A DNA stretch of 61,700 nt, counting the filler, from Nemertoderma westbladi (lineage: Eukaryota > Animalia > Xenacoelomorpha): assembly GCA_032718475.1 (NCBI GenBank). It is 3 parts of 3 records of this genome, joined end to end, with 100 filler letters (N's around TTAATTAATTAA, not from the genome) between each part and the next. Parts side by side here need not be neighbours in the genome. Positions count along the whole stretch, not along the records: positions 21,284 to 52,109 come from JAUCBJ010008153.1; 2 more parts are not named here. The stretch is one strand, 5' to 3'. Positions 1 through 61,700 of the stretch are shown here, in pieces. The notes beneath the pieces were generated by a model. The model made no database searches. It was not told where the DNA came from and saw only the letters and a program-made list of their open reading frames with translations. Made by a program: the position numbers and the translations under genes. The first letter of the stretch is position 1. Each line of letters starts with the position of its first letter.

Positions 1-864
1 ATAAAACAATAATAGCGATGATAGCGATGATACATTTAGTGATATAATAAAACAATAATAGCGATGATACATTTAGTGATATAATAAAACAATAATAGCG
101 ATGATACATTTAGTGATATAATAAAACAATAATAGCGATGATACATTTAGTGATATAATAAAACAATAATAGCGATGATACATTTAGTGATATAATAAAA
201 CAATAATAGCGATGATACATTTAGTGATATAATAAAACAATAATAGCGATGATACATTTAGTGATATAATAAAACAATAATAGCGATGATACATTTAGTG
301 ATATAATAAAACAATAATAGCGATGATACATTTAGTGATATAATAAAACAATAATAGCGATGATACATTTAGTGATATAATAAAACAATAATAGCGATGA
401 TACATTTAGTGATATAATAAAACAATAATAGCGATGATACATTTAGTGATATAATAAAACAATAATAGCGATGATACATTTAGTGATATAATAAAACAAT
501 AATAGCGATGATACATTTAGTGATATAATAAAACAATAATAGCGATGATACATTTAGTGATATAATAAAACAATAATAGCGATGATACATTTAGTGATAT
601 AATAAAACAATAATAGCGATGAAACATTTAGTGATATAATAAAACAATAATAGCGATGATACATTTAGTGATACAATAAAACAATAATAGCGATGATACA
701 TTTAGTGATATAATAAAACAATAATAGCGATGATACATTTAGTGATATAATAAAACAATAATAGCGATGATACATTTAGTGATATAATAAAACAATAATA
801 GCGATGATACATTTAGTGATACAATAAAACAATAATAGCGATGATACATTTAGTGATATAATAA
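1..864. repeat. 37-bp tandem minisatellite (ATAAAACAATAATAGCGATGATACATTTAGTGATATA), about 23 copies, runs off the window start
   Basis: The unit recurs at a 37-bp period (e.g. 121, 158, 195) with very few substitutions. Confidence 0.97.
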
Positions 865-1400
865 ATTATTAAAGAAATGAAAACTTCTGATATGTTTTTT
901 TCCTAACATTTTTTTTCATTTATTTGACGAATGGTCTTATTTCACCAGGAAAGACTCATTTGGTATGGAGTTATGATATAACACTACATGCAATTTCAGT
1001 AACAAAAGCTCAAAACATCAGTTGTCAATATTATTAAATTGTATAGGCCTAACTGCTCAATAAAATTCGTATAACAACAAAATACTTTGTTGTGTTTACA
1101 GTAGTGTTATAATAGTAGGTGTAATAAGTACATACATACCTCAGGTTGCGATTTACAGTATTACATTATTATTATATTTACAGTAAGTATTACAGTAGGT
1201 TGGATGATGTAATTATATTCCCTCAGTTACTCTATGTTCTACAGCATTACAATTTAATTCACAAAGGAAACTTGATGCTGTTTTCAATTAATTAAATTTG
1301 AAAGGTGATAATTTCATGTGCGTCGCGTTGATAGTATTATAATAACTGAAGCAATATAATAGAAGCTGCTTCTTAAAGAAATTGTTTGGAAAGAATATGA

Positions 1401-2513
1401 CTACTACTAGGATCGGCATGCTGCATTGCAGATGCATTTTTAAGAATGCTGTGCCGGCTTATCGACAAAATTGCACCGCCACAACTCCCTATCACCCATG
1501 ACATTTGCTAGATCATCCGCATTTTCAAGGCCAGTGTCCTTTAAGATGCGTCTCAAGAAAGTCATGGGCTGTCCACCATGCTTATTCACTCCATGAGGCT
1601 GCTAAAGTACAAGATTATGCACTGGCTGGTCCTCACGGCGAAAGCAATGTCCTGCAAAGCGGAGGCGATTTTGTTCTAGTGTCAAGCTTGGGGGAACCAA
1701 TGAGACACCTCCAATGTTATATAGTGTCTGGTTGGAGATGTGTGCATTGTACTTGACACAATGAACCCGGCGTAGCATTCTTGTGAATGTGCCATCCAGA
1801 GATTTGGTGTCCTCAGCAGTTAGAGCCCAGCATGGACTCTCATAGAGGAGTACTGGAACTACTGCTGCTCTAAATAATCGAACCTTTAGTTTCCGATTAA
1901 TTCTCGGAGACTTCCAAATCCTGGAAAGCCTATTCAAGGCTGCCCATGCCTTTCCCTTACGTATTCGAAGGTCCTGACCTGACTTCCGGATCCATGATCC
2001 CAGGTAACAGAAGTCATCCACATGCTCAAGCATACCATCTTTTGAGCTTATGCTCATCCGATCAGAGACTTGCTGAGGACTTTCAAAGTTAACTGTCAAA
2101 ATTTTGGTCTTTCTGGAGTTATTAAAAAGACCAACACTAGAGGCAGCATGTTCTAATGAGCTGAGGAGCCGTTGGGCTCCCTCTAGTGATTCTGAGTGTA
2201 CTCCTAAGTCATCAGCAAAGTCTAGATCAGTTAGGTACTTGGTAGGATTTCCTCGACTTTTGGAGCCAGTAGGTGGAGTTATCATCACCCCATCATCATT
2301 ATGATGATCTAAGGACATGCGTAGAACATAGTCAACCACAATAATGAACAAGAATGGTGCAAGTGTGTCTCCTTGGAGGACGCCCCATAACACTTCAAAT
2401 GGTTCTGTGTCACCGTCAACAGTAGACACAAATGTTGTCGAACCATCGTATACTGATCTGATTGCTGCAATAATTTCATCAGGAATCCCATATAATGAAA
2501 GTATGCTGAACAT
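1401..2513 (-). mobile_element. 5'-truncated RTE-like non-LTR retrotransposon (LINE), RT C-terminal half and 3' end
   Basis: ORF 1602-2513 has GVLQGDTLAPFLF, DFADDL and FCYLGS RT motifs. A TGG>TAG nonsense change at about 1602 is visible against the copy at 16768. The element ends in a (TAG)n tail at 1401-1410. Confidence 0.9.
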
Positions 2514-4129
2514 ACGATATGACGAATATTCGGCAGGGGGGGGAGGGGGGGGGGGGGGGGGGGGGACACTTCTAAATTTTTAAATGATAGGTAAAATTTA
2601 AAATTAAAAGAATATCAGAAACTAGCTATATATAAGATTATCAACTTTCTATAAAACGTTCTACAATCAAATACTATGTTCTAGGATTATTTGTAAAAAT
2701 AACAACTAGCTAGTTCATACATTATTTTCAACTTTTTGAAACAAGTTCTAGAGGTACTACTGTAGTCCACATCCCACCCCAAATTTTTATCTATTAGCTA
2801 GCTTTTGATAATTTCTTTTGTGTTTCATGTTTCAAAACATGTTAGTTATTTTATTGTAAAAAAATTAATGTTTCAGAACAAATATTTTTTGTTCTAGAAC
2901 ATTTTTTAGACAAAAGCCTGGTTAGAATTAAAAAGCATGGGGTTGTTCTAAAACGTGTTTAACATTCTTAAAATATTTTTTTTAATATTTTAACATTTTT
3001 AAAATTAATTTAAATTAGTTTCATAACTTCTGGATCTCCTTGATAGTAGTAGATTAATTTACTTGTTGCTGTTGTTTGTAGCTCACATACGGAACTCTAG
3101 CCTTTATTACTTATGAAATGTAACAACATGACATTTTCCAGAACGTTTTCTACGCTCAAAGTGGCAATTAATGTATAGGACTAGCTAGTATTTATAAAAG
3201 AGAATAATGTTGCCAGAGAATTACTAATACACTAATGCAAAATACTATTGATATACATTGTATATGATGGGGAGGTATCTGGGTTGAGCCCAAGTGAGGC
3301 TGAGGATCAGTTTAAATCTCACTTTGAGGCCTTACTTAATCCCAATACGAACGACAGTAAGGAGTTGCTTTTGGAGGTTTCTGTATTTAACACAAGGGGT
3401 ACATTGCATTGGTATCTTTGGGTGTTCTAACGGCTTTTTCGGGAAATTGGATGTTGTTCTTGCCTACTATTTGGGTATATTTATCTAGCATTTTTATAAC
3501 ATAAATCATTGTTACCATGGCAACAATGTAGAGTTCTAGAACAAAATATAATTATTATACACAATTCTAGAACATTAATAAAATAAAAAGTATAATGTTC
3601 TAGAACATATAGCTAGTCATTTTTTAAATTTAAAATGGCTAGTAATAAAAAAAAACTACATTTTTATAACATAAATCATTGTTACCATGCTAAAAATGTA
3701 AACTGCTATAATATAATTTAATATCATTAATATCATTATTTCAGTTTAAACCTGAATTTTCAATGTTTTCACATTTATTTATAATTACAAAAAATACTAG
3801 CTAGTAAAAAAACATATCTACTAATATTCTAGAACACAATAAATCGCAGTATTTTTAGTTAGTATGTTGTAATGTTAGTATATAAGAAATCATGTTTTGA
3901 AAAATTACTAGCTAGTCGATTAGCTAATGTTCTAGATCACAATATTTTTTTGAGAAAAGTTGCAATGAAGTCAGTGGTATATTATTATGCGAAAAGTAGA
4001 TCATTTCATTAATTAATATCAAAATATCAAATGCGACTGCATACGGACGGAACTCTAGCCCTTTATTTAATATTATGCTTTAGTTTAATCTGTACACCCA
4101 GCCAGTTGGGTTTAAGTAAACTGATTACT

Positions 4130-5504
4130 TTATTTTAGTCTGAACGATCACTATGTAGTAACTACCGAGGTATTATCCATTTTGGATACACTCGCCAAAT
4201 TGAATGATATGTTGCTAATTGTCAGACTGTCAGACAGACATGCATTTAATAAATGTCATACAGGGGCTCAGAAGGGCCGTTCATGTGTTGAACAAATTTT
4301 AGTACTGTGGTTATTAGCTGATCTGGCTCTGTCCATAAAGGCCATGATACACCACAGGAGCGGCGAGCGGCAGCGGCGGGCGGCCGCAGCGAGCGGCCGA
4401 TGTGAGCGGCGACTTTTACTATGATACACTATAGGAGCGGCGAGCGGCAGCAGCCATTTGTGGTGTATCATCACCCATAGAAAATAATGTGTTCTATTTT
4501 TAAAAACTGGCCGCTTGCCGCGGCTGCTTGCCGCGGCCGCTCGCCGCTGCCGCTCGCCGCTGCCGTTCGCCGCTCCTGTGGTCTCTAGTTTTTCCTTAAA
4601 GGAAAAACTTTTTGTGTTGCTCGTTTTTGCCTTCTCGAAGGCCTAGGCCTACGATGATGTACGTCGAGGAATAATCTGTTTAACCAGGTTGTGGTCGCGT
4701 TATGTTATTGGCTTTACATACAGCATACCAATGTACCTCCAGTATTTTTAAGTCAACAATCATGGTCAGACAAGGTGCACCCGCATCATGTTTATTATTT
4801 TGTGTTTATATGAACCAGTTTTACACTAATACGTGGTGCTGTTGCTAGTGCCCGCTTTCTGGGGGCACTACAATTGTTACGGGGTTATCCCTATATGCAC
4901 TTCGGAGATCGAAATACCAATATATCGCCTTATTAGTCGATAGCTAAAGAACGGATCATGGATAGAGAGTAGCAAAAAGGACATCGAAGTTAGGAAAGCA
5001 AAGGCTTTGGTAGCTCTATCAAAAATGGATACCATCTGGAAATCAGATCTCTCCGGGCACCTGAAGACTAAGTTCTTTCGAACCACAGTGGAAAGTGTAT
5101 TTTTATACGGGGGTGAGACCTGGACACTGATTAAATCACTTGAACAACGAATTGATGGTTGCTACACAATACTACTAAGGGCAGCCCTAAACATCAGCTG
5201 GAAACAACACAGAACAAACGCCGAGCTTTATGGTACAATACCACCTGTATCAACCACCCTCCGTGAACGCATATTAAGATTCATTCGGCACTACTGCTGG
5301 CGAAGTAAATACCAGATCTACTTTTCTGTCAACCAACTCAAGATAAGCGTAGTCGTGGACGACCGGCCATGACATATATAGATCAACTTGAAAGGGATAC
5401 CGAACTTGGGTGAAACGAAATTGCGACAACTATGGAGAATCGGGAAGCCTAGAAGGATCTCATTTCCACTGCCCGATTTCGCTCGACCTAGTAGTAGTAG
5501 TAGT
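4130..5504 (+). mobile_element. Degenerate RTE-like LINE fragment (second family) with (TAG)n tail
   Basis: Broken RT motifs (YRGI-like, GAQKGRSCVEQIL, FSKA..YD, VRQGAP), the C-terminal ORF 5007-5372 (ESVFLYGGETW...DGCYT.LLR..LNISW) and a TAGTAGTAG tail at 5490-5504. Confidence 0.75.
4339..4596. mobile_element. GC-rich MITE with TAA target-site duplication (PIF/Harbinger-like) inserted in the LINE
   Basis: ACCACAGGAGCGGCG near the left end and CGCCGCTCCTGTGGT near the right end are inverted. TAA occurs at 4336-4338 and 4597-4599. Removing the element rejoins the degenerate RT segment LADLALSI..LFVLLVFAFSKA. Confidence 0.7.
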
Positions 5505-5959
5505 CGATAGCCAAATTACGGGATTAATTATCACCCCGAGTTTGTTACCTACAAAGAAAGGTCAGGTTAATAAACATTAACCAATCATATTACAGTAAAT
5601 GTATGTAGAAAATAACAATAAATGTACCAATAATATGATTGAGAAAATTATATGTAAATTCATGATAGAATTCGGAAACGCAGAAAGGATGTCGATAACG
5701 AAAGATCCAGAGCTATTAGTGGGTTTTACTTATGTACAATGCGAAAGATTATAGAAGTATTGGGTGCCATGCTGGATCTATATCAACGTTATCTTCTAAA
5801 CATCGAGAACATCTGTGGACATAATATCTCTGCCGATATTAGAAGAACCGCAACCAGTAGAAATACTGAGTAGAAGTAGCCTAATAAATATGGAGCCAAT
5901 GAGAAAATGTGAAACTTCAGGGGTTCCTGAACCCATACCGGAGAAATTTTATAACTTAA

Positions 5960-6528
5960 GGTGCTTCCAAACCAAAAAATTTGAAATTACCGAATTTTTC
6001 AAAAAACATATCATCTAATGCACAAATTGACGTAGATTGAATTAAGGTCCCATGACCTGAATCTCTAGCAGTCAAAAGTTATATAAATTTTTCTGTGAAA
6101 TTTTTCAAGTCAGTCGTGATTTTTCAAATTTTGGCACACATTTTGAAATATTTTTGTTTCTTATTATATTTTCGAAATTTACCCACCTAGAACAGAATTG
6201 AATGTAGATTCCAAAAGTCGATAACAAATTACCGGAATCAACTCCAATCAAAACTTATAAACGTTAATCTGGGCACATATGCAAAATGCGTCTAAGGACT
6301 TTTGGGGCCATTTCGGATCATCGCATTTAATCACATTCGCCTATACAAAGAAAATTTGAAAAGTAACAGACCGCCTTGAAAAATTTCACAGAAAAATAGG
6401 CATAACTTTTGATTGCTTGAAACCTTGTCATGGGACCTTGATTTTTGGAATCTACGTCAAATTTTGCATTAGATGAGAAGTTTTATGAAAAATGCAGCAA
6501 TTTCAAATTTTTTGGTGTGCAACCACCT
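5960..6528. mobile_element. Non-autonomous TIR element (about 155-bp imperfect TIRs, TTAA flanks; Kolobok- or piggyBac-type target) within the kinase gene
   Basis: GGTGCTTCCAAACCAAAAAATTTGAAATT at 5960 is the imperfect reverse complement of AATTTCAAATTTTTTGGTGTGCAACCACC at about 6500-6527. The similarity extends about 155 bp, and TTAA lies on both sides. Confidence 0.85.
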
Positions 6529-6547
6529 TTAATTAATTCTAATTAGT

Positions 6548-7534
6548 TCCATCGGCGAAGGAACCACATCAATTGTTTATAAAGTCCGCCACAAAATAAC
6601 AAATAAATTATATGCCTTAAAGACGATTCGTAAAATGAGACATGATGGTAAAGAATTCAAAAAATTGCTTAAAGAAAATCCTCTAATTGATGTAGGGAAG
6701 GCTGTGGAGACAGTGCTAGAAACAAATATGCAATATTTTGAGGATGAGATAAAGGCGTTATCATTGGTCCACCAGTGTCCATTTATTGTGCAACTGCATG
6801 AATCGTTCCAGGATCAAAAGCACTTATACTTGCTACTTAGTTTCGCTGAAGGAGGCGAATTGTATGATCAAATAGGCCTACATTTTAGAACGACAGGTCG
6901 ATTTCTAGACGAGATAAAAACCCAGTTCTATGCTGCAGAAATAGCTTGCGCTCTTGGTTTTTTGCATGAAAATGAAATTTTATATCGCGATTTAAAACCC
7001 GAGAATTGTTTTCTAGATGAGGAAGGTCACATAATGCTAGGCGATTTTGGTTTCACAAAAACTGGCATGAGTGGATCCGTTAGTACCAGAACCATTTGTG
7101 GTACCGAATTATTTATGTGTCCAGCTAGGGTTAAATGTGAGGATTACGGATTTGCAACGGATTGGTGGTCTCTCGGGGTTTTAATATTTGAAATGCGTTG
7201 CGGTAACCATCCTTTTAGTGACGTTCTCCGAAGAAATGAAAAACGCGCAGAACGGAAACAGCCACTTGAAATATTTGAGGCAATAATACATGAGGAACCG
7301 GCTATGGAATTCCTTCCAAGTAACACTAAAGAGGAAACCAAAGATATCATCCTTAAACTTTTGCACAAAACGGAGTCCCTTAGACTGGGCTATGGGGGCG
7401 ATTTTAACGAAGTTAGAAGTCATGCGTTCTTCAATGATATCGATTTCAATCGGCTTCGAGAAAAACAAATTAAGCCCCCGCGAATGATACATGCCCTCGC
7501 TGATGAAGCTAGTTGCAGTTTCGCTAATTTCTGA
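6548..7534 (+). CDS. AGC-group serine/threonine protein kinase (PKA/S6K/SGK-like), main coding exon
   Basis: The frame is open upstream of the ATG at 6635 and gives IGEGTTSIVYKV (Gly loop) and YALK. Downstream are YRDLKPEN, DFG, TICGT, DWWSLG, RLG...HAFF.DIDF..L..K.IKPP, and a C-terminal FANF-stop. A probable upstream exon lies at 5890-5960. Confidence 0.9.
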   Translation, partial: SIGEGTTSIVYKVRHKITNKLYALKTIRKMRHDGKEFKKLLKENPLIDVGKAVETVLETNMQYFEDEIKALSLVHQCPFIVQLHESFQDQKHLYLLLSFAEGGELYDQIGLHFRTTGRFLDEIKTQFYAAEIACALGFLHENEILYRDLKPENCFLDEEGHIMLGDFGFTKTGMSGSVSTRTICGTELFMCPARVKCEDYGFATDWWSLGVLIFEMRCGNHPFSDVLRRNEKRAERKQPLEIFEAIIHEEPAMEFLPSNTKEETKDIILKLLHKTESLRLGYGGDFNEVRSHAFFNDIDFNRLREKQIKPPRMIHALADEASCSFANF

Positions 7535-7578
7535 CAATTTAATGCGAAATACAATTCCGAGCGATAGTCAATGGCGTT

Positions 7579-10500
7579 TCCAGTATCTCATGGAATGGGA
7601 GGGGGTGGGCGGTGGTTGCTCTGTAGTAACTTACTTCCACAGTATCTCAAGGAATGGGAGGGGGTGGGCGGTGGTTGCTCTGTAGTAACTTACTTCGACA
7701 GTATCTCTAGGAATGGGAGGGGATGGGTGGTGGTTGCTCTGTAGTAACTTACTTCGACAGTATCTCTAGGAATGGGAGGGGATGGGCGGTGGTTGCTCCG
7801 TAGTAACTTACTTCCCCCGTATCTCAAGGAATGGGAGGGGGTGGGCGGTGGTTGCTCTGTAGTAACTTACTTCGACAGTATCTCTAGGAATGGGAGGGGG
7901 TGGGCGGTGGTTGCTCTGTAGTAACTTACTTCCCCAGTATCTCAAGGAATGGGAGGGGGTGGGCGGTGGTTGCTCTGTAGTAACTTACTTCCCCAGTATC
8001 TCAAGGAATGGGAGGGGGTGGGCGGTGGTTGCTCTGTAGTAACTTACTTCCCCAGTATCTTATGGAACGGGAGGGGGTGGGTGGTGGTTGCTCTGTAGTA
8101 ACTTACTTCCCCAGTATCACAATGAATGGGAGGGGGTGGGCGGTGGTTGCTCTGTAGTAACTTACTTCCCCAGTATCTTATGGAACGGGAGGGGGTGGGC
8201 GGTGGTTGCTCCGTAGTAACTTACTTCCACAGTATCTCAAGGAATGGGAGGGGGTGGGTGGTGGTTGCTCTGTAGTAACTTACTTCCCCAGTATCTCATG
8301 GAATGGGAGGGGGTGGATGGTGGTTGCTCTGTAGTAACGTACTTCCCCAGTATCTCAAGGAACGGGAGGGGGTGGGCGGTGGTTGCTCTGTAGTAACTTA
8401 CTTCCCCAGTATCTTATGGAACGGGAGGGGGTGGGTGGTGGTTGCTCCGTAGTAACTTACTTCCACAGTATCTCAAGGAATGGGAGGGGGTGGGTGGTGG
8501 TTGCTCTGTAGTAACTTACTTCCCCAGTATCTCATGGAATGGGAGGGGGTGGATGGTGGTTGCTCTGTAGTAACGTACTTCCCCAGTATCTCAAGGAATG
8601 GGAGGGGGTGGGTGGTGGTTGCTCTGTAGTAACTTACTTCCCCAGTATCACAATGAATGGGAGGGGGTGGGCGGTGGTTGCTCTGTAGTAACTTACTTCG
8701 ACAGTATCTCTAGGAATGGGAGGGGGTGGGTGGTGGTTGCTCTGTAGTAACTTACTTCCCCAGTATCACAATGAATGGGAGGGGGTGGGCGGTGGTTGCT
8801 CTGTAGTAACTTACTTCGACAGTATCTCTAGGAATGGGAGGGGATGGGTGGTGGTTGCTCTGTAGTAACTTACTTCCCCAGTATCTCAAGGAATGGGAGG
8901 GGGTGGGCGGTGGTTGCTCCGTAGTAACTTACTTCCACAGTATCTCAAGGAATGGGAGGGGGTGGGTGGTGGTTGCTCTGTAGTAACTTACTTCCCCAGT
9001 ATCACAATGAATGGGAGGGGGTGGACGGTGGTTGCTCCGTAGTAACTTACTTCCCCAGTATCTTATGGAACGGGAGGGGGTGGGTGGTGGTTACTCCGTA
9101 GTAACTTACTTTCCCAGTATCTTATGGAACGGGAGGGGGTGGGTGGTGGTTGCTCTGTAGTAACTTACTTCCCCAGTATCTCAAGGAATGGGAGGGGATG
9201 GATGGTGGTTGCTCCATAGTAACTTACTTCCCCAGTATCTCAAGGAATGGGAGGGGGTGGGCGGTGGTTGCTCTGTAGTAACTTACTTCCCCAGTATCTC
9301 ATGGAATGGGAGGGGGTGGATGGTGGTTGCTCTGTAGTAACTTACTTCCCCAGTATCACAATGAATGGGAGGGGGTGGGCGGTGGTTGCTCTGTAGTAAC
9401 TTACTTCGACAGTATCTCTAGGAATGGGAGGGGATGGGTGGTGGTTGCTCTGTAGTAACTTACTTCGACAGTATCTCTAGGAATGGGAGGGGATGGGCGG
9501 TGGTTGCTCCGTAGTAACTTACTTCCCCCGTATCTCAAGGAATGGGAGGGGGTGGGCGGTGGTTGCTCTGTAGTAACTTACTTCGACAGTATCTCTAGGA
9601 ATGGGAGGGGATGGGTGGTGGTTGCTCCGTAGTAACTTACTTCCCCAGTATCTCAAGGAATGGGAGGGGGTGGGTGGTGGTTGCTCTGTAGTAACTTACT
9701 TCGACAGTATCTCTAGGAATGGGAGGGGGTGGGCGGTGGTTGCTCTGTAGTAACTTACTTCCCCAGTATCTTATGGAACGGGAGGGGGTGGGTGGTGGTT
9801 GCTCTGTAGTAACTTACTTCCCCAGTATCTCAAGGAATGGGAGGGGGTGGGCGGTGGTTGCTCCGTAGTAACTTACTTCCCCAGTATCTCAAGGAATGGG
9901 AGGGGGTGGGCGGTGGTTGCTCCGTAGTAACTTACTTCCCCAGTATCTCATGGAATGGGAGGGGGTGGGTGGTGGTTGCTCTGTAGTAACTTACTTCCAC
10001 AGTATCTCAAGGAATGGGAGGGGGTGGGCGGTGGTTGCTCTGTAGTAACTTACTTCCCCAGTATCTCAAGGAATGGGAGGGGGTGGGCGGTGGTTGCTCT
10101 GTAGTAAGTTACTTCCCCAGTATCTCAAGGAATGGGAGGGGGTGGGCGGTGGTTGCTCTGTAGTAACTTACTTCCCCAGTATCACAAGGAATGGGAGGGG
10201 GTGGGCGGTGGTTGCTCTGTAGTAACTTACTTCCCCAGTATCTCAAGGAATGGGAGGGGGTGGGCGGTGGTTGCTCTGTAGTAACTTACTTCGACAGTAT
10301 CACAAGGAATGGGAGGGGGTGGATGGTGGTTGCTCTGTAGTAACTTACTTCCACAGTATCTCAAGGAATGGGAGGGGGTGGGCGGTGGTTGCTCCGTAGT
10401 AACTTACTTCCCCAGTATCTCAAGGAATGGGAGGGGGTGGGCGGTGGTTGCTCCGTAGTAACTTACTTCCCCAGTATCTCAAGGAATGGGAGGGGGTGGG

Positions 10501-12625
10501 CGGTGGTTGCTCTGTAGTAACTTACTTCCCCAGTATCACAAGGAATGGGAGGGGGTGGGCGGTGGTTGCTCTGTAGTAACTTACTTCCCCAGTATCTCAA
10601 GGAATGGGAGGGGGTGGGCGGTGGTTGCTCTGTAGTAACTTACTTCGACAGTATCACAAGGAATGGGAGGGGGTGGATGGTGGTTGCTCTGTAGTAACTT
10701 ACTTCCACAGTATCTCAAGGAATGGGAGGGGGTGGGCGGTGGTTGCTCCGTAGTAACTTACTTCCCCAGTATCTCAAGGAATGGGAGGGGGTGGGCGGTG
10801 GTTGCTCTGTAGTAACTTACTTCCCCAGTATCACAAGGAATGGGAGGGGGTGGATGGTGGTTGCTCTGTAGTAACTTACTTCCACAGTATCTCAAGGAAT
10901 GGGAGGGGGTGGGCGGTGGTTGCTCCGTAGTAACTTACTTCCCCAGTATCTCAAGGAATGGGAGGGGGTGGGCGGTGGTTGCTCCGTAGTAACTTACTTC
11001 CCCAGTATCTCATGGAATGGGAGGGGGTGGGCGGTGGTTGCTCCGTAGTAACTTACTTCCCCAGTATCTCAAGGAATGGGAGGGGGTGGGCGGTGGTTGC
11101 TCCGTAGTAACTTACTTCCCCAGTATCTCATGGAATGGGAGGGGGTGGGCGGTGGTTGCTCTGTAGTAACTTACTTCCCCAGTATCTCAAGGAATGGGAG
11201 GGGGTGGGCGGTGGTTGCTCTGTAGTAAGTTACTTCCCCAGTATCTCAAGGAATGGGAGGGGGTGGGCGGTGGTTGCTCTGTAGTAACTTACTTCCCCAG
11301 TATCACAAGGAATGGGAGGGGGTGGGCGGTGGTTGCTCTGTAGTAACTTACTTCCCCAGTATCTCAAGGAATGGGAGGGGGTGGGCGGTGGTTGCTCTGT
11401 AGTAACTTACTTCCCCAGTATCACAAGGAATGGGAGGGGGTGGGCGGTGGTTGCTCTGTAGTAACTTACTTCCCCAGTATCTTATGGAACGGGAGGGGGT
11501 GGGTGGTGGTTGCTCTGTAGTAACTTACTTCCCCAGTATCTCATGGAATGGGAGGGGGTGGGCGGTGGTTGCTCTGTAGTAACTTACTTCGACAGTATCT
11601 CTAGGAATGGGAGGGGGTGGGCGGTGGTTGCTCTGTAGTAACTTACTTCCCCAGTATCTCAAGGAATGGGAGGGGATGGGTGGTGGTTGCTCTGTAGTAA
11701 CTTACTTCCCCAGTATCACAAGGAATGGGAGGGGGTGGGCGGTGGTTGCTCTGTAGTAACTTACTTCCCCAGTATCTCAAGGAATGGGAGGGGGTGGGCG
11801 GTGGTTGCTCTGTAGTAACTTACTTCCCCAGTATCTCAAGGAATGGGAGGGGGTGGGCGGTGGTTGCTCTGTAGTAACTTACTTCCCCAGTATCTCAAGG
11901 AATGGGAGGGGGTGGGCGGTGGTTGATCTGTAGTAACTTACTTCGACAGTATCTCTAGGAATGGGAGGGGGTGGGCGGTGGTTGCTCTGTAGTAACTTAC
12001 TTCCCCAGTATCTCAAGGAATGGGAGGGGGTGGGCGGTGGTTGCTCTGTAGTATGTTACTTCCCCAGTATCTCAAGGAATGGGAGGGGGTGGGCGGTGGT
12101 TGCTCCGTAGTAACTTACTTCCCCAGTATCTCAAGGAATGGGAGGGGGTGGGCGGTGGTTGCTCCGTAGTAACTTACTTCCCCAGTATCTCAAGGAATGG
12201 GAGGGGGTGGGTGGTGGTTGCTCTGTAGTAACTTACTTCCCCAGTATCTCAAGGAATGGGAGGGGGTGGGCGGTGGTTGCTCTGTAGTAACTTACTTCCC
12301 CAGTATCTCAAGGAATGGGAGGGGGTGGGCGGTGGTTGCTCTGTAGTAACTTACTTCCCCAGTATCTCAATGAATGGAAGGGGTTGGGCGGTGGTTGCTC
12401 TGTAGTAACTTACTTCCACAGTATCTCAAGGAATGGGAGGGGGTGGGTGGTGGTTGCTCTGTAGTAACTTACTTCCCCAGTATCTCAAGGAATGGGAGGG
12501 GGTGGGTGGTGGTTGCTCCGTAGTAACTTACTTCCCCAGTATCTCAAGGAATGGGAGGGGGTGGGCGGTGGTTGCTCTGTAGTAAGTTACTTCCACAGTA
12601 TCTCAAGGAATGGGAGGGGGTGGGT
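7579..12625. repeat. 59-bp G-rich minisatellite (CAGTATCTCAAGGAATGGGAGGGGGTGGGCGGTGGTTGCTCTGTAGTAACTTACTTCCC), about 85 copies
   Basis: Continuous 59-bp periodicity over 5 kb with a small set of recurring variants. Confidence 0.98.
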
Positions 12626-12699
12626 GATATTGAAGCTTCAAGTCTTAGTGGTACGTCATTATTGGTACACCACAATTAGGGCATGGTACTTTTTCAAAA

Positions 12700-13403
12700 T
12701 TTGAATAAGTGCCACTTCCTAATTTTGGTGCATCAAAAATGTCGAACCACTAAGTCTTCATACTTCCATCATATTTTCAATTGATTCAGCGGTCCAGAAA
12801 ACCTATAAATGTGCGTTGAAATCTCAACTTTGGTATATTTTCCGAATCTCGTATTTTTCAATATTTGAAGTGCCACACCCTAATTTTGGTGCTCCAAAAA
12901 GTACGATCCACTACGTCGCCAGGTTTCGATAATATTTTCAATCGATTCAGCGGTCCAGAAAACCTATAAAAACGCGTTGAAATCAAAAGATGGGGTTATT
13001 TTCCGAATATCGCATTTTTCAAAATCTGAAGTGCCACGCCCACATATAGGTGCACGAAAAATAGCATCCAGTTCAATTTTCGGAAATGGAATATAATCAC
13101 ATTCGATTCAGCGTAGTGAAAACCCTACTAATGCTATGCCAACAATGCCACACTATCAGAGACACCACAAAAAAATGTATATTTTGTCCTGGGACTACTT
13201 CTTTTTTCATGAAAATTATTATACCACCTTATGAAATTTTAATTTTTTTGGATATGAAAATGTTCTTCGATAAATTTGTTCACCTGCAGCCGACATTTCG
13301 TAGGATTTTATTGGATGATTACAAAAATACAGCGGCGGGGGGCCGAATCGACCCCCCGCCAGTGCTGCTAATGTTCTAAACACCCCAGTGGAAATAGGGT
13401 TAA
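12700..13403. mobile_element. Probable DNA-transposon remnant with three about 161-bp internal repeats, ending GGG-TTAA
   Basis: GTGCCAC...GGTGC..AAAA and GATTCAGCG blocks recur at about 12709, 12870 and 13031. The end GAAATAGGGTTAA resembles a piggyBac-like terminus. No left end was found. Confidence 0.45.
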
Positions 13404-15152
13404 GTGGTAGCTAAATGAGTACTGGAGTTTCTTCTGCGGAGTAAAGTTCTGGAGGGACCGCACTGGAAATAAGTCGTCAGACTTTGTGCGTAATCCCTGG
13501 CCTAGAGGCCGAAGAAAATTTACTTTTTTACTTTTTTTTATCAGTAAATATAATATACAGTATCAATAACATAAATAAAGTATTTTCAGCTCAATGAAGT
13601 TTCTTCAGTATAATGCCAATATCTCAGCTATTCCCCAACCAAATTCAAATATTTTTACATAATTCGGAACCTTTTCACGGCCAGCTTTCCATTGCAATCA
13701 ACCAAGGCGATCTATAAGTACACGTATGAGTATTTATAGAACGCCTTGCTATCAATAAATTAATATAAGGTAGAAAAGGCTACAAAAATATGGCGCCGTA
13801 ACCATGGTTCCGAAAAATACGCGAATTAAAAATTGTTTTTTTTAAGAGCAATAGTATTTGATTATTCCTGTTATCCATAATATTCCACAAAACATTAATG
13901 TTAGTTTTGTATTTTGTAACGCAATATAATTGATAGGGAATGGGAACTGATTTATGGAGTTACAGTGGAACTCATTCGCCAGGTGAGAACGATAAATCAT
14001 AATATTTACAGATTGGTAGGGTCTCTTCAAATCGCAATTATTGTATTATTGTATTGCATTATTTGACTCCGAAATTAACCGACTAATGTGTGCATAATAA
14101 CTAAACAGCATATAGAAAAGAAAATATAGTAAGCATTTTAAATTTTGTTACAGTATGTTAAGGTTATTTTTAGGTAGGTGTGTAAAGTGATTAATAATTG
14201 TAGTTGGCAGTAGCCGAGGCTAGCTTTACAAATTTCAGTCATCGGTTAATAATTAATTAATAATTTCAGTCATCGGGGGGGGGGGGGGGGGGGGGGGACT
14301 GCTGGTGCTGGCTTATCCAAGCAAGTAACATGGATCGAGTTTCAGTTTCGAAAAGAACCTATCCTAAGCAGTGTAATGGTACTGATTATAGGTAGGTAGA
14401 CCGGTATCGGTACCTACCGGTATCGTATAGAGTCTTTTTTAGCGTGTTCAAGAGAATCCAATCAAATTTTAAACTACCCCGGGAAAAATCGACTCAAATC
14501 TCAGCGGTTTAGGAGCAAAAATAAAACTGTATCCTGTTCTACTGACTTTCTTTTATAGTTTTTGATAGAATATCATGCCACAGTAACCTGCTCCTTTTCC
14601 TTATTTGATATTTAGTATTGTTAATTCGTTGCGAGGAATCTCCGTCAATCCCCACCCCCATTATGTTTGGAAGATTTCAGTTTTACCCATTATTCACGAA
14701 ATACCTCGTTCATTTATCATTCTCTTTAGTTGCCCTTTAGTCACACTTGAAAATATACCAAATGAAATTCAATATACATTCGATGTTGGGGTATAAAGAC
14801 ATACGGCGTATATGAGTCATTAGTATTCCTTGTGGGTATCTCTTTTAGTAACTAAATAGGCTTAGTCAATTAGAATTATATCAAAAGTAATAGTCTATTT
14901 AATTTGTACCAGCGATATAATAGTGTAGGAATGACACTGCGTTTAATGATTATTATTTATGACAAAATTTATGCATCTAAATTGACTGAATTTATAGATT
15001 ATGGATAACTGCGAATTAATAACTCATGGTTGGTTATCTTTATAAATTTTTTAATGCGACAGTATCAACTAAAATTTAATGGTCTCTCAGTTTCATGGGA
15101 AACTGGAATCTAATATCGAGTAAATAAAATATCGAAAACTAACTGGAACAAA

Positions 15153-15716
15153 GTTAGTGTAGAACAACAGTACGAATGCACGCACGCAATGGGAAAGTTC
15201 GAGAACACAGTTAGTGTAGAAGAACAGTACGAATGCACGCACGCAATGGGAAAGTTCGAGAATACAGTTAGTGTAGAAGAACAGTACGAATGCACGCACG
15301 CAATGGGAAAGTTCGAGAACACAGTTAGTGTAGAAGAACAGTACGAATGCACGCACGCAATGGGAAAGTTCTAGAACACAGTTAGTGTAGAAGAACAGTA
15401 CGAATGTACGCACGCAATGGGAAAGTTCGAGAACACAGTTAGTGTAGAAGAACAGTACGAATGCACGCACGCAATGGGAAAGTTCGAGAACACAGTTAGT
15501 ATAGAAGAACAGTACGAATGCACGCACGCAATGGGAAAGTTCGAGAACACAGTTAGTGTAGAAGAACAGTACGAATGCACGCACGCAATGGGAAAGTTCT
15601 AGAACACAGTTAGTGTAGAAGAACAGTACGAATGCACGCACGCAATGGGAAAGTTCGAGAACACAGTTAGTGTAGAAGAACAGTACGAATGCACGCACGC
15701 AATGGGAAAGTTCGAG
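15153..15716. repeat. 57-bp tandem minisatellite, about 10 copies
   Basis: Unit GTTAGTGTAGAAGAACAGTACGAATGCACGCACGCAATGGGAAAGTTCGAGAACACA. It generates the repetitive ORFs in this interval. Confidence 0.96.
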
Positions 15717-16767
15717 GTGCTGACTCGAAGATTGGTCCCTGAGAACAATGAACCATATTCCCGAATCACGTCAAAAATATTCGACTGTGTTCTAGAAGTA
15801 AAGGATAATTGTAAAGTAGTGGGACAAGTTTGGTTTGGTTGGGTTGAATTTTAGATAATTTAGATATTTTTCATTGAAGAGTCGCCCCTTGAGCTCGGTT
15901 TTTATTTCCTTAAGTTTGGATTGCCACTATTGCACAAGGCCTTCAAAATATACACCCGTTGTACTTTTACTACAGTAGATACTGCCAACGATATAGAAAA
16001 TTAATGTTAACTTTGGTAGAAATTTGTTCCTTTGGTTGGAGAGCTTAGAAATATATAGATTGACTTCTTCTACTATCTATCATCTCCTACGAATTAATTT
16101 TTAGTTCTAAAATAAGTAGTGAATGATCTAATAGGTTTGGTGCGCGAAAAAATTGTTGGGCTAGAAACAAACGAATAAGGGGTAACAAGGTGCCCTGACT
16201 CGAGTGGCGGGGTGTGGTTTTTGTAAAAAAAAAACGTGGAAATGGTGGATTTAAGTAAGAGCGGGAAGCCAATTTTGAAAATCGACTGTGATTGGCTGCT
16301 ACACATTTGACGTCACTACGCAGTGCTCATATAATTTGGTTTCTATGGAGAGATTTTCGATCGATTTAAATACACATTTAATCTAAATCATTTCACACGT
16401 GGCTCATATCAATTGAAAGAGGAGAGTCTTGCGCGTCTTTTAACACTACACTAACTTAAATTCATGATCATGAACATAAAAATGGAAATACCATGAAGAT
16501 AATATCATGAACATGAAAATTCTGTTTGCAATTTTGCAAACTTGGTAGATTGCCTGACTCCGTATGCAACCGCATGCTGTCCCTCAGCACTAGCCACCTA
16601 TTACATTGCAGTATCGGAGTAGGTCTATTGCTGTATTGTTGCTTAAGTTCATTACGTTGAGTAAACCTACCGCTGTACCACTCTTACGCTACCGCTGACC
16701 GGTACACATTTCAACTTAATGAACTTAGCTGCAATACAGCAATACTCCAATACTGCAATGCAATACA

Positions 16768-17250
16768 TACTACTACTACTACTACTAGGATCGGCATGCT
16801 GCATTGCAGCTGCATTTTTAAGAATGCTGTGCCGGCTTATCGACAAAATTGCACCGCCACAACTCCCTATCACCCATGACATTTGCTAGATCATCCGCAT
16901 CTTCAAGGCCAGTGTCCTTTAAGATGCGTCTCAAGAAAGTCATGGGCTGTCCACCATGCTTATTCACTCCATGAGGCTGCCAAAGTACAAGATTATGCAC
17001 TGGCTGGTCCTCACGGCGAAAGCAATGTCCTGCAAAGCGGAGGCGATTTTGTTCTAGTGTCAAGCTTGGGGGAACCAATGAGACACCTCCAATGTTATAT
17101 AGTGTCTGGTTGGAGATGTGTGCATTGTACTTGACACAATGAACCCGGCGTAGCATTCTTGTGAATGTGCCATCCAGAGATTTGGTGTCCTCAGCAGTTA
17201 GAGCCCAGCATGGACTCCCATAGAGGAGTACTGGAACTACTGCTGCTCTA
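16768..17250 (-). mobile_element. RTE-like LINE 3' fragment, near-identical to 1401-1872
   Basis: Base-for-base match to the first copy with few substitutions, a longer (TAG)n tail and an intact C-terminus (..LVLWQPHG..VDKPAQHS*). Confidence 0.92.
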
Positions 17251-17825
17251 CATCTAAATCACAAAGTTTTTTTTAACACTACCGGTAATCAAATAAAAAA
17301 CACCACAAAAAAACATATTTTCTAAAATGTTCTAGAACAAAATATATTTGTTCTAGAATATTACTTTTTACCAAAATGAATAGACGATATGGTTCTAGAA
17401 CACTTTTAAAAAAGTAAGGAAAACTAGCTTTGATAACAACAAAAAACCTAATTCATTAATTTTGTTCTAGAATAACAATTATTTGTTCTAGAACAAAATT
17501 AATATACATAATGAATAGACAATATGTTTTAGAATATTTAAAAAAAGTAACAAAATCGTGATAGACACAGTGGACTACAGTGATAGGGTCGAGGACATTG
17601 ATAAAGCCGCAAAGGGGATTATTGATGTGGTGAAGTAGGTAACTCTAGTATGTCAAGTTGAGTCGCATTAGTTAATAGATAAATTCTTGATGGGGGTTAT
17701 AAGTTTATTGAGATTTAGAGTGCCAATAAATGCCACAGTGAGAGTGCCTGTAGGTGTACAGAGGCAAACGGGTACATAGAGATCTGATGCTGTAGAAAGT
17801 TGGGACAAAAAAGCAGTCTGACCAT

Positions 17826-18558
17826 GTCATAAGTAGGGTAGGACGGTGCTTGATGGGGCGGCTGCAACAGGAGAGCCCGAGGCTCGACAGTCATAAGTAG
17901 GGTAGGACGGTGCTTGATGGGACGGCTGCAACAGGAGAGCCCGAGGCTCGACAGTCATAAGTAGGGCAGGACGGTGCTTGATGGGACGGCTGCAACAGGA
18001 GAGCCCGAGGCTCGACAGTCATAAGTAGGGCAGGACGGTGCTTGATGGGACGGCTGCAACAGGAGAGCCCGAGGCTCGACAGTCATAAGTAGGGCAGGAC
18101 GGTGCTTGATGGGACGGCTGAAACAGGAGAGCCCGAGGCTCGACAGTCATAAGTAGGGCAGGACGGTGCTTGATGGGGCGGCTGCAACAGGAGAGCCCGA
18201 GGCTCGACAGTCATAAGTAGGGCAGGACGGTGCTTGATGGGACGGCTGCAACAGGAGAGCCCGAGGCTCGACAGTCATAAGTAGGGCAGGACGGTGCGTG
18301 ATGGGGTGGCTGCAACAGGAGAGCCCGAGGCTCGACAGTCATAAGTAGGGCAGGACGGTGCTTGATGGGACGGCTGCAACAGGAGAGCCCGAGGCTCGAC
18401 AGTCTTAAGTAGGGCAGGACGCTGCTTGATGGGACGGCTGCAACAGGAGAGCCCGAGGTTCGACAGTCATAAGTAGGACAGGACGGTGCTTGATGGGGTG
18501 GCTGCAACAGGAGAGCCCGAGGCTCGACAGTCATAAGTAGGACAGGACGGTGCTTGAT
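17826..18558. repeat. 64-bp GC-rich tandem minisatellite, about 11.5 copies
   Basis: GTCATAAGTAGGGCAGGACGGTGCTTGATGGGACGGCTGCAACAGGAGAGCCCGAGGCTCGACA recurs at 17826, 17890, 17954 and onward. Confidence 0.96.
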
Positions 18559-19200
18559 CAAGTTAAGAGCAAGCGGGTAAGCATGTGCAACCATCATTTT
18601 TATATGTATTCAGCCACGAAGCAGGCGTCATTAATGCAACATATGGTCCTGATAGGCCGGTCTACCAAATGTCAAATGCCGATTACATAGTGATAGTGGT
18701 GTGGCATTATAGGCCTGGGGTAAACATTCACGCCATTTCAGGCCTATAGAGAATAGACCCTAAAACCGAACACGTTGGCGCAGCTTATACTAACTCCTGG
18801 AGTACCAATTATCAGATTTTTTATTTATTTATATTTTTCATTTTACGTAGCATCCCATTGAAAACAAACGTTTATTGAACCGCAGGTCCGGCGTTATGGA
18901 GTAACACTACAAAGTTTCCTGATTGGTTCGCCTCTGGTCTACGCCAGTCACCTATTAGCGTTGACCCTGAATCTACGGTATACAATCCCGATTTACCGTG
19001 GTTGCGTATAGAATGCACCTACAACAACCTAAAGGATGTTGAGAACACCGGGTGGAATCTTCGATGTAATACAAACGGATCCGGTTCCTGTTAGTGGATA
19101 AATGATAATTTATTCTACCTGTTACTTAAAACAAAAAATTGGATGTAGAAATGATACATTTTTATGTTTTCATTCGTTTTAGGCATCATTTTGAATAGCA

Positions 19201-19829
19201 AACTACTACAATCGGCATGCTGCATTGCGGCTGCATTATATACAGTATATATATTACATATTAAGAATGATGTGCCGGCTTGTCGACAAAATTGCGCCGC
19301 CACAACTCTGACATTGGCTAGATCATCCTCATCTTCAAGGCCAGTGCGTTTTAAGGTGCGTCTTAAGAAAGTCATGGGCTGTTCACCAAGGTTATTCGCT
19401 CCATGAGGCTGCCAAATCACAAGATTATGGAACTGGCTGGTCCTCACGACGAAAGCAATGTCCTGCAAAGTGGAGGCGACTTTGTTCTAGTGTCGAGCTT
19501 GGGGGAAGAAATGAGACACTTCCAATGTTATATAGTGTCTGGTTGGAGATGTGTGCATTGTACTTGACACAATGAACCCGGCGCAGAATTCCTTTGAAAG
19601 TGCCATCCAGAGATTTGGTATCCTCTCCAGTTAAGAGCCCAACATGGACTCCCATAGAGGAGTACTGGAACTACTGCTGCTCTAAATAACCGGACCTTAA
19701 GTTTCCGATTAATTCTCGGTGACTTCCAAATCCTGGAAAGCCTATTCAAGGCTGCCCATGCCTTTCCCTTACGTATCCGAAGGTCTTCACCTGGCTTTCG
19801 GATCCATGATCCCAAGTAGCAGAAGTCAT
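19201..19829 (-). mobile_element. Older diverged copy of the same RTE-like LINE 3' end
   Basis: GSWIRK..DLRIRKGKAWAALNRLSRIWKSP matches the 1602-2513 ORF, with frameshifts and small indels. Confidence 0.88.
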
Positions 19830-20408
19830 TTTTACGAATTTTTATATAACTTTAAGGAATTTCTATGTAACTTTTTTAATTTTTAAAAAACCTTTGCTAA
19901 CAAAAAAATGGTGATTTAGAACAACTAACGGTACACTAACTAGCTAATAGCTACAGTAACTTTATCCAGCAAATCAACCCTACCATATGGTCGGGATCAT
20001 TGGCTGGATAGCGGGTTTTCTGGAATATTATTCCAGAATAAACTCAAATCAGGTGATTTACTACCACAATTTCCAAATAATAATTTCCCGCTACTTTTTC
20101 TCTCTCTTTATTTCCGACCAGATGTTTTGGGAGGCCCCCTTCCCACAGGACGTATCTTCCTGTTCGACCATTTGGATTTCCATTGGAGTAACAAAGGTTG
20201 CCAAGCGACCAGCGAACACAGGATTGTGGGGCGTAATTACGTTGGCGAACTACAGATAGTTTACTGGGACACTAAATACCGGCATTTCGATGACGCATGT
20301 TCCCATAGTAACGGTGTTTGTATACTCGTGGTATTACTTGCCTCTGGTAAACATAACTCTGATATTGAAAGGGTCATTAAACTAGTACCAAAGGTGAAAG
20401 TGGTGAGT

Positions 20409-21126
20409 CTTTAACTAAGTAAGTAACTAACTTTAACTAAGTAAGTAACTAACTTTAACTAAGTAAGTAACTAACTTTATCTAAGTAAGTAACTAACTTT
20501 AACTAAGTAAGTAACTAACTTTAACTAAGTAAGTAACTAACTTTAACTAAGTAAGTAACTAACTTTAACTAAGTAAGTAACTAACTTTAACTAAGTAAGT
20601 AACTAACTTTAACTAAGTAAGTAACTAACTTTAACTAAGTAAGTAACTAACTTTAACTAAGTAAGTAACTAACTTTAACTAAGTAAGTAACTAACTTTAA
20701 CTAATTAAGTAACTAACTTTAACTAAGTAAGTAACTAACTTTAACTAAGTAAGTAACTAACTTTAACTAAGTAAGTAACTAACTTTAACTAAGTAAGTAA
20801 CTAACTTTAACTAAGTAAGTAACTAACTTTAACTAAGTAAGTAACTAACTTTAACTAAGTAAGTAACTAACTTTAACTAAGTAAGTAACTAACTTTAACT
20901 AAGTAAGTAACTAACTTTAACTAAGTAAGTAACTAACTTTAACTAAGTAAGTAACTAACTTTAACTAAGTAAGTAACTAACTTTAACTAAGTAAGTAACT
21001 AACTTTAACTAAGTAAGTAACTAACTTTAACTAAGTAAGTAACTAACTTTAACTAAGTAAGTAACTAACTTTAACTAAGTAAGTAACTAACTTTAACTAA
21101 GTAAGTAACTAACTTTAACTAAGTAA
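20409..21126. repeat. 22-bp tandem repeat (CTTTAACTAAGTAAGTAACTAA), about 32 copies
   Basis: Near-perfect 22-bp periodicity. Confidence 0.97.
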
Positions 21127-21183
21127 TATTCAGCAGATAATATTCGTTTTTACATAATGGAATAAGTATTTGTTGAATCATTG

Positions 21184-21283
21184 NNNNNNNNNNNNNNNNN
21201 NNNNNNNNNNNNNNNNNNNNNNNNNNNTTAATTAATTAANNNNNNNNNNNNNNNNNNNNNNNNNNNNNNNNNNNNNNNNNNNN
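21184..21283. other. Artificial contig linker (N44-TTAATTAATTAA-N44)
   Basis: 100-bp N block with a six-frame stop cassette, identical in design to 52110-52209. Confidence 0.97.
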
Positions 21284-21827
21284 TGCATGAGAAATACCCT
21301 AATTCTACCGCTAGCTTTGCATAATGTCACCATAGTAACAACCACGCTAGAATTAGAAGTGAGTTAAAATAACAATAGAAAGCTTACCCCTATTGAATAG
21401 CATGCGTAATAAATAGCACCTTGATAGCATCTAAGGATACATAATAATAATGTTGCATTCTGGAAGGCATCTGACTAATGGACAAATGGCCCTAATTTGT
21501 ACAAATTGTGGCAGGAATGTGGAATTTGTGTATTTATAGGTGAATGTTACTACTAAAGTGTGTTTACAGTAGCGAGCCGCAATTGTGACAGTTATCCTAC
21601 ATCTGTATCAAGTACCTCCAGTATATTCGAGCCCTTGTGATGGACAGTGGAGTGACTCGCGCTGGTTATTGTTGTCGTTGTGTGGCTACTACGTTGGCAA
21701 AGGGCACAGCGACAGCAGTACATCAGCGCTGAGGATCTCAGGGCTGTCCGGGGGGCCAAAGAGGGGTAAAGGCAGCGACACCCGCTAGCCTTATTAGATA
21801 TAATATCGATAACCTCATATAGCAGCT

Positions 21828-24210
21828 ATGACTGAGTTGATAGAAGATGATCTTGGTATCAGGGAGCGATATACCCTACCACTACAAGCGTTTGTTGATA
21901 GTTTGATAAGCGGCGACACGAGTCAACACACGATGGAAGACGATGGCCATTATATCGAACCGCCAATGTCAAAGGAACAGCTCAAGCATGAATTAGAGTA
22001 TAGAAAATTCACCACTCGCTATACACATCATAATGGTACGTATATGGACTTCTTAACTACTGGTCATCCTATCGATTTACATGATACTGACGATGTAGAT
22101 ACTGAAAGGGAAATGATTTTATTTAAATATCATGCCCAGTGGAGTCGGAATGATAAACTGAGAATTGAACATGAAAATTATATTCAAAACCGACTAGAAA
22201 GAGAAGATGTTGAAGAACCGGACAAGCGTAGTGACTTTAACGAATATTTAAAGTTCTTGAGAGAAACGTATCTCAATGTAGCTAGTCAACAAAATCTAGA
22301 AACTCGATATCCTCAAGGTATAGATCCTAATCCTATGATGGAACTTAAATGACTGTATTTTACTATGATGTATCTTACTGCCGATCGACTGCTACCAGTT
22401 GTACCAGATAGCTTCGAACAGATGGAGGAATATTGTAAAACTGGAGAAAGATCACCAGCGTTTCCCTTACAAGATGTGCGTCTTTGGTATTACTGCGATG
22501 AATGCCCTAGACCCAATCAACAAACGGAAAGATATAAACATCCGCGGAGACGTTGCGCTAAACACGGTTTTACTTGCTGTACTTACGGGAGTTTTGAGCG
22601 AAACATGTTTGACGTACCACCTACGCTCGCTTGACTCCAACGATCCTTAAGTAAACCTATGATCAGAGTTCCGGAATACTCGGTCAGACCTCCTCATTCC
22701 CCGGTGCGACCGCAGACTCTCGATCCTAATAGTATGACGGATCCTCCTGAGTTGTACTCATTGTTCAAAGACCTGGTGTTACCCGCACAATTAGTCGGTG
22801 GCGCTCTGGTAGTGGGCTCTCTAGATATTCGCACATCCTACCTAGCCGGATTGGGACGCGGACATCTAATATCTCCGCTCAACCCGTATAATCGTTCCAG
22901 TTTAACTCCGATACGACCTGTCACCAAGGTGGAGGAAAGTGTTATACGGAACACACTAGACGCGATTCGGAAAAAGATAGGAAAAGGAACATACGATTGT
23001 TTAGACAAACGTAAATTGCAACAACAAGTTCAAGCGGTAAAATAATTAGCTTTACTCCAGTTCGATCGTGAAATCAAGAATCTGGAGGAAGATATTGAAC
23101 TTGGACGTACATATTCGCTACAAGAGTTCTTAGACGAATGCTTTCAAAGACAAGCGGAGGAGAATCAGCTCGAGGAGAAGCATATTGAAATGGACGAGAG
23201 AGAAGAAGCAGCTTTTGCTCAACCTGAAGTTCAAATACTTATGACTGATCTCTATTCCAAAACCATCATTCATCCTTCGATGGTTCCCCATTTAGGAGAT
23301 AAACTCTTCGCGACAGCATAACCCCAACCGGTTGATATCAACTTAAGATCTAGAGATCTTATCGCTGACTCTCCTATGTTACAACGTCCGCGAATCGAAG
23401 CTGCGCATGTCGACGGTATACTTGTTGAACCTCCGGACAATCGAGCGGATCTTGTCCATCGTATGGTACAAGAAGTTAACCTACGTGCTAGACATTTACC
23501 GAACTCATTTTACGGGATCAAAGATCACCCCTATTATGTCCATTTAACTCAATATTATATGGTGAAAACCAAAGATCCTACACATAGTTTAATGTTTCTA
23601 CCATTGATAAATCCCCTTGATCTTGTTGGACTCGAACAACTACAAGAACATTTAGATCAATTGGTTAAAGTAAACTCATTTAGAAAACCTTATAATGTTT
23701 CAAGAATAGAAAATGCCGTAATACCTCCATATAATCTCGATGGATTTATTAAAACTCGATTAGTCCATTGGAATTTATATGTATTGTTCAAGGAATAAAG
23801 AATACGTTGACTTATTCATAAACGTGCATCCTGAGTTATAAGAAATTCATAGACGACCATATGAATACAAAGCCAGGGAACGCGAATTTGAAAAGACGAT
23901 TAAACCGAGAAAATTCCTCACTACATATGGTCAACCTACCGCTATCGTGCAGACAACCCATCAAGGACCAGTACGAGCTGCCGTCCTGAAACGAGCCCTA
24001 AAGGTTGTTCGCTCTCAATCCACCGATGTCGACATCGATCAACTGGGTACCTCTACCGGCATATACACCGACCGTAATCCAAATGCAATTGTATTGCACC
24101 CTTCCCCCAGGAGTTATAGCCCTCCTAGTAAAGTGGCTCGCCCCAAAGAGAAAAAGACTCTCACCAGTCTCAAAAAACTTCGTAAACGCCATTCGCGAAA
24201 GAAGGACTGA
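21828..24210 (+). pseudogene. Disrupted ORF of about 800 codons and unknown function, in the accessory-ORF position of an LTR element (family X)
   Basis: ORFs 21828, 22365, 22659 and 23376 share one frame and are separated by isolated TGA/TAA codons. After a frameshift near 23800, the C-terminus is homologous to 55000-55408. The ORF ends 78 bp before the LTR start. Confidence 0.7.
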
Positions 24211-24288
24211 TAGTTTAGAGTATTTTTATATATTAGAAACTGTGATTTTTTATATTTTATAGACTTAAATCCCATTTTCTGGGAGCGG

Positions 24289-24705
24289 TGTAAAAGCTTT
24301 TGCGGACAAAACAAGTCATTTTTACACAATGCGCTAAATACTCTAAAAAGGCCTAGAATTGTACTTAGCTTGTTACTATAGCCTCCAGTTGTGATTAGTG
24401 TAAGTCATAACTCTGTTTGATACTTAAAGCACCACGTCACAAAGGAACTGTTAATATTTCCCCGAAAGTAAATATAGTTGTCGGAGATTATATAGTAACG
24501 ATCAATCGAATGATACAAAGTAGCCTACACTGCAATAACTTTCTCTGGAACCGAATCCAGTCTCCCACACAGTGGGTCACATGCCGTGCACGGGCTGGCT
24601 TCGGCGGATGTAAATTCTGTAATTGGTAAGGTCAATAGTCGATTTACAATTAAAAAGACACTTAAATTAGCAGGTTAAACTGTTAAAGGTGTAAAAGCGC
24701 GAACA
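24289..24705 (+). mobile_element. 3' LTR of family X (short version)
   Basis: Preceded by the purine-rich tract CTGGGAGCGG. Starts TGTAAAAGC and ends AAAAGCGCGAACA. Both ends match 55487-56646, and the homology stops exactly at ACA. Confidence 0.7.
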
Positions 24706-26650
24706 GTGTCCCGTATAGGGTCTTTCTGACCTGAATAGGGTGTACATTTATCATAATGATTTTAAATAGTTTCTAAATGTAATGAAATACTCAAAAGTAT
24801 ATAGAATTCACTACCATAGCTTTAATTTCATTCAATTTGTCCCAAATAGGTTGTTTTCGTCCCATATAGGGTGTTTTTGTGCCAAATAGCGTGTGACTTC
24901 CTCAAAATGATTTTAAATAGTTTCTAAATCTCATGTAATACTAAAAAGAATATAGAATTCACTACCATAGCTTTAATTTAAATTTATTTAAATTCATGAA
25001 GGTTGTTTTTGTCCCATATAGGGTGATTGTGTCCCGTATAGGGTGTGAATTGCTTATAATGATTTCAAATATTTTCTAAATGTAATGGAATATTCAAAAG
25101 AATATATTAGAATTCACTATGAATAGCTTTAATTTAAATTTGTCCCAAATAGGTTTTATGTCCCATATAGGGTGTTTGTATCCCATATAAGGTGTTTGTG
25201 TCCCAAATTGCGCATCACTTTCTCAAAATGATTTTACATAGTTTATAAATATAATGGAAAACTCTAAAGAAAATAGAATTCACTATCATAGCTTTAATTT
25301 AAATTTCTCCCAAATAGGTTGTTTTTGTCCCATATAGGGTGTTTGTGTGCCAAGTAGGGTATGACTTTCTCAAAATGATTTTACATAGTTTATTAATATA
25401 ATGGCATACTCAAAAGAAAATAGAATTCAGTATCATAGCTTAAATTTAAATTTGTCCCAAACAGGTTGTTTATGTCCCATATAGGGTGTTTGTGTCCCAT
25501 ATAGGGTGTTTGTGTCCCAAAGCATGGTAAATCTAAATGGTAAAGCTATGGTAGTGAATTCTATATTCTTTTGAGTATTCCATTACATTTCAAAATTATT
25601 TGAAATCATTATAAGAACTTCACACCCTATACGGGACACAAACACCCTATATGGGACACAAACAACCTATTTGGGACAAATTAAATTAAAGTTATGATAG
25701 TGGATTCTATTTCTTTTGAGTATTTCCATTATATTTATAAACTACGTAAAATCATTTTGAGAAAGTCACACTCTATTTGGGACACAAACACCCTATATGG
25801 GACACAAACACCCTATATGGGACATAAACAACCTATTTGGGACAAATTTAAATTAAAGCTATGATAGTGAATTCCATGTTCTTTTGAGTATTCTATTACA
25901 TTTAGAAAATATTTGAAATCATTATAAGCAATTCACACCCTATATGGGACTCAAACACCCTATATGTGACAAAAACAACCTATTTGGGACAAATTGAAAT
26001 TAAAGCTATGGTATTGAATTCTATATTCTTTTGAGTATTCCATGAGATTTAGAAACTATTTAAAATCATTTTGAGAAAGTCACACGCTTTTTGGAACATA
26101 AACACCCTATATGGGACACAAACTCCCTATATGGGACAAAAACAACCTATTTGGGACAGATTTAAATGAAAGCTATGATAGTGAATTCTATATTCTTTTG
26201 AGTATTTATTCTATTACATTTCGAAACTATTTGAAATCATTATAAGCATTTCACACCCTATACTGGACACAATCACCCTATATGGGACACAAACAACCTA
26301 TTTGGAACAAATTTAAATTAAAGTTATGATAGTGAATTATATTTTCTTTTGAGTATTCCATTATATTTATAAATTATGTAAAATCATTTTGAGAAAGTCA
26401 CACACTATTTGGGACACAAACACCCTATATGGGACAAAAACTTCCTGTATGGGACATAAACAACCTATTTGGGACAAATTGGAATTAGAGCTATGATTAT
26501 GAAGTCGATATTCTTTTCAGTATTCCTTTACATTTATAAACTATTTGAAATAATTTTGATAAAGCTACAGGCTATTTTGGACAAAATCAACCTATATGGG
26601 ACACTAACAACCTATTTGAGTCAAATTTTAGACTTATTTAGGACTATTTG
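24706..26650. repeat. Diverged satellite-like units of about 150 bp in two opposed arrays (foldback-like)
   Basis: GTCCCATATAGGGTG and GAATTCACTACCATAGC motifs run to about 25520, then their reverse complements CACCCTATATGGGAC and GCTATGGTAGTGAATTC run from about 25540. Confidence 0.85.
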
Positions 26651-26929
26651 GGATGAAGTTGAGTCTGGGGGAGGAGGTTGTGATATCACTAATTTGATTG
26701 TCATTTAATTATTATTATACGAATGTATTTAGATTTATTATAAGTGAATAAATTGCACCACATGAATAAATTGCACAATGAATAAGTTACACAACATGAA
26801 TAAATTGCACAATATGAATAAATTGCACAACATGAAATGAAATAACGTGACTATGATGACACTATAGCCTATAATGCATCACAGTCTTACAGGCCATTTG
26901 CAAGGCACCCACAATATATCTTTAACCAT

Positions 26930-28895
26930 AACTAGGGAACATGTATTACACGAAGTGGGGCCTTCGCGCAGCACGTGACTTAAATTTAATTTAAGTACTA
27001 ATTCGAAAGTATTACTGTATTAGCAAATTTTAAGCAGATTTCGCCTAATCACTTTTTCCTCTTTCATTTCTATTCAGACATTTCTGACTCTAGCGGTATA
27101 GTGAGAACTGAAGATGGATTAGGGTCTCCAGCCCCACAAAGACACAGCCTATGGATGAATAGTACATACGTACATCGGCCAAGTTTCATATTGAATAACG
27201 GATAACGAAATGAGAGACGGATCTCACTTTCAGAAATTTCGTCGTATAGCGGCAGACCGATTAAATCTCCCCCCCCCCCCCCCCCCCCCACAAAGACGCA
27301 GCATGTGGTCCAGAATATATGGCAAGATTCAGCTTAAACTGATTAAAATCAATGAGACGGGAGAATCTATTCACTTTCAGGCATAAAGTAGTCCTATAGC
27401 GGGTGACTGTTGAACTGATTTTCAACAAAACAAATTTTCAACTTGGCAGCTTTAAATTCGACAAAGTTATAAGCATGTCAATATCATAACGACGACAACG
27501 ATTTCACTTTCAGACATTTGGCCCTCTAGCGGCAGTCTGGAGAACTGCAGATGGATTCGCCTCCTTTGAAAGTCACAGCTAATGGTCTAATACATATCTG
27601 CCAAGTTTCAGCTTAAACGGATTAAAAGCAAAGAAATGGGAGGGCATTTAATGTTTAGACATGTGGCCCTCTAGCGGGAGACCATTGCACTGATGGTGTC
27701 TGAAAGTCTCTCAAAAATCTCAACTTTTGCTCATATTGATACCTACAAATTTTCAACTTTGCAGCTTTAAATCCGACAAAGTTATTAGCATGTCAAAATC
27801 GTAACGACGACAACGATTTCACTTTCAGACCTTTGGCCCTCTAGCGGCAGACTGGAGAACTGCAGATGGATTCGCCTCCTTTGAAAGTCACAGCTAATGG
27901 TCTAATACATATCTGCCAAGTTTCAGCTTAAACGGATTAAAAGCAAAGAAATGGGAGGGCATTTAATGTTTAGACATGTGGCCCTCTAGCGGGAGACCAT
28001 TGCACTGATGGTGTCTGAAAGTCTCTCAAAAATCTCAACTTTTGCTCATATTGATACCTACAAATTTTCAACTTGGCAGCTTTAAATCCGACAAAGTTAT
28101 TAGCATGTCAAAATCGTAACGACGACAACGATTTCACTTTCAGACCTTTGGCCCTCTAGCGGCAGACTGGAGAACTGCAGATGGATTCGCCTCCTTTGAA
28201 AGTCACAGCTAATGGTCTAATACATATCTGCCAAGTTTCAGCTTAAACGGATTAAAAGCAAAGAAATGGGAGGGCATTTAATGTTTAGACATGTGGCCCT
28301 CTAGCGGGAGACCATTGCACTGATGGTGTCTGAAAGTCTCTCAAAAATCTCAACTTTTGCTCATATTGATACCTACAAATTTTCAACTTGGCAGCTTTAA
28401 ATCCGACAAAGTTATTAGCATGTCAAAATCGTAACGACGACAACGATTTCACTTTCAGACCTTTGGCCCTCTAGCGGCAGACTGGAGAACTGCAGATGGA
28501 TTCGCCTCCTTTGAAAGTCACAGCTAATGGTCTAATACATATCTGCCAAGTTTCAGCTTAAACGGATTAAAAGCAAAGAAATGGGAGGGCATTTAATGTT
28601 TAGACATGTGGCCCTCTAGCGGGAGACCATTGCACTGATGGTGTCTGAAAGTCTCTCAAAAATCTCAACTTTTGCTCATATTGATACCTACAAATTTTCA
28701 ACTTGGCAGCTTTAAATCCGACAAAGTTATTAGCATGTCAAAATCGTAACAACGACGACGACGACGACGACGACAACGACGACGACGACGACGACGACAA
28801 CGACGACGACGACAACTATTTGCATAAATTGACCCACCCCCTAACAGTGTCAATTGGCTAAGGCTCCGCCAACTTCGTGGCTCGCCCCACAAATG
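26930..28895. mobile_element. Possible Helentron-associated (HINE/DINE-1-like) non-autonomous element: four 315-bp tandem units plus a (CGA)n microsatellite
   Basis: 315-bp period at 27490, 27805, 28120, 28435 and 28750; (CGA)n at 28750-28813; short inverted subterminal motifs ACGAAGT/ACTTCGT and GTGGGGC/GCCCCAC. The tandem array is certain; the element class is inferred. Confidence 0.5.
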
Positions 28896-29514
28896 CCCTT
28901 ATTTGGAATGGGAATTTCCACTGTACATATACCTCAACCAGCTCTTGTCCCAAATACGTTGCTCTGTCCAGTATAGGTTGTTATAATGAGCCCCGGATTC
29001 GTAGCTGACACTTGGATTATATATCAGTGGAATTTTCCATTAACCTTTACACTATATAGCCAATAAGGGAGATGCCTAACTTTAGGAATGTTGGTATTGG
29101 TACGATGACGAGGAGTTGGCTCATATGATGATTTGATTGGATGTCACTATATTGGACAGGTTGGAAATCATTACACAACGTATTTGGGACAGGTAGGAAT
29201 AATAGAAAGCCCCATAGAAGTGAAGGGAAACACCCTATTCTGGACAATGATGTAGATACTACTGTATTGGCCGAAACACCAATAACTTAACAGTTTATAC
29301 CTTTTTATAGGATATAAATTAGTTTTGTCTTTTTGGGTAAGTTTTTTGGGTAATATTGTGTTTTTTGTGTTTTATTGTGTTTTTTGGGTAAATTTTTGTG
29401 TTTTTTTGTATTTTTGGGTTTTTTTGTGTATTTTTGGGTAATTTTGTGTTTTTTTGGGTAATTCGTAGGACCGAATTTACTTGAATAATAATATATTATA
29501 TATTATATTCCCAA

Positions 29515-30042
29515 ATGAGACCGACAGGGCGGCTTACCGAAACTTTTCTGGGGTATGTTTACTTGTCCACCTTCGATGGGTTAGTCCCCCCAGTATGGAT
29601 GTATGTACAGAACGAACTGGGCCCTACCGGGTACGAGGCTGTGTTCGCCGTTTGGTTCGCCCCACTGGTGCTCGCCATCCCGGCGCTGTATCGTTCCTTC
29701 TCTTCTCGTTATGGAACCGCATTCCTCCGTCTCTCTTGTCTCCTTGGCATCGTATCGTTCCACGCCCCGGACGTTTACAAACGGATGGTCGTGGTTGCCG
29801 TTGGCAATGCTTTCATGTCAATTCTCTTGTGCGTGTCGCTGTGGAATAAAGATGCCAACAAAAGGAAATCCTTTTTCTGTGGGTTAATGTTGGGGGGTCT
29901 ACTTCTTCAAACGTTTCGTATTTGGTTCATTAGCTTCAATCCTTTGTACCTCCACCAAAAGATGAATAAGTTCATCACCGCCATCGCTTTCTTTGCTTCT
30001 ATCGCTATTGTTGAAGATGATTTCCGAGTTGAAGATGAGTAA
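29515..30042 (+). pseudogene. Truncated 5' duplicate of CWH43/PGAP2IP (first 175 codons)
   Basis: Near-identical to 48677-49204, including about 40 bp of upstream sequence. The homology ends at ..EDE and is immediately followed by TAA. Confidence 0.9.
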
Positions 30043-30597
30043 ACTGTATACAGTATATACTTTACCAACAGTATATACATATTTTAAATGAAATATATAT
30101 GTGAGGGAAACTACTGTATACTATTAAATTACCATATAAAATATTTGGGTCATGTTTGGCTACAGATTACCCAATATTTTACTTTGTCCATATAAAATAA
30201 CTGGTCAAATATTACCCATATAAAACCTTAGTAATATACCAGTGTTAATATCAAATACTGGTCATACTTGGTCAAACTTGGCCACATATACCCAAATATA
30301 ACCCATTGTATTTCCCATGTATGGCAATTCCGTGCGGGGTGGCCACTAACAGTACAATTTCCTTTCTAAGGAAAGCTGTATTGTGACAACTGACATTCCA
30401 AACTAGAAAAACTTTATTAACATGCTTTGAGGAACATGTTTGCTCAACCACGTTCTTATCACCACTACCAAAAACGCGCTGTGCAACACTGTATTAATAA
30501 TTAATTATTAACTACTGTATTTTGTCAATATGAAAATATTTTTTTTCTATTTTTGCGACATGCCTTTTTTCGATTGGTTGTGTCTGTTGGTGTGGGG

Positions 30598-30630
<33 letters not shown>

Positions 30631-30976
30631 GAAATCCGGTACAGCTGTCATGGCCATTCCCTTTTCCAACTCCGGCCAATTAAGTTTGTTTTCCCGTGTT
30701 TTGTAAAGTCGTTGAGTTTACAAATCTCCGGGAAACAAAAAATAGATAACAAAACTGGCCGCTCAAGGCCACCATACTTTATACATATGACAGTTCTCTG
30801 CAGTACTGCTTACTGCAGTAATATGAAAGAAATATCGCGAAGTTGTAGCCAACTGTTTATAAATACGGCGTATCAGCTGATCAGTGTATACTGCAGCATA
30901 ATACAGTAATACAGTAATAGGCCTACTGCTGTACTGTAATAATTGTGACTTTAGTTAGAAGTTAGGCCTACTGCGC

Positions 30977-31545
30977 TGTGATGGGATCCACTGAGGATCC
31001 CGGTTTATCCGGTTTCTAGTTTACGCGTCCCCACCGTGTGTATGTGAAAGAGTTCTGAGTTATTGATTGATCGGTGTATATAGGTTCAAGGATATAATAT
31101 AATAAATGATAATAGCACGAATAGTTGATGTTTGATGCAGTGTACCGGTAAATGATAATATATTGCTGACAGCAGACGGAGACTGTAATTAGAGATCCGC
31201 TACTGTCCTAACTGACTGACTTACTACAAGTGAATGAAATAATGCAAGGACCGGTAATATATTGCACGGTTGGCCATGTTGCTCTACTCAGTCGATGCTT
31301 CCCCCTATTGGCTAATAACTCACTTGTCACCCTTCCCATTTCCCTGGGTGTGCTTCCCCCTGCTACTGTCTCCCTCTCCCTCCCGGAGGTATAACCTCTG
31401 ACCCCCGCTGTGTGTGTTCCCTTGGGGCCTATTGTCCCCGCTTATTGGGGTGACACGAGGTTGATTGGTAACCAACCTCGTGCTCCCAATATTGCTTAAA
31501 ACCAACTCTGTGTGTGGGGTGGTTGGCGGAATTGATACGCTAACA
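30977..31545 (-). repeat. 3' LTR of the BEL/Pao element (569 bp)
   Basis: Direct repeat of 44301-44875. By eye it differs by about ten substitutions and one 6-bp indel. Confidence 0.96.
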
Positions 31546-31554
31546 CTCCCCCCC
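31546..31554 (-). promoter_or_regulatory. Polypurine tract (GGGGGGGAG) abutting the 3' LTR
   Basis: The plus strand reads CTCCCCCCC immediately after ...CTAACA. Confidence 0.85.
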
Positions 31555-32375
31555 ATGCTATCTTCCCGGTGAGAAGATAGCATCCACCTCTAGTGCGCTA
31601 CAATTCCGCTGGATCTCGACCTAGTATCGAGTGTGGGGTGGAACTTTTTCTTCGGAGCCGGTTTTCCAGACTGCCCCCTATGGGTATGATATCGCTACCC
31701 TGTTTACCTGGCGTCCTGTGTCGGGCCGATCGTGCCCTCCTCTCACACGACTTTTGTTTCCCCAACACTTTCACCACTAACTCAACTCTACTCTCACCCT
31801 GACTCTCCTCTACTTCCCCTCACTTTCGTCCTAACTTTCGGACCTTCTCGTCCCTCACTCAGCCTCTTATTCCCCCCCCCCCCCCACACTTGAATTGCGC
31901 CTGCACTCTCTCCGCACTACAACTCAACCCCTATCTCACTCACTCACTCCCGACGAGTTTCACCCCCCTCCTGTGCCGTCGCACTCAAGGAGTGTGATGT
32001 CGTCCAGTGTCTCGTCCGTGTTAGTATTATAGTCTATTGGTCCCCAGTCCCAGTAGCTAATTGAGAAAAAAGGTTGTACGACTATAGTACTTACTCTGAT
32101 TGTATTACTTTCTAAACTAATAATGATTTCTACGTACGTACATACTAATTGCACTTTTCAATTATTTAAATTACTTGAATTCGTACTTAGGAGTTCGCAT
32201 GTCTCGCGTGGTGCCTTCCAGGCATATCACATGGATGTCTTAGTTCGTTCCACCTGTCTTTGGGAACCACCTCAACTCTTTCCCTCTATCATCCTCCTCC
32301 CTTGGTCGCTTCCTGGTCACTGCCGCTCCTTTGGTCTTTTCTGCTTTCTGGCTTCGGACCCTCGCCGCCACCTCC

Positions 32376-33341
32376 TTACTGATCCCGGTCGTCGACTCCT
32401 TGGGTGCTGGCGTTATTAGCTCCCGGTATCGCTTCGCGGGTGGCCCCTCCGAGTGGCCCTGTTGTCTCCCCCTGGTGGCGTCCCATAGGATCATTTTCAT
32501 TGCCCGCGGCACATGCTCCGCCAAGAAATCTCTGTTCTGTGGCGTCCAAATACCTCTGCGTATTTATCACCCCGGCATATGACGCCGCCGTCGCCACTTC
32601 CTGGTAGGTAAACGGAAGCCTCCGTTTGATAATCTCCATGTGGGCCTCCTGATTGATGTTAAAGAAGCCCCACCGGAACTCCTGGGCCTTCATACGTTGC
32701 TGAGTCATCACCCCGACGTCGGCCCACTCCTCGAAGATCCTAAACTTCTCTTCATCGTCCATCCAGTCACACTGACGCCTGTAATGCCCCCAAAAGTTAT
32801 ACTTCGAGCACCGGTTATGCAACCGTGGACACGCCCCCATCCTGTGGCTCGACTCGCGGCAGTAGAGACAACTAGTCCCTTTCTGGAACCGGTACAAACA
32901 GCTCCTTTCCTGGTGGGTCTGCCTCCCACAGTAGTCACAGCCGAGCACCAATGTCTCCCGCCCCACATCATCTTTCGTCCCAAGCGATCTCCGCTGTCTG
33001 TGGAGTCGCTGGTAAGCGAACTTCCGGACTTTAGCGTCCCTGTTTATATCGATCTCCTCGCCCCTCCCGGGCATCGTCTCCCCGAATACTACCCGTGGTG
33101 CCATCCCCGGTTGCTCGCCCAACCTGATGGTGCTCCCCGCGAAATCCATCGCCGGCTCCTCATGCACCCGGGCCCGCTTGCCAGGTTTATCCCAGAAGGC
33201 TCTTGCCCCACTGGCCGTCACCACCCTCCCGCCAACCCAGTCTGTGTCCGAGTGGCCGATCCTCTCGATGGGCGGCATATCTCCGAACTCGTCGTCATCC
33301 TCGTCCTCCTCTGGCAGTGGCTCCAATCCCGGCGGACCCAC
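32376..33341 (-). CDS. Accessory ORF, C-terminal part: acidic stretch and three CCHC-type zinc knuckles
   Basis: CDYCGRQTHQERSC, CLYCRESSHRMGAC and degenerate CSKYNFWGHYRRQC (CX2CX4HX4C spacing). Overlaps the upstream ORF in another frame, so it is probably one frameshifted protein. Confidence 0.75.
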   Translation of the reverse strand: MGPPGLEPLPEEDEDDDEFGDMPPIERIGHSDTDWVGGRVVTASGARAFWDKPGKRARVHEEPAMDFAGSTIRLGEQPGMAPRVVFGETMPGRGEEIDINRDAKVRKFAYQRLHRQRRSLGTKDDVGRETLVLGCDYCGRQTHQERSCLYRFQKGTSCLYCRESSHRMGACPRLHNRCSKYNFWGHYRRQCDWMDDEEKFRIFEEWADVGVMTQQRMKAQEFRWGFFNINQEAHMEIIKRRLPFTYQEVATAASYAGVINTQRYLDATEQRFLGGACAAGNENDPMGRHQGETTGPLGGATREAIPGANNASTQGVDDRDQ

Positions 33342-34875
33342 TATGTCCCTTCCCGCCTTGGCTCTCGCCCGTAACTTTCCATCCTTCTAGCTCCCCTAGC
33401 CTCCTTAGCGGCTGATCGCCCTCAGCGCCCGCTGGTATGGGCGTCGTCTGCAATCCCGACGTCGACTGTTTCGGTGATCCCACCGTCCATCCTAGTTCTC
33501 GCCCTAGAGACTTCCCCGAACTCCCTGATGAGGTCCAACGAAGTTCGTCTAAGGCCGCCTGTTCCTCGAAGCTGTAGCTCTGTGCCCTAGCTTCCTCCTC
33601 TCTTTCTTCTGCTTCTCTCCTATCCTGTCTAGCGATTTCTTCCAATCGCTTCGCCTCTCGCCTATCCGCCTCTAACTGCTCCCATCTCTGACACGGCGTA
33701 TCCACCTCCCTGTCTACCAGATGTCGGCTGTTATAGTACACCGACTCGCCCTTCAGCCCCGGGTGATCTACCAGATCCTCGAAAGCCGTCTTAAAGGCTC
33801 TTCTGTAGCTTAGGGGTGATCCCGATAATAGGAATGCCGTTGGTTCCCTCTCGATAACCACGGTCATGAATAGGTTAAGCAAACCCATCATTATCCAGTC
33901 CTCCTGTAGGATATATCGCTTCTGATATACCTTTATCGCTCCTCTCCGGAATTGATACACCTCTTGTCTCCCTGGCCTCGCTCCCCACTTCAGCGAGTTC
34001 GCCAAGTCCGCTCCGTATTCCCCTCTGAACTTACCCCAGTCCATCGGTTTGTGACACACGAGCCCCATTAGCTGGCCCATTGCCACCGCCCCGCAATGTC
34101 CTGTGTTCTCTACTAGTCCCAACCCGTCTGGTGCTGTCATAGCCATATAGACCGTCTGAATATCCAGAAGGTTGGGGGTGTCCGGACCGATGATTCTCTC
34201 CGCGTCGTTGCGAATCGCCGATCCCACTTTCGTCATCGACTTCTCTCTCACTAGGGTTTGCACCGCCTTCGGCAACCGGTTCAACTTCGGCCCGTCCTTC
34301 TTTCCATACGTTCCTAGATCGAATAGGAATATATCCCCATTTAGCGCGGCCAAATTTAGGAGTATGGTTCTGGCTGACGCCACCGTTCCTCTCCTCGAAC
34401 CCTCCTCGTCTTCCACGGTCCCCTCATTGTCTAGGACCATGTACCCTTCTCTGCTGACGGACTCTACGATCCTCTTCCAATCCTTCCTCGGTGGCTCTCT
34501 CGCGTACTTCGGAATCCCGAACTTCGCCTCGTCTCCCTTCACCACGTAGTGGAAATGCTCGAAGATCGCGTTGTCCAGCGACGGCGTCCCGTAGGTCCCG
34601 ACCAGCCACTGTTCGTGCACCGCCCTGAAATGGTCCTGTAGCGATCGTGCTGCGTGACCTCTCTCCAACCGCTCGTAGTATCCCTTCGTCTTCTCTTCCG
34701 GATGCCTCTTGGTGAAATCCACTAGTATTTCTTTTCCTCCTGACTCCGCCTTTCTCTTCTTAATCAGTTTCCCCGCCATTCCAAACACTCTCACTCGCTC
34801 ACCTGTAAGGTGGTGCCTTGCCAAGGCGCAATACAGATGAGTGATCGGTTTAAGATGGTCTGTACAGTTCGACAA
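33295..34875 (-). CDS. Accessory ORF, N-terminal part: DEDDy-type 3'-5' exonuclease (WRN-exo/RNase D/Mut-7-like) followed by a charged coiled coil
   Basis: ExoI YMVLDNEG; LLNLAALNGDIFLFDL; ExoII LPKAVQTLVREKSMTKVGSAIRNDAERI; NLLDIQ; ExoIII YQKRYILQED. Order and spacing follow the DnaQ-like WRN/RNase D pattern (aligned by eye). Confidence 0.75.
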   Translation of the reverse strand: MSNCTDHLKPITHLYCALARHHLTGERVRVFGMAGKLIKKRKAESGGKEILVDFTKRHPEEKTKGYYERLERGHAARSLQDHFRAVHEQWLVGTYGTPSLDNAIFEHFHYVVKGDEAKFGIPKYAREPPRKDWKRIVESVSREGYMVLDNEGTVEDEEGSRRGTVASARTILLNLAALNGDIFLFDLGTYGKKDGPKLNRLPKAVQTLVREKSMTKVGSAIRNDAERIIGPDTPNLLDIQTVYMAMTAPDGLGLVENTGHCGAVAMGQLMGLVCHKPMDWGKFRGEYGADLANSLKWGARPGRQEVYQFRRGAIKVYQKRYILQEDWIMMGLLNLFMTVVIEREPTAFLLSGSPLSYRRAFKTAFEDLVDHPGLKGESVYYNSRHLVDREVDTPCQRWEQLEADRREAKRLEEIARQDRREAEEREEEARAQSYSFEEQAALDELRWTSSGSSGKSLGRELGWTVGSPKQSTSGLQTTPIPAGAEGDQPLRRLGELEGWKVTGESQGGKGHSGSAGIGATARGGRG

Positions 34876-35349
34876 TGGCCTATTCCCTACTTACTCTTGA
34901 GTAATAGCCTAATTTTACTACCTAATTCCCTAAACTGTCAAATTGTACCCTAAATTACAATTTTGTCCGTTACTTTAATTATGTTCCAGAATTTACTTTC
35001 TACTGTTACCATAATTTGTTAATTTTCTTAGCCCTATTCTATTTTTAATATTTTAATTTAATTCAATCCCACTACTGTGCTATTACTTATTATTGCCAAT
35101 GGATTATTCTATTCCATAATCCACATTCTGGCCTACTCTATGGGCTTGTGCAGTACAACAGTATGCGTCGCGTGGCCTACACGATTTATCCAGCTGTACT
35201 CATATGCCCCGCCCCCCTCTCGCTACTTACTACTAACTGATATCTATATTATATATACCCTTCTACCTCTTACTCTTACTAGCCGGTACTACGTACCCTC
35301 TTACTAACCTCTAACTCTCTCTAACTAACTAACAGTACTACGTACCCTC

Positions 35350-35850
35350 TTACTACTAATTTCCCACTGTCTAACTAGCGGTACTACATACTCTCTCACT
35401 ACTAATTTCCCACTATCTAACTAGCGGTACTACATACTCTCACACTACTAATTTCCCACTATCTAACTAGCGGTACTACATACTCTCTCACTACTAATTT
35501 CCCACTATCTAACTAGCGGTACTACATACTCTCTCACTACTAATTTCCCACTATCTAACTAGCGGTACTACATACTCTCTCACTACTAATTTCCCACTAT
35601 CTAACTAGCGGTACTACATACTCTCTCACTACTAATTTCCCACTATCTAACTAGTGGTACTACATACTCTCTCACTACTAATTTCCCACTATCTAACTAG
35701 CGGTACTACATACTCTCTTACTAACGGTACTACGTACCCTCTTACTACTAATTTCCCACTATCTAACTAGCGGTACTACTTGCTACTTGCTAACGGTACT
35801 ACGTACCCTCTTACTACTAATTTCCCACTATCTAACTAGCGGTACTACTT
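35350..35850. repeat. 46-bp tandem repeat inside the BEL/Pao element, between integrase and the accessory ORF
   Basis: ACTAATTTCCCACTATCTAACTAGCGGTACTACATACTCTCTCACT at 35401, 35447 and onward, about 10 copies. Confidence 0.93.
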
Positions 35851-36059
35851 GCTACTTACTGACGGTACTACGTACCTTCTAACTACTAACTCCTACTATC
35901 TGCCTAACTCTTACTACTTCCATCTGCCTACTTACTCTTCCTTTATTTATTATTTTTTTTATATTTTATTTTTATTTGTGGGAAGGGCGTCTCACCCTCA
36001 ATCCCACCCCCCTCAGTGCAAAACTTGGATGACTAAACACCACTAAAATCCACTCTAAC

Positions 36060-37360
36060 TCAAGGTGCCCCCTCTAGCAGACAGCACTTCCCTACAGCTC
36101 TCCTGTAGGTCTTCCTGTCTTTCGCACCTATCTTGCCACCTATTCGCACTTCTACCGATCGGACTCTTCCGTCCTCATCGGAGTAAGTGCCCACAACTCT
36201 CGCCAACCGCCATTGGTTGTTAATGATGGTATCGTCCGTGACGATCACCAGATCACCCTCCTTTAGCTCTCTATTCGTGTTCTCCACTTACTTCTTCTAT
36301 GTAGTGTGGGCAGATATTCCTCGATCCACCTCCTCCAATACTCTGCGCTTATCGCCTTAGCGACTTTCCAACTCTGGCGGGAGTGTATGTCATCTGGGTC
36401 TACACCCCGCATATCGATAGTCGCTGGTCTTTCCATTAGGAAATGGCTGGGCGTCAGCACGTCTAATGACTCAGGGTCATCATTTTCTGGATATAGCAGT
36501 CTGCTATTAATGATACCCTCACACTTTGCTAGTACTGTCCTTAGTACGTCCTCTGTAACCATGTGGGTGTTCATCAACTTCGTCATCAGACGCTTCAAAC
36601 TACCCACTAGTCTCTCGACGCATCCTAGGGTATGCGGAGCATACGGCGTCCTCCTCTCCCATTTCACTTGTCGCCTTCTCATGGCTGCCCTGACTTCCTC
36701 CCCTTCCAGGATATCCAAGGCCTCTGCCATCTCATTCTCTGCCCCCACAAAGTTGGTTCCGCTGTCAGAATACATTACTGCGATCGTCCCACCTTTGCGG
36801 TCTCTAAACCTTTCTAGAGCATTAATGAATGCTGATGCGGTTGCATCTTGGGCGAGTTCTATTCCTACCGCCCGCGTGTTATTACATACGAAGATGATAC
36901 CGTAGAGTTTCTCCGTGTGCCGCATCACCTTAATCTTTATCAGCCCAAACATATCCACACCGCAATGCGTAAATGGCGGGTCGTGCTGTCTCACCCTACT
37001 GGCCGGTAGTGGCGCCATCTTCTGTATGGCTCGCTCCTTCTTCGCTCGTCGGCAGGTCTGGCACTGCCCCACTACTGCCTTTACCTTCTTCCTCAGCTGT
37101 TTGACCCAAAAGGCCCTCCGTATCTCCGTGAGGGTTCGGTTGGTGCCCCCGTGCAATATCGACTTGTGGGAGTCCCATATAATCTGGTGGACTATCGGCG
37201 ATCCAGTAGGTATGATGATGGGTTTTGGCGGTATTACAATACTGTTGTTGTTCAATACCCTCGAGTTCATTACTAGAATCCCGTCATCATTAAGTTGTGG
37301 TGACAGCGTGATCAGCTCGCTGTCTCGTCGAAGATGCTGTTGTTTACCGACGCATTCCAC
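36060..37360 (-). CDS. BEL/Pao integrase (HHCC, DDE core, C-terminal domain; frameshifted)
   Basis: HKSILHGG...CQTC, PPFTHCGVDMFG, YSDSGTNFVG, GCVERLVG, LTPSHFL, W..EYLPTL. The tail GDLVIV..WRLARV..DGRVRSVEV is in ORF 36060-36287. Confidence 0.95.
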
Positions 37361-37551
37361 CTCGTCGCCGTAGTTCTTCTCTCTGCTCGTAGCGGATGAC
37401 TGCTTTGGCTGCTCCCTCCAGATCGATGGTTGCTCTAGCTTTTACGTCTTTGTCGACTCCCTTGAGGAAATTCCCGAAGGCTCTCCAGTACGCCACTAAC
37501 TTCTTGGTCTTGTACCAACTGGAGCTGTAGCTGAGGAGTTTATCCGTCGGG

Positions 37552-39990
37552 TTATCGCACAGTTCTCCCGGTTTTGGTTGCACGTCCCTTATCTCCCTCA
37601 CCATTTGGCTGTATATCTCTTCTCCCTCTGAATCTCCCTCTTCTTCCTCTAACGCTACTTCTCCTGAGCCCGGGTCCACCTTTCTCATCGGCGGCCAGGC
37701 TGTCCTTATCGCTCAGAAACTGCGGCCCGTGCTGCCACAATACTTCCTTCTTCAAGAAAGTGTGGCGTGCCACGCCCCTCGATAACAAGTCCGCTGGGTT
37801 CTCGTCCGTTGGGCAGTAGTGCCACCTTTCTAACTCTGTGGTCACCCTTATTTCGTCCACCCTATTTGCGACGAATATAGGGTATCTCGTCCTTTCGTTA
37901 TGTAGCCAACCGAGCACTACCATGGAATCCGTCCAGTAGTGTGTTTCCACTATGTTGGGAATAGCGTCCATTAAGTAGGCTGTGGCCCTAACTCCTAATC
38001 TCGCAGCTGTCAACTCGAGTTTCGGAACTGATGCTGAATCTGGTGGCGTCGACTTCGCCTTGCTAAAGGCGAGTCTGGGCTTGTGAGCCCCCTCTCGCTG
38101 TACTAAGTAGAGTGCCGCTCCGTATGCCTCTAATGACGCATCGGAGAACATATGTAAATCCAGATTCGTCATGTTCCCGTCCGGGAAATATACACGTGGC
38201 ATGCTGTATGTTCCCATCTGCTCTAAACTCTCTGTCCACTTGTTCCATTGCTTACTAATCTCTTCCGGGACCTCTGTGTCCCACTCGTCCTTTAATTTGT
38301 ATACTCTCTTGAGTATCTGTTTCCCCGTGACTGGTAGTGGGGATGCTAGGCCTAGGGGATCGTATATCCTCGCTATATACGACACATAGCCCCTCTTTGT
38401 GTGGATACCTGCGCCCTCCTGACTCAGCTGGTATTTTAACTCGTCTGTCTCTCGGTTCCACACGATCCCTAGTGCCTTCTGCTGGGACTCCACTCTCTTG
38501 TTCGCCATGTCCTGTCCCTTGGCTGTCGTGGGATTATCCATGGTCGACTCTGGCCTCCTGTCCTCTATGGCTTTCATGAACTCTTGCGAGCTGGATTGGA
38601 ACTTGGTTAGGTTGAACCCGGATCCTTTTAGGATGTCGCGAACCTCGCGCCCCGTGTCCAGTAGTTCCTTAACCGTATTTCCAGACTCCATCCCGTCGTC
38701 TACATAGAAACCTCGTCGAATCATATCGACGGCTTTGGCGCTGAACTCATCTTCCTTCCCTGCTACCGTGTCTCTTACGGCCATAGTCGTTGTAAACGAA
38801 GACGACTTGGCTCCCATATTCTGTACTATCATCTTATACATTGGTATGGTCGATGGTTCCTCATCGCCGTCGTACCATAGGAAGCGTTGGCTGTCGCTAT
38901 CCTCTTCCGTTACACGGACTTGGTTGAACATGCCTTCGATGTCGCAGGTGAAAGCGTGTTTACCATTCCTGAATCTGAGTAGGACCCCGATCCCTGAGTT
39001 GTAGATGTTGGGACCCTCCAGCAGATAATCGTTTAGGCATTTTCCGTTGGTCTTGGCCGATGCGTCAACTACCATCCGCAGTTTACCTTTCTTCGGGTCT
39101 AGAGCCACGTGGAGTGGCAGGTAATAGGTCCTGTCCGTGTTTGGTTCGTCGACCGGTAATTCTACGGCCCATCCTTTCTCGACATACTTTCTAATTGTCT
39201 TGTGAATGTACTCATTCTTCTCGGGGCTCCGTTTTAGCGTCTGCTTTAACTTACGAAGCCTCGTGAGTACCATCCCTTTGTTGTCGGGTAATGGTAGCTT
39301 CGGTAGCTTCCATACCATTCCTATGGTATACCGCCCCTCATCGCATGTCATCGATTCCTTTACACTTTGTAAAGCCTGCTTGTCTTCTACCGAGGTTCCG
39401 ACCCCGGTCTCCTTTAATCCCTCGAAATCCTGCCTGAGCAGTCTCCTGAGCTGCTCCTCCGCTCCCTCATCCTCCATCTCTCGCATAGTTCCCGTGAACA
39501 TGCATCCTGATGTCTCCGACATCCTAAATGGTATCTTACTCTTAATTGGGCCACTCAGCGTCCACCCGACTGGTGTTAATATCGCCACCGGGTCACACTG
39601 CCTGTCTTCGCCGAAGACCGTTTGCATTCTCTCGTGGGCCGTCGGGCAGTCCATTCCTACTATGATGGATACCTTCCTGACGTCCACCTCTGGGATTGAG
39701 AAGTCGATACTGTCCAGGAATCTATATTGTTCGACCTCGATGTTGGTTGGCCGCCTGGCGTTGATATTTATCGACTCTATCACCTGGATGGGGTCGATGG
39801 TCGCCCCATAGTCGCATCCCAGTGCCACCGCTGCTATCGCGCACCGTCCGGTCCTCATCTCCAGGAACTCATCTCTGCTGGAGATGGTTGTCACCGCCAT
39901 TCTACTTGGCCTCGTTCTCAATCCTATCTCTTCGGCCACCCAATCCTCGACTAAGTGTGAAGGCTGCTCCACTGTCGACCAGCATCAGTG
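37552..39990 (-). CDS. BEL/Pao pol: aspartic protease, reverse transcriptase, RNase H (frameshifted)
   Basis: LVDSGA protease site at about 39965-39985 (adjacent frame); YYLPLH, KLRMVVDAS, LNDYLLEGP, DIEGMFNQV, FYVDD; LHMFSDAS, PKLELTAA, WTDS, FVANRV, ENPADLLSRG. Confidence 0.96.
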
Positions 39991-42900
39991 TGGTCACTGA
40001 TCGATTGCCTTCCCCGATCACTCGCACTGGTACTACCCCAAGTAATACCGTTCCTCTCTTCTTCGCTCCCTACGGTGCTCGTTGCCATCGTTTGGCCTTT
40101 ACTTTGACCGAACTTAATCGGCGTCTCCTTGCATTGTTTGGCTCTGTGTCCACTCATCACACATCGCGAACAGATCTCATTTCTTGTTGCGTATTCTACC
40201 TGATCTTCCCTGGGTAGCGCTTGCCAGTGCCTGCAATTCATGGTCTGATGAAGTGCATTTGTATGTAGCTGGCATTTGCTCTTTGGGTCGTAGCCGTCCT
40301 TATACAGTGCATTGCGATCACAGTTGCATTTGTACCAAAGTCCCTACTATTCTTATTGTTTGGGCTCGGCCTACTGGGCGTACTGGGGTTATGTTTATTT
40401 GTATTGTTATTTTTCCCCTGTCCGCTCCATGATGTGGTCTTATCCCCGGCTACTTGTGGACTGGTAGTCCCCTGCGTTGCTGCGTACGGCAGTGACTGTC
40501 TGAGCTTTGGCAATGCGTTCGACGCGTTGTGCTCTGGTTTCGGCCTGTGGTAATCGGTCTTTGATCCCTTTCCCAGGCTATCCTCGCTATAGACTGGGTC
40601 CGTTATAAGTTCAGCTTCATAGTTTAAGAAGCTTGACATCTCTTCTAAACCCGGTTCCGCACCCTTCCTATCTCGAGTGGAGAAAGCGATTTTTCTCCAC
40701 TTATTGCGCAGCCACATCGGTAGTGCCTGCGCTATCGTGGTGATGTTGTTGGACGCGTTGAGTTCGTATGGCGCCTCTAGCGTCTTTAGCACGATTAGCG
40801 CCTTCTCGACTTTGTTAGCGAATGTCTTTATGCTAACGGGGTTATCCTGTAGGCCACCCGATGTTATACCTCTCAGGGTCTGCCGGATGATCTTGGCTGG
40901 GTGCCCGTATTCCCTGTCTAATGCCCGCCATGCCATCGTGAAGCCACCCTCGATGCCCTGGTATTGCCTCACGATGTCGTATGCTGGGCCCCCTGTATAT
41001 ACTTGCAGATACTTTAGGCACTCCGCCTGCGTCAAATTCTTTGTTAATATTTCGTTACTATACATGCGCCGAAACTGTAGGTATTCTTCCGGCCTACTTC
41101 CATCGAATTTGAATGGTTCCACGGGTGGTAACTCGATCCTAGTCTTTAATGCATCGATTAACGTGGCCATCCCCATCGCTTGCGCTTCCAATGGGTTCGA
41201 TGGATGCTGTATAGGTTCTCCCGTTGGGTGCGGTCCGTTCATCCTGTTTGCCGCTTTCCTCTGACTTGGATATATCATAGGGGGTAGCGGCCCCCTCCAT
41301 ATTTCGGTGTCGCATGATCTATTCTCGTCCAAGGGGTTCGATGTTCTTACTCCTATTGGGGTATATTGTTGATATTGTGATGGGGGAATGTCACCCTGCC
41401 CCCCCCCCCCCCCCCCCCCACCGGTATGTTTGGTACTGGGGTTGATGTTAATATATTGGGGCCCATACACCTATCCGCAGTAATTCTCCCCTCCCCTGGG
41501 TATATGTTATGTCCTTGCATGCTGTAGTCATACTGCTGTGCTGGTACCGGTATAGGCCTATCTACTTCTGGCCTACCTGCCGGTATATACTACGCGACTT
41601 CCGGGTTTAATCCCGTTGTTCGCGCTATCCTATCGCCTACATTATCTCTCTCAGCATGGCCTATGGTATGTGCAGTAAGGCCTACAGTATGTCCTGCAGT
41701 CTGTACGTGTCGATTGGGATCAAAGTTTATCCTTCTCGAATAATCCTTCCCACGGCTACCATATTCTCGTTCGGTAGGTATATCCCGTCGGGAAGTTTCT
41801 CTTCGACCCCCTCCACTGCTCTCGTCCTCGTGCCGGTACATCCCGTACCCCTCTCTCTGCGCTTAATACGCCTCGTCAGGTCGCGTTCCTCCGGGGCGAC
41901 GGCAATCTCCCGAAGTTTGACCCCACTGACTCTCCGTCTCCACCTCTACTACCGACGGCTCGCTATCCGCCCTCGCTCTCCTGTCATTTGCGGCGACACT
42001 TCTTCTACTCTCTTCCTTTCTTCTCTCTGTAGTGCAGTATTCCCGCTCGTGAGATCTCTCGTCGACCTCCCGGTTAAACTCCACTGTTCTTCTTCCCTCT
42101 TCTGATCGGGCTCGACGCCTCGTCGCTCGCCCTCTCGCGACGTCAACCTGTCTCTCTCTGCTCGATTGCACGCCGCTGGGGATACTCGCAATCCCCCTAT
42201 TACTCTCCATCGCCGGGTGTTGCGGTTTACCTAACTCGGCCCGCGCATTATCCGTCGACGCCTGTGGGGCACTCTCTGCCCCCCCCCCCCCTCTCGCCGC
42301 TAACTTGTCGTTGTGGGGCTCCTGTAGCCCCCCACTCGCCACATCTAACTTCACTATCTCTTACTTCGCGACTACACCCCTCTCTAGCCGACACATTAAC
42401 CCTACTGCGGCTGGGTCTATTCACTCCCGCCTCTCCCTCTGCTACTGTGTGGCCTACCAGGCTCTCTACTTCCTGCCTACTAACTACGTGGCCTACCAGG
42501 CCCTCTTCGGGTTGGCTCAACCCCGCCACTTCCGGCCTACTAACTACGTGGCCTACCAGGCCCTCATTTGCCGGGTTATACACGTCCGACACGTTCACGT
42601 TAATAGCACCACTGATATTGCCATTGGTTAGATCAATTAAATCCTCTAACTCAATTAAGTTATTTTGTGCGCCCAGATTAGAAACGGAATTATTTTGCTC
42701 GTTCAAAATAAGATTATTTGAATTATTTTGTAAATTCGGATTTAAGTTTAAATTATTTGAATTATTTTGCGTAATTATATTATTTGAATTATTTTGCGTA
42801 ATTATATTATTTGAATTATTTCCTACATTAATATTAGAATCATTCGGATTTAAATTACTACTGTCGGGCAAAATATTATTTCCTGCAATGAAAGTTTGAT

Positions 42901-44237
42901 TAGAATTATCCAATATGGTACTATTAATATTAACGTTGTCTACTGTATTATTATTATTACCCCCCGCCCATACGGTCACACCAGTCTCGGGTCTGTCGTG
43001 CGGTTCCTGTAAGTGGGGTATTAATAAATGTTTCCACAACCCTTGGCTCCTCGAAAATACTCGAGCCAGCGTCACTCTCTGACAACCCCATCTGCGCCAG
43101 CTCCAGCCTGCGCTTCTGTTTGGTTTGATACTAAATAAGTCCGCTTATGCGGGCATGTAAACCATCCCGCACACGCTTTACCGCTCTCTCTCTCTCTGTA
43201 TCCTCTCGCAAATTCTGTTTCACTAATTATGTTTCTCTCGCCACACGCTCCTTACGTTCACTCTGCTCTCTTTCCTCGCACTCCCTAAAGCGTCTCACGA
43301 CCTTCTCGGCGTTCTCTCTATTTCTCTAACTAGTTCTTTCTCCTTCTCTAATAGCGCACTCTCTTCTTCTAACTGTCTCTCGAATTCTCTCTGACCTAGC
43401 GCCGCCAGATCGAGTTGGCACGCCAGATTTATCGCCATCACCCGTTTTTCTTGTGCGGAGGATGTAGCAGACTTATCGGTTGTGACGGATTCCCTCCGCC
43501 TTCCCGTCCTACTGACTCTCCCCCACCTCCCGGAACTCCCTCCGACCGACGAGACCGAATCCTCGGGGTTAACCTCGGATTCGCCCTCCTGCGGTCTCCT
43601 CCAACCCACTAATTTTACTCCCCGGGCATCGACTAAGTATGGCCCTATGTACACTACACTAGGCTGCATACCCCTACACTCCCATAGTTCAAACAGTTCG
43701 CTGGCAACCCCTCTCGCTCTCTCCTCGGCTAGTTCTCTCTGCCCAAAACGCATCAATAGTTAAATGTTCATTCGACTCACCTAGTCGTCTTTTCAACTTC
43801 ACCTGGTCTATCTTGGCCCCTCCTTTGGTCTCTTTGAGTAGTTTCCGGGCTGCGTTGTAAGCTCGTCAAAGTCGATCGCTGACCCCGACGTCCTCGTCGC
43901 CGACATCTCCTCTATCTCTCCGGGTCCGGCGTCGTACCGGCGGCCCCACCGTCGCCGTTCCGGTGGGCCGTCCGTCGCCCTCGGCCTTTGGCTGGCCGGC
44001 GACTTCGGCACGTCGACCGCCGCTGTGTGTCGACTCGTCTCTCTCCTCTCCCGACTCGTCTTTCCCTCCTCTCGGCTCTTCTTCTGGTTCTAGACGGCCC
44101 CCCTCATCCTGGATTGCCGGATCGCCCGTTGTCGGTTGATTCGGCGTCGCAGGACGGTACCGTTGCGTCGCGGCCTCGCGGATCGTTAGATCGCCATCCG
44201 GGGTCCGCGGCAGTGTCGTTTCCCCTTCTCGACTCAT
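39951..44237 (-). CDS. BEL/Pao gag region, fragmented by frameshifts, with a long N-terminal extension
   Basis: Core 40238-41470 has FDGSRPEEYLQF, LKYLQVYTGGPA and AWRALDREYG (Pao gag) plus DPVY. The knuckle CSRCVMSGHRAKQC is in 39951-40241. Upstream ORF pieces run to the ATG at 44237 and are charged, coiled-coil-like or Asn-rich. Confidence 0.8.
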
Positions 44238-44300
44238 CTTTAGCAGTCAGCTCGGGCTGTTAGATTCTATAACTTAGGGCAGCTGGTTGGTTCTAATTAC

Positions 44301-44875
44301 TGTGACGGGATCCACTGAGGATCCCGGTTTATCCTGTTTCTAGTTTACGCGTCCCCCCTGTGTGTATGTGAAAGAGTTCTGAGTTATTGATTGATCGGTG
44401 TATATAGGTTCAAGGATATAATATAATAAATGATAATAGCACGAATAGTTGATGTTTGATACAGTGTACCGGTAAATGATAATATATTGCTGACAGCAGA
44501 CTGAGACGGTAATTAGAGTTCCGCTACTGTCCTAACTGACTGACTTACTACAAGTGAATGAAATAATGCAAGGACCGGTAATATATTGCACGGTTGGCCA
44601 TGTTGCTCTACTCAGTCGATGCTTCCCCCCTAGGGTATTGGCTAATAACTCACTTGTCACCCTTCCCCTTTCCCTGGGTGTGCTTCCCCCTGCTACTGTC
44701 TCCCTCTCCCTCCCGGAGGTATAACCTCAGACCCCCGCTGTGTGTGTTCCCTTGGGGCCTATTGTCCCCGCTTATTGGGGTGACACGAGGTTGATTGGTA
44801 ACCAACCTCGTGCTCCCAATATTGCTTAAAACCAACTCTGTGTGTGGGGTGGTTGGCGGAATTGATACGCTAACA
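44301..44875 (-). repeat. 5' LTR of the BEL/Pao element (575 bp)
   Basis: Direct repeat of 30977-31545, upstream of gag on the minus strand. Confidence 0.96.
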
Positions 44876-45440
44876 TGCCGTACTGGCCTAGGCCCTATTT
44901 ACCCATTTCCTGGTCACCAATCACCATCCTGCCATCATCCGGTCAGCCAGGCTGGAAAAAGTCTCCCAGGTGCCAGGCGCGCACAACGCCCGCGCACTTC
45001 ATTGCCAACCGCGCATTCCCATATGCAATAATCCATAATCGCGCACCCCAAAAATCTCAACCGCGCAACTGCACACCCAAAAAAAAATCAACCGCGCACC
45101 CCGAAAATAAAATGTAGGATAGTTTTAATAGCTACTGCCTGACTGCTACGACTACGGTAAATGGCTGATTGGAGATTATTGCTCTTCAATCAGTCAACTT
45201 TGCACTGTAATAAATACTATCTGACTATTCTGGGGCATTTTATTTATTTAATGAGAAGCTATGACTAGTAAAATTACATCAAGTTGTTACTAATCTTCAA
45301 ATAAATTGTGTTCCAGAATATTGTCAGTGATTGTATATTTATCAGTTTATTAAATATAGGCCTAATAACTGGTCTGCCCTGCAGGCTGTATCAGATGCAA
45401 AGTTCTGCACTTTTTGAAGGCCCATATCTGAGCTATTTCT

Positions 45441-47006
45441 TACGGTGGCTGAATTGTGCCACTTAATACTTTTTTTTATTTTATTTTTGAAGCGACTTTT
45501 TGGTCGACCAAAAAGGACTTTTTGGTCGACCAATAAGTCGACTTTTTGGTCGACCAAAAAGTAGTTTTTGGTCGACCAATAAGTCGACTTTTTGGTCGAC
45601 CAAAAAGTCTGGAAGTATTATCCAATAGAAAACATACAACTATTTTCGAGGCAAAATCAAATTACATTAAGTGAATTAGGTGGTTATTTAAAACCGTCAA
45701 TTATCACATTTAAAACCGTAACACTATCATGATGAAGGATTAATATCCTAGGTACCGGTAGGCCTAGCGATCAATGTGTTTAACAAAGCTTTATGTACAC
45801 CGGTACAGTAATTTGATTTTACCTCCAAAATAGTTATATATATGTTTTCTATTGGATAATACTTCCAGACTTTTTGGTCGACCAAAAAGTACTTTTTGGT
45901 CGACCAATAAGTCGACTTTTTGGACGACCAATAAGTACTTTTTGGTCGACCAAAAAGTAGTTTTTGGTCGACCAATAAGTTTTTTTTTTTTTTTTTTTTA
46001 ACTCTTTAAGTCTCATTTATTCACATAGATAATAAAACGTTAATGTTAAACAATACCCACCACCAGCCGACGTTACTAGGCAACCAATATAAGAGGGAAA
46101 TTTAAAATGAAATCCTTTGCCCGCCCCCAACACAGAAACAGTCTCTATGGTGTATGGAGCATACTACTGTATTTACACCACCCTACCGAACTGCGCCAAC
46201 ACCCCAGGGTCTGAGTCCGCGTTAGCCAACCGGATCGATGAGTCGGTGACTGCCTCCCGCGCCGGTCGCCTAGCAGCCGAACGGTACCCGCGTAAACACA
46301 TTAATGACGACCTGAGGAGGGAGAAACTGATTCGCCGACGTACCCATGAGACGCACTCCGGATAGGGAACCTGCCGTTTGTCGGACAACTTCACCGCCAG
46401 TCGTTTGACAGTACTTTTTGGTCGACCAATAAGTCGACTTTTTGGTCGACCAATAAGTACTTTTTGGTCGACCAATAAGTACTTTTTGGTCGACCAAAAA
46501 GTAGTTTTTGGTCGACCAATAAGTCGACTTTTTGGTCGACCAAAAAGTACTTTTTGGTCGACCAATAAGTCGACTTTTTGGTCGACCAATAAGTACTTTT
46601 TGGTCGACCATTAAGTAGTTTTTGGTCGACCAAAAAGTACTTTTTGGTCGACCAATAAGTCGACTTTTTGGTCACTTTTTGGTCGACCAATAAGTACTTT
46701 TTGGTCGATCAAAAAGTAGTTTTTGGTCGACCAATAAGTCGACTTTTTGGTCGACCACTAAGTAGTTTTTGGTCGACCAATAAGTCGACTTTTTGGTCGA
46801 CCAATAAGTCGACTTTTTGGTCGACCAAAAAGTACTTATTGGTCGACCAAAAATTACTTTTTGGTCGACCAAAAAGTCGACTTATTGGTCGACCAAAAAG
46901 TACTTATTGGTCGACCAAAAAGTACTTTTTGGTCGACCAAAAAGTCCCTTAAAAAAATAAATAAAAAAAATATTAAGCTGTTAAGTGGCACAATTCAGCC
47001 ACCGTA
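45441..47006. mobile_element. MITE/foldback element with TIR TACGGTGGCTGAATTGTGCCACTTAA, 6-bp TSD ATTTCT and internal GGTCGACC palindromic arrays
   Basis: Perfect 26-bp TIRs, ATTTCT at 45435-45440 and 47007-47012, and dozens of 21-23-bp TTTTTGGTCGACCAA(T/A)AAG units. Confidence 0.88.
45980..46410 (-). mobile_element. 3' end of a CRE-like (restriction-like endonuclease) non-LTR retrotransposon with poly(A) tail
   Basis: KRLAVKLSDK...Y..CVSWVRRRISFSLLRSSLMCLRGYR resembles the CRE-clade C-terminus. Stop at 46173, AATAAA at about 46017-46022 on the minus strand, poly(A) at 45980-45999. Confidence 0.7.
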
Positions 47007-47959
47007 ATTTCTCAATGACATTTTAATAGTTATTTACAAATTTGGAATCCTTGCAACGACAACTTTCCATTGATATCAACAAATCACAATAAGGACGAAG
47101 AATAATTGCCATGCGAGGTGCGACTGGCGCAATGTTTAATTACTTATTAAACAAATAATATTTTTTAATAATTATAATAATAATTATGATTTTAACAATA
47201 AAACTACATATTGTACGATAAATAAAACACATTATTTTCTACATTATATTTAACTTATTGCCCTTCGATCTGACTTATTAACCTCCCTCGCTGCGCACGG
47301 TTGGTAAATAAATAAAACATATTTTATTTACCGTACAATAAATAGTTCTTTTTAATTTCCTCATTACCTATTTTGCTATTTCACAATCTGACAATGGAAG
47401 AAACATCAATGGATGATATTTATGCTGAAATAGGTGCAGTTAACTGGTTAAAAGTAAGAAGATATACAAAAAGAGCATGACAAGCAAGGAAACTGTCGAT
47501 AAGACTGGCAATGTGCACAACATTAAACTATGGGTGAAAAAAAGTGACCTTCAACAAATAAATACTTTTATTCTTAAATTGTTACTTTTTCGCTCGAATA
47601 TACCCCAAAATCGGGAGAAAAAGTTATACTTTTTTCACTAGGGAAAAAAATTAATCAATAGGATTGCTTTGATTTTACTTTTTTTCTCGGCGAAAAAAGT
47701 AAAGTAAAATACTGTATTTTTAGTGGAATTTCTTAAATTTTACTACATATGTTGAAAGAGCATCGCAGTAGGAAAGGTTTGCAAGTAATTTGAGCAAAGT
47801 TCTACTTTTTTTCCCATGTAAAAAATACCGTAATTATTGTTATTCATCGAAAGTTGTTAAATTACTTACAGTAGGCCTACATGTATTATGTTTTACATCG
47901 CCAAGTAATAGTGATATGATAGGCTGTAGGCCTATAAAAGTAATAAATTTTGAACTTAA

Positions 47960-48233
47960 AAATTACCTGTTTTTCTAAACATATGCTTAAAACATATGTA
48001 AGTACGGAAACCGAATTGTTGAAACGAAATAGTTGAAATAACCTGTAACCTGCCACGAATGCTTACGACGACATAAAGACCGGCCCCATTTAAGGGGGTC
48101 GGGTGCTTTCAATATGCGCACTCGAGATTTGCAGTTTAATGATTTTAAATTTGATTGTTTTATATTAAATTGTCATTTAAAATTTCCGCACTTACAAATG
48201 TTTTAAGCATATGTTTAGAAAACAGGTAATTTT
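47960..48233. mobile_element. Small MITE-like element with inverted termini of about 50 bp
   Basis: AAATTACCTGTTTTTCTAAACATATGCTTAAAACA..TGTAAGT.CGGAAA is mirrored at 48183-48233. Confidence 0.6.
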
Positions 48234-48676
48234 TGGTGCGCAAGAGCGCACACACTGACACACACACAGACACACCGTGTGTGCGCAAGCGCGCACATGT
48301 GGCTTGCTCTGTTGACACACGGCGCACATTTTTGGCCTTTTCCGCGCACGCGCACGCGCCGCGCACCCATTATTTTACCGCGCACAACGCGTTCTAATTT
48401 TTGCAAACATTTTCCAGCCTGGCCGGTCAGTCGATCTGTCGACTGTCGATCGCAGGTTGGGCTGTTGGGTGTTTATTCAATTTCGAATATTCGTTTGGTT
48501 AACGCTTCACCTTGTACTGTGACTGTACCGGACAGCCGGAAGTTATCCATTAAGGCTTGCAGCGCAACCTAGGGCAGTAGGGCTACCGTAGGGGCGCAAG
48601 AGCCAAGAGGACTACTTCTGATATTATAATTTCTGAATTTACTTGATTAATAATATATTATATATTATATTCCCAA

Positions 48677-50788
48677 ATGAAACCGACAGTGCGGCTACTT
48701 ACCGAAACTTTTCTGGGGTATGTTTACTTGTCCACCTTCGATGGGTTAGTCCCCCCGGTATGGATGTACGCGCAGGACGCACTGGGCCCTACCGGGTACG
48801 AGGCTGTGTTCGCCGTTTGGTTCGCCCCACTGGTGCTCGCCATCCCGGCGCTGTATCGTTCCTTCTCTTCTCGTTATGGAACCGCATTCCTCCGTCTCTC
48901 TTGTCTCCTTGGCATCGCATCGTTTCACGCCCCGGACGTTTACAAACGGATGGTCGTGGTTGCCGTTGGCAACGCCTTCATGGCAATTCTCTTGTGCGTG
49001 TCGCTGTGGAATAAAGATGCCAACAAAAGGAAATCCTTTTTCTGGGGGTTAATGTTGGGGGGTCTACTTCTTCAAACGTTTCGTATTTGGTTCGTTAGCT
49101 TCAATCCTTTGTACCTCCACCAAAAGATGAATAAGTTCATCACCGCCATTGCTTTCTTTGCTTCTATCGCTATTGTTGAAGATGATTTCCGAGTTGAAGA
49201 TGAGCCTGAGGTTATAAAAGGTTCTCAAGCTGAGACTGACGGCTCTTCTGAGCAGACGGGATCGCCCCGCACAAACCAGCATTGGTTCATCTCCGGCGTG
49301 TCTGTTGGTTCCTCTATGTTCCTACAGTGGGTGTTCTGTAACGAGGTGTCTGTTCTCTGCCGTTGGTGCGGCACTCCTTACCCCAACCGCGGTGCGGTCC
49401 CCAACCCCCACGGCTTACTGGTCCTCTTCGCCTCCGCCCTCGGGCTCCTCCTGGGACTCATCCGACCATCCCTCGCCTCCCAACCACTCGGTTGGTTCCT
49501 CGCGTTGCTCTCCTCCCTCGTCCTCCTCTACACTCGCTCCTACCCCTGTTTCCTCGCTGGGATCTTCCTCGTTCTCTACCTCGCCCTTAGTGCCCCGGCC
49601 CTGTACCAACGGGCCTCCCAGTGCGCCCCAGCCCCCACCATATTAGCCGCCCTCGCTACCAAACTCCTCGGCGGCGTCGCTCTCGTTTGGGTCACCGCTT
49701 ACAACTTCGTCCCTTACGGGATCTACGCTCGCGAACGCACCGACGTGGTAGTACTAGTCGCGATGGTAACCATATTCCTAGGTCTCTTCAGTTACAAACT
49801 GAAACCAGAAAACTCGAATCTCGAATTTCCCTCAAAATCGAAGGTCTATAAACTAATAAAAGTTCTAACTATCGGTGTATTCCTCTTGGGAGCCGCTGGT
49901 TTCGCATTTCGCTATCCGAATCTCGTAAAGAAATCGTCCGGGCAGACTGGTCGGGACTCGCTCACTGTGGGCGTCTGGGCGTTCCGTCTGGGTTATCGTA
50001 ATGACGGGTTCCCAAACATCGGAGCCGCCGTGCAACTCATCCGGGAGACCGAGGCCGACGTATTCTCCGTAATCGAGTCCGACTCATCGAAACCCTTTAT
50101 GGGTAACAACGACAACTGCGCCTATTTCGAGGAATCTCTAGGCTGGTACTGCGACTTCGGGCCATCCACTAAGGACCACACGTGGGGAGTGATGTTGCTC
50201 AGTAGGTACCCTATAGTGAGCAGTAAGCATCATCTGCTCCCGTCTCCCGAGGGGGAGTTAGCTCCAGGGATCAGCGCTGTCATCGATGTGTTGGGAGAAA
50301 AGGTTGAGATCGTTACGGCGCATTTCGGTAACCATAGGGACAATCTCGACCGGGAACTCCAGGCCAAATACATCGCGAAGTTGACGAGAAACTCTCGACT
50401 CCCTATCATCTACGTCGGGTATCTCACGTCCAAACCGGGCGGGCGGGATTACAACGAGATGACCATTAACGGGAATCTACGGGACATCGACCCGAGCGAC
50501 GCTCAGCGTTGGTGTCTGTACGTCCTGTACAACCGGTTGGTGCGGGTCGGGTACGCGAGGATATCGCACGGGGCGCTGAGCGACACGGAGGTTCAGTTGG
50601 GGAGGTTCGCCCTGCCCGGATCCAGGAGCGAACCCGATATGGTGACGACGGTGAGCGAGGAACACGTAGCCGAGTCGCGTCGGTTCAGTTCGGCCTTCGG
50701 GGGTTTCAGTTACGGCCATAACTCGGGGCCGCTAAACCGGTACCACATGGGAACCCCTAAGTATTTTATTCCCAATACAAAAAACTGA
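48677..50788 (+). CDS. CWH43: PGAP2-interacting protein / Cwh43 homologue (GPI-anchor lipid remodelling; multi-TM plus EEP-fold domain), 703 aa, single ORF
   Basis: Many hydrophobic segments, then WVTAYNFVPYG.YARERTD, ESDSSKPFMGNND, DFGPSTKDHTWG.MLLSRYPI, HHLLPSPEGELAP, HFGN..D.LDRELQ, DIDPSD.QRWC.Y and GYARISHGALSDTEVQ, all characteristic of Cwh43. Confidence 0.93.
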   Translation: MKPTVRLLTETFLGYVYLSTFDGLVPPVWMYAQDALGPTGYEAVFAVWFAPLVLAIPALYRSFSSRYGTAFLRLSCLLGIASFHAPDVYKRMVVVAVGNAFMAILLCVSLWNKDANKRKSFFWGLMLGGLLLQTFRIWFVSFNPLYLHQKMNKFITAIAFFASIAIVEDDFRVEDEPEVIKGSQAETDGSSEQTGSPRTNQHWFISGVSVGSSMFLQWVFCNEVSVLCRWCGTPYPNRGAVPNPHGLLVLFASALGLLLGLIRPSLASQPLGWFLALLSSLVLLYTRSYPCFLAGIFLVLYLALSAPALYQRASQCAPAPTILAALATKLLGGVALVWVTAYNFVPYGIYARERTDVVVLVAMVTIFLGLFSYKLKPENSNLEFPSKSKVYKLIKVLTIGVFLLGAAGFAFRYPNLVKKSSGQTGRDSLTVGVWAFRLGYRNDGFPNIGAAVQLIRETEADVFSVIESDSSKPFMGNNDNCAYFEESLGWYCDFGPSTKDHTWGVMLLSRYPIVSSKHHLLPSPEGELAPGISAVIDVLGEKVEIVTAHFGNHRDNLDRELQAKYIAKLTRNSRLPIIYVGYLTSKPGGRDYNEMTINGNLRDIDPSDAQRWCLYVLYNRLVRVGYARISHGALSDTEVQLGRFALPGSRSEPDMVTTVSEEHVAESRRFSSAFGGFSYGHNSGPLNRYHMGTPKYFIPNTKN

Positions 50789-52109
50789 CGCTCATTGAGG
50801 CTTGTTTGCTAATATTATACATTATTTTTCTCGTTTTCATTCAATAAATTCGCTTTTCGCTTCACAGGTTATATAAATTGAGTTTCCCCTTAGGCTCGTC
50901 CGTCATTCATTTTTTTTCTCATCATTATCAAACACATTATTGATTATAAAACAATTGTTTATCATTGAATTAAAAAAAGATAATTACAATCACAACGTCG
51001 TTCAGAGCTCAATTATATTAGTAAAGACTGGTGGATCCAAAATATAATATAGAAAATAATTGTATCATATGATAACATTTCCTTCATCATCCCCGTTATA
51101 CCGGAAGTGATGTCATTTATGGACGACGCCTAAGGTGGACTTTATTTATTTATGCAATAATTTATTACTTTTCCTTCTTGTTTCAACCTATAGATATAAA
51201 TATGGTTTAGGTTTTATATTTTTTATGACCAGTTTCTGTGGTTGTGGTTATTTAATACAATGTAAGCATTGGACAAGCGGAGTGTACCGATTACTTGTTT
51301 GTTACTCTTTAAAATTGACTTTCTATCCAAATTCTAGAGGAAGTAGCAGGATTTATGATGGCTCTTTATCTCCCTAGAGAGATAAACTGTCACATAGTAT
51401 CGGAACTACCCCTGGTTCGCGCCATGCCGTGCATCTCTAGGTTTGATGTAATTTTTGGATATAGTTGAAATCCTCCAGTCGTCGGCCTTTGGGAGGCGAG
51501 TTTACCATGGGTCCGTCCAACCAATCAGCGGTGAGACGCGCAACTCGCGACCCCCCTAGATGACGCGGGAGAAGTGCTTGGAGGTGCAGTAATTTCGAGA
51601 AGGAAGATGCAATTTACGTAAATACGAGTGCGTAATACACGAAAATGAAATAGCGTTATTATTTTATTTCTGTGTAGAAAATGTTATTTAGTAAAGTAAT
51701 CCAAACCGAATCAACTGGTATAGTACAAATTTAGACCATTATCAATTATTTATATCATGAATAATTTCAGACTAAGATATTTATTAGGTGGCTATTATTA
51801 TACAACAGTAATAGTTTTTAGTTTACTAATAAATTTTATGCATTCCTCACGTATGCAAATATTCCAGAAATTATTTAATTTGCAACTAATTATCATTTAA
51901 CTAATTACTCATTATTAGCGTTTCCCTTACGAGGATATTCTTTACGTATAGTGCAAATATGCTACATTTATGCTGTCATAATCGATCAAATATATGGATA
52001 AACACAACTTTATAATACTCTAAACCAATTTTATAATACTCTCAGACAACTTTATAGTACTGTATTTATATATAGTCTGATCCGCTCACACCCTAGACTA
52101 GTGTATAGT

Positions 52110-52209
52110 NNNNNNNNNNNNNNNNNNNNNNNNNNNNNNNNNNNNNNNNNNNNTTAATTAATTAANNNNNNNNNNNNNNNNNNNNNNNNNNNNNNNNNNN
52201 NNNNNNNNN
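52110..52209. other. Artificial contig linker
   Basis: N44-TTAATTAATTAA-N44. Confidence 0.97.
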
Positions 52210-53469
52210 GAGATAATCCAGTTCGGACTAAACGGATTTGTTTAAGTATCCTGAGCACTTATTTCGATCCATTGGGATTTATTAGCCCAGTTATATTGAT
52301 TGCTCGGAGTTTAGTACAACAAATGTGGCTTGAAAACCACTCATGGGACGATCCACTTAAGGGAGAATTATTAAAGAAGTGGATGAAGTAGGCCTTTAAC
52401 ACAGAGAGAGGCAGAATTACCTAGGGAATGAGTAAGCTTTTATGAACCACCCTTTACTAATACCGGTGTGGATTTATTTGGCCCTATTGAAGTATATCGT
52501 GCTAGGACTATAGTCAAGAGATGGTGTGTAATCTTTGTTTGTATGACTTGTAGAGCCATCCATCTCGATATGGTGAACGATTTATCTACCAACAGCTTTC
52601 TATTAAGCTTACGACGACAGATCGCTCGCTTTGGCACTAGTAACACGATGAGATCTGATAAGGGAACAAACTTCATTGGTGCCAACAATGAAATCAAAGC
52701 TTACGTCAAAGATTGGAACCAAAGACAGGTGGACGACCAACTACGAGTAACAGCGTCTAGTTGGACCTTCAACGCCGCCGACACCCCTTGGTGGGGAGGA
52801 AGTTGGGAGAGATTAATAAGAAGCGTGAAGACAGCATTTCATTTTATAGTGCCTTGCCGCGCTTATCTCACCGACGAACTTTTGAGGATGTTAATGGAAG
52901 AAATCGCCGCCTATCTCAACGAGAGACCGCTTATGCCAGTCTCATCGAGTCCCGATTCCCTGGAAGCGCTAACAGCCGCGCACTTCCTACTGAAGAAACC
53001 TGTAGCCATGCTCCCACAATCGGAAATCACAGACGGAGATGAATACTGCCGACAAACTTGGCAACTCATGCAGTTGTTATCCCGTCGTTTCGCTGACCAT
53101 TTCGAAAAACATTATCTGCCCACGCTACAACTTCGAACCAAGTGGTTTGCGCAGCAAGAAAACGTTAGCGCTGGAGACATGGTTCTTATTGTGGATGTAG
53201 ATCTTCCACGTAAGAGGTGGCAGACAGGTCGTATCATCGAGACCCACATCTCGGATGACAGTTTGGTGCGATCGGTAGAACTCGTCGTCATGCGACGTAA
53301 CTTCAAGAAACCGGGAATTGTCTTCGAGACGCAGCAGCTCAATCGCCCGGTGGGACGTTTATGTTTACTGGAAAGAGACAGAGAACTCTCCGGAAACTAT
53401 GGGAGACAAGATACTCTTCCCACGACCACCTCCCTAATCCAACAAACATCTAGGGACTCCCCAACTTAA
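52210..53469 (+). mobile_element. Second BEL/Pao element: internally deleted pol ending in integrase (ORF 52468-53469)
   Basis: TKRICLSILS.YFDPLGFISPV..WDDPL joined directly to EPPFTNTGVDLFGP, CRAIHLD, SDKGTNFIGA, GGSWERLIRSVK, YLPTLQLRTKW and GDMVLI. The RNase H and HHCC regions are missing. Confidence 0.92.
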
Positions 53470-53487
53470 CAACGGCTGGAGTGGGTG

Positions 53488-53899
53488 TGTGACCATATTA
53501 CTTTATATTTGTATTTGTTTTATTTTTATATTTATGTATGTATTATTATGTAATTTTATTTTAATCGTTTTATTTAATTTTATTTAGTAGTATAGTATTT
53601 TAGAGATTATTTAGTAGATTAGTGCAATATATATTCGCGTTTATTATTTAATTACGTATATTATATATTTAGTGCGACGGCGAGAAATAATTCTTTTTCT
53701 CTTTCCTTACTGCCCGTATTACATTATCAATACGTGACTACAGTAAGATGAAATATCCGTACTTATTAAAGTACAATAAAGCCACTACTATATTTAAGTA
53801 TTATTGGTAGGCAGAGTATTAGGACTGCAAAGTTCAGATCCTCGTGTCTCGGCTAAACCAAGCTCTGGGTAGACCTTGGAAACGACTTGCCTCTTCACA
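53488..53899 (+). repeat. Possible 3' LTR (TGTGA...TCACA, 412 bp) of the second BEL/Pao element
   Basis: Follows the G-rich tract GGCTGGAGTGGGTG, has 5-bp terminal inverted repeats and an internal AATAAA. No second copy is available in the window to confirm it. Confidence 0.4.
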
Positions 53900-54470
53900 C
53901 TGACATTGCTTCGTGCGATATTGCTCTCATACCGTATATTAAATAATACATATAGTAGCGTGATGTCCCTTTAACAGTAGCGTATAACGCAAAATAAATC
54001 TGTTAAACCCTTTGACCATATGTAATTCTAGTCGATTAAGATATCGCGGCACCCACCGATATACTTGAAAGACAAATTTCTAGAATCAATGGTTAACGTC
54101 CCCAGACAAGTTATGGAATAAACTGGTGCCCATCCTAAATATTAATTATTAATATTTACAAAAATCTGTCAAATATCAGATCCTTTAAAATTCTAGTCGA
54201 TTAAGATATCGTAGCACTTACCGATACTCTTAAAAGGACAAAATTCCTAGAATCAAGGATCCCAGTCCCCAGACACATTCTGGAATAAAATTGTGTCCAT
54301 TTTAATATTAAATAATAAAATTTACGGGAATAAATTTAAATTCATATATTTCAATGAATTTAATAAATTGTCATTTTATACAATTTATAACATTCCCAAA
54401 ATTCCATTTATTAATAGATCATGGGAGCGGAGATTCACTCTATTAAGACGGTCCGGTATTAAGACTTCTA

Positions 54471-54811
54471 GTCCGGTTATCTGTCCACTACAGGCCTATG
54501 TCTTCTACGTCCGGTTATATGTCCACTACAGGCCTATGTCTTCTACGTCCGGTTATATGTCCACTACAGGCCTATGTCTTCTACGTCCGGCTATATGTCC
54601 ACTACAGGCCTATGTCTTCTACGTCCGGTTATATGTCCACTACAGACCTATGTCTACTACGTCCGGTCATTTGTCCACTACAGGCCTATGTCTTCTAGTC
54701 CGGTTATCTGTCCACTACAGGCCTATGTCTTCTATGTCCGGTTATATGTCCACTACAGGCCTATGTCTTCTACGTCCGGTTATATGTCCACTACAGACCT
54801 ATGTCTTCTAC
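54471..54811. repeat. 38-bp tandem repeat (GTCCGGTTATATGTCCACTACAGGCCTATGTCTTCTAC), about 9 copies
   Basis: 38-bp period (54471, 54509 and onward). Confidence 0.95.
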
Positions 54812-55408
54812 GCGTTCCATCCTTATTTATTAGCGTCTGTGGAACAAAAAACACGCATACCGAGTTACGATCTAATGAAGCGTGTTGGTGAGTGTATTTC
54901 CACTAAATTTGTTAGAAGATACCTTAGGAACGTCAATCCTAACGATATCACTTCATACCATTTGATCAATTATATCCGTCAAGACCCTGAGTATGGCGAT
55001 TTATTTATCAACTCTCACCCTGAGATACAGGAAGTATCTCGACGGCCCTACGAATATCGAGCCCGAGAACGCGAGCTGGAAAGAACTATTAAACCAAGGA
55101 AGTTTCTCACCACTCACGGTCCGCCTACCGCCATTGCCCAGACAACCCGTCAAGGACCCGTAGGAGCTGCTGTCCTGAGGCGCGCCCTAAAGGCTGTTAG
55201 ACCTCGCTCCACGGAAGTTGATATCGATCAACCAGGTACCTCGACCGGCGGATACACCGATCGCAATCCGAAACCTTCTGATGCAATTGTATTGCACCCT
55301 TCACCCAGGAGTTACAGCCCTCCTAGTAAAGTGGCTCGCCCCAAAGAGAAAAGGACTCTTACTAGCCTCAAAAAACTGCGTAAACGCCGTCCGCGTAAGA
55401 AAGACTAA
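54812..55408 (+). pseudogene. C-terminal part of the family X accessory ORF (second copy)
   Basis: RRPYEY.ARERE.E.TIKPRKFLTT.G.PTAI...HPSPRSYSPPSKVARPKEK.TLTSLKKLRKR..RKKD is shared with 23820-24210. Confidence 0.7.
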
Positions 55409-55486
55409 CTGTTTAGAGTATTTTTATATTTTAGAAACTGTGATTTGTTATATTTTATAGACTTAAATCCCATTTTCTGGGAGCGG

Positions 55487-56646
55487 TGTAAAAGCTTTTG
55501 CGTAATTAACCGGTTATTTTCCCTTAAAGTACTCTGTAGTTGGTTTGCCAGGCATAAAAAGGCCGTGTCCTTGCTGTACTGGTGTTTTAGAGGACATAAA
55601 AGTCATTTCCTCTGTATTTGTACTTTAGAGGACATAATCCGCAATCTAGTGACGCGATAAGCTATATACTCTTGAAAACAGTGTCGCTACCATGACGACG
55701 GCTAACAGCTGATATTGCCACGTCGACATTTCTTTGTTTCTTTGTTCTCTCGTTGTTCGGTTGACCAATCAGAGCGTTTTTGTCTCTGTGTTGGAGGTGG
55801 ATACAGAACTCAGTAGTTCAGTGTTATGTTTTTGCCCAGAGCCTAAGAACACCGGCTTTTGGCACCTCCGTGTTTCAGTCTTTAGTCTTACATTAGTAGG
55901 CTTAATTATAGAACGTATATCTGTTATCAAACGACTTACTACCTACTTAATTACTCACTCACTTAATAATCATTTATACCTTAACTTTACTGCTTTTGCT
56001 GTCGGTTATTCATTATATTGGTTGATGAAATATTATATCGGAATACTGATCAATAATCAGACACCCAACCTTCTTGATATACTAAAGGTTAGAGAGACCG
56101 GTTACAGATAAACGATTGCGACCTATGTTAAGTGGTTTGAAGTGAATCTAATGCTATTTCATATGCCCGACATAAATTGTCTGTTGCTCTCTTTATACGT
56201 GACTAAATTTAGTGAAGATCGGCAGATTAGTGTGCAGTATTGTGCAGCATTGTGTATGAGTGTAACTGATAACAAAGCATCTCCTAAAGAATGCGCCATA
56301 TACGTGAATCTATAGCCTTTTCGTTGTGTCTAGTTTAAGTCATAACTCTGTTTACATATTTAGAGCGCCACGTCCTAAAGCAACTGTTAATATTTCCCGA
56401 AAGTGAATAATATTGTCAGAGATTATATATTACGATCAGTCGAATAATACGGTAGGCTTACACCATCAATCATTAAGCTCCGAATTCGGTCTCCCGGGTA
56501 TATCCAGCGGGTGAATGATTGCGCATAGACTGGCTTCGGCTAATGTAGTGTATCAAATACTCGTCATAGGCTAAAGACTATCTATCATCCAAAAGACATT
56601 CTAATTTTGGCAGGTTAAACTGTCAAAGGTCTTAAAAGCGCAAACA
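55487..56646 (+). mobile_element. 3' LTR of family X (long version, 1160 bp)
   Basis: The PPT CTGGGAGCGG is followed by TGTAAAAGCTTTTGCG. The last 310 bp or so are homologous to 24400-24705 and end AAAAGCGCAAACA. Confidence 0.7.
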
Positions 56647-57379
56647 CTGGCAGCGTCAATTACAGATTCTGGAACTATTTCGGGTCAACTCAATTAATGA
56701 GGAACAGTCAATAGACTGCAAGTTTGCAAGCCAATATAAACTGATTTAGATACATTAACTGTAGTTTACATTTCCTAAGTGATTATGCGCCCCAAATAAT
56801 TTATAATTTTCTATTCAATTGCAAGACTATATCCACAAATATAGCGCCCACAATTCATGAACCGACCCAATATATACTATTATATTTTGTAAGTTTTCTG
56901 ATTCTTTATTTAGAAATTCGAATGGGTTTTCGTTAGAAGTCAGACAGTTTTAACACAAAGTAAAGCCGTGTGAATGTTTGTACTCCTTTAATGAAATCCT
57001 ATTATTTGTGTTATTCTTAATTAATATTTGCTAACTGTCTCAACATTGTATTTCTTTAGTTTTTAATCCGTTCAAACTCAGCAGACATCTTTTGTTAGCT
57101 GGTTCGTAACATAACCAACCTAGCACTTCCACTGTTGACACATCTCATAAACCGCAAATATTTTAAAACATATTCAGGAGCAATGACTACGTTGTAAATG
57201 GTATGATAAAAAGTTATGGCAGACTATAGATTAACTACATTCAGTCTGGTCAGGTGCAAAGAAAGTCGCACAAAGTTCAGGGAGATCTCTACTTTTATCG
57301 ATTGTGATTTTTTACAATCATTGACTGAATACGTCGGAAACTTAAGTTCCGATTATTTGGAGCAGCAGTAGTTCCAGCA

Positions 57380-57610
57380 GCCGCCTCCGCTTTACAGGAT
57401 ATTGCTTTCGCCGTGAGGGCAAGCCTGTGCATAATCGTGTGCTTTGGCATCCCCATGGAGAGACTAAACATGGCGGACAGCCCATAACTTTCTTGAGACG
57501 CCTCATAAAGAAAAATTGCCTTGAAGAAGAGGATAATCTCGCGAAAGTCATGGGGGATAGGGTTTTGTGGCGGAGCAACATTGTTGATAAGCCGGTATAG
57601 AATTCTTAAA
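57380..57610 (+). mobile_element. Diverged RTE-like LINE 3' fragment (same family as 1401 and 16768)
   Basis: CGCCTCCGCTTTACAGGATATTGCTTTCGCCGTGAGG...CATGGCGGACAGCCCAT matches the reverse complement of about 16815-17045. Confidence 0.8.
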
Positions 57611-58949
57611 GCTCTCTGCATTGGGGTCGGAGATGTCTATTGTGGATTTCATGGTGGTGGCAAAATATTTTTGTTAATCCAGCATAGCATCTCTATGTGC
57701 AGTTTCAATACAGCATGGCGATTATAGTAGGCCCTGTACTGTAGTTGGAGTAGTGATTTTACACAGAGTAGATCATTGTATATTTCTATATTTATATTTC
57801 AATTGATTTATTTCTATTGATGATTTTTACTACGTCTGTGTAGGAGAAGGCTCTGAGTGGCGCAATATTGTATAATGATACTTTGTAATTGTGCAAACTT
57901 ATCATTCAGTAGTCCGCTAAATAATTGATGTAAATTACGAACTGATTACTCTTATATTTTACTGCCTAACAAACGCAAAGTTTACAAGAAAACGAGTAAG
58001 AAGCATCTAAGAAGCTGAATCTTTACCGCTACTTTAATATTTTATAAAATTATTAATATTATTATATTTATTTAATATTTATTTAAACAATGATGGCATT
58101 GGGGGCAATACCCCCCCCCCCCCCTCCCAACTTCTTTTCAGATTAAAGTTTTATATTAATGATAAAAAATAATTAATTGAAAATTTAAATACTTGAATTA
58201 AAAACCAATTAAATCTTTTACCCTATTCGTCTTTCCAACGGAAGCGGCATACAGCGAATATGAAAGTTGTTTCCATTTCTCTACTCAAGTACTCAGCATG
58301 GAGAAAAGGTATTAAATAATTATGATTGGCTTTCATAAAGCACACAGGAACTGCAGACTGTCTGTAACTAGGAAAGTAGTGGCGGCAATTATATCATATA
58401 ATCATAACAGGTAATCTAAAATGATAATTGGAATACAATGGTAGCTACTCCTGCCTAGTCGTTGTTCTACCTACTGTATTATAGGTTATAATAAAAGTAT
58501 TATGTGGTTGAAATCGAACCATTTTATCAAATAAACTCAACAAAAACAGTCAGCCAACAATTCGAACAGCGGAATTCAAACATGAGCTAATGTATAGCTT
58601 GGATTAGTCATATTAATTACCATATCAAAAATTCCCATATCTCCCCATATCAAAATATCAAATATTGTCGTTCTGAAATTCGGCCTTCAGTTATTTGCAC
58701 TACATGACATGTTTGCTAGGCCTTTAGTATAGAACGCCATGCTATCTATACTACAACTGTATAGTATACAATAGCATACAATCTCTATCATCAATGTACG
58801 GACAATGGAGAATACTAGACAAGAAGTGTTCTAGAAGTTTATTGTTTCTAACATAATGAAAGTAAATAAATTAAATATGTTTAAATATTAAGCACATTAC
58901 TGAATTGCGGGAATAAAGGCGGATAGAGCCCACCTAGGGAGGCCTGCCT

Positions 58950-60164
58950 TCACAACTCTACCTCAATTTCATTCCATGAGTCACGCAGGCCAGCAATGTA
59001 TTTCATATCTTCTATACGAATGCATTCTACAGCGCCTTCTCGCGTGCGTTTCCTGTAACAGACAATCACTAAATAAACAGCAACTCCTATTCCCGCCAAT
59101 CCGCCCATTGTAGCCCCAATTATCACGTACATATACGTGTCGGATTTGTCAGTCTTTTTATCTTTAATGATAGTCTGTTTATGGTGACTGTTTGGTGATG
59201 TAGTAATGATTAGTGAGTTATTGGCGCTCTTTGTAGATTTCTCTATTGACGATGTGGAGACTTTAGTTGAAAGTGTAGTTGCAGATATTTTTATTAAAGA
59301 TGGTGTAGTTGTAGAGTCTGTAGTTGATGATGCAGTTCCGGTAGTTTGATTATCAAACTCTTTAGCATCGACAGTAGAAACACCAATTGATAACTCAGTT
59401 GCTGACGTTGTTGTTGTTGTTGTTGTAGATTTTTTTGCTTTTGGATCCCCGCTGGTTTTGGTTTGTGTTATATATCCCTCAGTTGGTTTAAAAGAAATTG
59501 AAGTAGATGATCCCATGGTGGTTGATGTTTCCTCAGAGAGGCTTATTGTACTAGTATTTACTTCTGGAATAAACTTTGTAGGTTCAGTAGATGACCCCAT
59601 AGGGGTTGATGATACTTTTGTAGATGACACCATGGGGGTTGATGTTTCCTCAGAGAGGCTTATTGTACTAGTATTCGCTTCTGGAATAAACTTTGTAGAT
59701 TCAGTAGATGACCCCATTGGGGTTGACGTTCCTTTTGATAGGCTTATTGTACTAGTATTTACTTCTGTCGTAGTCGTGGGAGGTTTATATGGAAGTTCTG
59801 CTGCTGTTGTTTGATTTTTATTAATTATAATTTCACTTGAGGTGGGCATAATTGACGGAATTGTTGTGGGATTAACATCATTTACATAATCAGTGACAGT
59901 CGTAGTTGCTAATAATTCTTCTTCTGGAATTATTCTAGAAATAGATATATTTTTGACATGTTCGGAAACTCCCATTGTAGATTCATACGTTATTGCAGCG
60001 TCAGTGCTACTACTCATAAAGTTTCCCTCTTTAACAACAATATCGGAATCAGTTGAATTCACATTGTCTCCATGAGATAAAATCGACTCAGTTTTGACGA
60101 TTTCTCCGGAAATAAGTAAAATAAATATTAGATTAAGTGCAAGGCGATGAGCACAAATTAGCAT
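58950..60164 (-). CDS. Mucin-like type I single-pass membrane protein (404 aa)
   Basis: N-terminal hydrophobic signal (LALNLIFILLISG), an S/T-rich ectodomain with repeats (PMGSSTE.TKFIPE.NTSTISLSEETST), TM YVIIGATMGGLAGIGVAVYLVIVCY, an RKR stop-transfer and a short tail. Confidence 0.85.
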   Translation of the reverse strand: MLICAHRLALNLIFILLISGEIVKTESILSHGDNVNSTDSDIVVKEGNFMSSSTDAAITYESTMGVSEHVKNISISRIIPEEELLATTTVTDYVNDVNPTTIPSIMPTSSEIIINKNQTTAAELPYKPPTTTTEVNTSTISLSKGTSTPMGSSTESTKFIPEANTSTISLSEETSTPMVSSTKVSSTPMGSSTEPTKFIPEVNTSTISLSEETSTTMGSSTSISFKPTEGYITQTKTSGDPKAKKSTTTTTTTSATELSIGVSTVDAKEFDNQTTGTASSTTDSTTTPSLIKISATTLSTKVSTSSIEKSTKSANNSLIITTSPNSHHKQTIIKDKKTDKSDTYMYVIIGATMGGLAGIGVAVYLVIVCYRKRTREGAVECIRIEDMKYIAGLRDSWNEIEVEL

Positions 60165-61700
60165 TATTAATATTTGTTAATTAAATAGTTAATAGTTAGG
60201 CAAATTATAAACATACCTATAAATTATATAAGTAAAAATTACTTTGCCTTTGAATTAAAATAATTAAATTATTTTATTTGCTTTCGCTTAAATTGTCTCT
60301 GAATCTGGAGCTATTAACTACAAGTATACCAACTCGTTGAAGGTTTATAAACTTGGTACTTTTTACAGATTTGTAAAAATTTATGTAATTTTGTTTTACG
60401 CTCTATTAGGTGAAACTTTATATATATTATTTCAGTGATAGTATATTACAATTTGGTTGTATTTACTGTACCATCCGAGTTTATAAGTTAAAAAGTTAAA
60501 ATAAAAAAATTACAACAACGAAAAATATATATTTCACAGAATTTTAATTGATTCTTTAGTAGAAATTGAACTTGAAATTAATATATTTCTTGATTTTTGA
60601 AAGTCATTTATAATTGTAGTAGGCCTAACATATCCGACAGTCATTCCATATAATTTATATTACTCATCACCACTAATCATACATGTTTGTTTTATAAGCG
60701 GTTATGTAAACATACATTTGTTGGGCGGCGTACAAACACATGACTTAGTCGCGCTGTTTCTATTTGGAGTTCAAAGTATTTGTTCAATATTATCACTAAT
60801 CGGTCTATAGACAACGAACTGATAAGATTCTATGTAAATGCGGCGGCGTTTTAATGAAATATTAAGGAAAATTTGTACCGGAAATATAATAATTATTGAA
60901 TACTGTAGTTAGTGATTACAGATAGAAAACCGAAACTCAACGCATTTTATTGTACCGGATTTAGATAAGTCATCATTTCCAGCGAGACATATTATTAACA
61001 TATATAGAGAATATATTTTTCGTTTTTTATCGAACTTTGTAAAAGTAATTTTATTGCATTCATAATAAAATCACACACGGGGTGTTACCAACCTACTGTA
61101 AGTACCCCCACAGAATAACTACAGGGGAATGACATATGAACATTTATTAAACAAACAAATTGATGGACGAATTTAAAATGTTGTACCGAGGTATCATCGG
61201 CTAAATAAGTAGAACTCAATAATATCGAGAGAGTAAGACACACACCACACCACACAGTCAGCATTAAATAATTATCAATGCTTGGAAATCACCTCATATA
61301 TCTGAAATATTTATCGCAATTTATTTAATTAATTCAATATTTATGTATTTTTCTTAAAATTTTCCTAACGATAAGTTATATCATTATAATGTTATTAAAT
61401 TAATAAATCTGAATTTATAATTTTATTGAAAAATTAAATCATTAATTATGTAGAAATAATGAAAAGTTTCAATTGCAATGATAAAATACAACAGTAGATA
61501 ATAGTATATACTATACTATACTGTGTATAGGAATAAAAAAGTGTTAGAAATTCATTTATATATACTGTAAATACCAATTACTGAATAAAAACCCGCTGTT
61601 TTAGTGTTGTTAGAAAAAATGTATTTACACGATCAACGTCTGTGGCAACTAATATACTGTAATTAGTTGGGTAATTCTTTCCCACAATAAATACTGTTTA

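Follow-up and report, generated by a model that had tools for sequence, protein, structure and literature searches.

A putative DEDDy-like exonuclease gene with zinc knuckles in the env position of a BEL/Pao-type retrotransposon of Nemertoderma westbladi

The element and its third gene

The analysed stretch of Nemertoderma westbladi DNA (61,700 nt, hereafter the window) carries on its minus strand, within JAUCBJ010008153.1, a complete LTR element of 13,899 nt (Table 1). TG...CA LTRs, a polypurine tract and Gag and Pol in the order PR-RT-RH-IN are all present and, with the gag, pol and integrase domains, bear out the BEL/Pao context proposed from the sequence alone. The LTRs are 97.2% identical (10 mismatches and one 6-nt gap). 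Gag contains DUF1759 (PF03564; E 2.8e-11, within 40238-41470), and Pfam matches in pol include Peptidase_A17 (PF05380; E 7.5e-42) and RVT_1 (E 0.01). Among the matches listed, all 120 Pol homologues carry PF05380, at 32-38% identity, and the integrase search matched no viral contig. Target-site duplications of BEL/Pao elements are 5 bp long, and the flanks here agree at three of five positions. Judged by its predicted proteins, the element is of BEL/Pao type and atypical in priming.

Table 1. Positions of the element's features in the window
Feature	Position	Strand	Remarks
5' LTR	44301..44875	-	575 nt, TG...CA ends
9-nt LTR site, candidate self-primer	44509..44517	-	perfect complement of 44300-44292
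Primer-binding position	44292..44300	-	lacks the tRNA-type TGG start
gag region	39951..44246	-	long N-terminal extension; split into several frames in this copy (frame map)
pol: protease, RT, RNase H part	37552..39984	-	Pfam
Integrase	36060..37441	-	Integrase_H2C2, rve, DUF5641; single frame break near end; stop 36062-36060
Purine-rich tandem repeats	35321..35901	-	46-nt and 69-nt units; Tandem Repeats Finder
ORF3 first frame	33295..34779	-	sole ATG near start at 34779, 494 codons; stop-to-stop 33295-34890, 531 aa
Probable DEDDy (PF01612-type) 3'-5' exonuclease domain	33847..34473	-	residues ~140-348 of first-frame protein (P0001)
D154	34431-34429	-	ExoI, invariant column
E156	34425-34423	-	ExoI, invariant column
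D229	34206-34204	-	ExoII, invariant column
Y326	33915-33913	-	ExoIII Tyr, invariant column
E330	33903-33901	-	ExoIII acid position; D331 adjoins
Charged E/R-rich stretch, likely coiled coil	33541..33690	-	composition
Frame overlap with this copy's break	33295..33386	-	contigs of other copies
ORF3 second frame	32376..33386	-	336 aa; acidic patch 33311-33285, knuckles, C-terminal domain outside known families
Three CCHC-type zinc knuckles	32769..32939	-	pattern scan; two canonical, third degenerate in this copy
Polypurine tract	31546..31554	-	adjoins TG of 3' LTR
3' LTR	30977..31545	-	569 nt

A third gene (ORF3), of ~800 codons from ATG to last stop, sits between the polypurine tract and the integrase, whose stop the sequence-only reading had placed correctly at 36060. 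The spacer between integrase and ORF3 is 1.3 kb long and contains the 46-nt and 69-nt repeats. Both overlapping sense-strand frames described in that reading are confirmed, but its total of about 830 codons counted the overlap twice. Contigs of other copies have an insertion/deletion or a stop aligned at one place in the overlap and so differ from this copy at the break; in those copies ORF3 is in all likelihood a single continuous frame. Expression of the gene would putatively rely on a spliced or subgenomic RNA of its own. The CAG at 34803, a potential splice acceptor before the ATG, has no distinction among 559 candidates, which leaves splicing unsupported. Neither frame has a signal peptide or transmembrane anchor (best 19-residue hydropathy, 1.34 and 0.49), and the N terminus is charged; an env or fusion glycoprotein was rejected for want of a hydrophobic anchor, as had been proposed.

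ORF3 is an accessory gene common to the whole family. Its presence in other family members, singled out beforehand as a decisive point, was seen in contigs covering it in four of four sequencing runs from three studies, as they cover the rest of the element, with read depth present in 30 of 30 bins along the element. Contigs from the four runs indicate a very abundant family with highly diverse copies. ORF3 codon usage correlates with that of pol (0.62) and gag (0.60), compared with 0.05 and -0.28 for two other window ORFs. In the 38 variant rows analysed (40 of 158 rows being listed), 20 variants fall at third codon positions where 12.3 would be expected (p 0.007); radical changes number 12, fewer than the 18.0 expected (p 0.03), no variant is a stop, and the synonymous excess by itself is not significant (14/38, p 0.19). 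A tblastn search of 79 metagenome BEL loci, most spanning <2.5 kb after the integrase, found no relative of either frame (best E 0.49), and no PF01612-like frame occurred in them. Of the downstream frames, 10 were scanned; they proved to be Gag or protease or had no assignment. That lack of a relative speaks for a nested insertion peculiar to this copy or a recently captured piece of host DNA, an origin largely refuted, and now barely conceivable, given the coverage in all four runs, the differences of other copies at the break, the element-like codon usage and the third-position bias.

Of the three knuckles claimed earlier, two fit CX2CX4HX4C in this copy and the third is one ligand short; in contigs of other copies the codon concerned is different and the pattern is matched. 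The knuckle region matches zf-CCHC_4 (E 0.046) and its ESM Atlas neighbours are mostly zf-CCHC, with scores of <0.9, while a whole-protein Pfam search of the second frame gave no match. The charged helical stretch and acidic patch previously described are present, and composition, the sole basis of the assignment, makes the E/R-rich stretch a likely coiled coil.

The exonuclease-like domain

The first frame contains LDNE (34434-34423, ~2 nt from where it had been placed), KVGSAIRND (34230-34204) and QKRYILQED (33924-33898), the latter two at the positions already given, in the order and context of ExoI, ExoII and ExoIII. D154, E156 and D229 occupy columns that do not vary among the 43 reference enzymes, and W302 and Q323 align in register with Y326. 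The ExoIII acid in register is E330, not D331 as first read, and this fourth acid is Glu where all 43 references have Asp, a departure from canonical YxxxD. These motifs place the domain among DEDDy-like variants rather than canonical members. In the variant rows listed (40 of 158), the E330 codon has no variant while 33907 and 33886 vary, and the Glu is therefore probably family-wide.

Support for the fold comes from several searches. In the ESM Atlas, 24 of 30 matches belong to the PF01612 set, with a recognition value of 2208, under the 2300 line, and 161-162 shared features compared with the usual 170. A custom HMM of 53 bacterial PF01612 domains scored 6.7 bits, aligned from ExoI to past ExoII (best of 1000 shuffles, 2.5), ranking the domain first among 266 window frames; 2168 frames from other BEL loci reached at most 4.8. 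Two of five custom profiles scored, with a window-wide E of 0.054, and sub-profiles of NrnC, PolA or RNase D alone gave no score. The hhalign score was 24.0 against 22.0 for the best of 100 shuffles, and in the global alignment the ExoIII motif coincides with Y326 and E330. In MAFFT alignments the motif-match count was within the range of chance, since 21 of 217 shuffles also attained 7/14 conserved columns; the column score was beaten by one of 217 shuffles. BLASTP against Escherichia coli RNase D returned a single 40-residue piece (E 0.017).

The Pfam search proposed for PF01612 gave no match; NCBIfam and PDB sequences likewise had none for the nuclease, and PHROGs returned one weak, unrelated family. 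No first-frame homologue was found among 7997 scored candidates from 5.8 billion proteins, in 1.84 billion representative proteins or in metagenome, viral and phage collections, and none of 108 candidates, drawn from longer proteins only, was a homologue of the second frame. Of the structure models, also proposed, the single-sequence AlphaFold one reached pLDDT 33, too low for use; one built on a borrowed DEDDy alignment reached 74, and its fold matches are not independent of that alignment. Foldseek placed the trypanosome RNase D TbRND at the top (E 8.8e-7, TM 0.57), and VIA gave TbRND a Z of 13.7 (rmsd 3.2, 183 aligned), tied with other DEDDy enzymes. The matches of this model include TbRND, Nibbler/Mut-7, EXD1, RICE1, Egalitarian and the WRN and PolA exonucleases.

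This evidence, weak but consistent, indicates that the N-terminal half probably has a divergent DEDDy (RNase D/WRN-type) exonuclease fold, and the earlier identification stands as a probable fold with the ExoIII Asp replaced by Glu. It is improbable that the domain lacks a DnaQ fold and that ORF3 is a knuckle protein with a chance likeness to the motifs: the absence of any curated family or homologue, the low scores and the frequency with which shuffles reach the motif columns are set against an independent ESM Atlas lead, a match collinear over the whole domain and a profile score exceeding all shuffles and all control frames. Since the fourth acid is Glu, activity is uncertain; the odds that the domain is catalytically active appear slightly better than even.

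The primer site and the possible roles of ORF3

No TGG, the start of a tRNA-type primer site, occurs in the 41 nt after the 5' LTR of this copy, the window has no tRNA genes, and the other BEL loci L062 and L019 have ordinary TGG primer sites. All nine bases directly after the 5' LTR are complementary to a site within it, a match found post hoc in one copy (P 0.0026 at offset 0 and 0.0086 at offset 0-3; 5000 shuffles). The LTR site is also intact in the 3' LTR (31193-31185), and ~20 nt upstream of it lies TCAGTT, presumably an initiator-like motif. The predicted pairing of 44292-44300 with 44517-44509 is 0.78-0.99 in leaders starting at 44600-44520 and disappears on folding of the entire LTR. 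The lack of a tRNA primer site together with the 9-base LTR complement suggests self-priming, and the element probably does prime its own reverse transcription.

The preferred reading, held at a probability of about 0.3, is that ORF3 encodes an RNA-binding 3'-5' exonuclease that trims the 3' ends of element RNA, possibly to form the self-priming primer. As in TbRND, single-stranded RNA would be gripped by the knuckles and its 3' end passed to the nuclease. Folding of the leader would bring the LTR site into pairing with the primer-binding position, and the enzyme would trim cut or shortened RNA of the element back as far as that duplex and stall there, so that reverse transcriptase is given a 3' OH. 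Trimming to the duplex is the weakest link. Of the three roles previously offered, to trim a primer or RNA end is favored over the other two because the primer site is self-complementary and not of tRNA type. An extra nuclease would not be needed for self-priming as such, because the Tf1 primer is made by the RNase H of its own RT, as stated in the title of a paper cited in the available text on self-priming elements (PMC4600332, PMC6317226). Processing of element RNA 3' ends was also proposed for rotifer elements, and the presence of DEDDy genes on the Terminons of rotifers, elements that do not use LTR priming, points to a more general function (PMC5408684). No primer-maturation enzyme was described for any LTR element in the literature searched, and it is unlikely that the element represents a BEL/Pao lineage combining self-priming in place of tRNA with its own TbRND-like exonuclease-knuckle enzyme for primer maturation.

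The substitution at E330, an invariant Asp elsewhere and probably Glu family-wide, gives some plausibility to a weak or dead nuclease whose fold and knuckles would bind element RNA, an adaptor in the manner of Egalitarian or EXD1, with the coiled coil linking it to transport, export or packaging. Both proteins are among the model's fold matches, EXD1, like Maelstrom, is described as an RNA binder without activity (PMC5408684), and the coiled coil and knuckles are consistent with such a role; D154, E156, D229 and Y326 are nevertheless all retained, the D-to-E change is conservative and D331 adjoins. A tentative alternative is an active exonuclease directed by its knuckles against host small RNAs (piRNA/siRNA precursors or slicer fragments), that is, counter-silencing. 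No evidence specific to this element favors it, the Glu at the fourth acid tells against it, and mature piRNAs are 3'-methylated. The family is very abundant and many eukaryotic matches of the domain class (TbRND, Nibbler/Mut-7, EXD1 and RICE1) act in small-RNA or RNA pathways; overexpressed TbRND depletes guide RNAs, according to the available part of PMC7797062, and DEDDy cargo recurs in unrelated retroelements, but small RNAs still cover the rotifer elements that carry such ORF3s, and these elements have no clear gain in copy number (PMC5408684). A role as a DNA exonuclease, proofreading or trimming the ends of cDNA prior to integration, is very improbable, despite the WRN and PolA exonucleases of the same family and a DEDDy domain of Dada DNA transposons thought to process 3' ends (PMC3706591), for ORF3 is a separate gene rather than an RT or integrase fusion, its knuckles are of RNA type and the element copies are highly diverse.

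Comparison with known elements and enzymes

The element shares LTRs, gag DUF1759, Peptidase_A17, RT, an integrase with DUF5641 and a polypurine tract with the Belpaoviridae (PMC8742986; PMC3118150 in its available part). Members of that family measure 4.2-10 kb, have a tRNA-Arg or tRNA-Gly primer site and, where a third gene exists, an env-like one (PMC8742986), whereas the present element is 13.9 kb long, lacks a tRNA-Arg/Gly primer site and has a third gene that is not env-like; its Pol is at most 38% identical to any match listed. Self-priming in BEL/Pao, if true, would set the element apart from the family as the ICTV describes it. In line with the first reading, which knew of no exonuclease-knuckle fusion in BEL/Pao, no BEL/Pao exonuclease gene was found in the literature searched, which was mainly open access and leaves absence from print unproven; the word "exonuclease" does not occur in the available text of PMC3118150 and PMC13524379.

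Self-priming has been documented in Tf1/Tj1, and the plant elements Tcn1 and TAR are predicted to use it. With Tf1/Tj1/sushi, Tcn1 and TAR the element shares a primer-binding position complementary to an LTR segment instead of a tRNA; those elements are Gypsy or copia, their primer is the mRNA 5' end, and the available text describes no accessory nuclease in them (PMC4600332, PMC6317226). The abnormal primer site makes the element's own leader a concrete candidate substrate for ORF3.

Among cellular proteins, Egalitarian and EXD1 would share the DEDD fold class, there used for RNA binding, according to the model; they are host genes, and ORF3 keeps four of five catalytic positions. In TbRND (PDB 7c42-7c4c), CCHC fingers promote both the binding and the cleavage of RNA, and the enzyme shares with ORF3 the order of a DEDDy exonuclease followed by CCHC knuckles; from what is available of PMC7797062, it is a mitochondrial enzyme with four fingers, a 28-residue linker and canonical DEDD. 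ORF3 has three knuckles ~300 residues downstream of its domain, the likeness rests on a model with a borrowed alignment, and no common origin is claimed.

The nearest parallel among retroelements is that of bdelloid rotifers, where, as correctly stated at the outset, LTR retrotransposons (Juno/Vesta) carry a DEDDy ORF3, also known from Athena/Terminon elements (PMC5408684). With Juno/Vesta the element would share an RNase D-like DEDDy gene after pol in the place of env, an altered acidic motif and the proposed roles in 3'-end processing and silencing (PMC5408684). The host element here is BEL/Pao and the motif is D-E-D-Y-E rather than DEED; as compared by description only, the rotifer ORFs lack coiled coils and have no CCHC array described, whereas both features are probably present here (PMC5408684). 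The capture of DEDDy exonucleases by unrelated retroelements has been a question since the 2017 rotifer paper, and ORF3 would now extend the pattern to BEL/Pao, adding a putative RNA-gripping knuckle array that resembles that of a solved enzyme.

Anatomy of the element and its third gene

The LTRs of the element (575 and 569 nt) start with TG, end with CA and are 97.2% identical to each other. A polypurine tract lies directly ahead of the 3' LTR. The element flanks match at only 3 of 5 positions, so any target duplication would be imperfect. Pfam identifies DUF1759 in Gag, Peptidase_A17 with a weak RT match in Pol, and H2C2, rve and DUF5641 in the integrase; gag and pol of the window copy contain several frame breaks. 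All 120 Pol homologues listed carry PF05380, yet they are only 32-38% identical to the element, which places it in a divergent BEL/Pao-type lineage and points to an animal host.

Between the integrase stop and the third gene (ORF3) lies a spacer of 1.3 kb that contains purine-rich tandem repeats; ORF3 spans about 800 codons from ATG to last stop. Three exonuclease-like motifs reported in the sequence-only reading were positioned correctly to within 2 nt, and no hydrophobic anchor was found in ORF3, in agreement with the claimed absence of a membrane anchor. The same reading described three CX2CX4HX4C knuckles; two fit in the window copy, but the third is short of one ligand there and matches the pattern in contigs of other copies.

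Features of the element and of the rest of the window
Feature	Coordinates	Strand	Remarks
Complete LTR retrotransposon	44875 to 30977	minus	13.9 kb
LTR site complementary to primer position	44517-44509	minus	within LTR
First 9 bases past 5' LTR	44292-44300	minus	exact complement of LTR site
Coding-like sequence	41470-44246	minus	~2.8 kb; precedes DUF1759 part of gag; no Pfam match
Asn-rich low-complexity stretch	42248-43144		within coding-like sequence
Integrase stop	36062-36060	minus	
ORF3 first frame	34890-33295	minus	ATG at 34779
ORF3 second frame	33386-32376	minus	overlaps first frame
Inverted repeat	31558-31580	minus	perfect, 8 bp, 7-nt loop; immediately before polypurine tract
RT fragment	1602-2579	minus	another element
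Protein-kinase ORF	6533-7534		adjoins 59-nt satellite
Satellite	7463 to about 12500		about 86 copies of 59-nt unit
Nested inverted-repeat arrays and 315-nt tandem repeat	24817-26628 and 27430-28761		tandem repeat at 98% identity
Duplicated start of PGAP2IP-like ORF	48635-49204 and 29473-30039		96.5%; across element
Palindromic repeat arrays	45490-46945		22/24/46 nt; just beyond 5' LTR
PGAP2IP-like ORF	48647-50788		intronless, 713 codons
End of second BEL/Pao integrase	52432-53469	plus	DUF5641

Presence and constraint of ORF3 across copies

Parts of ORF3 occur in five public DNA runs, which stem from three studies (one run may be the window's own source). Contigs aligned to the element in 4 of 4 runs (42,515, 23,160, 21,658 and 357, a depth that does not represent copy number), and all 30 bins were covered, ORF3 included. 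ORF3 is thus a family gene and not a one-off. Within the frame overlap, an indel relative to the window copy is present in run X5 (in its sole contig there) and in one X1 contig, and the alignments of nine X1 and three X3 contigs end at the same place, a pattern consistent with an uninterrupted frame in other copies.

Variants were analyzed at 38 places (40 of the 158 for 33200-34480 were listed, and two beside the break were excluded). Third-position variants were in excess (20 versus 12.3 expected; p 0.007) and radical changes were depleted (12 versus 18.0; p 0.03); synonymous variants numbered 14 versus 11.0 (p 0.19), and none created a stop (1.1 expected). Codon usage of ORF3 correlates with that of pol (r 0.62) and gag (r 0.60), versus r 0.05 and -0.28 for two other ORFs of the window. 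From multirun coverage, variant pattern and element-like codon usage, we infer that ORF3 is long resident and moderately constrained. No relatives of ORF3 were found among 79 other BEL loci.

Evidence for a probable DEDDy exonuclease domain

The first-frame domain has, with a probability of about 0.85, a DEDDy (DnaQ-type) fold. Standard searches with this region (Pfam, other family, structure and large protein sets) gave no nuclease match, and the proposed Pfam check for PF01612 left the domain unmatched. In the ESM Atlas, whose result was not steered by the exonuclease hypothesis, 24 of 30 matches belonged to the PF01612 set of 3'-5' exonucleases (0.91); recognition of ORF3 (2208) was under the Atlas line for strong evidence. 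A custom profile made from 53 bacterial PF01612 domains matched residues 140-252 at 6.7 bits (best of 1,000 shuffles, 2.5), its ExoI falling on D154/E156 and its ExoII on D229. ORF3 ranked first of 266 frames window-wide (runner-up, -0.1; E 0.054) and exceeded 120 Pol proteins and 2,168 frames from other BEL loci (best, 4.8). Of four subprofiles, only that of the stand-alone exonucleases gave a score (4.9 bits; one shuffle higher). The hhalign score was 24.0 versus 22.0 for the best of 100 shuffles, and the global alignment runs on via a conserved Trp to Q323 and Y326.

In the alignment with 43 references, D154, E156, D229, W302, Q323 and Y326 occupy invariant columns, and E330 occupies one where all 43 carry Asp. 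One of 217 shuffles had a higher column score; the motif match count, equalled in 21 of 217, is not significant alone. AlphaFold gave no usable model of the region without an alignment but did so with a borrowed DEDDy alignment (pLDDT 74, pTM 0.73). All structure matches listed for that model were DEDD type; TbRND was first in Foldseek and tied with other DEDD-type structures in VIA (Z 13-14). The model is compatible with a DEDD fold and is not proof of it. The original exonuclease claim is partly supported: the fold is probable, with a profile score above shuffles; the unmatched standard searches count against the fold, and E330 in place of the invariant Asp counts against activity. Catalytic activity is predicted with slight preference.

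Primer site, possible function and known systems

A tRNA-Arg or -Gly primer site is described for Belpaoviridae (ICTV; PMC8742986), and TGG-type sites were seen in metagenome BEL loci L062 and L019. In L029, a complete metagenome BEL/Pao element, such a site (2772-2800) begins 11 nt past the apparent LTR end. TGG is absent from the 41 nt after the element's 5' LTR. The first nine bases there are complementary to an LTR site intact in both LTRs, a match noticed post hoc in one copy and found in 13 of 5,000 shuffles at the same offset (0.0026; 0.0086 with 0-3 nt slack). Predicted pairing was 0.78-0.99 for leaders beginning at 44600, 44545 or 44520 and was lost in whole-LTR folding. Three of the 10 mismatches between the LTRs fall no more than 7 nt from the site, itself unchanged. 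Such complementarity is a signature for predicting self-priming in Tf1, Tj1, Tcn1 and TAR (PMC4600332, PMC6317226), and the element is a possible self-priming BEL/Pao element.

The ORF3 product might trim the element's own RNA, possibly for primer maturation; this tentative role is preferred because the abnormal primer site is the only element-specific substrate hint. Against it, Tf1 reportedly requires only its RNase H, and rotifer Terminons too carry DEDDy cargo (PMC5408684). A noncatalytic RNA adaptor, Egalitarian/EXD1-like, and, following it, a counter-silencing factor are close, likewise doubtful rivals; a non-DnaQ fold ranks below both, and cDNA editing is very improbable. The nuclease and CCHC layout of ORF3 matches that of TbRND, whose CCHC fingers bind single-stranded RNA and stimulate its trimming by the nuclease domain (PMC7797062).

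A retroelement-borne DEDDy third gene is of an already known kind: the third ORFs of bdelloid rotifer elements mentioned in the sequence-only reading are published for Juno and Vesta (PMC5408684) and cited in later reviews, and Dada DNA transposons carry a DEDDy domain as well (PMC3706591). Literature searches, largely confined to open-access papers without their supplements and not extending to Repbase or Dfam, listed no BEL/Pao exonuclease gene. Relative to these systems, three features are new: the superfamily, BEL/Pao; the joining of knuckles to a domain with a D-E-D-Y-E motif; and an association with a leader that may prime itself.

Follow-up and report, generated by a model that had tools for sequence, protein, structure and literature searches.

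A BEL/Pao element with an atypical leader

The analyzed stretch of Nemertoderma westbladi DNA (61,700 nt, hereafter the window) carries on its minus strand a 13.9 kb BEL/Pao element whose coding region is broken across several frames. Its long terminal repeats (LTRs) were delimited by self-comparison, and its main parts are given here in the direction of the element.

44301-44875, minus strand: 5' LTR, 575 nt, TGT...ACA ends
40238-41470, minus strand: gag piece with DUF1759; gag upstream of it, to 44246, is broken and in several frames
37552-39984, minus strand: protease-reverse transcriptase (RT)-RNase H frame, with YVDD and Peptidase_A17 (E 7.5e-42)
36263-37441, minus strand: integrase frame, with H2C2, rve and DUF5641; frame breaks separate it from pol and from its own C-terminus
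35274-35919, strand not assigned: tandem-repeat spacer from integrase to extra ORF
33295-34890, minus strand: extra ORF, exonuclease-like by Atlas features
32376-33386, minus strand: frame after the extra ORF, with CX2CX4HX4C-type zinc knuckles and no Pfam match
31546-31554, minus strand: polypurine tract, directly adjoining the 3' LTR
30977-31545, minus strand: 3' LTR, 569 nt, 97% alike to the 5' LTR

By its predicted proteins, on which the filing rests, this is a BEL/Pao element. The domain order (DUF1759, Peptidase_A17, rve, DUF5641) corresponds to the Pao-type arrangement gag-PR-RT-RH-IN, and PF05380 is carried by all 120 homologues among the matches listed. The LTRs, which start with TGTTAG and end with TCACA, lie within the 0.2-1.2 kb used for BEL/Pao LTRs and have the TG...CA ends and polypurine tract that go with them. 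A triple Cys-His box in Gag is given as a BEL/Pao feature in PMC554778; the gag of the window element has one clear and one degenerate knuckle and no visible third, in a region with a frame break, and the third knuckle of relatives (CX2-4CX3HX4H) is unlike the Suzu form quoted in that paper. The flanks of the element (CGGCA and GCGCA) do not form a perfect target-site duplication. Comparison of 43600-45600 with public contigs of three samples returned many diverged copies, indicating a high-copy, diverse family.

The ICTV profile of the Belpaoviridae (Semotivirus) describes genomes of 4.2-10 kb with an 18-nt primer-binding site (PBS) for tRNA-Arg or tRNA-Gly, and replication that is tRNA-primed and poorly understood (PMC8742986). 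The window element resembles this profile in its DUF1759 gag, Peptidase_A17, YVDD RT, integrase in last position, DUF5641, TG...CA LTRs and polypurine tract, but differs in its 13.9 kb length, its extra 3' ORF and the lack of a tRNA PBS (PMC8742986). An Rfam search gave no match within the element, and a tRNA gene search of the whole window found none.

Two further hairpins occur on the minus strand, a perfect one of 11 bp (31555-31583) immediately before the polypurine tract and one of 10 bp in U3 (44784-44812). Contig depth at 44739-44872, in and beside the U3 hairpin, is far above that of mid-LTR.

The leader complements a stretch of the element's own LTR

The first base beyond the 5' LTR is 44300. 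The leader starting there has the sequence GTAATTAGAACC, and its first 60 nt contain no TGG. The first-pass annotation had claimed that no TGG for a tRNA CCA end follows the LTR, that nine bases at the PBS position have an exact complement in both LTRs, and that the 3' end of this complement falls on the first base outside the LTR. All three statements hold: in the paired state, the 3' C of the LTR 9-mer faces base 44300. The features involved in the pairing, and those predicted around it, are the following.

44534-44586, minus strand: candidate core promoter, with a TATA-like stretch at 44586-44579 and an initiator-like A at 44559, 44541 and 44537
44521-44535, minus strand: predicted to prolong the duplex, with interruptions, by pairing with leader 44286-44274
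44509-44517, minus strand: exact complement of the PBS-position 9-mer, in the 5' LTR; predicted self-primer 3' end at 44509
44483-44488, minus strand: AATATA, non-canonical poly(A)-like hexamer, 20 nt past the primer end
44306-44326, minus strand: hairpin in U5, 8 bp around a 5-nt loop, 5 nt short of the PBS position
44292-44300, minus strand: PBS-position 9-mer GTAATTAGA, directly after the LTR
31185-31193, minus strand: the same complement in the 3' LTR

The LTR 9-mer is identical between the two LTRs, and the bases on either side of it differ. In 20,000 dinucleotide shuffles of the LTR, a 9-mer match arose with a frequency of 0.0026 at offset 0 and 0.0068 at any offset from 0 to 3; such a complement lies in the preceding 575 nt for 22 of 13,315 positions within the element, and the window leader reaches 9 bp with one of 32 foreign LTRs. 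The 9-bp core, at -7.6 kcal/mol, is the weakest among matches of 9 bp or more. Forty of 574 differences among family contigs were listed, too few to gauge conservation, and none falls in either 9-mer. Taken alone, the match in the window sequence is modest: suggestive and no more. A second complement of 8 bases (LTR position 68) was set aside, as it lies inside a local hairpin.

Sampling of BEL/Pao relatives

The best protein relatives of the window element are only 35-40% identical to it; no close relative or sister family was found among the sequences searched, and a viral contig collection yielded no relative. With an alignment of the window RT and 10 relatives as query, we collected 89 loci, 10 from genome contigs and 79 from contigs of metagenomes (out of the 80 best among 423 confirmed, from at least 598 listed). 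Thirty-two could be scored: 25 that have no TGG-type site (21 families) and 7 that have one. The other 57 have no recognizable 5' LTR end or no LTR piece upstream of that end; they include three loci with a GT leader and too little LTR (L043, L075, L084) and two of TGG type (L034, L044). Among the 25 non-TGG loci, the LTR end is defined by the two LTR copies in 6 (these being degenerate in L006) and by an LTR start together with terminal ACA or family identity in 11; in the remaining 8 it was taken as the ACA before gag, and these were first nominated by the pairing scan itself. The score is the longest Watson-Crick run between leader (offset 0-5) and LTR, either contiguous or across any GT..AG of 45-700 nt.

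Several loci call for comment in their own right. The label of L069 as tRNA-type is void, also in two trees, as its contig begins within coding sequence, and that of L041 is likewise provisional. L048, L050, L057, L066, L073 and L044 form a separate clade with a TGGCACCTC-type, tRNA-type PBS, located 2-3 nt past the LTR where the LTR end was scored. L040 and L046 have a polypurine tract ahead of the 5' LTR and look like head-to-tail elements with a common LTR. L080-L089 are BEL/Pao elements in contigs filed as bacterial metagenome-assembled genomes, most likely misbinned animal host DNA.

Leader and LTR covary in relatives

The first-pass annotation had proposed looking to related families for covariation between leader and LTR, and there it is found. 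At least 9 Watson-Crick pairs with the own LTR are reached by 23 of the 25 non-TGG relatives, and 10-17 by 22 of them, versus 4-5 pairs in all 7 TGG-type relatives. When leaders and LTRs were swapped among loci (n = 640), 85 combinations (13%) reached 9 pairs, 41 (6.4%) reached 10 and 16 (2.5%) reached 11. Of the 6 relatives in which the two LTR copies define the LTR end, 5 reach 10-13 pairs and the sixth 10 of 11 with one mismatch. The two non-TGG loci below 9 pairs are L081, with 8 (10 of 11 with one mismatch if spliced), and L061, which fails with 5 and groups with TGG-type elements.

Across 20 families including that of the window, leader position 1 is G in 18 and position 2 is T in all; positions 3-11 of the duplex each show three or four different bases. 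The sisters L003 and L006 differ by one compensatory A-T to T-A swap; of the 17 pairs present in L020, its sisters L021 and L027 retain only 10. In every case, 0-5 nt separate the end of the duplex from that of the LTR. The window element, with offset 0, a leader that starts with GT and a primer that ends with AC (as in 18 of 20 families), 208 nt from there to the LTR end and AATATA 20 nt past the primer end, fits its relatives, and by sequence comparison this layout is common to it and a large clade of BEL/Pao elements. Covariation between PBS and primer is seen among the relatives, no sister family of the window element having been found for such a comparison. The window element itself is a weak, divergent and unsplit case; the strength of the case lies in the relatives.

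A predicted intron splits the putative primer in most relatives

Most relatives have a primer that is split by a predicted intron, a feature absent from the first-pass annotation. In 18 of them, the pairing becomes whole only across a GT..AG intron predicted in the LTR, with 3-7 pairs contributed by the downstream exon and 3-10 by the upstream exon over a distance of 75-612 nt; examples of the predicted junctions are L020 133-239, L012 919-1119 and L071 44-235. Each of the 18 split solutions has a consensus-like donor and a pyrimidine-AG acceptor, versus 591 of 9,053 background GT..AG pairs, under a splice-site filter that was set after the sites had been inspected. Four relatives (L003, L006, L019 and L052) carry the primer unsplit, as does the window element; they occupy three separate places in the clade, which suggests repeated intron loss. 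Among all GT..AG pairs, none extends the window primer by splicing without a mismatch, and the single one-mismatch solution has poor sites and an offset of 5.

Downstream of the primer, AATAAA or ATTAAA occurs within 60 nt of the primer end in 15 of 20 relatives, versus 15 of 624 upstream windows; the AATATA of the window element was counted as a miss. The primer end would thereby lie directly ahead of a short repeat region, the arrangement that strand transfer would require after a cut.

Strong donor-like sites are also present in the window LTR, at 44653 and 44548 (minus strand). An initiator-like A (44559) precedes the latter by 11 nt, and an intron beginning at this second donor could remove the 9-mer; no acceptor passed the filter. 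In L001, the same five primer bases recur behind two acceptor-like sites (597 and about 827), only the second of which has an AATAAA downstream.

Predicted start site, duplex extension and U5 hairpin

Motif searches for TATA-like and initiator-like elements place the candidate core promoter upstream of the 9-mer; the first initiator-like A (44559) follows the TATA-like stretch at a distance of 27 nt. In transcripts folded from starts at 44537, 44541 or 44559, the 9-bp helix has a probability of 0.94-0.99, versus 0.61-0.69 from starts at 44517-44520, because 44535-44521 then pairs further with the leader. Transcription is thus predicted to start, likely, 20-42 nt upstream of 44517; the start at 44517-44520 envisaged by the first-pass annotation is not needed and looks unlikely. 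Given the further pairing, the predicted window primer is likely longer than the 11 bases of Tf1. The extension is not significant on its own in the window element (rank 4 of 24 swaps; shuffle p 0.12), and it beats every swap in 6 of 23 scored loci. The whole 5' region of the window element folds no better than shuffles (z 0.45), and no common initiator position was found upstream of the primer in relatives, the motif occurring in 5 of 22 within the 130 nt or less available.

The U5 hairpin described earlier is present in the window element, with arms at 44325-44319 and 44313-44307 extended to 8 pairs in the 5' LTR, and folding of the final 45 nt of the LTR gives z -4.1 versus base shuffles. 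It does not look like a general feature: among relatives, a U5 fold below z -2 is seen in 3 of the 25 without TGG and in 2 of the 7 of TGG type. Its loop takes 5 of the 12 indels among the family contig differences listed. For Tf1-type elements, a 1998 paper by Lin and Levin names a U5 stem-loop in its title.

An exonuclease-like ORF absent from the sampled relatives

The extra ORF is likely a 3'-5' exonuclease of the RNase D/DEDDy kind, to judge from its Atlas features, which score 0.93 to a PF01612 cluster (24 of 30 matches). It has no Pfam, PDB or sequence match, and its predicted model (pLDDT 34) offers no usable fold. Candidate ExoI-III acidic motifs were picked out by eye. None of the 89 fetched loci and none of the 120 proteins matches this ORF, and the distance from RT to 3' LTR is about 1.7-2.2 kb in most scored relatives with a 3' end, versus 6.2 kb in the window element. 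As relatives pair leader and LTR in its absence, the pairing does not need the exonuclease, and the link that the first-pass annotation had floated as speculative fails as a requirement.

ORF3 of the bdelloid LTR elements Juno and Vesta, which follows pol, encodes a DEDDy exonuclease according to PMC5408684. The window ORF resembles it in its position after pol and in its RNase D-type 3'-5' exonuclease character; Juno and Vesta are gypsy-like, unlike the BEL/Pao element of the window, and the likeness noted here is one of position and predicted function. The main text of PMC5408684 makes no mention of a PBS or of self-priming.

TATA-like, initiator-like and donor-like motifs follow one another at about 35260-35225 (minus strand), between the tandem spacer and the extra ORF, and could represent an internal promoter.

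Placement in RT trees

Self-pairing loci form one clade, with an SH-aLRT value of 99 in one tree (built without 13 of 63 rows that were near-duplicates, short or unscored) and an SH-like value of 100 in another. This clade includes proteins labelled Amphiura, Lineus, Haliotis, Amphibalanus and Oratosquilla; TGG-type loci and L061 lie outside it. The window RT is a long branch (1.2-1.65) that falls just outside the supported clade in two trees and is not separated from the TGG-type pair L032 and L034 in a third. A tree that holds it with the self-pairing clade differs by +2.16 in log-likelihood (p-AU 0.57), which neither rejects nor shows membership.

Proposed mechanism and alternatives

We propose that the window element primes minus-strand DNA with its own RNA in cis, a reading to which we give a probability of roughly 0.72. 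For the clade of relatives, self-priming of either kind, in cis or in trans, is very probable. The self-priming suggested by the first-pass annotation thereby gains leader/LTR pairing and covariation in relatives on its side; the priming step itself is what we infer from them.

In the proposed sequence of events, transcription would start about 20-42 nt upstream of the LTR 9-mer, and the RNA would fold back so that its 5' part pairs with the bases immediately following the LTR, through the 9-bp core and its interrupted extension. Cleavage after ...AC at 44509, for which the RNase H of the element is the probable agent by analogy with Tf1, would leave a 3' end opposite 44300. RT would extend this end through U5 and the short repeat as far as the cleavage point. 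This short repeat, extending from primer end to poly(A) site, would then serve strand transfer. In most relatives the primer would exist only after splicing of the LTR intron, with the 3' LTR copy in the RNA staying unspliced so that the intron is inherited; the window element would carry its primer unsplit.

The clade may instead make a dedicated primer RNA, a short spliced LTR transcript that ends at the poly(A) site, is trimmed and replaces the tRNA, with the window lineage having a ready-made primer and its own 3'-5' exonuclease for the trimming. We regard this as unlikely. Priming in trans as such requires that a short capped, spliced RNA ending at the LTR poly(A) site anneal to the PBS position of unspliced genomic RNA, its tail being removed by RNase H or a 3'-5' exonuclease. 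Such an arrangement agrees with the hexamer found in 15 of 20 relatives, although an ordinary short R region leads one to expect the same position. It directly explains, through the unspliced template, why 18 relatives keep an LTR intron, and a primer RNA acting in trans would relieve the 3' LTR copy of the need to stay unspliced; yet an unspliced 3' copy can keep the intron in cis as well. The exonuclease-like ORF of the window element speaks for trans priming, but relatives do not have this ORF, and the known self-priming of Tf1 acts in cis. We hold trans priming to be quite improbable.

Of similarly low probability is a duplex that is real but structural, acting in packaging, translation control or end-joining while something else, such as a nearby tRNA fragment, primes. 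Folding and covariation indicate pairing and not priming, and half-tRNA primers are described for copia-type elements. This reading must nevertheless account for a duplex that in every case takes the place of the TGG site, 0-5 nt from the LTR end, and that TGG-type relatives do not have. Moreover, the leaders differ in each family, so priming by tRNA fragments would need a different host RNA for each.

Least probable is that only the relatives self-prime and that the window match is a chance one in a separate lineage with an internal tRNA fragment or a decayed site: the match is short and AT-rich, many windows were screened, the branch is long and unstably placed and the hexamer non-canonical, but offset, GT start, AC end, distance to the LTR end and the hexamer-like motif all follow the relatives' layout, and the 9-mer is the same in both LTRs amid differing flanks.

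Relation to known self-priming elements

Our preferred reading, self-priming in cis, has precedents outside BEL/Pao. Tf1/Tf2 of Schizosaccharomyces pombe, Tj1 of S. japonicus, Tf1/sushi elements and Tcn1 are described as having no tRNA site and a PBS after the 5' LTR that complements LTR-encoded RNA over about 11 bases (PMC7175516, PMC4600332, PMC5341516, PMC6317226); the Tf1 primer is said to be released by RNase H cleavage. The window element shares with Tf1/sushi the lack of a tRNA site and a leader that complements a stretch of its own LTR, here over 9 bp. The Tf1/sushi group has the RT and integrase of Ty3/gypsy chromoviruses, whereas the window element has Pao-type domains and no chromodomain match; on its predicted features it would act in the manner of Tf1 without belonging to the Tf1 group.

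A second precedent is the TAR lineage (Houba, Osr-1) of Ty1/copia elements, for which PMC6317226 predicts self-priming from at least 10 bp of LTR-PBS complementarity 0-5 nt past the LTR. Against the cut-off given there, the 9 bp of the window element are one short, and 22 of 25 relatives reach 10 bp. TAR elements are copia elements of plants; the window element belongs to BEL/Pao and to an animal.

A full-text literature search, with Repbase, GyDB, the full ICTV report, subscription papers and supplements outside its scope, returned no publication that describes BEL/Pao elements as self-priming or as building their primer by splicing. The main texts of PMC3118150 and PMC554778 mention neither PBS nor tRNA nor priming. 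A primer split by a predicted intron, as in our 18 BEL/Pao relatives, was not found in the literature searched for any self-priming element.

If our reading is true, self-priming gains a third LTR superfamily beside the Tf1-like gypsy elements and one copia lineage (predicted). If the primer is completed by splicing, the onset of reverse transcription would depend on the host spliceosome, and one repeat could behave differently in its 5' and 3' copies. Self-priming would also explain why PBS-based annotation misses such elements.

Other features of the window

A second BEL/Pao fragment lies on the plus strand (52387-53900), with an integrase, a polypurine tract and, from about 53486, a 3' LTR; the fragment adjoins an assembly gap and has no 5' part. 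The plus strand also encodes a PGAP2IP-like gene in a single frame of 713 aa (48647-50788), and a partial copy of the start of this gene, 96.5% alike, is located on the other side of the BEL/Pao element (29473-30039, plus strand). Nested inverted repeat clusters occur at 24800-26630 and 45440-47010, and Rfam miRNA matches at 45489-45992, which score below the gathering threshold, derive from such nested inverted repeats. Finally, a protein-kinase ORF (6533-7534, plus strand) is followed by an 86-copy satellite with a 59-nt period that begins at 7450.
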